NCBI GenBank assembly: GCA_002269645.1
Contig: NIVC01000027.1
Span: 186,001-250,000, forward strand
Length of the DNA: 64,000 nucleotides
Source: Macrostomum lignano
Lineage: Eukaryota
Direction of reading: 5' to 3'
The notes under the pieces are model-generated. The model did not search any database, had not been told where the DNA came from, and saw nothing but the letters and a program-made list of their open reading frames with translations. Position 1 is the first letter of the stretch. Every line of letters begins with the position of its first letter. Below, piece after piece: positions 1 through 64,000 of this stretch. Made by a program: the position numbers and the translations under genes.

Positions 1-82
1 AGTTTGAAGAAAATCGGTTGAGCCGTTCGGGAGAAAATCAATTACAAGCAAGCAACCAAGCATTTCATTTTTAGTATATTAG
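1..82 (+). mobile_element. possible 3' end of a non-autonomous Helentron/DINE-like interspersed repeat (runs off the window start)
   Basis: AGTTTGAAGAAAATCGGTTGAGCCGTT..., short ACAAGCA repeats and a TTTTAGTATATTAG end resemble the layout of these elements; recognised from memory only. Confidence 0.3.
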
Positions 83-114
83 AAAATTAAGTTAGACCAC
101 GCCCGGCCCGCCGT

Positions 115-235
115 CCGTAACGTGTATAACATTTACCGACCGATATTCCGATCGATATTCCTGTCGATAACGTGTATAACATTTACCGACCGATATTCCG
201 ATCGATATTCCTATCGATATTCCGACCGATATTTT
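115..235. repeat. short tandem duplication with CCGATATT subrepeats
   Basis: TAACGTGTATAACATTTACCGACCGATATTCCGATCGATATTCC occurs twice, followed by partial copies. Confidence 0.7.
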
Positions 236-574
236 AGTGTACTAAAACAAAGTTTACAGCAACTAGATTTTCCATTTTTTTGCTAAAAATTACTATTACA
301 AACAAATTAGTTTTGTTTTTTATTATTTCGTAATCATAAAAAACAATTATTTCAGAACACATTTACGTATCATAAAATGCAGCTTATCGTTGATGAGGAC
401 TTTAATTTCAACACTAAAATACCATAAAAAAACATTTTTCAATGACTCCACCTTCAAATTAACTGCTGAAGTCTAGAAGAGTGCATGAAAAATATAAAGC
501 TTTAACAGTTCTTGTTAAACATAAAACGCAACATAATAAAATGTTTTAACAGTACGAGATATTAGCTGCAAGAA

Positions 575-3500
575 GGCCGAATTCAACTACTGTCGGGACG
601 AAGCATTAACTGTCGGGACAAAGCATAAACTGTCGGGATATGGCCGAATTTAACTGTCGGGACGAAGCATTAACTGTCGGGATATGGCCGAATTTAACTG
701 TCGGGATCAAGCATTAACTGTCGGGACAAAGCATTAACTGTCGGGACGAAGCATTAACTGTCGGGACAAAGCATTAACTGTCGGGACGAAGCATTAACTG
801 TAGGGATATGGCCGAATTTAACTGTCGGGACGAAGCATTAACTGTCGGGACGAAGCATTAACTGTCGGGATATGGCCGAATTTAACTGTCAGGACGAAGC
901 ATAAACTGTCGGGACGAAACATTAACTGTCGGGATATGGCCGAATATAACTGTCGGGACAAAGCATTAACTGTCGGGATATGGCCGAATATAACTGTCGG
1001 GACGAAGCATTAACTGTCGGGATATGGCCGAATATAACTGTCGGGACGAAGCATTAACTGTCGGGACAAAGCATAAACTGTCGGGACGAAGCATTAACTG
1101 TCGGGATATGGCCGAATTTAACTGCCGGGATGAAGCATTAACTGTCGGGACAAAGCATTAACTGTCGGGACGAAGCATTAACTGTCGGGATATGGCCGAA
1201 TTTAACTGTCGGGATGAAGCATTAACTGTCGGGACAAAGCATTAACTGTCGGGACGAAGCATTAACTGTCGGGATATGGCCGAATTTAACTGTCGGGACG
1301 AAGCATTAACTGTCGGGATATGGCCGAATTTAACTGTCGGGACGAAGCATTAACTGTCGGGACAAAGCATTAACTGTCGGGACGAAGCATTAACTGTCGG
1401 GACAAAGCATTAACTGTCGGGACGAAGCATTAACTGTCGGGACGAAGCATTAACTGTCGGGACAAAGCATTAACTGTCGGGACGAAGCATTAACTGTCGG
1501 GATATGGCCGAATATAACTGTCGGGACAAAGCATTAACTGTCGGGATATGGCCGAATTTTACTGTCGGGACGAAGCATTAACTGTCGGGACGAAGCATTA
1601 ACTGTCGGGATATGGCCGAATTTAACTGTCAGGACGAAGCATTAACTGTCGGGACGAAGCAATGACTGTCGGGATATGGCCGAATATAACTGTCGGGACG
1701 AAGCATTAACTGTCGGGATATGGCCGAATTTTACTGTCGGGACGAAGCATTAACTGTCGGGATATGGCCGAATTTAACTGTCGGGATCAAGCATTAACTG
1801 TCGGGACAAAGCATTAACTGTCGGGACGAAGCATTAACTGTCGGGACAAAGCATTAACTGTCGGGACGAAGCATTAACTGTAGGGATATGGCCGAATTTA
1901 ACTGTCGGGACGAAGCATTAACTGTCGGGGCGAAGCATTAACTGTCGGGATATGGCCGAATTTAACTGTCAGGACGAAGCATTAACTGTCGGGATATGGC
2001 CGAATTTAACTGTCAGGACGAAGCATTAACTGTCGGGACGAATCATTAACTGTCGGGATATGGCCGAATATAACTGTCGGGACAAAGCATTAACTGTCGG
2101 GATATGGCCGAATATAACTGTCGGGACGAAGCATTAACTGTCGGGATATGGCCGAATTTTACTGTCGGGACGAAGCCTTAACTGTCAGGACGAAGCATTA
2201 ACTGTCGGGACGAAGCATTAACTGTCGGGATATGGCCGAATTTAACTGTCGGGACGAAGCATAAACTGTCGGGACGAAGCATTAACTGTCGGGATATGGC
2301 CGAATTTAACTGTCAGGACGAAGCATTAACTGTCGGGACGAATCATTAACTGTCGGGATATGGCCGAATATAACTGTCGGGACAAAGCATTAACTGTCGG
2401 GATATGGCCGAATTTTACTGTCGGGACGAAGCATTAACTGTCGGGACGAAGCATTAACTGTCGGGATATGGCCGAATTTAACTGTCAGGACGAAGCATTA
2501 ACTGTCGGGACGAAGCATTAACTGTCGGGATATGGCCGAATTTTACTGTCAGGACGAAGCATTAACTGTCGGGACGAAGCATTAACTGTCGGGACGAAGC
2601 ATTAACTGTCGGGATATGGCCGAATTTAACTGTCGGGACGAAGCATTAACTGTCGGGACAAAGCATAAACTGTCGGGACGAAGCATTAACTGTCGGGATA
2701 TGGCCGAATTTAACTGTCGGGATGAAGCATTAACTGTCGGGACAAAGCATTAACTGTCGGGACAAAGCATTAACTGTCGGGACGAAGCATTAACTGTCGG
2801 GACGAAGCATTAACTGTCGGGACAAAGCATTAACTGTCGGGACGAAGCATTAACTGTAGGGATATGGCCGAATTTAACTGTCGGGACGAAGCATTAACTG
2901 TCGGGATATGGCCGAATTTAACTGTCGGGACGAAGCATTAACTGTCGGGATATGGCCGAATTTAACTGTCGGGATCAAGCATTAACTGTCGGGACAAAGC
3001 ATTAACTGTCGGGACGAAGCATTAACTGTCGGGACAAAGCATTAACTGTCGGGACGAAGCATTAACTGTAGGGATATGGCCGAATTTAACTGTCGGGACG
3101 AAGCATTAACTGTCGGGACGAAGCATTAACTGTCGGGATATGGCCGAATTTAACTGTCAGGACGAAGCATTAACTGTCGGGACGAAACATTAACTGTCGG
3201 GATATGGCCGAATATAACTGTCGGGACAAAGCATTAACTGTCGGGATATGGCCGAATATAACTGTCGGGACGAAGCATTAACTGTCGGGATATGGCCGAA
3301 TTTTACTGTCGGGACGAATCATTAACTGTCAGGACGAAGCATTAACTGTCGGGACGAAGCATTAACTGTCGGGATATGGCCGAATTTAACTGCCGGGATG
3401 AAGCATTAACTGTCGGGACAAAGCATTAACTGTCGGGACGAAGCATTAACTGTCGGGATATGGCCGAATATAACTGTCGGGACAAAGCATTAACTGTCGG

Positions 3501-5710
3501 GATATGGCCGAATTTTACTGTCGGGACGAAGCATTAACTGTCGGGATATGGCCGAATTTAACTGTCGGGACGAAGCATTAACTGTCGGGACAAAGCATTA
3601 ACTGTCGGGACGAAGCATTAACTGTCGGGATATGGCCGAATTTAACTGTCGGGACGAAGCATTAACTGTCGGGACAAAGCATAAACTGTCGGGACGAAGC
3701 ATTAACTGTCGGGATATGGCCGAATTTAACTGTCGGGATGAAGCATTAACTGTCGGGACAAAGCATTAACTGTCGGGACAAAGCATTAACTGTCGGGACG
3801 AAGCATTAACTGTCGGGACGAAGCATTAACTGTCGGGACAAAGCATTAACTGTCGGGACGAAGCATTAACTGTAGGGATATGGCCGAATTTAACTGTCGG
3901 GACGAAGCATTAACTGTCGGGATATGGCCGAATTTAACTGTCGGGACGAAGCATTAACTGTCGGGATATGGCCGAATTTAACTGTCGGGATCAAGCATTA
4001 ACTGTCGGGACAAAGCATTAACTGTCGGGATATGGCCGAATTTAACTGTCGGGACGAAGCATTAACTGTCGGGATATGGCCGAATTTAACTGTCGGGATC
4101 AAGCATTAACTGTCGGGACAAAGCATTAACTGTCGGGACGAAGCATTAACTGTCGGGATATGGCCGAATTTAACTGTCAGGACGAAGCATAAACTGTCGG
4201 GACGAATCATTAACTGTCGGGATATGGCCGAATTTAACTGTCAGGACGAAGCATAAACTGTCGGGACGAAGCATTAACTGTCGGGATATGGCCGAATTTA
4301 ACTGTCAGGACGAATCATTAACTGTCGGGACAAAGCATTAACTGTCGGGATATGGCCGAATTTTACTGTCGGGACGAAGCATTAACTGTCAGGACGAAGC
4401 ATTAACTGTCGGGACGAAGCATTAACTGTCAGGACAAAGCATTAACTGTCGGGACGAAGCATTAACTGTCGGGATATGGCCGAATTTAACTGTCGGGACG
4501 AAGCATTAACTGTCGGGACAAAGCATAAACTGTCGGGACGAAGCATTAACTGTCGGGATATGGCCGAATTTAACTGTCGGGATGAAGCATTAACTGTCGG
4601 GACGAAGCATTAACTGTCGGGACGAAGCATTAACTGTCGGGATATGGCCGAATTTAACTGTCGGGATGAAGCATTAACTGTCGGGACAAAGCATTAACTG
4701 TCGGGACGAAGCATTAACTGTCGGGATATGGCCGAATTTAACTGTCGGGACGAAGCATTAACTGTCGGGACAAAGCATAAACTGTCGGGACGAAGCATTA
4801 ACTGTCGGGATATGGCCGAATTTAACTGTCGGGATGAAGCATTAACTGTCGGGACAAAGCATTAACTGTCGGGACGAAGCATTAACTGTCGGGACGAAGC
4901 ATTAACTGTCGGGACAAAGCATTAACTGTCGGGACGAAGCATTAACTGTCGGGATATGGCCGAATTTAACTGTCAGGACGAAGCATTAACTGTCGGGACG
5001 AATCATTAACTGTCGGGATATGGCCGAATATAACTGTCGGGACAAAGCATTAACTGTCGGGATATGGCGGAATTTTACTGTCGGGACGAAGCATTAACTG
5101 TCGGGATATGGCCGAATTTAACTGTCGGGATGAAGCATTAACTGTCGGGACAAAGCATTAACTGTCGGGACGAAGCATTAACTGTCGGGATATGGCCGAA
5201 TTTAACTGTCGGGACGAAGCATTAACTGTCGGGACAAAGCATAAACTGTCGGGACGAAGCATTAACTGTCGGGATATGGCCGAATTTAACTGTCGGGATG
5301 AAGCATTAACTGTCGGGACAAAGCATTAACTGTCGGGACGAAGCATTAACTGTCGGGACGAAGCATTAACTGTCGGGACAAAGCATTAACTGTCGGGACG
5401 AAGCATTAACTGTCGGGATATGGCCGAATTTAACTGTCAGGACGAAGCATTAACTGTCGGGACGAATCATTAACTGTCGGGATATGGCCGAATATAACTG
5501 TCGGGACAAAGCATTAACTGTCGGGATATGGCCGAATTTTACTGTCGGGACGAAGCATTAACTGTCGGGATATGGCCGAATTTAACTGTCAGGACGAAGC
5601 ATTAACTGTCGGGATATGGCCGAATATAACTGTCGGGAAAAAGCATTAACTGTCGGGATATGGCCAAATTTTACTGTCGGGACGAAGCATTAACTGTCGG
5701 GACGAAGCAT
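575..5710. repeat. ~5.1-kb satellite of interspersed 20-bp (TAACTGTCGGGACGAAGCAT) and 24-bp (TAACTGTCGGGATATGGCCGAATT) units
   Basis: Directly visible; constant 12-bp core TAACTGTCGGGA followed by an 8- or 12-bp variable tail. Confidence 0.97.
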
Positions 5711-6186
5711 GGGTGACCCCTTATCTGTCAACTGGTTCAGTAGCTGAATTAGGCGCACACTTTTGCTCATTTTGTTTAGTAGTGCTGTTGCTGAGGCAGA
5801 AGTCATTCAATAATACTGCTAGTTGTCTGAAACTCTAATTCAATCTGAAGTGTGAAGTGAATTAAGAAGGTTAAATCTAACAGTTATTTTAATCGGTTTT
5901 ATTTCTTTGTTTGCCGATGGCTCAGATGAGTAGCTAAGCTAGTAGGCGCCGGTCACAGTGGACCAATGGCAAGGCAGTTCTCAGTCTATCTATCAAATCA
6001 GTGAGCAAAACTGCCAGAAGTGCAGAATCGGCGCCAGAGATGTACTCTGTGCACTTTAGGTTCGCCAAGCGGCTCGGGTAATGAATCATGCGAGGTCTCT
6101 GAAGTTCGAGTTAGCCTATTATCAGCGCTAGGAGAGGCTAGTTGGCGCGTTGAAGGCCAAAAGTACACATCTTCGTATTTAGCAAT

Positions 6187-6748
6187 GTAATAGTACATGT
6201 AGCTACCCATAGACTCGCCACTGCAAGAATCCGCTGCTCAAGTCCCCTCTGTACCTGCATGGCCAATGCGATCCAGTCCCAGCAGTGTCCCTTATCATCG
6301 GCTATGACTTCGAGATTGACAACAAAAAGACACTAGGGAAGGTAAGTGCAAAGCCCCTTCTAGTCGGAAGCCCGATTTCGAGAGCCCCGGTGTGGTGAGC
6401 CAGGGCGTACGGGATGGTGGCAGCGAGTTAGCTAATCTGCGGATTAAGTGATTTATACCTTCAAATTCTCCCTGCTCGTCTCTCGCTGTCCCTCTCTTAG
6501 CTATAGGACCTAGACTGCTCGCCACACGATCAAGCTACCATGGGGCTGACCATCTGACAGGAGTGGGGGGGCCAGGTCTCTAAGTGATTTATTTCTGAGC
6601 CTGAGGCCCGAAGGCTTCCCTAACAAGGAGCCCGAAGGTCGAAACCCATCACTACAACCCTCTTGACCATAGATAGACAATACTCTATTTGTCGTTACTG
6701 TCTCAATCAAATAAAGCCGAGGCTAGCCGAGCCGAGCCGAGAGTTACA
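6187..6748 (+). mobile_element. possible solo or partial LTR-like sequence
   Basis: Begins TGTAA, ends GAGTTACA with AATAAA about 35 bp before the end; no TSD, PBS or partner LTR found. Confidence 0.2.
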
Positions 6749-8796
6749 ACCTTTCTAATCTCGTTTCCACTATAATAATTCTTATTTGAGCCAGCGCGTG
6801 GGAATGAAGGCAGTCGTGCAGGAATGTATAATTCTTGAACGCTTACGAGTGCGTCAATGGGAAAAGCACAAGTGTGCGGAGACAGGCCAGAGACAGACTA
6901 GAGACAGACCAGAGAAACACCAGAGACAGACCAGTGCACTTGTGCTTTGGCCATAGACGCACGAGTAAGCGTTCATGAATTTCATTCTTATTAGAGTTTT
7001 TCTTCCCCTTCACTGAATTAATTTTATATGTCGGCGTGAAATAAAAAATCACAAAAATCGATTTATTTTTAACCCCCTCTCTCTTTCCTACCTCCACACT
7101 CTGTATACATTCTCTCTCCTCCCCATACATTTGCGTACAATTTTAAATAAATTGTTTGCGTGCAGGAACGGAGAGTGTCATTCCTGCACGATGTCCATGT
7201 GTAAAACAGTGGAGATTTGGCCATAGATTATTTCAAGATTATTTCATTCCACTGCGTTCTAATTCACTCGCTACAAATTCCAAGTTACAAATAAACCTGT
7301 CTAAAGTTTGATGTCTATATTCTTATGACTGGCAGCGTCTGTAAGCGCTGAACTTGCCTGTAGTTAGCTTTGCTTTTGGTAAATTCTTGTGTGTGAAAAA
7401 ATGATGTTTTAATTATTTTTGCGTTGGTGATCCATTATTCGTTGCAAATAAAACGAACGGAAACTGAGAGAAAGTCGATTTTTTTAAAGGAAAGACAGGG
7501 CAGGACTTGCCCGAAAAAATCTAACGATGCATGTTTAATAATTTACTTAATAGCAAAAATATTGCAATAAAAAAATGCTTGTCCATAATTGTAGCAAGTG
7601 TAGCAATTGTAGCAAATTGTAGCAAAAAAACAAGAAAGTTCAAATGCAAAATAAATATTTGGATACATAGAGAAAAAACATGGTTTGGAAGCGCTTAACT
7701 CCTTAGTGCAGAATAAAAAACTGTAGAAATTGTGCGCTAGAGAAAAAATTGCTTTACGTGTTGGTGTTGTTGTACTACAATAGAAAGCCCTTTAGGCCCA
7801 AATAACTAAATTATGAAATATTAATTAGCTGCTTAAAATGCACAAACAACACATTTTTAATTGCCACGTATGTCAATCGGTAAAAACTTCGAAATTTATT
7901 TCGAGTTCAAATTTACAGCTTACGTTGAAAACAAAATTTCAATTAACAACGGAAAAATATAGCATGATAAAGTCTGTGAAGAAAGCGTTACTAGCTACCA
8001 TGGTATTTACCGACTTTAAAGATTGTTTATTCTATAGCCAAGAGCGGGCACTAGTGAATTCAGGAACGGCTCTTGACCACAAAGTCTTGCTTACATAATA
8101 AACGTCTACGTCTGTATGGTCACAAATGGGCGCATACCATACGCAGATATTGCAGTCATGTCTAGTAATGATATGTGCTATCACATTTTGTCTTTAGTTG
8201 CACTGCTTCAGTATGATTGTTTAAACTCTATGGTACACTAGTACCAGTATGGATACAGCTATTATCTTGCCATAAATGCACTGTAGGCTTTCATCATAGT
8301 TAAAAAATAAGGCTGTGTCAAAATAAAAAAACGAAGCACGTGACTTACAAAGGTAAAGCAGGTACGAACCATAACGAATCAGGTAAAGGATGCCATCGGC
8401 AGTGGGTAATATTCCGACAACAGTGCCCGTAATCAAATTGATCACCCAATTTAGGGCCGAATTGATATCGAATTTACCACCAGCAGATACTTTTCTAGAG
8501 GATAAAAATGAGTCTCCGAATCTGGTATTCTGCTTGTATACATGCTAATTAGGAACGTGCTAATAAAACCGTCACCAGATCTGCAATCCTAGGAGGATGG
8601 GGGGTTGAATACCGAATTGCAAACGTCTTGGCGGAGGATACTTAATGCAAAAAATGCTGCCCGAAAGAAACATAAAAAAGCATTTGTCGTTCTGATATCC
8701 ACATAAATTAAAGTTAAATGAATCACATAACCATTATTATCGATAGACTCTTTCATTTTGGATACACCTCGTAACAAAGTTGCACAAAAGTGCAAG

Positions 8797-9330
8797 TCAA
8801 ATCCTGTCACAGAAGACACAAGTTGAAATGCATGATTGTCGAATGCACGCTTCGTGGAACCAGATGAAACATTTTTCGCACTGTATCTGAAAGGAGAAGG
8901 AAAAATCTAAATTGGAGTTTACTGCCAAGACACTGCTCAGCAATACCTTTATGAAATCTCTTTTTGATACATTTCCGAAATTTACGACATCGTAATAACG
9001 CTTCGTACTCGTACGCATAAGGTATAATCTTCGCTAAAACTTACAAACCAATGCATACTACTCACCCAATTATCGTAGGCACCATCATGTGAAGCCGCCT
9101 CTTTCTCTCCACACATCCAGCATAAATTTTCTTGGTCAACCGCCCTGAGGAGCAAAGTTTTCCACAATTCCAAACGGCTCAGAGCCATCTCTCTTGGTGC
9201 CGAATTGATATTTAGTGAGCTATCGGATAGTAGCAAATCAGCGAATTTACACACTAACACTCCGCAGCTATTCCCGTCCTGCTGAATCGAGTGCTTTATA
9301 GTAATAGGCTGCATTTCATGCCAGCCAAAG
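8797..9330 (-). pseudogene. spliced C-terminal fragment of an Ulp1/C48-like cysteine protease fused to a PHD finger; intron 8887-9065
   Basis: QQDGNSCGVLVCKFA (Ulp1-type catalytic-Cys motif); CWMC..(GT-AG intron, phase 0)..CEKC..WFHEAC..CVFC gives a C4-H-C3 PHD; upstream exons not found. Confidence 0.7.
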
Positions 9331-9526
9331 CATTCTTATTTGATTCTGCGTGCAGGATTGCTGATCTGGCACGCCCAAGCGTGCAGAATTGATGTTGTCT
9401 ATGGCAAAATATCCTTTAGGTCTAATGCATCTTACGTGCAGGATTGCACTTTATTTTTAGACAACAAGAAAACAACGAGTGAAAATTGGTTAATATCATT
9501 ACTATTTTTTCGCTTGCGATCAGATG

Positions 9527-10497
9527 CTACTCAAATACAAATTCAATGACGTTGGTGTCACCATTGGCTCGAATCTTCAAATTCTTCCGATTTTCCGGAA
9601 TAACTCGCACACAGCGCACCGAGCCCGACGTAGGATCGTTGATAACGTCAACTAGGTCACTTGCCTCAGTGCCTACAACTTGAGGGTCGGCCGTAGTAGC
9701 CACCTCCACGGCAGCCGTTAGTTGATGGCTCATAGCACAGATCGCTTGCTCTCGTTTATTCCCTCGTCGAATGTAGCGCTCGACGGATGCACCTCGCTTG
9801 TGGCCAGTCACTTTAGCGATAGTTTCGACATTAAATCCAGCGTCGTGAAGTTCTGTGATTACAGTTGCACGCACACAATGCGCAGTGTATGGCTTGGACA
9901 ATCCGGCGGACGTAGAAATTTTCTTCATCAGAGGCCCAAGGGTGTTGACTCCTACTGCACTCTTGCTGTACGAGCTCGTACCACTTACCAGATGAACGAA
10001 AGTTAGCGTTTGGTCGCAGAAAGAAGTCCACTCCGTTCCATCCTTCAACTTCGGTGACCTTTTGCTTGTACAGTCTGAACGCCTCAACTGGGCATTTGGC
10101 AGAATCTCCCTTTGACACCATCAACGCTTGCTTGTTGTCAACCATGACGGCGACGCTGGTAGAACCATGTAGATTCTTTGAATCTCCCTGAACAAGCTCA
10201 ATCGCGTAGAGTCCATTGGCGAGCCGCTTCTCACAAAACCGATCAAACCTCAAACCACGCAACCATTCACGGCCTCTATTCCCATAGTAATAAATGACGT
10301 TAAAGTATACTTCCTCTTGAAGACGCACCGGATTCGACCGATCGAAGTATTTACCGAGCTTCTTCAGGTCGTCACTCTCAATAGCATCGTAGTGCTTCAC
10401 TCTTCCTCCAGATCGAAGGAAAGCGTTGCAAATGTTTTTATAGTGGCAACTAGCTTTCAATTGTAATCTCCTTTCGTTACCCCCTCCCCTCTTCATC
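9527..10497 (-). pseudogene. Crypton-type tyrosine recombinase (DUF3504/KCTD1-like), frameshifted and apparently N-terminally truncated
   Basis: ORF 9831-10553 (HYDAIESDDLKKL..YFNVIYYYGNRGRE..KCPVEAF..KWY) continues in ORF 9527-10087 (VGVNTLGPLMKKIS..YTAHCVRAT..GHK..SVERY), giving the R..HxxR..H..Y catalytic set. Confidence 0.8.
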
Positions 10498-11097
10498 TCC
10501 AGCGTGCAAGATTGATTTTGTCTATGGTTAAAATGTGGGGGCTTCGCCCCCACGCCCCCAGCGGGGGCTCTGCCCCCGCACCCCCGCTAGCAGCGGGTAA
10601 TGTCTATAGTAATATCAATTATAACCTCCTTTTTTGGGCAGAATTTAAAATGGAAGAATCAAATAAGAATGAGATTCATGCACGCCAACTCGTGCGTCTA
10701 TGGCAAAGAGCACTCGTGCGCTTCGCGCACTCGTGCTTTTGCCAATGACGCACTCGTTAGCGTTCAAGAATCCTAACAGTGTCGAACGGAGCTGAGGGCA
10801 GAATAAAACACGAGCAGTAATAGAACAACAAACATAATGGAATGCGTTAGTTTCCTGTCTAATCAGCAATCAGTTTAGTAAAAAATAGAGTACTAATATA
10901 AGTAATTAGTACTCGTGATAAGAGGTGACTGTTGGGTCGCGCAGGTCGTTTGGTATTGATAAAATATATTAAATAGACATTCGGCGCCAGTGATCCGCCC
11001 TAGATACGAGTATCTTAGGCAATCTGGCAATTCAACCAGTGTCGCGAATAGTAGCTAAAAAGGTAAGATCCTTGACACAATATCATGAGGCAAGGTC

Positions 11098-12236
11098 ATG
11101 AGCGTCATGACTCGGGTACTTGATCGCGACTGGCAACCAGACGGGCCGGCCGGTGGAAGCTCCGGTAGTTCAGCGGCGGCGCTCCCTGGAGATGCTGCTG
11201 CGGCTGCTGAGGCCGAAACCACGGCGCAACAAATGGCCACTGCCAACAAGGAGGTTCCTTCGGGAGCTACCTTTGCGGCGAAGGCCAAGGCCAAAATCCC
11301 GGGAGTGATCATCCAAGGTCGCGACCAGGACTGGACCACTGATCAGCTTCAAAAAGTGTGGAGTGCTGTTGACTCCTATCTGATTGAGCTGACTGTCGAG
11401 GAGGGAATCTCCATCGGCATTGAGCGGATGGTGCTGCGAAGCACATTCGTTCTTATTGCTCCTAGCAGCGAGGAGGACGCTCGGCAGCTGCTCCAGCGGC
11501 TACCGACGGTCTCCTTGGATGCTGACCTTGGCGGAGCTCTTTTTCTTCGCGAGGGCCAGCGTCCAAAGACGATACCCTATGTGGTTTTCGTCCCTGCTAA
11601 GAGCACCGCAGCTGGACCAGACGTTATTCGCCGGGTCCTACTGCGTCTGAACCCCGACCTCCCTGCTAGTGGACTGGTGTATCACCGCAAAGTCCGCAGG
11701 GGGAGACGGGCAACTCAATTGTCCTCGGCCTTTCCAGCACTTGGGCGAGTCGGTACCCTAATGGATCCTCTTTCCAGCTGGGTGCCCTCAAGCTCAAGAT
11801 GCGCCGAGGAAAGTCTGCCAAAGGGAAGGCTACTGCCAACCCCGGCATCTCCGGCAAGAGCGGGGCGCAGTCTAAGGCCCAAGGAAAGGCGCAAGCCGAT
11901 CCCAAAGCCAAAGCTGCGTCTCGCCCCTCTGCTAGCAGCAGTTCGGCGACCGCGGTAACGGCTCCGGCCAAGCCCCGGGAACCAAACCTGCCAGTCGGAG
12001 AAGGAGTTGAGGACGAGGCCGGGTCTTCGGAATCCGAGCTCTCCTCGGCCACCCTGGTGGGGTCTGAAGGTAAAGATGCAGGTGAGGAAGCTTCCTCCAT
12101 CCTGTCATCGGAGCCTGAGGACTCTGCTGGGGGGGCCGGTGGGGGTGAGGAGGCCATGGACGTCGACCAACTCCCATCTCCCAGTCAAGCCCCAGCGGCC
12201 TGGGACGAGGACGATCTGTTGTCCAAGTCTCCTTGA
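11098..12236 (+). CDS. LINE-A ORF1 (DUF4780-like); one 1-bp frameshift at the G5 run 11699-11703
   Basis: Adding one G joins YHRKVRRG to ETGNSIVLGLSSTW.., collinear with ORF1 of LINE-B (KEKGATVILGLSDDW). Confidence 0.7.
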
Positions 12237-12275
12237 TGGCCCTGGGCTCTAGCCAGAAATTGCATTTAATACAGT

Positions 12276-15200
12276 ATGACTAAGCTCCACGCTGCCAAAG
12301 GAGCGACATTCTGTCTGCAAATTAATTTACAGCATTGCGTATCTGCGTCAGTAAATCTGATGAAGATTGCTGAGCTGTACAGGCCAGGCCTCATCCTGAT
12401 CCAGGAACCCTGGATGCGCAACGGTAAGTTGCCCAACATTCCCTCTGGCTACTCTGATTTTTATGTGTGTGGCCCGGGGAACAGTCGCCCTAGAGCGGCT
12501 ATCCTCGCTGCTAGCCATCTCCAGGCTTGGCTGAGGACTGATCTCTCTGATGGAGACCTTTGCGTCATCCAATCTAATCATTTCTCTCCGCGTACGTGTC
12601 TTGTTGCCTCGGTTTATATCCCAGGCGACAGAGACCCTGCTCCTGAGAGTTTACTGCGCCTCGCGCAGTACTGCGAGTCCCAGAACGCTGAGCTGTGCTT
12701 AGGGGGCGACCTCAACGCGCACCACAAGCACTGGGGCAGTAAAGATACCAACACTAGAGGAGAGGAGCTTCTGGCCCTCATCTCTAACACAAACCTCATG
12801 CTCTGCAACCGCGGCAGCACTCCTACCTTTAATAATGGCAGATGGACTGAGGTCCTCGACGCCACACTCGTTACCCCAAGACTCTTTGACAGAGTTGAGG
12901 AGTGGAGAGTCTGGTCTGAGGAGCCCTCCCTGTCTGACCACTGCTTTATCGCCTTTAACATCGCGGACACTAAAACCCAGTCTCCGATCACTTGGAGACG
13001 CAATATCCGCAACACTGATTGGGCGGCCTACAAGGCTGCCCTTGATCTGCACCTGCAGGAACTCACGGACTTACGTCCGATTGAGACCTGCGAGGATGTG
13101 GATCATATGGCTGAGACGCTGACAGGTTGCATTATTGAAGCCTACGAAGCGGCTTGTCCTGCTCGCGCCTACAAAGGCAAGACCTCGGCGCCGTGGTGGA
13201 ACCCGGAGCTGGGGAAACTCAGGCGGAAGGCCAAAAGCCTTCATCGCCGTGCCATGAAGACCGGAAACCCGGAGGACATGGAGCTTTTCCGGCAAGCCTC
13301 CCGCAATTTCAAATCTGAAGTGCGCAAGGCCAAGGAATGTAAGTGGCGCCAATTCTGCAATGAATTGGATCAAGACAGACCTACTTCTAGGCTTGTCAAG
13401 GCCCTGACAATGGACAAAATGTCCAAATTAGCCATGATCAAAAAAGATGTTGGCTCTCTTACTAAAGACCCTGAAGAAGTGCTTCAGCATATGCTTAGCA
13501 CATTCTTCCCGAGGGTACCTACTGCTAGACCGGAGCCCAACCATTCGATGGATGGAGCCACCCTAGCGGCGGGCATTGTCACTGAAGACCTAATCGCTCG
13601 TGCGGTCAGAACCTTCAAACCCTTCAAATCTCCTGGACCTGATGGTATCTACCCTGTTCTCCTTCGTGAAGCAGCCAAGATACCCTCGTTCCTGAGACTC
13701 ACCCGCAATCTTATGCGGGCCTCTATCCAGCTGGGATACGTTCCCAAATGCTGGACTGAAGCTCGGGTAGTCTTTATTCCCAAACCTGGGAAGGGCGACT
13801 ACCAAAGCGTCAAGGCCTTCCGGCCTATTAGCTTAACGTCAGCAATGCTTAAGCTCACTGAGAGGCTTATTCTCTGGCGGCTGCTGTCCTGCGAGCTGAC
13901 AGCGATGCCCCTCAGCAATAATCAGCACGCCTTCCGTACCGGGAGGTCGACTGACAGCGCCTTGCATGCGATTGTCGAGAAGATTGAAAGGGCGGTACTG
14001 GGTGACGGTTACGCTCTGGCTCTCTTTCTTGACATTGTTGGCGCCTTCGACAACGTTATCTTTGAAGCGTTTCAGAGGGCCCTTCAAAATCGCAAAGCTC
14101 ATGCTACCCTCATACGGTGGATCATGTACATGATCTCCAACCGTACGGTCACTGCCCAACTTCTTGGGCAAACTGCCTCCACCAGAGTCTGTAAGGGTGG
14201 ACCCCAAGGCGGAGTCCTCACCCCGACGCTCTGGAACCTGGTCATGGACGCTCTTTGAGTGACTCCCGACCCGACCCCGTCTTCAAAGTCGGGTATGCTG
14301 ATGACGTCACGGCCATTGTGGCAGGACCGTCTCCCAGCACGCTCAGGGATCTGATGCAGAGCTTTATCCGCAAAGCAGAATCCTGGGCCAATGACAATGG
14401 TCTGGAACTCTCTGAGCCCAAAACCGTTGCCATTATGTTTACCAGCAGACTACGCTGGAACATACGTCCTCTGCAGCTCTACGGCAGAGATATTGCCTTC
14501 GCGCACCAGACCAGATGTCTCGGGGTCATACTTGACCACCGGCTCAACTGGTCCTCCCACGTGAAAGCAAAAGCCAAGCGTGCCTCAGCCATCCTGGCCC
14601 AGCTCCGACGAGCACTTGGCACTTCTTGGGGTCTATCCCCAAAGCGGCTTTGGTGGATCTATACTTCCGTAGTTAGACCTGCCATTACGTACGCCTCTGT
14701 TGTCTGGGTTAGCGCTACCCAGGTCAAAAGCCATGCAGACCTGCTCAACACGATCCAAGGCAGAGCGTGTAGGCTCATCTGCAACGCCACCAGGTCCACG
14801 CCCTTTGCTGGCATGGGGGCCTTCCTTAATCTTCCGCCTCTTGACCTCTTCATCAGGGGTGAGGCGGCTAGAACGACGCGGCGTCTAATTGATGCCGGCG
14901 TCAAATTCATTTACATGAGAGCACCTGCTAAGCGGAACCTTGTCCCGCATAGCGATCTGTGCCTCAACTTTCTCAACGAGTGTCAGGCCAATCGCGTCTT
15001 CACCGATGGCATTGCCTCAACGCTCAACCTGAGACAGCGCTACTCCGTAGCTATCGACTCGCGCGATAACATCAATGACCAATGGAACCCTGGTGAGCTT
15101 CATTGCTACACCGACGGTTCTAAGCAGTCAGCCAACACCGGCTTTGGTGTTGGAATCTTTCTGAACGGGAGGGTCATCGCTACCCACGCTCAATACACTG

Positions 15201-16015
15201 GGGTCAACTCCAGTGTTCTCCAAAATGAAGTTCTGGCCATCAGCTCCTGCACTGCAGAGCTTCTCGCCACTGGCGTTACTGGTAAGAACATCATTTTCCA
15301 TTCGGACAGCCAAGCTGCCTTGCACGCCATCAGTGGCTGCAGCACCAACTCTGCTACAGTCCTCGACTGTATCAAACTCCTCAACATGTTGGGTTCCGCC
15401 AACAAAATTACCCTTAAGTGGGTTCCGGGGCATGTGGGGATCCGAGGAAATGAGTTGGCTGACACCCTTGCAAAAGTTGGTGCCTCCGGCTCCTCTCTCG
15501 GCCCCGAACCTCTTGTCCCGATTCCTGGCTGTGTCATCGACTCGCGCATCAAAGCGTGGATCAGGACTCAGCACCGCTCGACTTGGGCGAACCGCACGAA
15601 CTGCAGGCAATCCAGAGGCGCTGTCCCTCAGCCCTCTCACCAGCTCCGGAAGCTCCTCTTGCGCCTCTCGCGCAGAGACATCCGGGCTGCCACCATGACC
15701 CTCTCTGGTCACGGCTGCTTCTCCAGGCACCAGTACCTGCAGGGCAACGCCACCAACGCCACCTGTAGCTTCTGCAACTCAGGTGACGAAACCGCTGAGC
15801 ATTTCGTCAGCATCTGTCCCGCCTTCACGCGGGCCAGACTCACTTACCTCGGGCCACACACATCTATTACTGAAGCGTGCAAACCCGAAAACTTTAATCA
15901 GCTCATGCGCTACCTTCGGGCCACCCGCAGGGCTGAACTCTCCTTTCCAGAGAGCACCATAGCTGCTGGCGACACTGGGGGACCTCCCTGGGCGGCGCCA
16001 ACCCTCCGTCCATAG
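12276..16015 (+). CDS. LINE-A ORF2: AP endonuclease - reverse transcriptase - RNase H - Zn knuckle; 1-bp frameshift at 14254-14256
   Basis: LIQEP, GDLNAHH, SDH (APE); PGPDGI, QHAF, PQGGVL, YADD (RT); YTDGS, HSDSQAAL, GHVGIRGNELAD (RNase H); CSFC..HFVSIC. Confidence 0.93.
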
Positions 16016-16649
16016 CGACGCGTCGGCCGTTCAGGGACTAGCGGAATGGGCGCCCGCGCCTTCCCGCTGTGTCCCCTTCGGGACAGCCCTGCAGCTAAGT
16101 CAAGTAAGTCAAAGAGCGCACACTCAGATGTACATAAATAAAGTTCCTATACTATGACTTTTTAGATGAAAAATACTACATAAGTCCTTTCTTGCCTTAA
16201 ACTTGATTAAATTCACAGTTGCAAATCTGTTCAGGCAATCCTAGCTACTAAAACACCAACTAATTTTTTTCGCAGGTATGAGTCAATGTCGGCTGAGACA
16301 AATTACATGGTACATTGTTGTTGCCTGTCGGGACACTCCCGCCAAAGCAATTCAAGTTTAAATACACTATCTGATAAGATCATGGTACCGTTCGTCCCCA
16401 TAGCATAGATTACATGCACATGAAGCATGTATTGACAACACGTCAACATGAGCATACATCGGTGATGTATGAGGTAACTTGTTTATGTTGTACTCTGCAC
16501 CCCCTTCTCGGCACGTTGATTTTAATTCCTGTTAACTCCTGTCCAACGGCTCATCCAAGCCGGTTGCATTCGCAAGCAGAGCCCTATCGGCAGTCGAGTC
16601 GAGGTACTCACAGACGAAACGGGAGGCTCTCGCAATCAAGTTCGGCTGC

Positions 16650-18200
16650 CTGAAATTTCGACACTATCTCAGCGGCGCCGCCAACTTCACTGTCGTCACC
16701 GACCACAAGCCGCTGACCTTCATGCTCAAGCCCGGCTCGCGCCCACCTCCACGCAGCGAAGGCATGGCGCTCAGCATCAAGGACATGCAGTTCAGCGTCA
16801 TCTATCAGCCAGGCCCGTTCAACCCGAGCGACATCCTCAGCCGGCAGCCAGAGCCCGCTCCGACATCGATCAACATCGGCGAGATCTTGGACTCAAACTT
16901 CATCGGCAGCATCACACAAGCGGTGACGCCGAGAGGCCTGTCCCTGCAGCAAGTCCGGGAAGCCACGGCCCGTGATGCTATTCTATCGACTGTGCTGTCA
17001 TTTTTGAGAACAGGCAATTGCGATCTGCGGGACGGCAGCATCCGACAACTGCACGCCGACAGGCACGAGTTGACAAAGGCTTCTGGCCTTCTGCTGCGAG
17101 ACCAAAGATTGATAATCCCAAAAGCCCAGCGGCCCGCTGTTCTCCAGCTTGCTCACCAAGGACATCAAGGCGAGACCAAAACACTGCGCCGACTCAATTC
17201 CAAGGTCTGGTGGCCCGGAATGTTAGCTGAGGCCAAGCAACTGGTAGCACATTGCCTGGAATGTGCGGCCACCAAACATCAAGTGGAAGTTCCGGCAAAA
17301 CCCACTGCAACCGACTGAGCTGCCGGAGTCTGCCTGGTCCATCATCGGCATCGACTCTCTTGGACCTGCCAACGGCCGGCATTTCCTGATGATCGTAGAC
17401 CACAACTCGCGCTACCCCATGGTCGTGGCGATGAAGTCGATCACAGCTAACCGCGCCACCTGACAGTTACAGCAGGTCTTCCCGACCTTCGGGATTCCCC
17501 AGCGGATCGTGACGGAAAACGGTCCGACATTCACATCAGAAGCCTTCAGGAGTTTCGTCACAAGCCTCGGAATCAGCCACCGGCGCATCACACCGCACCA
17601 TCCCGAAGCAAATGGCATTACCGAGTGAATCAACAGGTCCCTGAACAAGCTGCTCTGCATCTCCAACGCCCAAGGAACCGACTGGAGGACGGCATTGCAG
17701 GAGTGGCTCGCCGCGTACCGCAGCACTCCGAACACGGCCACAGGAGTCGCCCCAGCCGACCTGATGTTCGGGAGACCAGTCCAAGACTGCATTCCAGGAG
17801 TCAAGCCGCAGGCTGCAGCAAAGACGGTCAGGAACAGAGACCGTCAGTACAAGGCCGCCATGAAGCACTACGCCGACCGACAAGATCCGCCGCAGAGCAT
17901 CGCATCCAAGCTGGCGATAAAGTCCTCCGCAGAAAATTCCAGCCATCGAAAACGGACACGCCATTTGAAATTCAGCCCTGGACGATTACGGAAACGGAGG
18001 TCAAAGGCGACTCTGTCATCCTGGAGAGCACGGGCGGCAGCAACAGGAGACGGACCAGACGAGACCGGCGGTCCAGAAGGCGACCCGACGGCCGCTCCAG
18101 CACCCGCGGAGCCACCGGCAGCAGCCGGTGCGGGGGAGCTGCCAATCACGAACCGTCAGCATCCAAGAAGCTGCAAACTGCCGCAACCCGATTATAGGAC
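16650..18200 (+). mobile_element. degenerate Ty3/Gypsy pol fragment (end of RNase H plus integrase)
   Basis: TDHKPL, HQGHQG..WWPGM..CLEC zinc finger, IGID, DHNSRYP, YRSTPNTATGVAPADLMFGR; several stops and frameshifts; no LTRs. Confidence 0.88.
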
Positions 18201-18553
18201 CTGAATTTTTTTCCTGCAAAACTGACGAACCAACCTATAAACCTCTTTTTGCTTTTACAACTTCAAAAGCTAAGAATCACACTAGAATTGTCTTCTTCGA
18301 TCCATTTTTTAGTTTTTTATGCAACAAAAGTAATTTAAGTCAAAAGACGCCTCTGAGTTACCTCTGTTCTGCTACTCAAGCAAATTAGTACTACTAGCTC
18401 CTTGTAGACCTAACAGTCGTGACAGAGCTGCGCAAACCACAGATTATTTTATGCATTTCTGTTGTCAAACGCAATCCTATCATGATAATAAAATATTTGA
18501 TTAACAGGAGGTTTTGTTAACGTAAATACTATAGCTACAATCAAGGGGTTTTT

Positions 18554-18790
18554 GTAGCCTAGGGGTTACGAGAGCGTCGGCTAACGACTAATTAAAGAAT
18601 CGGGGGGCTCGATTCTCGACCAACTTGGAACAATTTATGTCCTTGAGCAAGAGTCTTAACTCTGCAACTCTGCATTAGCTGGGGTAAGGAGACTGTGTGG
18701 CGAGCTCCCAGTCCTTGGACTGAACAGCCGTACGCAGCCTTCAGATGAACATCTGCCCATTAGAGCAGTTGCATGCAATCTGTTATATTA
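18554..18790 (+). mobile_element. tRNA-derived SINE-like repeat
   Basis: A-box-like GTAGCCTAGGGGTTA, B-box-like GCTCGATTCTC, then GTCCTTGAGCAAGAGTCTTAAC resembling a conserved SINE body motif. Confidence 0.55.
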
Positions 18791-19037
18791 GAAGTCGTAT
18801 TAGTATTGCATGTATATAAGCCTAGTAAATATTAACTCTGTGATTTTTTCCTCTTCAGCAAACGTTTCTTTGCTTCCATAAATGGTGTAAGCAGAAATGT
18901 TTCAGGGGATCGCATGCACCCCTTACCTCCAATTAATGGTCTCCAAATAAGTTGCGCTCCTCCAGAAAATATTTGAAAGAGTTAACCGGCCATGACTTTG
19001 AAGAATGTCAGAATCCTAAATTTTGCCACCTATTCAG

Positions 19038-19803
19038 CGAGACAGGGGCGCCCACCAAGAGACAGGGACGCCCACCAAGAGACAGGGGCGCCCACCAAGA
19101 GACAGGGACGCCCACCAAGAGACAGGGGCGCCCACCAAGAGACAGGGGCGCCCACCAAGAGACAGGGGCGCCCACCAAGAGACAGGGGCGCCCAACAAGA
19201 GACAGCGCCTACCAAGAGACAGGGGCTCCCACCAAGAGACAGGGGCGCCCACCAAGAGACAGGGGCGCCCACCAAGAGACAGGGGCGCCCACCAAGAGAC
19301 AGGGGCGCCCACCAAGAGACAGGGGCGCCCACCAAGAGACAGGGGCGCCCAACAAGAGACAGGGGCTCCCACCAAGAGACAGGGGCGCCCACCAAGAGAC
19401 AGGGGCGCCCACCAAGAGACAGGGGCGCCCACCAAGAGACAGGGGCGCCCACCAAGAGACAGGGGCTCCCACCAAGAGACAGGGGCGCCTACCAAGAGAC
19501 AGGGGCTCCCACCAAGAGACAGGGGCGCCCACCAAGAGACAGGGGCGCCCACCAAGAGACAGGGGCGCCCACCAAGACAGGGACGCCCACCAAGAGACAG
19601 GGGCGCCCACCAAGAGACAGGGTCGCCCACCAAGAGACAGGGGCGCCCACCAAGAGACAGGGGCGCCCACCAAGACAGGGACGCCCACCGAGACAGGGGC
19701 GCCCACCGAGACAGGGGCGCCCACCAAGAAGAGACAGGGGCGCCCACCAAGAGACAGGGGCGCCCACCAAGAGACAGAGGCGCCCACCAAGAGACAGGGA
19801 CGC
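19038..19803. repeat. 20-bp GC-rich minisatellite (GAGACAGGGGCGCCCACCAA)n
   Basis: Directly visible; explains the many overlapping repetitive ORFs here. Confidence 0.97.
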
Positions 19804-20697
19804 CGTGCCCACGAAAACACCAAATATTGGCGCCCATACGTGCCAATTAAAATTCCTCGAATTAAAGTTCCGCATATGCCCCAAGCTACAATTTGATCGC
19901 TGCAAAAACGTTTCTGTGCACAAATTTGCATTTTACTTCGCATTCGACGCGAATTCCATGAAAAATGAGAGAGGAGCAAAACTTACAGCGAGAGCTAATA
20001 TTAGTTCTTAAAAAAATTTATCTGTCAAAAACCAGTGTAAAAAGAGGGGGTGGAAAAGCAGTGCTTTTATTCAACTTGGTAGGAATTTGTTTGCCGAATA
20101 TCAACCAGCCGATTTTCGGTGTTTAAACAGCGCTGTTGATTCAACAGCAGGAAATTTTCACTTTTGAAAATTTTACCACTCGGAGCTTGCTTTTATAGTA
20201 ACAGGGGGTGTAGAGGTAAAAATTATAGTTGCATGTGTATAGCAAAACTTCGATGAAAAATCTGATTTTTTACGCAGATTTTTGTGAGAAAGAACCGATA
20301 AAACGAATTAGACTTAACGAATTTTACGAATTAAACTTCTATAACTAAATAAACTAAACTATGAAACTTGCATGTGCGAGTATGTCAAAGAATATGTGCA
20401 ATAATTAACATGTTGCAGCTACTAAGTAAGACTCAGTACAGAGCGTCCAGTTTGACGTCTGACTAGAAAAACAAACTACAATTATCACGCAGTAAAACAA
20501 AATCGAACAGACTTAAAAAATAGGTTTAAATTAAGCAGGAGGTGTTAGCAGAAATTCGATGCATGTCATAGCCATGCATGGCATGTCATGTATTATATAG
20601 TGTGCCAATAAGTTCATTATCAGTATCGTTTTTCGCCATCACAGGGAAACTAACGCTCGTATAGGGAAACAAAAGAAACAAATTTGTCTCGTCTCAA

Positions 20698-22640
20698 TTA
20701 CTTCAAAACCGAAGCGATAGAATCCAAACTGAGCGCCAATAGACGACTCTTCTTGCAAATTGGCTGGCAGATGTTAATCTTGGCCTGCCGGCTTCCTCGG
20801 AATTTAGCAATTAGGTTATGAATATAGTAGGTGCCGGTCTCGGAAAACTCACCTACCGACAGCATCAGCAGGTAGCGATCTTCAACGCAGTGGTCGTAAA
20901 CGTAAGCTACAATCGAAGTCAGAATGCTAATAACAAAGTTAATGAATAGAACGGGGACAAATAGAACATAGAATACGTGCGTAACACTGAGGTCAATGCG
21001 GTCGATTCCGGGTACAAAAATATACGAGTCCACTATGCTCAACGATATTAGAAACGTGTTGTAAAAAGCTTTGAAAAATTCGTCTGCAGTATCCATTCGA
21101 GTATCTGACGAATTGCCGATTCGTGAAAAAGCAAAACTCGACTGGAACATCCGGGTGAAGAAACAAGTCATCACAAGATAGAAGAAAATGAATACTATTG
21201 AACTGGAGATGCACGTATAGAAACTGCTCATAAGTGTTGTTATTGGCAGAATGAGCCTGGCATAGCAGATGATGTTAGAGACACTGGCTAGCATGAGCAG
21301 CATGACGCAGCAGCCACACACTGGGTAGATGAATTCGCCAAGCAGCAAACAGTTCCGCCCTGCATCCATATAGAGCCACAGAAGCAACGCAGCGACAATA
21401 AATGACACCATGCAGGGCGTCATCCAGCTGACTATTTCCATCACGTTCTTTCTCGGACGTTGTGGGTAGCCAACCTTTCGTCTGCAAAAAATGAACCGAT
21501 CATTGCATTCATTGCAAGGTTTTAATATAAATTGTCACATTGCGGCTCAATTGTAACTCACCGATAGGTCTCCTTCTGCAAATACCAGAAACTGGCGTGC
21601 GCTACTCCGTAAAGATTTACAAATATCCAGATTAATAGAATGAACTTGAAACCAGTTGGCATCGCCGCATCGCTTCCGCCGCACCGACTTCGCAGGTAGT
21701 CATTGAGATCCGGCCCGGAGAACATCAGCGTGGCGAAGGTCATGAACAGTGAATTGCATAGATACACACCGAACACTACCTGGTTACGATGGAACAGCAG
21801 CTCAGCCCATCGACGCCAAAGCCTGCCGGAGCGGAAGATGCCCAGCTTTTTTAGTTCAGCCAAATCGCTGCGGCTGTACAAGTCTAGAAGCACGTTGATC
21901 GGGCCCGTCATGAACTGAGGACTGCCTCCGGTGATGTAAGCATCGTATGTAATTTGCTCACTCAAACCAAATGGTTCCGAGTGCACTTGCGGGCTTGAAG
22001 CGAGGTAAATGATAACGTACTCAACGTAATTGGCCAGGCCTAGGAACACGCCCCAGCTCATCGGATCCATTCCAAACCTACACAAGGTCTGAATCATTCG
22101 CTGTTGCTGTTCCGTCGTGAACAGGGTCCTGTGAAACAGATCTAACAGACTCTTGCACTCTTCAGTCATACCCGAGCCTGAGGCGGAACCGGCGCTCTCG
22201 TCAGTCATGAAGCGAATCGCGCTCATCAGCACGTGATACGCAGTGAAGCCGTTGTCGTTAATCTCAGCAAAGTCGACGCCAGATTCGTTCATAAACCGGA
22301 GACAGCGCTGAGCATTGTAGAAGATGGCAATAAAAAACGGATTGGTCGGAAACGGGTGCTTTGAGTTACCGATCGATGACGTGTGAAAAAAATTGGGATC
22401 GCAATCCGACCACGCGCCAGTAATGTCAAAGCTCTTCAGAAAATCTTTCCAATTCAATTTCTTCGAAGCCGCTTTTAAGTCGTCAACATTGTCGGTCGCG
22501 ATGCACTTTATAAATGCAAGCCATTGTCGGTGACCTGGTAGAAACTCTTTGATGTCAAACTGACCTGGCTCATTTTTGGTACTCGTATCTTCCTCCAGGC
22601 AATGTTGGACCGCAGTAGCAGGTGATACTTTGACTTTCAT
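20698..22640 (-). CDS. TRPV-like ankyrin-repeat cation channel, copy 1; exons 22640-21562 and 21481-20698 (620 aa)
   Basis: GT-AG intron 21482-21561 joins both ORFs in frame; ankyrin-like NGFTAYHVL, six hydrophobic segments, pore SLSIVD, S6 VLFINFVISIL. Confidence 0.75.
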
Positions 22641-25236
22641 GACGCGATTTTTTAACGCCTCGTTATTTTTTGTCTTTTTCAGTCAGTAGGTTGCCTTTCT
22701 ATCGGTTGTTTAAGGTGGTAGCTGTAGCTGCTCAGTGCCGCTGCAACCAATCGGATTGTTTGTACCTCACAGGGCCGAGCAGTCCTTATATTGAGTAGGA
22801 TATCTTCAATTTCTTCCCTAAGACTGGAAATATTCAAGTTATATGAGCCATTTGCTTTGCTTCCTTATACGAATTCTTGTTAACTGATTCTTTTAACAAA
22901 ACTTCTATTATTCCACTTCCTACGCTTGCACTTGGCTTGGCCAAATATTGAAAAATTCAATTTGAATGCATATAGTATCTGAGAAGCTACAACTTCAATC
23001 TTTCACGGCTTCACGTCGAGGCAAATTAAATTTCAATGAAAACAGAAACGGGATGCTTATGCACACTTTGGGAGGAGTTGCAATTGTAGCATTTGTTCTC
23101 CAATATGTACATTTACGCTTTGAAGTCTGAATAGTCTGAAGTTGGGATGACCGATGCATCTTGGAGACAAAAGCACGATATGTGAACAGAAATCCGGTCT
23201 AGTGTTGATAAGGCCACAGTGAACTAGGATTCCCAGCTAGTGGTGCTAATTCTTATCATCTGGGAATAAACAAGGCTTAAACAAAAGATGAAGAGTGTCA
23301 ATTTTAATCGAACTGAAGGAATCAATAAATAGATATGATGTTTTGTTAAAAAAGGGTACGGCTCGTAGTAGCTACTGCTAAAGTAAGTGTGGAATTCTTC
23401 AAATCAAACTGTCAAATTCGTGTGTATTAGTAACTGGTACAGGCGACTAAAATTGCTCTTTCTTACGTAAGGTATACTCAACAGCATGAAAAAGTTACGA
23501 TCCTTTGAGACTGCGCAGAAAATTCTAGTTCAGTAGCTGGTGACTTTTGAGTGACGCAACTTGCGCCACGCAACCCAGAGTTGGGCTGGGTGAGGAGGGA
23601 TCGGATGGGATGAAGCTTCCGCGCCCGGTTTTATTGCATTTTTTCAAGCATTTTTTAATATCAAAACGGTTTTACCAGGTGATAGACACTGGTCGAAAGA
23701 CACTGCTCACTGGGGCAAAAGGTGGCGACTTTTCAATGTTGCTGAGTATACTAAATGTTCAGTATAGAGCTGCAGATGCAGATTATATATTCACCTGGTA
23801 CATTGCTTTTTAGGCGAGGTTTTACAAGTCTGCCAAGTGCTCTCGTGAACAAAGTTGAAAATAACAACAACGACCACATGGTGTTACAGCGGTCCAGACT
23901 TTCTAATCGTCAGGCACGAACACTCGCTGTGTGCCTTGAGGTTGGGCCCTCTTGGGTAAAGTCCCAAATTAATTCTACCGCGGATATACTGTAGAACCGA
24001 ACGAGGGGCCAGAGGTGTTTAGCCCTAAGGTTGCTGCATTTACTAGTGCTTTTGAACATTGAGTTTTGTACCTGAAGCCTTTTTCTTTGCTGGATGCATA
24101 TCGTTTGCTGTAGCGGTTTGTTAAGGACTTGCAGCGTTCACTCGGATTTTTTGAAGGATGCTTTAATAGGCTTGCCAGATGCCTCTAATTCTACGGGTAG
24201 TTGCACATGTACGGAAGCTATAAATCTACGAAAATATCAATTGTTTTGCAACTGTAAATAATATCCAGATAACTGTGGATTCTTCCATTAAATATTTGTT
24301 ATGCATACAAGCACTGTGGCTTGCAATTGTACTTTATAGCGACTCTGCAAACTGTAGGAAACTGGGTATCAGCATAGCATGAATGCGGGTTGATTAATTC
24401 AATCATGTTGCAACAAGGCTTCACATCACAGAGAATTCTTTTATTTACCTAGCGGCAAAGAGAACTGAGCAAACAGAAGCAAAAATCTTTGGGGAATATT
24501 TCTCCTTAAATTCTGATTATAAACTTTCCAACTCGAACCCATGCAGTGCCGCTTTTGCGGCCCATTTCATCGAGTCACTTCAGAAGAAAACTGAAGTTGA
24601 AACCATATTTACGCAACTTGAACTATTGCAGAACGTGACCAGAAATTCAATATTATTTGTTTGCTAAAATAGAACTGAAGCTTTTTAAGTTTTTCTCTTT
24701 ATTTGTGAAGAAAAAAGACTTGACGATAGATGAGAAGTGTTGACTTAAAGATACAAGATAGGTGCATGGCTGTTCACCTGAGAAATCTGTGCCAGATAGG
24801 GCTACTCATGGCTGACTGCATCGCTTTACGCAGTTGTTCGTTGATATTGTTCGTAGCTCCAGAACTAATTTTCTTTGTTGCTTCGTTCTCTGTATGACAG
24901 AGAATCTTCTGAGTAGCATCTTCCGTTTGTTTCAGACGGTGCTCGAGACCATTTTGCTTCAACAACGGCTTAAGTTACTGCATGACATTTTCTAGTGTCC
25001 TGCGCGTGATTTAGCGTCGTACACTGTGTCTGTCGCCTCCTTTCCTGTCGACTGCTTTTCCTGTTGGTTAGCTGAGGCAGGGGCTGTACACTTTAAGCGA
25101 CATTGTCACACAACCGGCGAGAGGCATTGCTGCCCATTCCGCCGACTCCCCTGAGCAGGCACACAAGCGCGCGGATATGTACGCAGTCAAACGCACAGGC
25201 ACACACTCACACAGGAGTGCACAGCGGCCCTAATTT

Positions 25237-25423
25237 TATTTATCGTTAGGCATGTACACTTCACTGCGCCTTGGGGTTTGCCCTCAAGGACGTTAATTGC
25301 ACAAGCAGAGCCAAACCGCGATTCCAATTTAGCCCCAAATTAATGTGACTGCATTTGGAATCAAACCTGGGCCGCTGGCACATAAAAGCGCCGCGCGCGC
25401 TGGACCCCTAGACGACGGCCCCC
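25237..25423 (-). mobile_element. tRNA-derived SINE-like repeat
   Basis: Minus strand GGGGGCCGTCGTCTAGGGGT (A-box-like) ... CCAGGTTTGATTCC (B-box-like), GTCCTTGAG body motif, A-rich end. Confidence 0.45.
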
Positions 25424-26306
25424 AATTATTGCTTTTCCTGACCAAGCGGGTGGTAATTTTTTCTTCAGGTAATTCTCACAGCGCTTATGTGAACGTAGCA
25501 TATGCATTAGCTGATTCATCAACATTAGCAAAATTTGTGTTTCACTAATTGCAGTGGTAATAATACTGTATTGCATCATGCATCTACATGAATAAAAAGT
25601 ATAAAGTCGTCCCCTTGACGGAGAGCAAAGTGACGGAGACAAATTTTTGTTATTTTTAGTTCTAACCACTGGTGCATACAGTGAAGACTATAGTGCAAAC
25701 AGACGTTCATGGAAAGTAAATCAAGCAAAACCAAAGCCAATGGCTATTATATTGTCCCAGTTTTGCATAATTGAGTTTACAGAAGCTCACTGAGGAAGGG
25801 ATTGCTAATAAAGAAGGATTTTTGCATAAATCAGATTTTTATCGATTGCTAAAGCTACGAAAAAAGTTTGCTTAATACCATTGACTTTATATGCATGCAG
25901 CAACGATCTGATTAGTGGGAGACAGAGACACATTGTAAATAGTCAAGCGGATTAGTGGAAAAGTCAAACATTAACATTTTAAAGTAGAAATATTATTCAG
26001 ACAAATCAATAGTATATAAACTGACCTTTCGAGTTAGGACTGTGCTAATTGTTTTTTATAATCAGTGTTTTAAGGAAATAATTCAGAATAGCAGTATATT
26101 TATGTCATTTTATATCGTCGGGATTAATAGTTAAACAAACATTTTCAAGAAATTTTCAAAAAATCTGCGTGGACTATGTATTACCTATGGTGTAATTTAG
26201 CCAGCTTAGATTGCATGCAGGTTGCATAAACATGGCATGTCTATTATCAATTTCAATGCGGACAAACTATCGGAGGAGATCTCGGCTCTTCGACGCCATG
26301 ATATTG

Positions 26307-28299
26307 TTAAAACAGACTGCTTCGACTCTCGCTGTCTCTGTGTCCTGTCGCGCACGTGTCCGATGGCGCATCGATTGCTGATTCGAATGAGCAATAGCAG
26401 TTCACTATAAGCCTGCTCTGCTTTCGAATAGGACCGCAGAGTTTTATACGAACCTCTCGCCGACGAAAGCACTTACTTAATAGCTTGTGGATTAGGAAGA
26501 AAGTGGTCTCAGCGAACTCTGCCACGGATAGCATCAGCATGTACCTGTTCTCAACGCTATGTTCCTGCACGTGAGCGGCAATCGATGACAAAATGCCGAT
26601 TACAAAGTTGATGAAGAGCACAGGAACAAACAAGACGTAGAATACGTGCGTCACGTTTAGGTCAATACGATCGCTAGCCGGATAAAACTTTTCTGCATCG
26701 ACGATGTTAAGCGAAACCAGAAAGGTTTGATAGAAGGACTTGAGAAACTCGGCCAGATTATCCGGTCGGGTTGTGGTCGAATTTTCTGCTCTAGAGAAGG
26801 CAAAGCTAGACTGAAAAATTCTAGCGAAAACTCCAGTGAGCAGTACGTAGAGAAGGAAGAACCACGAGAACGTCACCATGCTTCGATAGAGGCTACTCAT
26901 CATTGCTGTTAGGCAGTGCAAATGCCGCAAGAAGCTGATCATCTGAGAGAAACCCGCTATTAGAAGCAGCATGATGCCGCAGCCGCTAACTGGATAAATT
27001 TGCTGACCTAGCAAGGCGCAGCTGTGCTCAGTGTCAAGGTAGATCCAGAGTAGAAAAATTGATGTCGGGAAGGCCAAGATGTACGGCAGGTACCAGCCAA
27101 GAATGTCGCCGACATTTTTTCGCGGCGAGCAGGGATATCCTACAGAGCGCCTAAAAGGAGATAAAATTTACTTTTATTTTCAGTTTTAACTTTGTGAATA
27201 ATGATTTGATGAAACTGTGTGATAATTAATAATTCGCTTACCGATAGCGTTCCTTGCGCATATAACCGTAAACAACTGCTACGGTGCCAAAGAAACCAAG
27301 CGTAATCCAGCCAATTAGTATTGTAAGTAGACCGTATGGAAACGTAAATGGCTTGTCAGAACACCGATCATTTAAATATTCGTACACGTTCGATCCGGCG
27401 AAAAATGCACTTGCGAATGTAAATATCAGTGCAACAAACAAGAATTGAACAAAGAACACTCGATTGCGCAAGTACAATGCCTCGGTCCACTGCTTCCAGA
27501 GAAAGCCGGTACGAAAGATTCCTAACGCTTTGATCTCAGCCAAGGTGCTCTGGCTGTAGATATCTACAAGAACGCTGATAGGACTGGTGAAAAAGCAGAA
27601 ATTCTCGGCAGTAAAATCTGACACATCAAACGAGATTCGTTCATTAAGACCTTCAGTGTCTGAGTGAGCCAGAGTAGTTGGAGAGCAGTAGATTAGGACG
27701 TACTCAACGTAATTCGCCAGGCCTAGGAACACGCCCCAGCTCATCGGATCCATTCCGAACCTACACAAGGTCTGAATCATTCGCTGTTGCTGTTCCGTCG
27801 TGAACAGGGTCCTGTGAAACAGATCTAACAGACTCTTGCACTCTTCAGTCATACCCGAGCCTGAGGCGGAACCGGCGTTCTCGTCAGTCATGAAGCGAAT
27901 CGCACTCATCAGCACGTGATACGCAGTGAAGCCGTTGTCTTTAATCTCAGCAAAGTCGACGCCAGATTCGTTCATAAACCGGAGACAGCGCTGAGCGTTG
28001 TAGAAGATGGCAATAAAAAACGGATTTGTCGGAAACGGGTGCTTTGAGTTACCGATCGATGACGTGTGCAAAAAGTTTGGATCGCAATTCGACCAGGTAC
28101 CAGAAGTGTCGAAGCTCTGTAAGAACTTCTTCCAATTGAGTCGCCGAGAGGCCGCTTTTAAGTCGTCAACATTGTCGGTCGCGATGCACTTTACAAATGC
28201 CAGCCATTCCGAACGGCTATTGACAATTCTTTTAATATCCATTAGCAATTTGGCTGTCTCTTTACCATCCATAGATTTTGGTGCTACTTTTGCCGTCAT
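26307..28299 (-). CDS. TRPV-like ankyrin-repeat cation channel, copy 2; exons 28299-27242 and 27150-26307 (633 aa)
   Basis: Intron 27151-27241 at the same phase-2 position as copy 1; pore SLNIVD; S6 VLFINFVIGIL. Confidence 0.75.
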
Positions 28300-28884
28300 T
28301 TATAAGCTAATTCTAATAGCTGGGAGAACTCGTTCACTTTGCTCTGCTGCACTCCAGCAATCAGAGAGGGACAATAAAATTGGAGCAGGCATTAGATTTA
28401 TTGCGTTTCTGTCTCATTGGTTCAAAGCTCCCTCCGTTCAATATTGATACTCTGACAGAATTTGATTTGCTGCTGACCAGTTATGTCTGATTTTTATGCC
28501 AGAATTTCATGTTGGGGCATAAAACAGCAGGTTATTTTTCGAGTGTAGCTTTACATTTTCTCTTGCAGTCATGAAAACTATCTAATAGGTTATAGCTCTT
28601 TAAATGTTTTTAATAAGGGCATACGCTTAAAATGTTTCAGAACTTTGTCTTTATATGAGCGTAAATACACTTTTGAAAGTCGTGGGGCATTTCAAAAACT
28701 CATCGTTTTGCATCGTTGAAGTGTTTGATTTTCTAGGTTAGGAAAGTAAAAAAAAACTGGCTTATCGACAAAATAATTTTCCGTCTGTACCGACTTCGAC
28801 GATGTAAAATTTTGAGCCTATGAAAGCGACCCATTTTTTCATTCAAGCAAGTATTGTCGCCTGTATTAGTTAGTAACAGTGAAA

Positions 28885-30858
28885 TCAGTTCTGCTGACAA
28901 TTCTTGGCCTCAAGCACAGCCGAGAGCCGTTCATTGTTGGCTGCCAGAAGTCGGCTGTGCCTACTCACTGGACGGCAGCAACGAAGCACCAACTGTTCAC
29001 CGCTGCTTCCCACTAGTTTCCTTATCGCCGACCGAGTTGGCGACAAAATCATCTCGGAGAACTCCGCCACCGACAATATGAGAAGGTAGCGATTCTCTGG
29101 ACTGTGCTCGTGAACGTGCGTTACAACCGATGTCAGAATGCCGATCGCAAAGTTTAGAAACAGAACAGGTACAAACAGGATGTAGATCATATGCGTGATG
29201 CTCATGTCGATTCGATCATCCGTTGGTGAAAGCATGCTCGAATCGATAATGTTTAGCGACACTAGAAACGTTCGATAAAAGGCGGTGAAGAAGTTGACAG
29301 ATTTTGGGCCACTATTCTCCTCCGATATTGAGGTGCTGTTTCTAACTACATAATCGCTGCTAGCAGAGAACAGGCGCACTTGAAATACGCGTGTGAAGAC
29401 GCCAGTTAGTACCAAGTAGAGCATGATGAACACGGTGAATGTACCAATGCTCTTGTACATACTGGTCATCAGGGTTGTAAGCGATGGGACCAGTCGGAGA
29501 TAGGCAACGATTAGCGATACACTAGTAAGCAGCAACAGTAGAATGCAGCAGCCGCTCACAGAGCAGATGTGATCGCCCAGCAGTCTGCAACTGTTGCCAG
29601 TGTCCGAGTAAAGCCATAAGAGAAATGTTGAGATGGGAATAGACAGCATCCACGGCAGGAACCAAAACAGCATGTCAACGTGCGCATGCCTAGGCGCAAT
29701 CGGATAGCCAACTTTTCTTCTGGAAGAAACATTGGTTAAATACCGCTATAATTAAGTATCCCTTCAGGACCACGAGCGTATTTAAAGTTGCTATACTTAC
29801 CTGTACTGCTCTTTGCGCCAGAGACTGTAGCCGCTGGCGGCAGTCCCAAATGTAGCATAAAAGAACCAGTAAACCAAGATGATGAACACTCCTATTGGAA
29901 ATGGAAAATCTCGACCTGAACACCTGGCCTTAAGAAAATCGTTGACACCGCCGCCAACAACTGACACCGTTGCCGCGGTGAGGAAAATTACGTTGGACAG
30001 AAGCAGCGCGGTGAAGAAGCGATTGCGCATGTACAACACTTCGGCCCACTGCTTCCAAATGAAACCAGTCCGGAAAATTCCAAGAGCCTTGATCTCCGCT
30101 AAAGTGCTTTGTCCGTACATGTCGACCAGGACACAAATTGGGCTTGTGAAAAAGCTGGAATCATCGCCGGTCATTTCGGACACGTCAATGCTGACGCGTT
30201 CATTTAGTCCAGCAGCGTCGGAATTCACGACGGGGGCTGGAACGCAGAATGTCATGATGTACTCGACGTAGTTTGCCAGGCCGAGAAACACTCCCCAACT
30301 GAGTGGGGCCATGCCGAGCTTGCAGGTTACATTTAGCATGCGGCGTTGCTGCTCTGCCGTGAATAGAGTCTTGTGAAACAGAGCTAACAGACTTTTGCAC
30401 TCTTCGGTTATGCCCGAGCCTGATGCGGAATCGGCGCTCTCGTCAGTCATGAAGCGAATCGCGCTCATCAGCACGTGATACGCCGTAAAGCCGTTATCGC
30501 TGATCCTAGAGAAGTCGACGTCGGATTCGTTCATAAACCGGAGACAGCGCTGAGCATTGTAGAAGATGGCAATAAAAAACGGATTAGTAGGAAACGGATG
30601 CTTTGAGTTACCAATCGCTGATGGATGCGCAAAGTTCGATTCGCAATCAGACCAGATGGCATTAATGTCGGAGCTCTTCAGAAACTCTTTCCAATTAAAA
30701 CTCTTTGAAGCTACTCGCAAGTCCTCGACATCATCGTTGGCTATACAATTGACGAATGTAAGCCACTCTTTGGGGCCCTGCAGGAAGCTTGTGATGTCGT
30801 TTTGAGTGTGCAGATCTGCCTTCGACAGTTGCCCGTTGTTAAGAATTAGCTCAAACAT
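28885..30858 (-). CDS. TRPV-like ankyrin-repeat cation channel, copy 3; exons 30858-29801 and 29719-28885 (630 aa)
   Basis: Intron 29720-29800 at the same position; pore SLNIID; S6 VLFLNFAIGIL. Confidence 0.75.
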
Positions 30859-32364
30859 TTTAAAGAATATTTGAGTGCTGCAAAACTAGTTATGAGCTAC
30901 TCCTGGCTCTGTGCAGCTGAGTTTGTCGACGAGCTCCGTTATATCCACACAGCAGGCACTGACTGCTGCTCAGATGAGATTACGTCGGATTAGCCTACAT
31001 TCACTGACTCGGTACTCTCAACGCTTTTAAATTAACTCGCATTGATTCGCTGTCGTTGTGACAAATGTTATCAGAAGCGCTGGTTCGTTTAATTAAGCGA
31101 GATTAAGTAAATGAACAAGCCTATTCTCTTCATTTACAGTGCCTATCTGCAGTTTGCTAGACTAGCAATCATATTAGGGAACTGGCGGCCACCGTGTCAC
31201 GTCCGATTACGCTGATAATTTACATGAATTTCAGCCAACCTTAATGAGAAATGATTATTTGTCCCAGCTTGTAGAACTCCATTTCCATTAAATAGATTGG
31301 AAGGCATTTTTTGTTGTGCAGGTAATCAGACTTTGCAATTATTCTCAAGAGAAAGAGTTCAATAATTAGATTATGGTTGCATTGTTAGCGAAGCTGCACT
31401 TTTCATTTGGACGACGGTCTAGGTGTGCGATCAGTTGGAGCCATTGCGACGCTCATAACAACGCAAGCAAACCCTATAATTGAATATCGCATTCTGATTT
31501 GCTATCTTGATTCTTGAGCACTCGGCTAGCACTGATTTATTCTCAGGTTTAATTCTAGATTATTCTTAATTAAACTTGATGCCAGAACAAGCCTTCGCAA
31601 AAAACTAAAATCTTATTAAGAGTCGAAAGTGAAAAGCTAGTAGTGCTGTGTGATAAAAGTCTAGTGCTAAGAACCTCGCGGATGTAAGTAAGAAGAGTAT
31701 TGTAATCGAATTCTTGTGTTTACTGTGTTTGTAACGCTACTTTCCTTTATTTTTCACATTCAATAAATGATTGTGCATCTACAGTTAACATTATTCATTG
31801 GAATAATTGTTTCTTGCACTCTGTTCCAGAATGGTCCCAGAAAACGTGCTCGCATTCTGAGTTGGTCAATTAAATGTACAAATTAAAACAAATTTGCAAA
31901 TAAACCAGTATTCTGCTGTAAGTAGAATGCTTGGAGGATTTCAATAGAATTGAATAATATATGTATGTGCATTAATGCATAACAATTTATACTTAGGATG
32001 TCTACGTTCGGATCATGTCTTGAAGTATACGTTGAGAGCAAATTAAAAAACAAAAGTACATGTATATGCTACCAAATATAAGTTAGAGTCGGATCTGTTG
32101 AATTTTAAGTCTGCATTTACAATGCAGTCAAAAGCTTTTTGTTATATTTATTTATTAAACTTATAATTGAGTCTTAAAGTCCTGATTAGTTTTTGGTTAC
32201 CATCACCAAATTTCACTTAGGTTTTTACTCGTATTTTTCATCAGCAGCTCGAGCAGAATCTTTAGTTTTAGTTTTCTGAAACAATTGACTGTTGGAATTC
32301 ATGTTGAGCTTTACGATTTTATGGAAATATTTACGAAGATTATTTATATTATTATTACGAAATT

Positions 32365-32453
32365 ATTATTTATTATTATTTATTAATTATTATTTATTAT
32401 TATTTATTATTATTTATTAATTATTATTAATTATTATTTATTATTATTTATTA

Positions 32454-32495
<42 letters not shown>

Positions 32496-32515
32496 TATTA
32501 ATTATTAAAGATTAT
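32365..32515. repeat. (TTA)n microsatellite, imperfect
   Basis: Directly visible. Confidence 0.95.
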
Positions 32516-33068
32516 TTTTACGAAAAATAATGGACGCTGACAAAAGAATGTGCTACTATGGTAGACGCATCTTACCGTTCAGGTAATTAATTTAGGCATC
32601 GACAATCTAAACGACATGCTGTAGCCCGGAGCCGCGTCACTGACAATACGATGCTTAGTTGCCGACTTGTAGGAATCGCCAGGAACTGAACTCGAAGGAA
32701 CTTGCTCTGGCCAAGCCTCAGCAAGCCAATTTGGACTGCAGCTTTGCCCATACGCGACGTGGCTCTGTAGACTCCAAATCCATAGAGTTTGCCTCGGCGT
32801 TCCTCTCAAGCGGATGGTGCAGCATTTGCCAATCAGATTTTGATAGCGGCTTACGTCGTTCCCCTTTAACTCTTTGCCGCGTGGGCAAACTGGAATATGC
32901 GACATGTAGTGCTGTTAGTAGTAGTAGTCAAAGACCAGGGTATGACAAGGACGAAAAACTCGAAGCTCGTTTAATATCTTTGAAGGCCAATTTTCTAAGA
33001 AATACACTGCGGATATCGACACTAGCAAGTGGGCAGAGTTACAGAGTCAATGAGCGTGACTGTAGCGT

Positions 33069-33260
33069 TCATTTTTTTAAATGCCCCTGAGCTGCCTGCA
33101 AATTGTGATCAAGGATTCTGTACCAAAGCGCTGCAGAAGATTCGTACGCATGCGAGTACATGATATGCAAACTGTATAATGTACACGTATACTTACAAAG
33201 GCCGAATGTTTCACTGATGACGAACGCAGCAAGGACAAACGCAACCAGTAGAATTCTCAT
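33069..33260 (-). CDS. candidate 41-aa secreted peptide; exons 33260-33197 and 33130-33069
   Basis: CAAAATG start, signal-peptide-like MRILLVAFVLAAFVISETFG, GTAAGT..TGCAG 66-bp intron, then LSLWYRILDHNLQAAQGHLKK*. Confidence 0.4.
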   Translation of the reverse strand: MRILLVAFVLAAFVISETFGLCKYTCTLYSLHIMYSHAYESSAALWYRILDHNLQAAQGHLKK

Positions 33261-34615
33261 TTTGACGTATTGGGTAATCGGATATGAAAAGACCAGACCG
33301 TGTGGGAACACTATATTGCTCTAGTATAGATCTCTGACTTCATAGTATAGATACCCTAGATGACATTGGCTTGGGGTTTCTTACAAGATCTGACTTGAAC
33401 TGCGCCCTAAGTTCTTGCAAGAGCTCAGCAGATCTTCGCCATTGAAATACATAGTCAATTCTTACCAGATCTTCTGAACAGATCATGCAAGATCTTCGGG
33501 CCAGATCTGCTAAGATGACACAGGATCATGCAAGTTCTTGAGGCCATATCTTCCAAGAAGATACAAGATTAGTCAAGATCTGATAAGGCATAGAAGATGA
33601 ATGTCTATAGCACGCAATGCGCGTGCAGTACCTCTATGGTGCATACATAATCAAAATTTTAAGACTCGGGAACTCGGGAAGTTACCTGAAGAAAAAAGTA
33701 ATATAAACAAAAGAACATTTTTCTCTGCATTTTATTATTGGGTGAATTATAGTGGCACTATTGGGCAATTCCCTATTTAAACATTTTTACTATTTAATTT
33801 TTATTTATAATTTACATACAGAGAGCATATAGTATTTACAAAAGCATGAACACAAAAACATAAAGGCGTAATGAAGTAGCAAACACAGCAAAATACAATA
33901 AAATTCCATTGCAAAAATTATAGCAAATTATAATTTAATTGCAATCTCGACAAGCATGCGATATAAACTAAATTATAAACATTTTCCTTAAAAATGTTGC
34001 TAAAACAAATCTTTACAAAATTAGGCTATCATACATATATAGTCATTGGCTCATTTCCTTTATAGCTAACACAAAATTTAGAAAGTAAAAATTCACAATC
34101 AAATTGCAATTCGTCCAATTTAATATTTAAAGTATTCTACTGTAAGTAGAAAGTATAACATTTGAGTAAAATTGCAATAATTGCAAGTGAATTGCACAGC
34201 AAATTGCAATTTAATTAATTTTTGTGGAAATAAAATTACAATTACGGCAATTATATAAAATTCTTGGCAATATTTCTAATTTCATCCCAATCCGGGTGTC
34301 TTGGAGGGGAGGGAACGGCACATCTTAAGAGCAAATTGCTTCTGCAAGAATAAGTGTTGAACAAATTTCTCTAAAATCAGAGTAACTATAGTAACTTTTG
34401 CTCGTCGAAATTTCCGTTTTGCCATATTGCATTACCAACCGTTTCTTTCTGTTAATTTGATGCCAGTTAGTTAAAAAGCCCCCATTCTGATATAGCTGCA
34501 TTAAAAACTGTTTACAAAACTGTATTTTGAAAAGTAAACTAGAAAAGTTTTTTAAAGTATTAAGTTTCGCAAATCTGTTCACCAAAGGCGGCTAGGCATA
34601 ATGACAGTTAGAGTG

Positions 34616-34712
34616 CAGCTGGGCACCGAAGGCAGCTGGGCACCGAAGGCAGCTGGGCACCAAAGGCAGCTGGGCACCGAAGGCAGCTGGGCACCGAAGG
34701 CTGAGCACCAAT
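34616..34712. repeat. 17-bp tandem repeat (GCAGCTGGGCACCGAAG) x5
   Basis: Directly visible. Confidence 0.9.
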
Positions 34713-35231
34713 GCACAGTAGGCAACGCAGGGCATCTGGCAGGGAAATGAAGATATTTGTGACACTGACAAGACTAATATTATTCACTTTCTACTTCGAA
34801 ATTCGGATTTTAGAGCTAAGTAAGCAATATATTAGGTTTTTAAACTACATATTATTTTGCACTTGTAGCTTGTACTAGTAATACCCAGAGCGGCTGAAGA
34901 TAGACAAAATTTAATCTAGTAAGCAAAATAAAAATGTACTCATAATCAGAGAACGAAAAAACGACACGAATGTGTAGGCGCGCTGCCTGCTTACCTGCTA
35001 GGGTTGCTCATACTGCTGGGGCTGCCGTGTCGCCGCAGTGCTCATGCATACTGTGTGCACCTGCCAAGGGGGACGCAAAGTTGGGTATGAAGTTCTGTAG
35101 ATTCTTACTGACATCTAAAGTTATTACAGACCGAATGGATCAAATTCAAGATAGTGTTAATGTACTAATTACGAAAAAATATACTTTGGTTTTACACAGA
35201 AGTAAAAAACACGCGCAAATAAATGGGCTAC

Positions 35232-35684
35232 CTAATTGTGTTCGCAGCAGCTCAGAATCGGCACAAGGTAGACCTGGTTATCATCGGCCACCAGCAAGCA
35301 CTTTAGGAAATCCAAACCAATTGGAACAGGAAAGTCGTCGCATCCAAAACTGTCTTCGTACTGCTGCCGTGAACAACAAAACATATTATTCTTTTTTACT
35401 GATAAAATCGGAGAAATTCTGACAGACTGGGTCCCGTGATCAATGCTCTTGATGACTCCTACAGATTCGCTAGAATAATTCACGATGAAGCTGATGCACG
35501 TTCCTTTCCGAGCATTATCATAGGTATGGAACACCTGCATTCCATTGGAGAAAGAATTCTTACAACTTTTTTTACCATCACGATTTTTGCTTAAAATATT
35601 TAGCGGCTGGTGAAGCCTGTGCTGATGCATGAAAGGGCGCAAAATAGCTTGCAAACAGAATTGGTTATCTCCCAAAAGGCTCAA
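35232..35684 (-). pseudogene. possible C-terminal remnant of a CMC-type transposase
   Basis: Ends LKCLLVADDNQVYLVPILSCCEHN, paralleling the end of the intact transposase at 47619 (RKCFLLPSSGGEYIVIPYCCAI). Confidence 0.4.
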
Positions 35685-37145
35685 CCGATTTTCATTGTTT
35701 CTTCAAAATACTAAAAATGATATACAAAAATGGCTCTTCACCACACTTTTATTATTGATTCCAATGAGTGACTAACAGACAAAACTAATGCTTACCTATT
35801 GCCAGGCAGCTTTCTTGGACACAGAACTAAAATGGAATTATATTGGATTGCCAGTTAGACTTAGTAAGCTATTACTTTTGGGATATACTTATATTCTACC
35901 AGTTTTAGTATAATCCTTAACTTGATGATTGTTAAAGAATTAAGCATTGGAGATGTGATTTATAATTCAATACAGCAGCCTGAGCAGTGATAGGCAATGA
36001 CTAGTTAATAAAAGTTATCTTGAAAAGATAATTTTTTTTAAAATAAAAAACATTAAACATTTAAACTTAAACTCAAGAAACTAACTTTCTTGATAACAAA
36101 AAAACTCCAAATTTTCAAAAAATAGCTCTTTTCTGGCTAACTTGTCCATTACTGCAAATATGGAAAGATAATAATAGAAAAGGGACAAAGGCTAGCATAG
36201 CAAGCCTTTGTTAGCAAAATAACAAGGTGTTTATTAATATGTTGTTGACCACAAAGTCATTACCAAAAACACTATAAAAATATTTTCCAAGGTACACTAC
36301 CATAAAAATATACATAAATAATGAATACAAAGTCTAAAGTAATTTAAGTAAACAACCTAGCCCTACATTATAAGCTACCATTATATTTAAAAACTTAAGG
36401 ACCAGACTAAAGACAAATGCATATATATAACCATTTTAACAACATATTAAAAATATTTGCATAACTTACCTTGGAAAACATAACATTATTGAGACAAGGC
36501 CTCACTATAGGAATTGGTTTTGTTGTACCATAACAAAACAAACACATTTTGCTGCCTTTGCCTTTCCAAGCCAAAGTAATCCTGGCTTGCTGGTCTGCGT
36601 AGCCTTTTAGCCCTTGGACTTTGGCTTGAATGATCACCAGTTTCCATATTCTTTCTAAATTAAATAGAAAATTTGCACCTGGAAATTTAAGTTTAGACTT
36701 CAGATTAAAATATAATTATGATCAAAAAATTATTACTGAGTTTGAAGAATATTTTATAAAGATACTCATAATCATGACTACTATTATGCATATTTCATAA
36801 GCTTAAGGACTAAGGGTAATATGCTTATAAACATGCATTTTCTATTTAAATCATGACCTCATGATTTAAAGATCTCTGGATAATCTTTATAATCCATGAT
36901 CTTACTTAGCTAGCTTATGGATTAGACCAGTATACTATCTATACTATATACATAGTCTATATAGCATTGTCTAAATAGTGTATTACTAATAATAACAGCA
37001 AACAAAATCAAACATAATATAATTATCAATGAACCATGTAGTTTAAAGTTAGAAACACCCACTTTTCAGAGTATGGCCCAGTGGCAAATATAGAGCCGCA
37101 ACCAAAAATTTTTTTTCATACTTTTTAGGGTATAGGACCAAGTGA

Positions 37146-37504
37146 GGGGGAGCTATTATCTTCCTGCATTGCTATTGCCATATTGGTTGTGATGGGTTAT
37201 AGAGTTAGATAAGAGGAAATATCCTAAGATTGGTTACTAATAACTTGTAATAAGCCAAGGCAAATAAGTGGCCCAAAATGGTTGCAAGTCAACCAAGGCA
37301 ATTTTAACAATACGCCTAGGCCTATCTTATAGTTCCTTTATAATTCAAATTGAATGAAAAAAATGAGGAGCCTGGCTTATTTACCCACTTGGCCCATTTA
37401 CTAGTTTCTTTCTTGTAGCCTTGTCTTATTGGCTCTCTCTATCTTACCCTTTCTCAGCATCATCCAATAACATGGCAAGCCAAATTCCTCCCCCTAGCTC
37501 CCCC
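37146..37504. mobile_element. old fold-back MITE-like element
   Basis: GGGGGAGCTA..TAGCTCCCCC ends with degenerate inverted similarity extending inward. Confidence 0.45.
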
Positions 37505-37754
37505 AAGTATGGCAGTCTTTGTGTGGCAGTCTTGGCAACCTCAGTGTCAATTTCATTAGCCAGTTAGAGCTGTGGCAGTCTTGGTGTATGGCAGTCTTGG
37601 TCATGAGCCCTTTTTTGGTCTACAACTATAATTATGCCAGGTCTTGACTTACTTGACTTAGCTGCAGGGTGGTCCGTAGACACAGCGGGGAGGCGAGGGT
37701 CGCCCATTCCGCTAGCCCCTGAAGGCCCGCAGACAGGCAGAGGCGTGGGGCCGG

Positions 37755-40700
37755 TCAGGGTGGTCCGCCGGTCCGTCCTGCAGCGTGATCTTCCGTTGGG
37801 AAGAAACTGGCTCGTCTAGTCGCCCGAAGGAACTGGATGAGCCGTGGGATGCTGTCGGGCTGGCAAACCTCGTCAATGGACGGGTTCGGCCCGAGGTAGC
37901 GTAGCCGGTCTCTGTTAAAGAAAGGGCAGTGACAGACAAAGTGCTGAGCATCTTCATTGTCGCACTCGCAAAAGGGGCAAATTTCGCTCTCGAGGTCGCC
38001 TCGGAGGAAGCAGTGCCTGGCGAGGTAGCCATGGCCGGTAAGGGTCATGACAAGGGCTCGAATATCCTTCCGATTCTGGTTCAGAAGGATGTTTCTGAGC
38101 CTGTGAGACGGGCAAGGAACCGCGGCACGAGATTGCCGGCAGTTTTGGGTGCCCGCCCATCTGTCCCTGTGGAGGGAGTCAGCCCAGTCGTCGATCTGAC
38201 GATTGATGACTGTCAAGGGCATAGGGACCAGGGGGCAGGGCCGAAAAAAGAGCCAGAGCCGCCCCTCTTGGCGAGGGTGTCTGCCAGCTCGTTCCCCGGA
38301 AACCCTGCGTGCCCTGGGATCCACTTCAGCCTGACAGTATTGCTTCTGGCCAGGAGGTTGAGCTGCCGGGCGCAGTCGGCGACTGTCCGGGAGTTCGTTG
38401 TGGTGTGGCAAAGGGCCTGTAAGGCCGCTTGGCTGTCGGAGTGGATGACAATAGTCTTTCCTCTCGTAACCTTGGCGTTTAGCTCTGCAGCGCAAGAGCT
38501 GATGGCAAGGACTTCGTTCTGGAAGACTGTGGAGAGTCTACCAGTGTGCTGGGCATGCGTGGCAATTACGCGGCCGTTGATGATGATGCAGACCCCAAAG
38601 CCGGCGCGACCGTCTTTGATGGATCCGTCCGTGTAGCAATGGACCTCCTGGAAATTCCAGTGGTCATTGGCAGCATCCCTAGAGGGGATGGTGACCTTGT
38701 AGCGCTGAAAGAGGTTGAGAGTGCGGGGTTCGCCGTCAGATAGGACGTGGAGCCCGCCGCTGTCTCTCAAGTCCTTGAGGCAGAGGTCAGCGTGGGGCAG
38801 AAGCTTGCGCTTAGCCATGGCCCTATGGGGCTGGATTCGAATGCCAGCGTCAGCTAGACGGCGGGCAGTCTTAGCCGCTTCCCTGCGGACAAAGATGTCC
38901 AGCGGAGGAATGTTGAGGAAGGCGTTGAGGCCATCGTAAGGAGCAGACGGAGGGGCGCTCATGATCGTGCGACAAGCGCGCCCTTGCGCTCTCCTGAGAG
39001 CCTCTAGACAGGTCTTTATCTGCAGGGCGCTAGCCCAGATCAGGCCGCCATACGAGATAGCGGGCCTAACCATTGCAGTGTAGATCCACCAGAGGCGCTT
39101 GGGGGTGAGCCCCCAGGTGGTGCCGACGGCCCTGCGCAATTGCGCGAGGACTGCGAAGGCCTTTTTGGCTTTTGTTTGAACGTGGGGAGACCAGTTCAGC
39201 CTGTGGTCCAGGGTAATACCCAGACATTTAGTCTGCTTGCAGAAGGGGATTTCCCTTCCGTAAAGCGTGAGCGGCCGAATCTGCCACTTGGTCCTGCTGG
39301 TGAACATGATCGCTGCGGTCTTAGTCTCAGAGAGCCTTAAACCACAGCGGTCCGCCCATTGCTCAGCAGCGTAGATGAAGTTCTGAAGAAGGTCCCTGAG
39401 GGTATCAGGGGACGGACCAGATGCCACCGCGGTGACATCGTCCGCATATCCAACTTTCAGAATGGGGTCAGGCCGAACATCCCGGAGGAGCTCATCGATG
39501 ACCATATTCCAGAGAACTGGAGACAGCACCCCACCTTGCGGGCTACCTTTGCAGACGGGGACCGTCCTCTGGTAGCCCAGCAGACTGGCGGTGGCCGTGC
39601 GATGGCTGATCATGTACATGATCCATCTGGTGAGATGTGAGTGCGTTAGCCTCTCACAAAGAGCTCTTCGGAACGCCTCAAAGAGGACGTTATCGAAGGC
39701 GCCAATGATGTCCAGGAAGATCCCCAGAGCAAAGCCACTACCAAGCACGGCCTTCTCGAGTTTATCGACCAGGACGTGCAGCGCGCTTTCAGTGGAGCGA
39801 CCCGCCCGAAAAGCGTGCTGGTTCTCGCTGAGAGGTTTGTTCTTCAGCTCAACAGAGAGAAGGCGCCAAAGCACCAGTCTCTCCATCAGCTTGACCAGGG
39901 AGGAGGTCAAGCTGATCGGTCTGAAGGATTTGATAGAATGGTAGTCCGGGCGGCCTGGCTTAGGGATAAAGATCACCTTTGCCTCGGTCCATGCCTGCGG
40001 GACATAACCAAGCGTGATGCATGCCCGAAGAAGGCTGCAAAGTTTGCGCAGGAAGCCTGGGCATTTAACCGCCTCTCTTAGAAGGGCCGGTACAATGCCG
40101 TCGGGTCCTGGGGCTTTGAAAGGCTTGAAGGAATTTGCCGCTCTCACAATGCGGTCCTCCGTGATGATAGATGCAGCCAGCGCGTGACCTCCCTCCGAGT
40201 GATCCGGAGTGGTCTGGTTAGCTGGCTCGTTAGGGAAAAACGCAGTGAGCATTACATCAAGCGTTTCCCCTGGGTTGTCCGTGGACGTACCGTCGGTGCG
40301 TTTGACCGAGGAGAGCTTAGACATTTTGTCCAGCGTGAGCGCTTTCACAACTCTGGAGGTGGGGCGTGAGCCCTCTAGCTCCTCACAGTATTGTCGCCAT
40401 TTTTGAGCCTTTGCATTCCTAACCTGCCTTTTAAACTCATGAATTGCTTCATGATAGGCGGTTTGGTCTGCAGGGCTCTTAGTTTTAGTTGCTCTGCGGT
40501 GGAGTCTCTTAGCCCTGCGACGGAGGTTGCCGAGCTCGGGATTCCACCACGGCGCCGATTTTTTCCCTTTATAGGCTTTTAAAGGGCAGGACGCCTCAAA
40601 GGCGGCGGTTAGCGTCTCTGTCAAAACAGTCGCGCACTCATCCGCCTCTCGGCACGACGTGATCGTGAATGGTTGGCCAGGAGACCGATGGAATTCCTTC

Positions 40701-41464
40701 AGGGCGAGCCCGAAGGTTTCCCAATCAGTATTTCTGGCGTTCCGTCTCCACATAACACGAGTTGCGCTACGCGCGGCCATTAGGTTGAAGGAGATGAACT
40801 TGTGATCCGATAGTGAGGACACTGGAAGCACCCGCCACGCCCCAATACTCTGGTAGAGTCTGGGCGTTGCGAGCGTAGCGTCGATCACCTCCGACCACCG
40901 TCCGTTGTCAAAGGTAGGGGTGGACCCAGAGTTGCAGAACTCGAGGGTCGTAGAGGCAACGTAGGCTAGGAGGTCTTCGCCTCTCTGATTAATGCCAGTG
41001 CTGCCCCAGTGAGTGTGGTGGGCGTTGATGTCGCCGGCAACCATGAGCTCGTAGTTTTTGGCAGAGCAGAGCTCTACCAGCGTAGCGAGGGCTCTGGGGA
41101 CGACCGCAGCATCGCCTGGTAGGTAAACCGAGGCAATGAGGGTGGTCTTCCCAGGAAGAAGGTCCTCGGATTGGATGACGCAGATGTCCCTGTTGGACAG
41201 GTCCGATCTGAGCCACGCACTGAGCGTTTTGCTCGCAAAGATGCAAGCTCTGGGAGGCTGGTTGGCCTCGCGAGGGTAAGTATAAAAACAATTGTAGCCA
41301 GCAGGGGCGTTTTGAGGCTTACCTCTGAGAGTCCAGGGTTCCTGGACGAGGATGAGCCCCGGCTTGTCGAGCTCGGCGTAACGCATAAGGTTGACCGAGG
41401 CTGCGACGCAGTGCTGCAGATTAATCTGCAGGCAATGGATTCCCTGGTTGCTGATCATTATCAC
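37755..41464 (-). CDS. LINE-B ORF2: APE - RT - RNase H - Zn knuckle; 1-bp frameshift at 38231-38235
   Basis: LVQEP, GDINAHH, SDH; QHAF, PQGGVL, YADD; YTDGS, HSDSQAAL, GNELAD; CPFC..HFVCHC. Confidence 0.93.
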
Positions 41465-42926
41465 GCAGTTGGGGAATCGTTGAGCAGGTCATCCTCCTCC
41501 TTTTCAGTGGTGGGTGACCCGCAGACCTCCATGGGAGTTTCAGCGTCCTCAGCAGTTAGGGTGGCTGTGGAGTCCTCCGCGGACGTGAGCCCAGCGTGGA
41601 CGTTACCGTCGCCTCTCCTGCGTGCTTCGGTGCTGTCACTGCCCGTCCCCTCTGCCTCGTCGGTCAGGTCGATGCGGGTGGCGCCAGCCTCCTGGTGAGT
41701 CACAGACTCGAACCAGTCGGTCGGAGCCTCCCCGCTTAGAGTCTGGCCTTCTGGCTGTTGGGGTGGAGCGCGAGAAGCGCGGGCCCGCTCACGATGCGCA
41801 CGAAGGTTCTTGGCCTGGTCCAGCGCGCGCTGGATCAGGCCGGACCTCCGGGTGCTCCTGGCGGGTCTGCGATTGCGATTTCCGGTTTCAGCAGCGCGAA
41901 CTGCCTTACCGGGCATAGGATCGGCCGTTTGCCTCGGCTTCTTTGCCGGAGGAGCCTGGGCCCCAGTTCCGGTTTCGGAAGCTTTGGCATTCTTGGCTTC
42001 ATCAGCTTTCCGCTCCTCGCAACGGAGGATGGTCAGCTGAGTCAGACCAATATGAATTGTGGACTTAGGCGGCAAGCGCTTAGCCCAGTCATCAGAGAGC
42101 CCTAGGATCACCGTAGCCCCCTTCTCCTTGCGGGAAGTGGCGTGGTGTAGGAGCCCGTTGACCTTAAGGTCGGGGTGCAGCTTTAGCAATATTTGCCTAA
42201 GCTGATCTCCGGACTTAATGGCACTGCCGGCCGGGATCCAGACGCGAAAGCGCTGGGTCTTCTGTCGTTCGCCCTCGCTGGCGAAGACGAGCTTGCCGAG
42301 CTTCTTGGGCCAGTTCAGCTTTGGCAGAAGCTCGCGTAGATTGCGGCTGCTCTCCTCCGAGCTGCACCAGATGAAGATGCAGCCGTCGGTCTTGGCAGAC
42401 TTGACCACGCTCACAGGGCGGCCCGCCAGGAGCTGGTCGATGAGCGCAGCATCGATGGTGCGCCAGGCACTGTCGAGCTCGTCGGCCGTGAGGTCCTGCT
42501 CTTCCCCGAAGACGATGACCGCCGGTTGGAGCTTGACCTTTGAGGCGTAGTTGGTGGCGGCGGTTCCCGAAGGCCCGGCCGCGCTTGTAGCAGGTATACT
42601 GGGTGGCTCACCAGCGGGGGTTGTATCCTGGGGGGCAGGGGTTGCTGTGGTTCCTTTCGGCCCAACAGCAGCCTCGCCCTCCCTAGGTTCCCCTTCCGCC
42701 GGTGGCCGGCCCGCAGTACCCCGTAGTCGCCGTCGCCGCTCGTTGCGGCGTTGGTTGCGGGTGCGTCGGGCTTCAGCGGAGGGCCCGGTTGCGCGTGCGG
42801 GCATGTCACCAGCCGAGCCGGCGGCAAGCCCATCTGCCCCCGGTGGGGCGGCGCTGGTGCCAGAGTCACCGGCCGGAGTTGCCGGGGCCCCGGCTTCAGC
42901 GGGGTTAAAGAGGCGGATGACGCCAT
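41461..42926 (-). CDS. LINE-B ORF1 (DUF4780-like); probable start at 42926 with a 1-bp frameshift at 42907-42909
   Basis: 447-aa ORF 41461-42804 is homologous to LINE-A ORF1; its frame stays open upstream and joins ATG 42926 if one T is added (MASSASFNPAEAGAP..). Confidence 0.75.
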
Positions 42927-45312
42927 AGCTGAAAGCGGGAAGGAGTGAGCTGAGTCACAAAAGAAAGAGGAAAGAAGAAAAAGAAAAGGACCGCTAGCGA
43001 CCGGACAACCCCCCGGCCTTCCAGCCCATCGGCACGGTCAAACACCTTAGGCATTAGGGGGTACGTTAAGCAGTACCACGGCCTGCAGGCTGGCAAGCCA
43101 GACCCGCATACCCAAATTCGGCCGAAGCCACTGGATGGGTCGCCAGCGTCGGAGCCCAGTCTGTCCAGCAGCCCTAGGGTCTGCCTTGAACACACGCGGG
43201 GACGAGTACCCTGGGTCGACTTGTGAAACAGCGTGAGGGGGGGGGTCTGCGGCTGCCAGTGGCAAATAGCGGGTGCAGACCTCCCTCTCCAGCCTTGACC
43301 TGCTGAATATAGGGGCAGGCGTGAAGCATCGCAGACCGTAGCCCTTAGGCCTGGTCTGTCTCATACTTCACTGGCGTGCTGAATACACCTTCGCGTGCTT
43401 ATGCCAGGTCTATTAAGTAGGCCTATTTTCCAATATTGGGTTGTAGTGTTTGGTATAGCTTGGCCCCTTTCTTAAAAGTTTTCTAGATCTGCACTTGGTA
43501 TGGCCTTTTATAAAATAGAATAAACTAGAGTCTAAGTAAGGAAAGGGCCTATTTATTCATAGCTCAATAGGCCTAACAGACAATATCAGTTATACATAGG
43601 GTGTATAGTACCATTGTCTGATTATAGAATAGGGTAGGCCTACCCATGGCCATGACCCATGAGTCATAGGAAGGGGGAATACCGAATAGGTTATGTATGG
43701 GTACCCTATGGCCTACCTGTCCCTTGGTTAGTAGAGAAGTTAATGAATAATAGGTAAATAGCTAAATAACTGGATATTATATATAATTTATAAGTTGAAA
43801 GACCTTATTTTTTCATTCAAACAATAACATTATACCTATGGACATGTTGTCTGATATAATTTGTCAGTTGTCATGGCTTTTTCATCATTTTGACATTGCC
43901 ATTATTATTGCATTAGCCTAAGAATGATGGAATATATGAGAGACAAGTTAGACCTAACCTCTGAACTTTAAAGGTATTCTACCTAATTCCTAATGATCCT
44001 TACCGATTTAAAGATTAAATCTAAAGCACATTTTGGTATATATGCGAAAGATTCAATCAACTGATCCTATTTTTAGATGGACAACAAGTCAATAATTGCA
44101 GATAAGGAGAGGCACGTTTTTCATTACTTTGTTCATACCTATTTTACTAGCTAAGGTATAACAAAACATTTTTCATTGCGATGAAGTCTTTAACCGTTAT
44201 TCCCTTTTATTTATTGAAAAGAAAATCTAATGTATAAAAAGTGAGTAACTTGTTTCGGCAACATATATTTAAACATATGTATGTTTAATTTCAAACCTTG
44301 TAAAGTAAGATCTGACACGAAGCAGCATATTTTGTTCCATATCTTGCATGAAAAAGCAGATATGACTGACGCAATTAATGACACTTTAAGCTTAACTGAA
44401 GCGTGTTTTTATGTTTGTTACTGTCATATTATTTCTTTCTATACATTCCTGATACTCCACACTCATTTGGATAAGAAATTTATGCACTTATCGTGAGCAG
44501 ATACTAGCCGCATCTGGTAAGATATTACAAGACATAGCAGATGCTAAGATCTGTTAAGAAATGAAAGTTAAAAACAGATCTGCTACGCGGGTGTGAACAG
44601 ATTGTCATCTAGGGTAAAATGGTTGCTAAGCTTTTATAGACAATCATTTTGGTATGGGGTTGGTGGGTTTTTGAAAAATGATCTTGTCAAATGGAGTGCC
44701 GCCATGTCTGTCGATATAGCCCAGCGGAAAAACCAACGTTGATTCAACGTTGTTGCCCTCCGTTGGCCCTCCGTTGGGCGTGTCTGGAGGAAAATCCGTT
44801 GATACAACGGCGGTTTACCAACGGCAGTCCAACTGCGAATCAACGCTATTCCAACGGTCAAAATATTGTTAGAGGTGCTGATCCACGTGAAATAAAGTAT
44901 GAAAAAAGCCAATTTTCGCAATCAAATGTGTCATGTCACTCATGTGTCCAAAAACGTTACATTTTAAAGTTGAGACATTTGGCAAAGATCTATATATTTG
45001 TCAAATGAAATTACAGCAAAGCAAAAAAATTTCTCGCATGCATACGCGTTTAAAGTCTCAGGGTTAGGTATAAGTGTAATCATTGGCAATTATTGCAAAC
45101 TAAATTACTTGTTTATAGGATGATATGATGGCTTCAACAACGTTTTTTATAAATCATTTCTTTATTTTTGAATAATAACTAACTGACTGTGTCCAATGAT
45201 TGTACTGCACATAAGCTAAGTAGCTAAATTGACACAACATACGATCAATATCCCATTCTAGCCTGCTGATTATCTCAAATTGTACTGCTCACAGGTTATG
45301 ACTCCAAACCAG

Positions 45313-47312
45313 TCACTCATCACTGTCAGCGTCGTAAATGATAGGGTCAGGGACCTTCTGAACGGAACGTCGAACCTTGGCAGGCGGAGGGTCTTGCGAT
45401 GTGCCAACTCTGGCTGCCGACGCCTGGCTGCCTGACTCCGTCGGACCTTGACGTCCACGACTTCGCCCGTCCTTGCCCAGCTTCAGCGCAGCAATGACTG
45501 CAAGCTCTACATCGCGGTCTTTTGGACGCTCAGCAGCATCGCGGTACATTGCCTTCATCGTCCCTAAAAGTATGTCACAAAAATACAATTATTAAACATA
45601 ACTGATCTAAAACTAATAGGCCGTCTGATTTTAAAACCTATCAATACGTAAATCAAATGAATTAAGAATCAGTATACTCAGTAATTAATTTCGATCATTG
45701 AATTTAATGTGATATGCACACACACACACACACACACACGCGCGCATTGAACTTACGTAGAATACTGGGCAAGAACACCGATCGAAAGGCAAGTTCGGTG
45801 TCCCCAAGCTCAGAGCCAGAGAGAGCACCAAGACCCTTTCCGTTATAATTGACAGCGGCCAGCATCTCTGGTGACAGAATTCGCCTCACCATTCGGCGAA
45901 TGGTGCTGCCAAGGTCGTCAGCCTTGCAGGGCAGCAGCAGCCGTGTCATCTGCAAGGGTGCCAATAATTTTATCATACATGTAGATGGACAGTCACGAAG
46001 AAATATGGAATATTAATATGAAATAAAATGTGGAATATGTCAGAGACAATTATATTTTCCAACTATCGTGAAAGCATGCTGTTGGAGGCTTTTTGAAATA
46101 ATAGACTTTGCAAAAACAAACACTAAACTATTGGATGTACATACCCATTCGAGAGCCGGTGGATTTTTGATGAAGTCAATGTAGTCAGGCCAGGTCGCAA
46201 TCGGCTTCCATTCTGCATCTGCATCAACTGGACCAAATGTAGTAGCAGCAGCAGCAGCGGCACGCGACATGCACTGCTTCAATTCTGAGATTGTTGTCAT
46301 GCAAGCTAATGTCCGACGAAGGGTATGGAGCCCCAGGTAGCACAGTCCGAGAGGCGATGTCAGAGAGACTCCAAGCTTAGCCTCCATTCTAGCCTTCAGC
46401 AAGTCAAGCCCCCCGGTACCGAAGTTCAATGACGCGACGTCAGCTGCAGCTGCATTGAAACGCAAGGCTCCTGGCTGATCCGAAGGGCTGAGCAACTCAG
46501 CCGCACTCTGCTGTGACCTGCACCTGTCGTTCTGTCCATGGTGGGGCAGTGATTTGGGCGTTTCCGGTGGAGCTGTTTCAACCGCTAGCTGAGCCGATGG
46601 GTTTCTTGTCTCCGGCAAAGGCAACAGCGGCAGCGAGCTTGGGCTTTGTTGAACTGCCCTGGCGGAATCCTCAGCTTGGGGTAGTCTAACCGACCGTGAG
46701 AAGCTTGAGGGCGATCGTTGGCAGTCAGACTCGGACTCGGTCTGCAGATTCTGAGAATGATTGCGCGCTACTTATAGTAACGTAGTTCGTGAGATCGATT
46801 GAATAATAATGACTAATGGTTACAAATGGTTAACATCTTTCGAAGTTTTAATACACACTTATAGCAACAAAAACGGTTTGTAGCTAACCTCCAAAGGAAG
46901 GAATCTTTGCCTTCTGCCATCGGGTACTCGTTTGACCAGTCCCAAAAGAGTTTGGATTTTGCAGTGCTTCTCGCGCCTGAACGCCCGAAGCCAATTTACC
47001 GTCCCAGTGGCGTCATAATCGTCGTCAGGGAGAACCTAGCGCAAATGCAAAATTACTTAGTGAAAATCAAAAATACCAAACGACCCCCATATACAAGTAT
47101 GATTATGGGAACATTCAGGGAATAAAGCGTGCAGTTACCTGAAGAATTGTGCAGTCCCATACTTGCTCATTGTAGTATGCCCTTGCAATAGGCTCGCCAA
47201 CAAAGTTTCGCCAGTTGTCCAGAGTGAATTTTTGGAAGTTTTCTAAGAGGACTTCAGTCTCGCTCAATTCGACTATTTCTTTGTCAACGTGAAAGATCAC
47301 GATAAACTTCAT
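45313..47312 (-). CDS. spliced accessory gene of the CMC element (about 5 exons; DUF4806/BEN-like C-terminal region)
   Basis: Exons MKFIVIFH..TILQ / VLPDDD..VKR / NLQTES..ALEW / MTRLLL..GSTIRRMVRRILSPEMLAAVNYNGKG..SIL / RTMKAM..SDE* join with consistent GT-AG phases. Confidence 0.65.
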
Positions 47313-47618
47313 GGCTGAAATGAGAAATAGAAATACTCTTAATAATGGGAATATGTTGGAAATATATACATGACATGTTTGTGACATCAAATAAAGAAAT
47401 TCATATTGTCTGAAACCAAAATAAAAAAATTGTTATTCATATTATATGTATATTTGTGTTTATATTTATAAACAAGCTGAACACACAAGGAGACATTTAA
47501 TGCTACAAATAATGAAAAATGTACACTTGCACACCCTAGGATGACAGTTGCATGAAAAAAGAAATTGCTATATTGACCAAGACTGACTTAGTACCAGAAG
47601 ACAATAGTATAATCATAA

Positions 47619-49535
47619 TCAAATAGCGCAACAATAGGGAATTACTATATATTCACCTCCAGATGATGGCAACAAGAAGCACTTTCTGCTTGCATTACCA
47701 GTAACAACATTACGTGTCACATGGTAAAATCCAATATTCAGAATTTCTGATGAATATGGACTTGTATACAAAGGATGCGAAAACTTTAACACATGACCAG
47801 TTAGGACATTTCCTACTACTGTACTAATGAGTATTGGAACTCCATTTACAACTGCACAATTATTTGGAGACTTCTTAGAAAAAAACACAATACTAGCTGG
47901 ATCACTTGTAAGAGTAGCACGGACATTAAAAAACTGGTGCAAAATATGCTTAGAAGCAAAGCGGGTAATTGAAATTCGTCTTTTAACATGCCCCAAATAG
48001 TTTTCGAAGTCAAATGCAGAAAAATTGTCAAGTTTTCCATATAGACAAACAAATTCATAAAGATGGAGCAAAGTGTGAGGGTTATAAGAAATTGATGCTT
48101 CACCATACAATGACTCCATTTCCTTAACAAAAATCTCAATACAACGATGAGCATTTGGTAAGAGAGTCTGGTGGACATCAGAGCAAAAAACATAGATAGA
48201 AAAGTGCAAGTGAAGAAAGTGGTCATAGTATTTTTGTGGTAAAAACTTTCTGAAGAAAAAAGGCCCCAAATATAGCAAAAAGAGTCGAAACTCAGTTGCT
48301 TTAAAGTGAGCTAAATTTGTATCAATACGGCGAGGCCTCCGCTGAAACTCAGCAGGAGTGAACTTGGCATAGCTATCAATAAAATCAGACAGCTCTTTTA
48401 ACTTTAGTGCTGAAATCTTACAAGATGAACCAAACTTAGATGAAAAAAGAAAATTAAAAACTTTTCTACAAACACCTAAACATACAGCATGTTGATAGTC
48501 AGGTGGAAAATGAGAATAAAAACCAATATTTTTAATACTCAGCAAAGGTGTTGAATGCCCTACCTTCTGGTTATTTTCTTTAGAATCAGCATAGCACTGA
48601 TCAGTTCGCAAAGTACCAATAGAAGATGAAAAAACAATACGATTAGCAAAATGTCTACCTTCAGCTTGACAATAACTACATCCCATGCGAGAGTTATGGT
48701 TCATAATAGAGCAGATATGAGCATGAGCAGGGGCATCACAAACAAAAAGAGCACGGACTAACTTAAAATGGTGGCCAAGAACTTGAATACCATTACTAAA
48801 AAAAATGTTTAGCTCTTCACAGAAGCGTGATAACAAAATATTCAATGATGGTTTACTTTTACCAACAAAAATAGCAATGGGCAATGGACGCAAATAGCCT
48901 GATACTTTCATTAAAATTGGCCAAGCTGACATGGAAGAACTATTATACAAGGGCATTCCATCTATATTGAAAATGGAATTTACTTTTATGTGCCCAGTTT
49001 CAGAATCAGTATTGCATTTTGAAAAGTCAAAATAATTATTGCTAACACAAAATTCCAAATTTTTGGCCATTGATACATAGAAAAAGTCTCCTTCAGTAGC
49101 AATAATAGAATAATAAGAAGAATTAGCAGAATGCTTTTTCAAGCCATATACAGACTTTGGAACTGAAATACCCTTGCGATTTAAAAAGGCAAGGATCCAA
49201 GCCATAGCAGAGCGTGACACATTAAAAAGTATATAAAATAGAAGCAGTTCTTGCTCAATTGTTAGCTCTGGCGTAGCATCTTCAACTTCAGGTATATCTT
49301 GATCCTCTTCTACAAGGTCTTCATCTGATTCACTATTATCCATTGGATTGCCCTGACTGTTGCCAAGAAAGTCAGTGTCGTATTCTTCAGCTTGAATGAA
49401 TTCTTCATCTTGTTGATGATTATTGCCTTGGGCTTGATCTTGGTTAATGGGTTCAGATGCTTTTTGAAGCTGCTCTACTTCAATTTCCTCTAAACAACCC
49501 TGAAGCACTTTTCTAGCAAAGTTACGTTTGGACAT
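47619..49535 (-). CDS. CMC/EnSpm (Mirage/CACTA-like) DDE transposase, 638 aa, uninterrupted
   Basis: NIDGMP, WPI, CDAPA, CSYC, DYQHAVCLGV, KATEFR, SAFDFENY motifs. Confidence 0.88.
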   Translation of the reverse strand: MSKRNFARKVLQGCLEEIEVEQLQKASEPINQDQAQGNNHQQDEEFIQAEEYDTDFLGNSQGNPMDNSESDEDLVEEDQDIPEVEDATPELTIEQELLLFYILFNVSRSAMAWILAFLNRKGISVPKSVYGLKKHSANSSYYSIIATEGDFFYVSMAKNLEFCVSNNYFDFSKCNTDSETGHIKVNSIFNIDGMPLYNSSSMSAWPILMKVSGYLRPLPIAIFVGKSKPSLNILLSRFCEELNIFFSNGIQVLGHHFKLVRALFVCDAPAHAHICSIMNHNSRMGCSYCQAEGRHFANRIVFSSSIGTLRTDQCYADSKENNQKVGHSTPLLSIKNIGFYSHFPPDYQHAVCLGVCRKVFNFLFSSKFGSSCKISALKLKELSDFIDSYAKFTPAEFQRRPRRIDTNLAHFKATEFRLFLLYLGPFFFRKFLPQKYYDHFLHLHFSIYVFCSDVHQTLLPNAHRCIEIFVKEMESLYGEASISYNPHTLLHLYEFVCLYGKLDNFSAFDFENYLGHVKRRISITRFASKHILHQFFNVRATLTSDPASIVFFSKKSPNNCAVVNGVPILISTVVGNVLTGHVLKFSHPLYTSPYSSEILNIGFYHVTRNVVTGNASRKCFLLPSSGGEYIVIPYCCAI

Positions 49536-52500
49536 CTGAAAAATAATTCACAAGTAAAATCATTTATATCACAATATCTTATAGTAATTGGCAAATAATA
49601 CTATACTATACTCATACTATATTTACCATGAATAATTATAAACAATTACATTCTTTTATTTCTATATATACCTGGCACTGCACAGGCACTAGCTAAAGCA
49701 TATAAATATTTATAGCTAATATATATAGCTATGACATAGCTATAGTAATATGGCCTACAATACAAAATAGTTATACAAATATAGCAAATATATAACAAGG
49801 AAAACACAGCATCTACCTGGCATTTGAGGAATTGATCTACACACACATAGTAGCTAATAATTGATATGTTCCTAGGCTATAGCCCATAAAAGCCCTAAAT
49901 AAAGTAAAGATATAGTGGGTTAAAGGTAAAGCTATATACTGTCATGCTTGCTGGGTTAAATTGCAAAGAACAATTAGGCATTGCACTTCCACTGTTGCCA
50001 AGCCATGTGTGTTGTGTACATTTATGCAACTAAAAAAAAAAAACAAATTTGAAACATGCATAGCATGTGAGTTAATCATAATGACATAAAAAGATAGCTA
50101 GCCAGCTAATTCAAAAGTGAAGTTTGCAAAGGATCTGCAATACAAGCCATCCACAAAATAAAACACGTGAGCATGAAAATCGGAGGAAACTATATGCTAA
50201 ACAGACCATCAAAATAACAAGTATGACAAAAATCCACATTCTCCTGCTCCAAACAGAAATTGCAAAACAATATTGGTACTATGTAAAATAGACGTGCGTC
50301 GTGATGCTTTGCAACATATAAGTTTATCAAACCAATTTTGTCTACTAATTATTAACAAAAAACTGCACAGTAGTTGCCAAAAAGAAAACACTTTACATAA
50401 TACGTACTGTGTAGAGCAAATCCAACTTAGTTCTAGAGTTATTACACAATTCCCTGACCTCAGTTTTACTCACAGTCTTTTTGGGAAATTTGGTTTACCG
50501 TTGAGAAACAACGGCAATTCAACGAAGAGCAATCACAACGGTTTTACAACGGTTTCACAACGCACTTCAAAAAATGAAATATTGGCTCAGTAAGCAAAAT
50601 AAAAGCTTTTTTAATTGCTTACGAGCCATTTTGGGTACAAAGACAAACTTTTTTGTTCCCAACGCTTTTGTGACATACCTCCGTTGAAACACCGTTGGAT
50701 CAACGTTGTCTTTTCCACTGGGAGTCTAGGTGGAATCCAGTAGTACTACTTCAATGAATCTTGAATACTCCTGACAACAACCCCCCTGACTTCTAATGCA
50801 AAACTATAATAAAATGCGAAAGCAGTAGACAGCGATATTGCAGAGCAAAACAACAACCTACTGTCCTATATGCGAAGAGTACAAAAATACGAGTATATTT
50901 TGCTAATATAAACAATTCTAATGAAGCGAAAAAACTAGCAATTGCATTGTGATGCGATGAGTAAGCAAGTGGATAATCGCGCGAGCTAAAAAACTAGAGA
51001 TTAAAAAATAAAACGCACATAAGCGAGACAAGGCGAGGCTGGCACAATACACGGCCCCCACTAACACCCATCCCCGACAGGCCGCGACGCACCCCTCCAA
51101 CCCCAGACCGAAAAACACGACGAGGACCCCCAACGGTCCCGCCCCCTCAAACACGTATCGCGGCCAGCAGCGATTGGCCAGCCAATCTACACTAGCTTGG
51201 TACTAACTACTAAGTAGTAATAGTACAGTTGTAATAGTACATGTGCATGATGTTAATCCCGAAGGTCGGCGGCAAGCGATAAAGTCACTCTCGATCTGTC
51301 GACAAATTGGAAACCCTCTGCTAAAATCAATAGGCGGTAAGGAAAAGCCTCCTGGTTATGTATTTTTCTTTATACATTCTTGATTCCGATATCTTGAAGT
51401 CTCAAAGTAGGCTCCAAGTAAGTATCTAACTCAATATTTACATATGCAAATTAAATTATTGTATGGTCGCGAGTCATATCCGAGTTTAACATTTTAAATA
51501 TTTCGTAATTTCTATTTTCGTATATTAAGTGAAGCTTTTTGTTTGCGCACAAATATGCTTTTAGACAGTGTTTGAATTAACTTCAAAACTAAAAAATGTA
51601 ACTGTATAAAAGCTTTTTAATTTTTGGTTTAATTGGTACATCTAAGAAACAAACCAAAGTTCAAACGTGATGAGAATTTTTTGGTAAAAAATTATAAAAA
51701 AAAACTACGAGCCTGCGAGAGTTTCCGACACGAATCTGTTTTTGACATTAACTTACGACTGGTTTGACTGCGTACTAACTTGACTGATTTGTTTCAATTT
51801 TTTAATTGAACTTATGAATAGTAGGCTTTTGATTTTAGTTTTGTTTATAAATATGTATAAACGAAGCGTACAGTTGGGTAATCTTTCCTTACCCGACCGT
51901 AAATTATTTTCTAAGTTTTTTTCGAATTTTTTATTATACAGTTGTACTTAGCGCAAAGAATTTTCAGTTTTAACATTATTTTGCATAGTTAGCGTACAAA
52001 ATAGCCTAAGTTTAGGCCTAGTGTAAATTGTATAGTTTAGGCCTAATATCGATTAAAAAGAGCTCTTTTTAAATAAATGGAAACAAGAGTGAAAAAAGCT
52101 ATTTCTGATTCTGCTATATTGCATATTTTGCCCACAGGCCACAGGCCACATTACAATACAAAGAAAGATACATATGTTTGGTTTACACAATTGCGATCAT
52201 TGCTCTTCAGTGATATATGTGTATTAATATACATCTGCTGCCCTTAGCCCCTTTGATATGCTGCCCCTTGGGCCTTCTAGCACACCATGCTATAGAGAAG
52301 AAGCAAGAAACAAGAAAATTAACAAGCAAGAAAATTCTAATTTTTCAAACAATTATATTCTAGAATTTTTAAAAACAGAGAAACAGTTGGCTTTGTTAAA
52401 AGTGTATTCTTTCTTCGAATCAAAATGACTTTAGAAAAAGTCACAAGTATATAAACCTTTGAGATTTAGTTTATAGGGATTTTTGGTGGCAGGATACTTT

Positions 52501-52806
52501 CATTGACATTTGTATGGATTACAAAATACAATACAAATACAATGGCTTCTATTTTTATTGTAGCATGGTTTTATTTCGGAGGAAAAATAGATAAGACAGC
52601 ACTACTGCCTTAGTCTAGATTGTGTAGGCCTAATAATGCACATTTTATGGCAATTTTTCTAATATATTTTAGTGATGCAATAAAACAATTATAATAAAGT
52701 TAGGAACTCTACTAGGGCCTATGCTATAAGTTACTGCAATGTTTGTTGCCTAGGCCTATATGACTTGTTGCTGAAATATCTATCAATGAAACTTCTTGTC
52801 ACCAAT

Positions 52807-53396
52807 CCAGGGTCAGGATCGTGTACCGCTGTACGCCGGAACGAAAATTGCTTCCGTAGCTCATGCACGCCAATGTACGCCAACGAACTTTTTATCTCAT
52901 ACAAAAATACGCCAAAATAGAAATTACAAACTACAACTAATATTAAAAGCTTGCAAAATTTTAATATTTGATCAACCTATGTGTTAAAACTAAAAATCTT
53001 TTTACTAAACTATAGAGAACTAGTTCATTTTAACTAATTTTGTTTTACTTTTACTTTCTTGAAAAGGTTAAGCCCGGTTTTTTAAATTTAGTTTTCCGTT
53101 TTTTTCGTAAAGGGCCAGCCATTCTTTCTGATCAAAATTTAGCTACTGTAACTATGTACATGGAAACTATGCCAAATGCAAACTTTATCATTTTTGTATG
53201 CTAATTATGTAGATTGATTGTTGGGACTCGGAACTTTTGGTCCCACCTGCTGGTCTCGGCAATATCTATACGCCAAGCTGTACGCCAAGAGGGCACGCCA
53301 GGCGCCTTTGTACGCCAAGTTGTATGCCAATGTGTAATCTAGGTCCCTCTGTACGCCGGAATTTTCCGGCGTACATATATACCATCCGGAGTCTGG
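52807..53396. mobile_element. hAT-like MITE, 590 bp
   Basis: 8-bp TSD TCACCAAT (52799-52806, 53397-53404), CCAG..CTGG termini, multiple TGTACGCC subterminal motifs. Confidence 0.8.
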
Positions 53397-53603
53397 TCAC
53401 CAATGACTAGAAACCTATGACAGTTACCATATCTACTATTTAGCACAGGCAGACAAATAGTCCACTGGCCATTTGCCTAGGGCAGACAAATAGTCTGGTA
53501 AGGCCTAGACAAATAGTCCTAGATTCATGGGAGAAATGCTATTTTTTTGAAAACCCACATAGGCCTAAGCCCATAACAGTCTTAATTATGACAACTTTGG
53601 CTA

Positions 53604-54338
53604 TAGTGATAGATCGAAATTCGATTTCGATTTCGATATTCCAAATTTTAAAACTAATTTTACATCGAAATAATTTTGATTTTGATTTTGAATTTCAACA
53701 CTATTCATCAAAAATCATTTCAAAATTTTGGTTATATTTTAACAATTTAGACATTGATGATCATGCTACACAAGTAAGAAAATCTATAGGAAGTGAAAGG
53801 AAGTGCGGTTCAAAGACTCAGTGGGAAGGTGAGAATCACCTTTTCTACAAGAAAAGATTGTGCGGGGCACACACTGTTCCAGGCCTTGTGCTGCACCCAC
53901 CTCAATTTCTACATGCCCACTGGCTGAACTCATCGGCGTGGATTTTAATTGGCTAAAGACTTAAAACCTTAATGAAATGGATATAGGCTACTTGTATCTA
54001 GATCTTCAGCTTAAACAGCGGTGAAGTATAATACAACTTCTACTACATTTCTATGTACGAGTGTATAATACATAATACATCAGCATTTTCTATTTCGTAT
54101 TTTTAAAGTAAGTTAAATCTTAAGTATTCTAGTTTAAACATATCAAGGATACTTTTTATAAAACATGTAAGCTCATACATGCAGAGGCAAGGTGTTAACC
54201 TTTTTGCATGATTAGCAAAAAAGTAAAAATTTGTTAAGCTCAAAAATTTTGATTTTGATTTCAATTTCAATTTCAATTTTGATTCTAAGGAACCAAAAAT
54301 TCGATTTAAATTTAAAAAATAATTTCGATCCATCACTA
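53604..54338. mobile_element. hAT-like MITE
   Basis: TIR TAGTGAT(A/G)GATCGAAATT; flanks TTTGGCTA / TTTGGCTG (7 of 8 TSD match). Confidence 0.75.
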
Positions 54339-55003
54339 TTTGGCTGGAACATAGCATTGCCAACTATGTAGTACTATATTGGTTTTTTTGGGAGAGCATT
54401 TTTTGTGACTTTTTGTTTTGGCTGCAGTGTTTTGCCAAATAACCAAATTGGCCAGCTTGGCTAGGCCTAGATGTTATACATAGCTATATATACATGTAAC
54501 AATTTTTTCACTTTGCTTATATAAGGGTCAGATCAAATCTATAATGTCAAAGTTGATAGACCAAAGACCAAGACCAAGACCAATATTAAAAAAAATTATG
54601 TGCGCTATTATACAGAGTATACAAAAAACTTATTGATTTTTTGATATACATTGTGTACATGTCACATGACCAAGATGTCTATAGGACCATACACTAAGAT
54701 GGCCATAGTTCTAAATGTCTAAATAGATAATAATAAGTCTAGGTCTACATATTTCACTTATTTTCTATTTGTAGTAATTTTTATTAGGTGTAGATCTTTA
54801 AGTCTTAAGAAGATAGATAGAAATAGAATTATATTGTATTATAATCATTTCTTTTTGGCTTTAGCTTTTATTATAGCCTGGCCTATAGATATTTATCTAC
54901 TACATAAATCAAGTAGCCTAGCACAAAATAAATACCTTGTTGCATATTGATCCCATTTTGTTCTATAGCATTACCAGTACCACTAGCACTAGCAATGGTT
55001 TCT

Positions 55004-55791
55004 GGGCCATTCCATATAATTATGGTCGTAACATGACAGACTATTTTTACTTATAAAATGAAATCTAATAATAGAATATATACTAAACCAATATTTTGAA
55101 TGAAAAATAATTTTGTCAAGAATATGTTTATAAAGTTTCATATAGATATCATCATTAGTATAGATGCTGTTAAACCTTGAATGGCACTTATGGTCGTAAC
55201 AACAGGATTTTTGACATATAGAAACTAAAAGGTAAAAGTCTTATAACATTTTTCATTTTTGATATTTTGCAAAAAAAATTTTTAATTTGACTAAGAACAT
55301 CTTTAGAAGTCATACTCTTTTATTAGAATATATTAACTCAAAAAGGCAACAAAGATACAAAAGAAAAGGCAGCCTTATGGTCATAACATTATGGTCGTTA
55401 CATATTTTTTTCTGTCAATTCAGTAACTTTGAAGTACTAATGTATTAAAAATACAATAAATTATATGGTTTCTAATGTTTTTATCTGATGATGCAAGTAC
55501 TATAATTTTATATTTAGTTTGTTTTAACCTTCTAAAGCTTTCTATTTGTTTTTAAAAGTTACATAAACTTAATGATGTCTTTTGCTTAGAAAATGTCCAA
55601 TTTTTTACAAAAAAAAACTTTTTGCCAATTGATAACATACTAATCCAACATTTTATCATTTATTTATTCTTAGATTGTATACATTACATACAAAAAAGAT
55701 TTGGTAAAAAAATTGGCTAATAAGGCAATGGCAAACAAAAATATTGACTTTTTCTATTTTCCAAATATGTCCATCTTATATGGAATGGGCC
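55004..55791. mobile_element. MITE with 4-bp TSD
   Basis: TIR GG(G/C)CCATTCCATATAA, TTCT on both flanks, repeated TTATGGTCGTAAC motif. Confidence 0.65.
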
Positions 55792-56584
55792 TTCTTGATA
55801 AACTGATAGTAATAGATTTGATATTGATAGATATATGATAGAGAATAAATTGGCACAAGCACTGAAAAATATCAATTGGTTTTATATTATTGGTCATTAG
55901 TTTCAAATCTATTATTATATTAGTATTGATAAATATGATTGATTAACATAATAATAAATACAACAATAGCTATGAAATTGCTAATTAATATAATAGGCCT
56001 CCAGTTTTTATAACAATTTCTTAGAAAAAGTTGCATTTCAAAAATGTACTACTGTTGTTATACTATGCGAATATTAAAAATATTTCTTATATGCAAAATA
56101 TTCTAAATATTCTATGTATTAATACTTTGTTTTATATACTAGGAAAATTTTACTATAAATAGGAGTCAGCTGGGAGCCAAAATAAATAACCTTGTGAACC
56201 TTTTCTTGTTTGTTGGTCTTGTACCATTGTTTCGAACATTGATCAAGCTTCAAATCAGCCTTGGGCTTGTGATCACTTGTGTTACTTATTTCGAGTAGTA
56301 GATAGTGACATAGGAGTTGCCCCAAGATTGGGAGTTCAGTCCGTTCTCAGAGAATGAGAAATCTTAGACTTAGGAGTCTAGTAACCCGCCTTTAGAAGGC
56401 AGAATTCCTACCACAGTGTAGAGAAATCTAGGCTTAGAGTCTGAAAAACCCACCTCAGGGCAGAATACCCAGCGAAGTGCGCTGTGACCCTCTGATCCCG
56501 GGAATGCCCAGGACTGAGAATAATATCTTTAGAGGAATATAAGGATAGGATAGACAGTGCCTAAAAGACCGCTCAGGCCAGAAA

Positions 56585-56785
56585 GTACAATAAAAGTATA
56601 TACACTACCAATAAAAGTACATACACTACCAATAAAAGTATATACACTACCAATAAAAGTACATACACTACCAATAAAAGTACATACACTACCAATAAAA
56701 GTATATATGCTACCAATAAAAGTATATATGCTACCAATAAAAGTATATACGCTACCAATAAAAGTACATATGCTACCAATAGAAG
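56585..56785. repeat. 21-bp tandem repeat (CAATAAAAGTACATACACTAC)n
   Basis: Directly visible; produces the spurious PIKVYTL / VYTFIGS ORFs. Confidence 0.92.
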
Positions 56786-58299
56786 TAGTAGACATGCAGT
56801 ACTAGTAGAAGGCAAGTAATAACCAGTAAGGTCGTGAGGAAGAAATAACCCCTGTAACAACTTTGGTGTCTTAACGGTGGGATTTCTAGAGAGAGCCAAA
56901 AGCCCTGTTATAACTTTGGTGGCATTGTGGAATTATTTATAAGGACAGAAGCAAGCCCTACGTCATTAATAATAGAAAAAGAGTAGATACAATAGCAATT
57001 CAATATTGTGGCCATCTTGGTATATGGCTATCTTGGTCTTACACCATGTACATAATAGTAAACTGTTGAAAACCTTGTTGCATATAAGAATTTTTCCAAA
57101 AACAGTGTCTTTGAGAATATGTTTGCTTTAGTTAATTTTATTCTAGTTTGTAGTTGATCTATTCTTCCTAAATATCTTGAAACATTATAATAAAAATATT
57201 GCCAGAATTGTCTAATAGATTAGAATGCAGTTAGGCCTAAATTGCTTTTGTCTTATAGGTGAGAGTAGTTTTATTAAAACATTTTTTTCCATGAGCCATT
57301 TTGTGTATCTAGGGTTTGACTAGGTATTATAGTCTATAAGGAATTGATATATTTGCTAGGATTAAGTCTAATGCATTTAAGAAAAGTGCAAAGCCATGAT
57401 CTATTACTTACTATTTAGTGCATCAGAAAGTTCTTGTGGTTTTACTAACATATCTCACAAAGCAGCTCACAATAGCACCAACAAGCTTAAGTATCTAAAT
57501 AGTGTCTGACTAGTGCTTTTGCATTTTTATTTAAATAGAAAAGTCTGCTTTTTCATTTAAGGCAATATAGCCCTTGGCAAATTTCTAAACCATGGTCTAG
57601 GAAAAGTTGAACCTTGCTATAAAGAAAGTCAGAGTGAACATTTTGTCTTTTGTTTCAGTCTATTTACTTGGAGAAATATCTTCTTTATTTATAACATTTT
57701 GCCTTTTTGTTAAGCTTTAGTGGCATTTTATTATTCTAGAGATAGAATAGGATCTATAATCCTAGCAAAAGTTAAATTTATAATTTTACTTGATCCTAAA
57801 ATTTTTGATCTAATCTAATTTTAGTCTACATTTTACCATCAATTATAATACAATAAAGCAAGGGTTGACAAATTACCCCAATGGCCAGATAGACAATCTA
57901 GAAAATGACGATCACATAGATACCTACCAACAAACTATTTTTAATATATGGATGGCAGGCCAGAGAAATAGAGAAACGAGGGAATAGAGAAAGAGACAAA
58001 ATAAGAGATGAGAAAAGAGATGAGAGGAAAGAAGAGAAGAGAATGGATTAAAAGGAAGGATATTAGTAAGAAAAGAGCTGAGAAGATGCAAACTAAACCT
58101 TAAGCAGGCTAGATTGCTATTGTGTCTTAGCCAGATTGATAATCTTTAAAGGGCCCCAGAAAGGTTTTGGAAAGGCTTTGGAGGCTGCATGTTGTCTGCG
58201 GGCCAAAGTTTGCTAATCCCTGCAATAGAGCAATAATTTTTAGTATATTTGATTGAAGATTTCCTTCTGTTTTTTTTTACATAGAAATCCTCTTTTACT

Positions 58300-60086
58300 A
58301 TGGTATAAAATTGTACACTAGAGTCTATTTTACCACTAAAATAACCTCAAAGTTATTTTCACTCGCTTCAGGGCGTCTCAGACTACTTCAACGACCTATT
58401 TAAGGACAATCCGTACTTTGGCGCCGGTTTCGGCCTAGCCGGAGTAGGAGTTGGCCTCACCGCGCTGCGTCGTGGCGCACAATTGGGCGCTATTTTTTTG
58501 CGGCGTCGCTACACGGCCACGCTTGAAGTGCCCAGCCACGATCCCAGCTATGCTTGGCTGCTGCAGTGGATCACTAAGCGGGTTGGCAATTGTCAGCATG
58601 TTAGCGTGCAGACTGCGCTGGAACAGAGCGACAGTGGCCGGATAGTTACTAAGTGAGGAGAGAGTAGATAAGGAGAGTAGAGACTAGATAAGGATAAGAG
58701 ATGGTAGATATGAAGGGAGAGAGTAGATAAGGAGAGTAGAGACTAGATAAGGATAAGAGATGGTAGATATGAAGGGAGAGAGTAGATAAGGAGAGTAGAG
58801 ACTAGATAAGGATAAGAGATGGTAGATATGAAGGGAGAGAGTAGATAAGGAGAGTAGAGACCAGATAAGGATAAGAGATGGTAGATATGAAGGGAGAGAG
58901 TAGATAAGGAGAGTAGAGACTAGATAAGGATAAGAGATGGTAGATATGAAGGGAGAGAGTAGATAAGGAGAGTAGAGACTAGATAAGGATAAGAGATGGT
59001 AGATATGATGGGAGAGAGTAGATAAGGAGAGTAGAGACTAGATAAGGATAAGAGATGGTAGATATGATGGGAGAGAGTAGATAAGGAGAGTAGAGACTAG
59101 ATAAGGATAAGAGATGGTAGATATGAAGGGAGAGAGTAGATAAGGAGAGTAGAGACCAGATAAGGATAAGAGATGGTATATATGAAGGGAGAGAGTAGAT
59201 AAGGAGAGTAGAGACCAGATAATGATAAGAGATGGTAGATATGAAGGGAGAGAGTAGATAAGGAGAGTAGTAGAGACTAGATAAGGATAAGAGATGATAG
59301 ATATGAAGGGAGAGAGTAGATAAGGAGAGTAGAGACCAGATAAGGATAAGAGATGGTAGATATGATGGGAGAGAGTAGATAAGGAGAATAGAGACTAGAT
59401 AAGAATAAGAGATTGTAGATAAGAAAGGAGAGAGTTGAGAGTAGATAAGTCCTGAGGTTAGAGAGTAGATAAGGATAGGAGAGAGTAGATAAGGATAATA
59501 GAAAGTAGATAAAGATAGGAGAGAGTAAATAATATGTGAGAGAGTAGATTATAATAGGAGAGAGTAGATAAGGATAGGACAGTAGATTAGAAAGGTGACG
59601 AGTAGATAAGGAAATGAAAGAGTAGGTAAAGAAGGGATACAGTATATGATAAGGAGGGATAAGTTAAGAGTGGAGAGATAACAGTAGGAAGAGAAACGCA
59701 TATTAAAGACTGTCCTTTCACCAACAACAGGAGCTCCTACCTGCCGAGCGTTGGCAATCATTTCTTTCGCTACGGCGGCACCTGGATTAGAGTTGAGCGC
59801 AATCGCGAAGCCCAGATGCGTCGAGAGCGAACGGGCGAAACGTCGCCATTCGAATCGGTTCGACTGACGGCCATCGGGCGCGGCCGGGGCGTCTTCGATC
59901 GGGTGCTGGACGAGGCCAGGGAGATGGCTTTCCAGGCTAGGGAGGGCTGGACTGTGGTGTACAAGGCCAGGGGCGCCGAGTGGGAGCCGTTCGGCTATCC
60001 CAGGCGGAGGCGGCCGGTTGAATCCGTAAGTCTGTGTTTGTCTGTCTGTCTGCCTGTCTGTCTGTCTGCCTGTCTGTCTGTCTGCC

Positions 60087-60139
<53 letters not shown>

Positions 60140-61220
60140 GCCTGTCTGTCTGTCTATCCGTCTGTTTTCTGTCTGTCTGTCTTCTATCTGTCTGTCTGTG
60201 TGGACAGACATTCAGGTATTGCTTTTGAACCAGCTTTTACCTGCAGATCGATGCTAAAAGTTATAATATTATGATAGCGTTTAGATCAACGCATTTAGTT
60301 GGATAATTGAATAGACGAGGGTTCGAATCCCGGTTTCTAATTCCTGATTATTTGTAATTCAGTATCCGGAATGGAACTGGGAAAAATTAGTCACTCACTA
60401 TAAGCTACATTACTCTCTCCCATTTTCCTTTATCCCCTCTCCTCACGCTAAAGTCCACCTGATAATCCATTGCTCAACAAATGCATAACCGCAGGTGATT
60501 CTCGCAGCTGGCCAAGCCGAATCGCTCCTGGCTGACATCAGGGAGTTCCAATCCAGCCAGCGCTGGTACACGGACCGCGGAGTCCCCTACCGACGCGGAT
60601 ACCTGCTGCACGGGCCGCCCGGCTGCGGCAAGACCAGCTTCATCACAGCTTTGGCCGGCTCTCTCCAGTGCTCAATCTGCATGCTGAACCTGGGCGAATA
60701 CGGCTTAGACGATGCCCGCCTGGACCACCTGTTGAATCACGCGCCGCCTCAGTCTGTTCTGTTACTAGAGGATGTCGATGCCGCTCTGGCTGCCCAAGCT
60801 AGATTAGCCGAGTCGCCTAGCCGGTACTCCGGCATGCCCGGGATCAGCTTGACCGGCCTGTTGAACACCTTAGACGGGGTGACGTCATCTGAGGGCCGGC
60901 TGCTGTTTATGACCACTAATTACCCGGAGCGGCTGGACCCGGCTCTGACCCGGCCAGGTCGAGTTGACCTCTACGTCCGAATTGGCTACTGCACCCGAGA
61001 TCAGCTGGTCCGAATGTTTGCCAGGTTTTATCCCGACGCCGGTATGGAAGCGGCTAAAGAATTTGCTAATAAATTATTAATTAGCGATTCAATTGATTGC
61101 GTTCAAAGCGCTAGAATTAGTCCGGCTAAAGTGCAAGGACATTTTCTAATGCACAAATCAGATTGGAAAGCGGCTTTGGATTCGGCTACTGACTGCCTGA
61201 CTGTTGCTGAGGCTGCTTGA
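58300..61220 (+). CDS. BCS1: mitochondrial AAA chaperone BCS1; exons 58300-58302, 58372-58652, 59731-60025, 60495-61220 (434 aa)
   Basis: [78 protein letters not shown]; splice phases consistent. Confidence 0.93.
58653..59540. repeat. 59-bp purine-rich tandem repeat in BCS1 intron
   Basis: GGAGAGAGTAGATAAGGAGAGTAGAGACTAGATAAGGATAAGAGATGGTAGATATGAAG repeated, decaying at the right end. Confidence 0.92.
60031..60200. repeat. (TCTG)n microsatellite in BCS1 intron
   Basis: Directly visible. Confidence 0.95.
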
Positions 61221-61439
61221 ATGCTTGGAGTTGTAAATTTGGCATTTAATATTCTGGCCGCTTAAGTGCTGAATTAGTTCAATTTTAGCATAATGTATTA
61301 GCTAAATATAATATAAGAACATTTTAAAGTTGAGTGATTTATAAAATAGTAACATTTTCTTTGTCTTAGGTCCCCTTTGCTTTCATTGTTTACTAATAGT
61401 TTCAAGTTTTTAAAGCGTATGAGATTCAAACCTGGTCGA

Positions 61440-62640
61440 GAGGCTCACAATCCTGATCTAGAGAATCACAATAATGATCTAACGACTCACAATCCTGATC
61501 TAGAGGCTCACAATCCTGATATAGAGACTTACAATCCTGATCTAGAGACTTACAATCCTGATCTAGAGACTTACAATCCTGATCTAGAGACTTACAATCC
61601 TGATCTAGAGACTTACAATTCTAATCTAGAGACTTACAATCCTGATCTAGAGACTTACAATACTGATCAAGAACCTCGCAATACTGATCTCAGCGACTCA
61701 CAATCCTGATCTAGAGACTTACAATCCTGATCTAGAGACTTACAATCCTGATCTAGAGACTTACAATACTGATCAAGAGCCTCACAATACTGATCTCAGA
61801 GACTCACAATCCTGATCTAGAGACTTGCAATCCTGATCTAGAAACTCAGTCCTGATCTAGTGACTTACAATCCTGATCTAGAGACTTACAATCCTGATCT
61901 AGAGACTGACAATCCTGATCTAGAGACTTACAATCCTGATCTAGAGACTTACAATACTGATCAAGAACCTCACAATACTGATCTCAGCGACTCACAATCC
62001 TGATCTAGAGACTTACAATCCTGATCTAGAGACTTACAATCCTGATCTAGAGACTTACAATACTGATCAAGAAACTCAATCCTGATCTAGTGACTCACAA
62101 TCCTGATCTAGAGACTTACAATCCTGATCTAGAGACTTACAATCCTGATCTAGAGACTTACAATACTGATCAAGAGCCTCACAATACTGATCTCAGAGAC
62201 TCACAATCCTGATCTAGAGACTTGCAATCCTGATCTAGAAACTCAATCCTGATCTAGAGACTTACAATCCTGATCTAGAGACTTACAATCCTGATCTAGA
62301 GACTGACAATCCTGATCTAGAGACTTACAATCCTGATCTAGAGACTTACAATTCTGATCTAGAGGCTTACAATCCTGATCTAGAGACTTACAATACTGAT
62401 CAAGAGCCTCACAATACTGATCTCAGAGACTCACAATCCTGATCTAAAGACTTACAATCCTGATCTAGAAACTCAATCCTGATCTAGAGACTTACAATCC
62501 TGATCTAGAGACTTACAATCCTGATCTAGAGACTTACAATCCTGATCTAGAGACTCACAATCCTAATATAGAGACTTACAATCCTGATCTAGAGACTTAC
62601 AATCCTGATCTAGAGACTTACAATCCTGATCTAGAGACTC
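61440..62640. repeat. 21-bp minisatellite (CAATCCTGATCTAGAGACTTA)n with variant units
   Basis: Directly visible. Confidence 0.95.
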
Positions 62641-62752
62641 AGTAACAATAACACTCATAATATTTTTCTGAAAACTCAATTCTGACCTAATCTAGAAACA
62701 ATCCTATCATTCACAATAACCTATTTTAATTAGATTACTGTTTTCCTGCTGA

Positions 62753-63071
62753 ATGATGAGTAACCCTTTGGATTCCGAAGACGAAGATTTAATGGACAGT
62801 TGGTCGCCTTTAAAAAAAGAATTTCAAGCCGCTTCGCTGTTCGTTCGAAGCGCAACTGGCAACTTGAAGCCTGACGAACTGCTGTATCTTTACGCCAGAT
62901 ATAAGCAGGTAATATTTTTTAGCTATAAAATGCGTTTTCTTCTACTTATTTTAGTAGGAAAAACGCATTTTTTAGTTTTAAACAGTTCAAAACTTTAAAT
63001 CTTTAGGCTCTGGACGGACCTTGCAATATTCCGAGGCCTGGATTTTTCGATTTTCAAGGCAAACAGAAATG
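62753..63071 (+). CDS. ACBD6: acyl-CoA-binding-domain protein (ACBD6-like), first two exons 62753-62908 and 63007-63071; continues beyond the window
   Basis: LLYLYARYKQ / ALDGPCNIPRPGFFDFQGKQKW is a typical ACB domain, closest in my recollection to ACBD6. Confidence 0.75.
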
Positions 63072-63239
63072 GTAAGATTTTTTAAGGAGACTTTAGATAA
63101 TAGATATCCAGTGATGCTTTTATAAGTATAATAAGTACTTTTAAATGGGTTTTTAGTCCCCGGAACAGTCTGAATTATATTTAAAATCTTTAGTAGTTTT
63201 TAAAAAACAAGAGTTACCCGATAGAATCTAGTCTGAGTT

Positions 63240-64000
63240 TAGAGATGTCCAATATCGTAGATATTGACTGAGATTAGAGATATTGACTGAGATTATAGAT
63301 ACCCAGTATAGATATTGACTGAGATTAGAGATATCCAATGTAGATATTAACTGAGATTAGAGATACCCAATGTAGATATTAACTGAGATTAGAGATACCA
63401 AATATAGATATCCACTGAGATTAGAGATACCCAATGTAGATATCAACTGAGATTAGAGATACCCAATGAAGATATCAACTGAGATTAGAGATACCCAATG
63501 AAGATATCAACTGAGATTAGAGATACCCAATGTAGATATCAACTGAGATTAGAGATACCCAATGAAGATATCAACTGAGATTAGAGATACTCAATAAAGA
63601 TATCCACTGAGATTAGAGATACCCAATGAAGATATCAACTGAGATTAGAGATACCCAATGTAGATATCAACTGAGATTAGAGATACCCAATGAAGATATC
63701 AACTGAGATTAGAGATACCAAATATAGATATCAACTGAGATTAGAGATACCCAATGAAGATATCAACTGAGATTAGAGATACTCAATAAAGATATCCACT
63801 GAGATTAGATATACCCAATGAAGACATCAACTGAGATTAGAGATACCCAATGAAGATATCAACTGAGATTAGAGATACCCAATGAAGATATCAACTGAGA
63901 TTAGAGATACCCAATGAAGATATCAACTGAGATTAGAGATACTCAATAAAGATATCCACTGAGATTAGAGATACCCAATGAAGATATCAACTGAGATTAG
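63240..64000. repeat. 32-bp intronic tandem repeat (AACTGAGATTAGAGATACCCAATGAAGATATC)n
   Basis: Directly visible; runs off the window end. Confidence 0.95.

What the first reader, a model, noticed from the sequence alone, without database searches (positions are those of the whole stretch)
20698..30858. Tandem trio of highly divergent, compact TRPV-like channels
Seen: three co-oriented 620-633-aa genes, each with one phase-2 intron inside the same Arg codon, a short ankyrin-like N-terminus and six TM segments. The TM regions have diverged strongly between copies. Established: TRPV channels are tetramers with an ankyrin domain and can form heteromers. Inference: a lineage-specific sensory or Ca2+-uptake expansion with a shortened ankyrin domain, possibly an undescribed subfamily forming heteromeric channels.
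Basis: partly seen in the sequence, partly recalled or inferred. Interest (0 to 1): 0.7.

Follow-up and report, generated by a model that had tools for sequence, protein, structure and literature searches.

The report
Tandem divergent TRPV-like channel genes
Three neighbouring genes of the flatworm Macrostomum lignano encode very divergent relatives of TRPV cation channels with a shortened ankyrin domain; standard annotation misses them, they look intact, and what they sense is unknown.

Summary
Three co-oriented minus-strand genes (620, 633 and 630 aa) each have one phase-2 GT..AG intron inside the same Arg codon, six hydrophobic segments and an ankyrin-like N-terminus. The window is Macrostomum lignano.

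"TRPV-like" is supported, but only through remote methods. Pfam and direct PDB sequence searches see no TRP channel. Two AlphaFold2 models (pLDDT 86 and 76) match almost only TRPV1-6 and Nanchung/Inactive over about 560-620 columns. A chain of full-length profile matches links the genes to TRPV5/6: M. lignano group to unnamed ~600-aa relatives at E 1e-25, and those to TRPV6 at E 5e-29.

The ankyrin domain has four repeats (equivalents of TRPV ANK3-6), not six. The TRP-helix Trp is Arg. The pore reads SLNIVD, with its Asp at the TRPV6 D541 position.

In crude trees the genes and their unnamed relatives fall outside vertebrate TRPV1/5/6. They could be TRPVL or an unnamed sister group; I had no TRPVL sequence to test this.

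The contrast between a conserved N-terminus and diverged TM regions is mostly gene conversion confined to the ankyrin domain (dS 0.09 there, saturated elsewhere). Heteromer formation, Ca2+ uptake and transcription remain untested.

The parts
20698..22640 (-). Gene g1 (620 aa). Exon 1 21562-22640, phase-2 intron 21482-21561, exon 2 20698-21481.
   Evidence: intact ORF, GT..AG intron inside an Arg codon
26307..28299 (-). Gene g2 (633 aa). Exon 1 27242-28299, phase-2 intron 27151-27241, exon 2 26307-27150.
   Evidence: P0001 (UniRef A0A1I8HLH7, M. lignano) is 100% identical and spans the same splice junction.
28885..30858 (-). Gene g3 (630 aa). Exon 1 29801-30858, phase-2 intron 29720-29800, exon 2 28885-29719.
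   Evidence: P0004 (UniRef A0A1I8HKA1) matches it and spans the same junction.
27685..28215 (-). g2 ankyrin-like domain, aa 29-205. Four helix pairs aligned to TRPV ANK3-6.
   Evidence: No Pfam Ank hit.
27698..28208 (-). Gene-conversion tract in g2, paired with g1 22015-22525. It coincides with the ankyrin-like domain (codons ~31-201).
   Evidence: 93.8% over 514 nt; dS 0.09 for codons 86-210
22015..22525 (-). Gene-conversion tract in g1.
30345..30711 (-). Older or partial conversion tract in g3, paired with g1 22103-22469 at 85.8%.
   Evidence: dS 0.71
27625..27669 (-). g2 linker beta-hairpin, aa 211-225, with the conserved G217 and D225 of the TRPV 'YGP...YDL' hairpin.
26697..26756 (-). g2 pore helix and selectivity filter, aa 485-504 (FYQTFLVSLNIVD). 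D504 aligns with rat TRPV6 D541 and rat TRPV1 D646.
26562..26666 (-). g2 S6, aa 515-549, with N534-F-V536-I537-G538 in place of the TRP 'N-x-L-I-A' motif.
26502..26558 (-). g2 TRP-helix equivalent, aa 551-569. R555 sits where TRPV has Trp (rat TRPV1 W697).
26430..26450 (-). g2 C-terminal beta-strand, aa 587-593, with the conserved C591-x-P593.

Best explanation
g1, g2 and g3 are old tandem paralogues from Macrostomum lignano. Each most likely encodes one subunit of a tetrameric six-TM cation channel of the TRPV type.

The predicted anatomy runs as follows:
- a cytosolic ankyrin-repeat domain cut down to four repeats (equivalents of TRPV ANK3-6);
- a linker with a beta-hairpin and a pre-S1 helix;
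- S1-S4, then S5, pore helix and S6;
- a TRP-helix equivalent;
- a C-terminal beta-strand of the kind that pairs with the linker hairpin in TRPV structures.

The pore loop reads SLNIVD. Its Asp sits at the position of the Ca2+-coordinating Asp of TRPV5/6, so the channels are probably Ca2+-permeable (inference).

The genes belong to a deep, unannotated clade of ~600-aa TRPV-like proteins. That clade is a sister of, or an early branch within, the TRPV/TRPVL lineage.

The paralogues diverged long ago in the linker and membrane domain. The S1-S4 sensor is the most divergent part, which suggests different stimuli (inference). Their ankyrin domains have recently been homogenised by gene conversion.

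Shown: gene structures, fold, remote homology, conversion tract, purifying selection. Inferred: ion conduction, Ca2+ permeability, tetramer formation, sensory role.
For: Gene models and a conserved intron in five paralogues.

Structure:
- AF2 model of g2 from a 54-sequence alignment: pLDDT 86.2, pTM 0.84. Its top 39 Foldseek PDB hits are all TRPV1-6. The best is human TRPV6 7s88_A at E 3e-9, TM about 0.55-0.59 over ~560-620 columns. TRPA1 first appears at rank 40 with TM 0.34.
- Independent model from only the 12 closest sequences: pLDDT 76, pTM 0.74, with the same secondary-structure elements apart from a few short helices in low-confidence stretches. All 50 top hits are TRPV1-6 or Nanchung/Inactive.

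Profile chain (groups M, S and I are defined in the full report):
- M to S, E 1.9e-32 over 533 columns.
- M to I, E 1.1e-25 over 515 columns.
- I to rat TRPV6 162-608, E 4.7e-29 over 434 columns (ANK4 to TRP helix).
- I to rat TRPV1 201-764, E 7e-18 over 463 columns.
- I to human TRPA1 514-1077, only E 6.7e-9 over 164 columns, S4-S6 only.
- Profile A2 against PDB: TRPV6/TRPV5 at E 4e-33 in one stretch.

Conserved TRP positions in all four M. lignano proteins: W271, F461, F496, Y524 and N534. I537 is kept in three of four (Val in P0003). The filter Asp D504 is present in g1-g3.

Selection: dN/dS 0.11-0.15 in the tract. Elsewhere dN is 0.43-0.51 with saturated dS, and the ORFs and splice sites are intact.
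Against: - Direct evidence for TRP homology is absent at the single-sequence level. Pfam gives only a sub-threshold Ion_trans hit for g2 (21.8 bits against a cutoff of 25) and no Ank hit. phmmer and hmmsearch with the M. lignano-only profile find no TRP structure.
- The strict-family profile reaches TRPV5 only at E 0.004. Direct hhalign of the M. lignano group against TRPV6, TRPV1 or TRPA1 is not significant.
- Several TRP fingerprint residues are lost: F434 to N, G563 to T in the S4-S5 linker, A680 to G, and the TRP-helix W697 to R. Gating may therefore differ, or be impaired.
- I obtained no transcript evidence.
- The AF2 models are monomers. Neither a tetramer nor a pore was modelled.
Confidence: 0.8

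Rival explanations
1. The genes are flatworm members of the already named TRPVL (vanilloid-like) family. TRPVL is the sister group of TRPV, known from cnidarians, annelids and molluscs and recently reported in unicellular holozoans. The genes would then be new members of a known family, not a new subfamily.
For: In NJ trees the clade M+S+I is sister to vertebrate TRPV1/5/6, with bootstrap mostly 78-98. That is the position described for TRPV L in PMC9242649 and PMC12980990. TRPVL is ancient and widespread in holozoans (bioRxiv 10.64898/2026.06.15.732245). This would fit the many unnamed, often intronless relatives on eukaryotic metagenome contigs.
Against: No TRPVL sequence was available, so there is no direct test.

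The published TRPVL fingerprint is W - N G Phi F W N F I A A (PMC9242649 Table 1). It disagrees with the relatives and with the M. lignano proteins at several positions:
- position 441: W in group I, variable in M, against N;
- position 666: Y/F against W;
- position 678: L, I or V against F;
- position 680: G in M and S against A;
- position 697: R, M or L against A.

That comparison depends on two different alignments.
Confidence: 0.35
2. The genes are divergent TRPA-type channels rather than TRPV-type.
For: S6 ends in ...N-x-V-I-G with Gly538, and the TRP-helix position carries Arg555. Human TRPA1 has G958 and R975 there, where TRPV has Ala and Trp. The only direct, weak hit of the M. lignano profile is to TRPA1 S6, at hhalign E 1.3e-3 over 37 columns.
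Against: - The related group I aligns to TRPV6 and TRPV1 over the ankyrin domain, linker and membrane domain. It aligns to TRPA1 only over S4-S6.
- TRPA1 has TM-score 0.34, against 0.55-0.59 for TRPVs.
- There are four repeats rather than about 16, and only a 15-residue C-terminal helix in place of the long coiled coil.
- Group I has Ala at the S6 position, so the Gly is derived within groups M and S.
Confidence: 0.05
3. The three products are obligate partners of one heteromeric channel.
For: This is only indirect. The genes are adjacent and co-oriented, with g3 and g2 585 bp apart. The ankyrin domain is kept near-identical between paralogues by gene conversion. From my knowledge of TRPV structures, that domain contacts the neighbouring subunit's beta-sheet.
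Against: - Gene conversion between tandem paralogues needs no functional reason.
- The beta-sheet partner regions (aa 211-225 and 587-593) lie outside the tract and have diverged.
- There is no co-expression or interaction evidence.
- Each protein keeps a complete pore and filter.
Confidence: 0.15
4. The genes are decaying or non-channel relics: untranscribed duplicates, or proteins that no longer conduct ions.
For: Key gating residues are lost (S4-S5 linker Gly, TRP-helix Trp). I obtained no transcript evidence. No canonical AATAAA lies within 400 nt of any stop, and only an ATTAAA 270 nt after the g3 stop. The surroundings are rich in repeats and retroelements.
Against: - All three ORFs and all splice sites are intact although dS is saturated.
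- dN is well below dS (dN/dS 0.11-0.27 where it can be measured).
- Pore-helix, filter and S6 residues are conserved across M. lignano paralogues and across distant relatives.
- The confident AF2 fold argues against decay.
Confidence: 0.07

Closest known systems
TRPV5/TRPV6 (vertebrate epithelial Ca2+ channels)
   Same: Best profile and structure match. Similar core size: the 7s88_A chain has 614 residues, against 620-633 here. The order ANK4-6, linker hairpin, 6TM, TRP helix is shared. The pore-loop Asp is aligned (D504 with D541), and the pore helix is similar (FYQTFLVSLNIVD against FSTFELFLTIID).
   Different: About 12-15% identity. Four ankyrin repeats rather than six. Filter N-I-V-D rather than T-I-I-D. 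S6 N-x-V-I-G rather than N-x-L-I-A. TRP-helix Trp replaced by Arg. No long calmodulin-binding C-terminus. The clade falls outside the TRPV1/5/6 clade in NJ trees.
TRPVL (vanilloid-like family; cnidarians, annelids, molluscs, unicellular holozoans)
   Same: Described as the sister of TRPV, which is the position the clade takes in my trees. Poorly characterised, with no solved structure.
   Different: Membership could not be tested because no reference sequence was available. The published fingerprint differs at several positions. No paper in the library mentions both TRPVL and Platyhelminthes.
TRPV1-4 and insect Nanchung/Inactive
   Same: Same fold, with TM-scores 0.49-0.59 over the full length. 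The related group I matches rat TRPV1 at E 7e-18 from ANK3 to the TRP helix.
   Different: Those proteins are longer and have six repeats, the GM(L)GD filter and the TRP-box Trp.
TRPA1
   Same: Gly at the end of the S6 motif and Arg at the TRP-helix fingerprint position. From my knowledge of the TRPA1 structure, the linker and C-terminal strands also form a beta-sheet.
   Different: About 16 ankyrin repeats and a C-terminal coiled coil. Only S4-S6 aligns. TM-score 0.34.

Membership tests
TRP superfamily, group 1 | Six-TM subunit with a pore helix between S5 and S6, followed by a TRP helix | tested here: met
   Two AF2 models give S1-S6, pore helix 485-499 and a helix at 551-569. Foldseek matches TRP channel structures over the full length.
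TRP superfamily, group 1 | [quoted passage not shown] | tested here: inconclusive
   g2 has W271 N279 F286 T434 F461 F496 Y524 N534 V536 I537 G538 R555. About 7-8 of 12 are kept, similar to the 7-8 the paper lists for TRPVL, TRPS and TRPY.
TRPV | N-terminal ankyrin-repeat domain of six repeats | tested here: not met
   Only four helix pairs, aligned to TRPV1/TRPV6 ANK3-6. No Pfam Ank hit. The repeat numbering of TRPV1 and TRPV6 is from my own knowledge.
TRPV | Linker beta-hairpin plus a C-terminal beta-strand after the TRP helix | tested here: met
   Strands 211-216, 219-225 and 587-593 appear in both models. G217 and D225 align with the TRPV hairpin motif. Sheet pairing itself was not checked, because no coordinates were available.
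TRPV | TRP box with conserved Trp (rat TRPV1 W697) and the S6 N-x-L-I-A motif | tested here: not met
   R555 replaces the Trp. S6 reads N-F-V-I-G.
TRPV | Acidic residue in the selectivity filter (TRPV1 D646, TRPV6 D541) | tested here: met
   D504 is aligned in g1-g3. The paralogue P0003 has Asn there.
TRPV | Closest characterised relatives by sequence profile and by structure are TRPVs | tested here: met
TRPV | Phylogenetic placement inside the TRPV clade | tested here: inconclusive
   NJ trees rooted on TRPA1 put M+S+I outside TRPV1/5/6. M+S+I has bootstrap 32-98, mostly 78-98. TRPV1/5/6 has 82-100. Invertebrate TRPVs (OSM-9/OCR, Nan/Iav) and TRPVL were not included, and the method is crude.
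TRPVL | Grouping with reference TRPVL (Nematostella, Capitella) in a phylogeny | not testable with these tools
   No TRPVL sequence could be obtained. The protein searches returned no named relatives, and the papers' supplements hold no sequences.
TRPVL | Published fingerprint W - N G Phi F W N F I A A | tested here: inconclusive
   Mismatches at the positions equivalent to TRPV1 441, 666, 678, (680) and 697. The comparison crosses two different alignments.
TRPA | Long ankyrin array (about 14-17 repeats) and a C-terminal coiled coil | tested here: not met
   Four repeats, and only a 15-residue C-terminal helix at 599-613. TRPA1 aligns only over S4-S6.

The most novel reading that the evidence does not exclude
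The M. lignano genes, together with the unnamed S and I groups (about 50 proteins of ~600 aa from metagenome and SRA assemblies), form a TRP family of their own. It would be sister to TRPV and distinct from TRPVL.

Its defining features would be:
- a four-repeat ankyrin domain;
- an LN(I/M)VD filter;
- an invariant S1-S2-loop Cys (C313);
- an invariant His at the start of S6 (H521).

M. lignano would be the first annotated, genetically tractable organism that carries it. Within M. lignano, the ankyrin domain would be kept uniform across paralogues by concerted evolution because the subunits share a cytosolic partner or co-assemble.
Probability: 0.25. Interest if true: 0.65.

Novelty: new variant of a known kind. 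Interest (0 to 1): 0.45.

Why it matters
TRP channels are the main polymodal sensors of animals, and their family tree is still being revised: TRPVL, TRPS and unclassified TRPV-like genes in molluscs are recent additions.

These genes show that a TRPV-type channel can diverge so far that Pfam and direct sequence searches no longer see it. TRP inventories of flatworms and other lophotrochozoans therefore probably undercount the family. Bais and Greenberg (PMC5196486) list one M. lignano TRPV and none in parasitic flatworms.

The clade offers a natural minimal TRPV: four ankyrin repeats, no TRP-box Trp, and an altered filter. That is useful for asking which parts of the TRPV architecture gating really needs.

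M. lignano is a laboratory flatworm that, to my knowledge, has transgenesis and RNAi. Expression and function are therefore directly testable.

The sharp boundary between a gene-converted ankyrin domain and a saturated membrane domain is a clean example of mosaic concerted evolution within a tandem array.

Tried and rejected
- Pfam on the three proteins: only a sub-threshold Ion_trans hit for g2.
- Direct PDB sequence searches with g2 and with the M. lignano-only profile: chance hits only, to the PsbW TM helix.
- Word-indexed homologue search with the 54-sequence alignment: only the M. lignano proteins came back.
- Word-indexed search with the intermediate P0039: eight unnamed proteins. No named reference TRPs could be fetched, and all three searches are spent.
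- Cluster look-ups gave no names or organisms for the relatives.
- A literature search for the assembly and sample accessions found nothing, so the organisms behind groups S and I remain unknown.
- Contig ends and GC content did not identify them either.
P0001, P0004 and P0005 are not on record.
- Paper supplements hold no TRPVL or reference sequences.
- The precomputed PF23317 (YVC1_C) hits on group I proteins were considered. I read them as generic TRP membrane-domain similarity. My own Pfam scan did not list that family, and TRPV matches are far stronger.
- P0024, which was part of alignment A2, is a plain ankyrin-repeat protein. It explains the DARPin and NOMPC hits, and I excluded it afterwards.
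I used them only after PDB searches confirmed them: two residues of the TRPA1 membrane-domain fragment were corrected from the printed alignment, the alignments printed for the two N-terminal fragments show no mismatch, and the TRPV1 membrane fragment matched rat TRPV1 at 777 bits over 344 residues.
Full report
**The sequence.** ORF listing and inspection of the junctions show three minus-strand genes of two exons each.
- g1: 22640..21562 and 21481..20698, 620 aa.
- g2: 28299..27242 and 27150..26307, 633 aa.
- g3: 30858..29801 and 29719..28885, 630 aa.

The introns are 80, 91 and 81 nt long. They start GTGAGT, GTAAGC and GTAAGT and end in AG. Each interrupts an Arg codon after its second base (CG|A, CG|G, AG|A) in the conserved ...YR|R(K/S)VGYP... 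motif. tblastn finds no further copies or fragments in the window. g3 and g2 are 585 bp apart, and g2 and g1 are 3.7 kb apart.

**Organism and paralogues.** A homologue search returns only Macrostomum lignano proteins.
- P0001 is 100% identical to g2, and P0004 equals g3. Both span the splice junction I predicted.
- P0003 (623 aa, BOX15_Mlig003410g1) is a fourth paralogue on contig NIVC01001778.1.
- At that locus there are two tandem paralogues. Both carry the same phase-2 intron in the same Arg codon.
- A fragment, P0005, represents at least one more member.

The family therefore has five genomic paralogues in two tandem clusters, and probably six or more members in all. Named databases call these proteins only 'Ion_trans domain-containing protein' or 'hypothetical protein'.

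**Divergence pattern.** The three proteins are 47-59% identical, but the identity is very uneven.
- Codons ~31-201 of g1 and g2 are 93.8% identical at the nucleotide level (g1 22015-22525 against g2 27698-28208).
- g3 shares an 85.8% tract with g1 (30345-30711 against 22103-22469).
- In codons 86-210, dS is 0.09 for g1-g2 and 0.71 against g3, with dN/dS 0.11-0.15.
- In the rest of the gene dS is saturated and dN is 0.43-0.51.

The tract coincides with the ankyrin-like domain. The 'conserved N-terminus, diverged TM' picture is therefore old duplicates plus recent gene conversion confined to one domain. It does not show unusually fast evolution of the membrane domain. Within the unconverted part, S5-pore-S6 is the most conserved region and S1-S4 the least.

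**Is it a TRP channel?** Direct methods fail.
- Pfam gives only a sub-threshold Ion_trans hit for g2 and no ankyrin hit.
- phmmer and a profile of the four M. lignano proteins find no TRP structure in the PDB.

An exhaustive profile search of 1.84 billion representative proteins finds just 54 proteins at E<=1e-3. Only five are at or below 1e-30: P0003, P0004 and P0001, which are M. lignano, and two unnamed fragments, of which P0006 largely repeats P0003. The rest are unnamed proteins of ~580-660 aa, or fragments, from ENA and Logan assemblies.

All-against-all scores split the proteins into three groups:
- M: the M. lignano proteins.
- S: P0007-P0014, P0016, P0019 and P0031.
- I: 'intermediates' such as P0039, P0046 and P0052.

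Only group I has direct pairwise similarity to TRPV5/6.

Profile-profile comparison gives a chain of full-length matches.

| Comparison | E-value | Columns | Extent |
|---|---|---|---|
| M to S | 1.9e-32 | 533 | full length |
| M to I | 1.1e-25 | 515 | full length |
| S to I | 3.4e-36 | 533 | full length |
| I to rat TRPV6 162-608 | 4.7e-29 | 434 | ANK4 to TRP helix |
| I to rat TRPV1 201-764 | 7e-18 | 463 | ANK3 to TRP helix |
| I to human TRPA1 514-1077 | 6.7e-9 | 164 | S4-S6 only |

The reference fragments came from, or were verified against, PDB sequences. A mixed profile (A2) hits TRPV6 and TRPV5 at E 4e-33 in a single stretch. The strict M+S profile reaches TRPV5 only at E 0.004.

**Structure.** AlphaFold2 on g2 with the 54-sequence alignment gives pLDDT 86.2 and pTM 0.84.
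- Foldseek against the PDB returns TRPV1-6 for the top 39 hits. TRPV6 7s88_A is first, at E 3e-9, with TM 0.55-0.59 over 560-620 columns and 12-15% identity.
- TRPA1 first appears at rank 40, with TM 0.34.

As a control, I made a second model from only the 12 M and S sequences, with none of the TRPV-like intermediates.
- It gives essentially the same secondary-structure elements, at pLDDT 76 and pTM 0.74.
- All 50 of its top hits are TRPV1-6 or Nanchung/Inactive.

**Anatomy** (g2 numbering).
- Four ankyrin-like helix pairs at aa ~29-61, 88-122, 123-170 and 180-205 align with TRPV ANK3, 4, 5 and 6. The equivalents of ANK1-2 are missing.
- A linker beta-hairpin sits at 211-225, with G217 and D225 of the TRPV 'YGP..YDL' motif.
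- The pre-S1 helix carries the invariant W271.
- S1-S6 follow.
- The pore helix and filter read FYQTFLVSLNIVD. D504 lies in the column of TRPV6 D541 and TRPV1 D646. The paralogue P0003 has Asn there.
- S6 has N534, I537 and G538.
- A TRP-helix equivalent runs from 551 to 569, with R555 where TRPVs have Trp.
- A C-terminal beta-strand at 587-593 is followed by a short helix.

Against the twelve fingerprint positions of Cabezas-Bratesco et al. (PMC9242649), the M. lignano proteins keep about 7-8. The G538/R555 combination is the one seen in TRPA1. Group I has Ala at the S6 position, so the Gly is derived.

Residues shared by M, S and I but absent from TRPV1/5/6 and TRPA1 support a common clade:
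- C313 in the S1-S2 loop (29 of 29 sequences);
- H521 at the start of S6 (29 of 29);
- N501 of the LN(I/M)VD filter (25 of 29).

**Placement.** I built neighbour-joining trees with three aligners, whole-length or domain partitions and two distance measures, rooted on TRPA1.

| Clade | Bootstrap |
|---|---|
| M+S | 61-100 |
| M+S+I | 32-98, mostly 78-98 |
| TRPV1/5/6 | 82-100 |
| I+TRPV5/6 | 0-1 |

The clade therefore lies outside the vertebrate TRPVs. That is the position reported for TRPVL (PMC9242649, PMC12980990). TRPVL has also been reported in choanoflagellates, a free-living ichthyosporean and filastereans (bioRxiv 10.64898/2026.06.15.732245).

I could not obtain any TRPVL, OSM-9/OCR or Nan/Iav sequence, so TRPVL membership is untested. 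The published TRPVL fingerprint disagrees at several positions, but across different alignments. Unclassified TRPV/TRPVL-like genes have been noted in abalone. No paper in the library links TRPVL to flatworms. Bais and Greenberg list one M. lignano TRPV gene model and no TRPV in parasitic flatworms (PMC5196486).

**Relatives.** Several group I genes are intronless. They sit in tandem arrays on long eukaryotic contigs from metagenomes: three paralogues within 20 kb on a 382-kb contig, and two within about 12 kb on a 2.49-Mb contig. Their organisms could not be identified. The gene callers behind those collections find only uninterrupted ORFs, so relatives with introns would be under-represented.

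**Mechanism.** The most likely reading is that each gene encodes a subunit of a tetrameric, TRPV-type cation channel.
- The filter has an Asp ring, which suggests Ca2+ permeability.
- The paralogues differ most in the S1-S4 sensor domain and in the loops.
- They share a near-identical cytosolic ankyrin domain.

Conduction, tetramer formation, Ca2+ permeability and a sensory role are inferences from homology. Heteromer formation is possible but has only circumstantial support.

**Verdict.** This is a real, intact and very divergent TRPV-type channel cluster. It is a new variant of a known kind and of moderate interest. The main open question is whether the wider clade is TRPVL or an unnamed family.

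Noticed in passing
window 27698-28208, 22015-22525, 30345-30711: Gene conversion among the three paralogues is confined to the ankyrin-like domain. The boundary is sharp: dS is 0.09 inside and saturated outside. This is a mosaic of concerted and divergent evolution within one tandem array.
   Followed up: yes
L002 5993-7945 and 10001-11973 (M. lignano NIVC01001778.1): A second tandem pair of paralogues sits between an Arv1 gene and a UGGT gene. Both carry the same phase-2 Arg-codon intron. The UniRef model P0002 is a chimera of the two.
   Followed up: partly
L003 (ERZ26222911 ctg1020157, 382 kb) and L009 (ERZ26052378 ctg10959, 2.49 Mb): Distant relatives of ~600 aa are intronless. They also occur in tandem arrays, on long eukaryotic contigs from metagenomes of unknown organisms. 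Their precomputed Pfam label is PF23317 (YVC1_C).
   Followed up: partly
window 18952-20011: A 20-bp satellite (GAGACAGGGGCGCCCACCAA, 38.7 copies, 19039-19804) yields spurious ORFs of 141-339 aa in all six frames, just downstream of the g1 stop codon.
   Followed up: partly
window 589-5710: A large satellite array with 20-bp unit ACTGTCGGGACGAAGCATTA, about 242 copies, and 64- and 84-bp higher-order periods.
   Followed up: no
window 11098-16015 (+) and 38213-42804 (-): Two copies of a non-LTR retrotransposon with endonuclease, reverse transcriptase and RNase H. GC is 54-58%, against 42-44% for the surroundings. The minus-strand copy has an intact 1083-aa ORF2 and a 447-aa ORF1. ORF2 of the plus-strand copy is split near 14255.
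   Followed up: partly
window 16722-17318 (+): A 198-aa ORF with an integrase zinc-binding domain (Integrase_H2C2, E 5.6e-16). It is probably a fragment of an LTR element or similar.
   Followed up: no
window 47619-49535 (-): An intronless 638-aa ORF, rich in Cys and His, with no Pfam family above threshold (weak DUF1258, E 0.002). It may be a transposase-derived gene.
   Followed up: partly
window 60495-61220 (+): A 241-aa ORF with an AAA domain and a BCS1-like lid domain. It is probably one exon of a BCS1-type AAA ATPase gene.
   Followed up: no
window 56588-56787, 58657-59579, 61427-62641, 63278-64000: Four more tandem-repeat arrays, with units of 21, 59, 21 and 32 bp. The last runs off the end of the window. 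The region is unusually rich in satellites.
   Followed up: no
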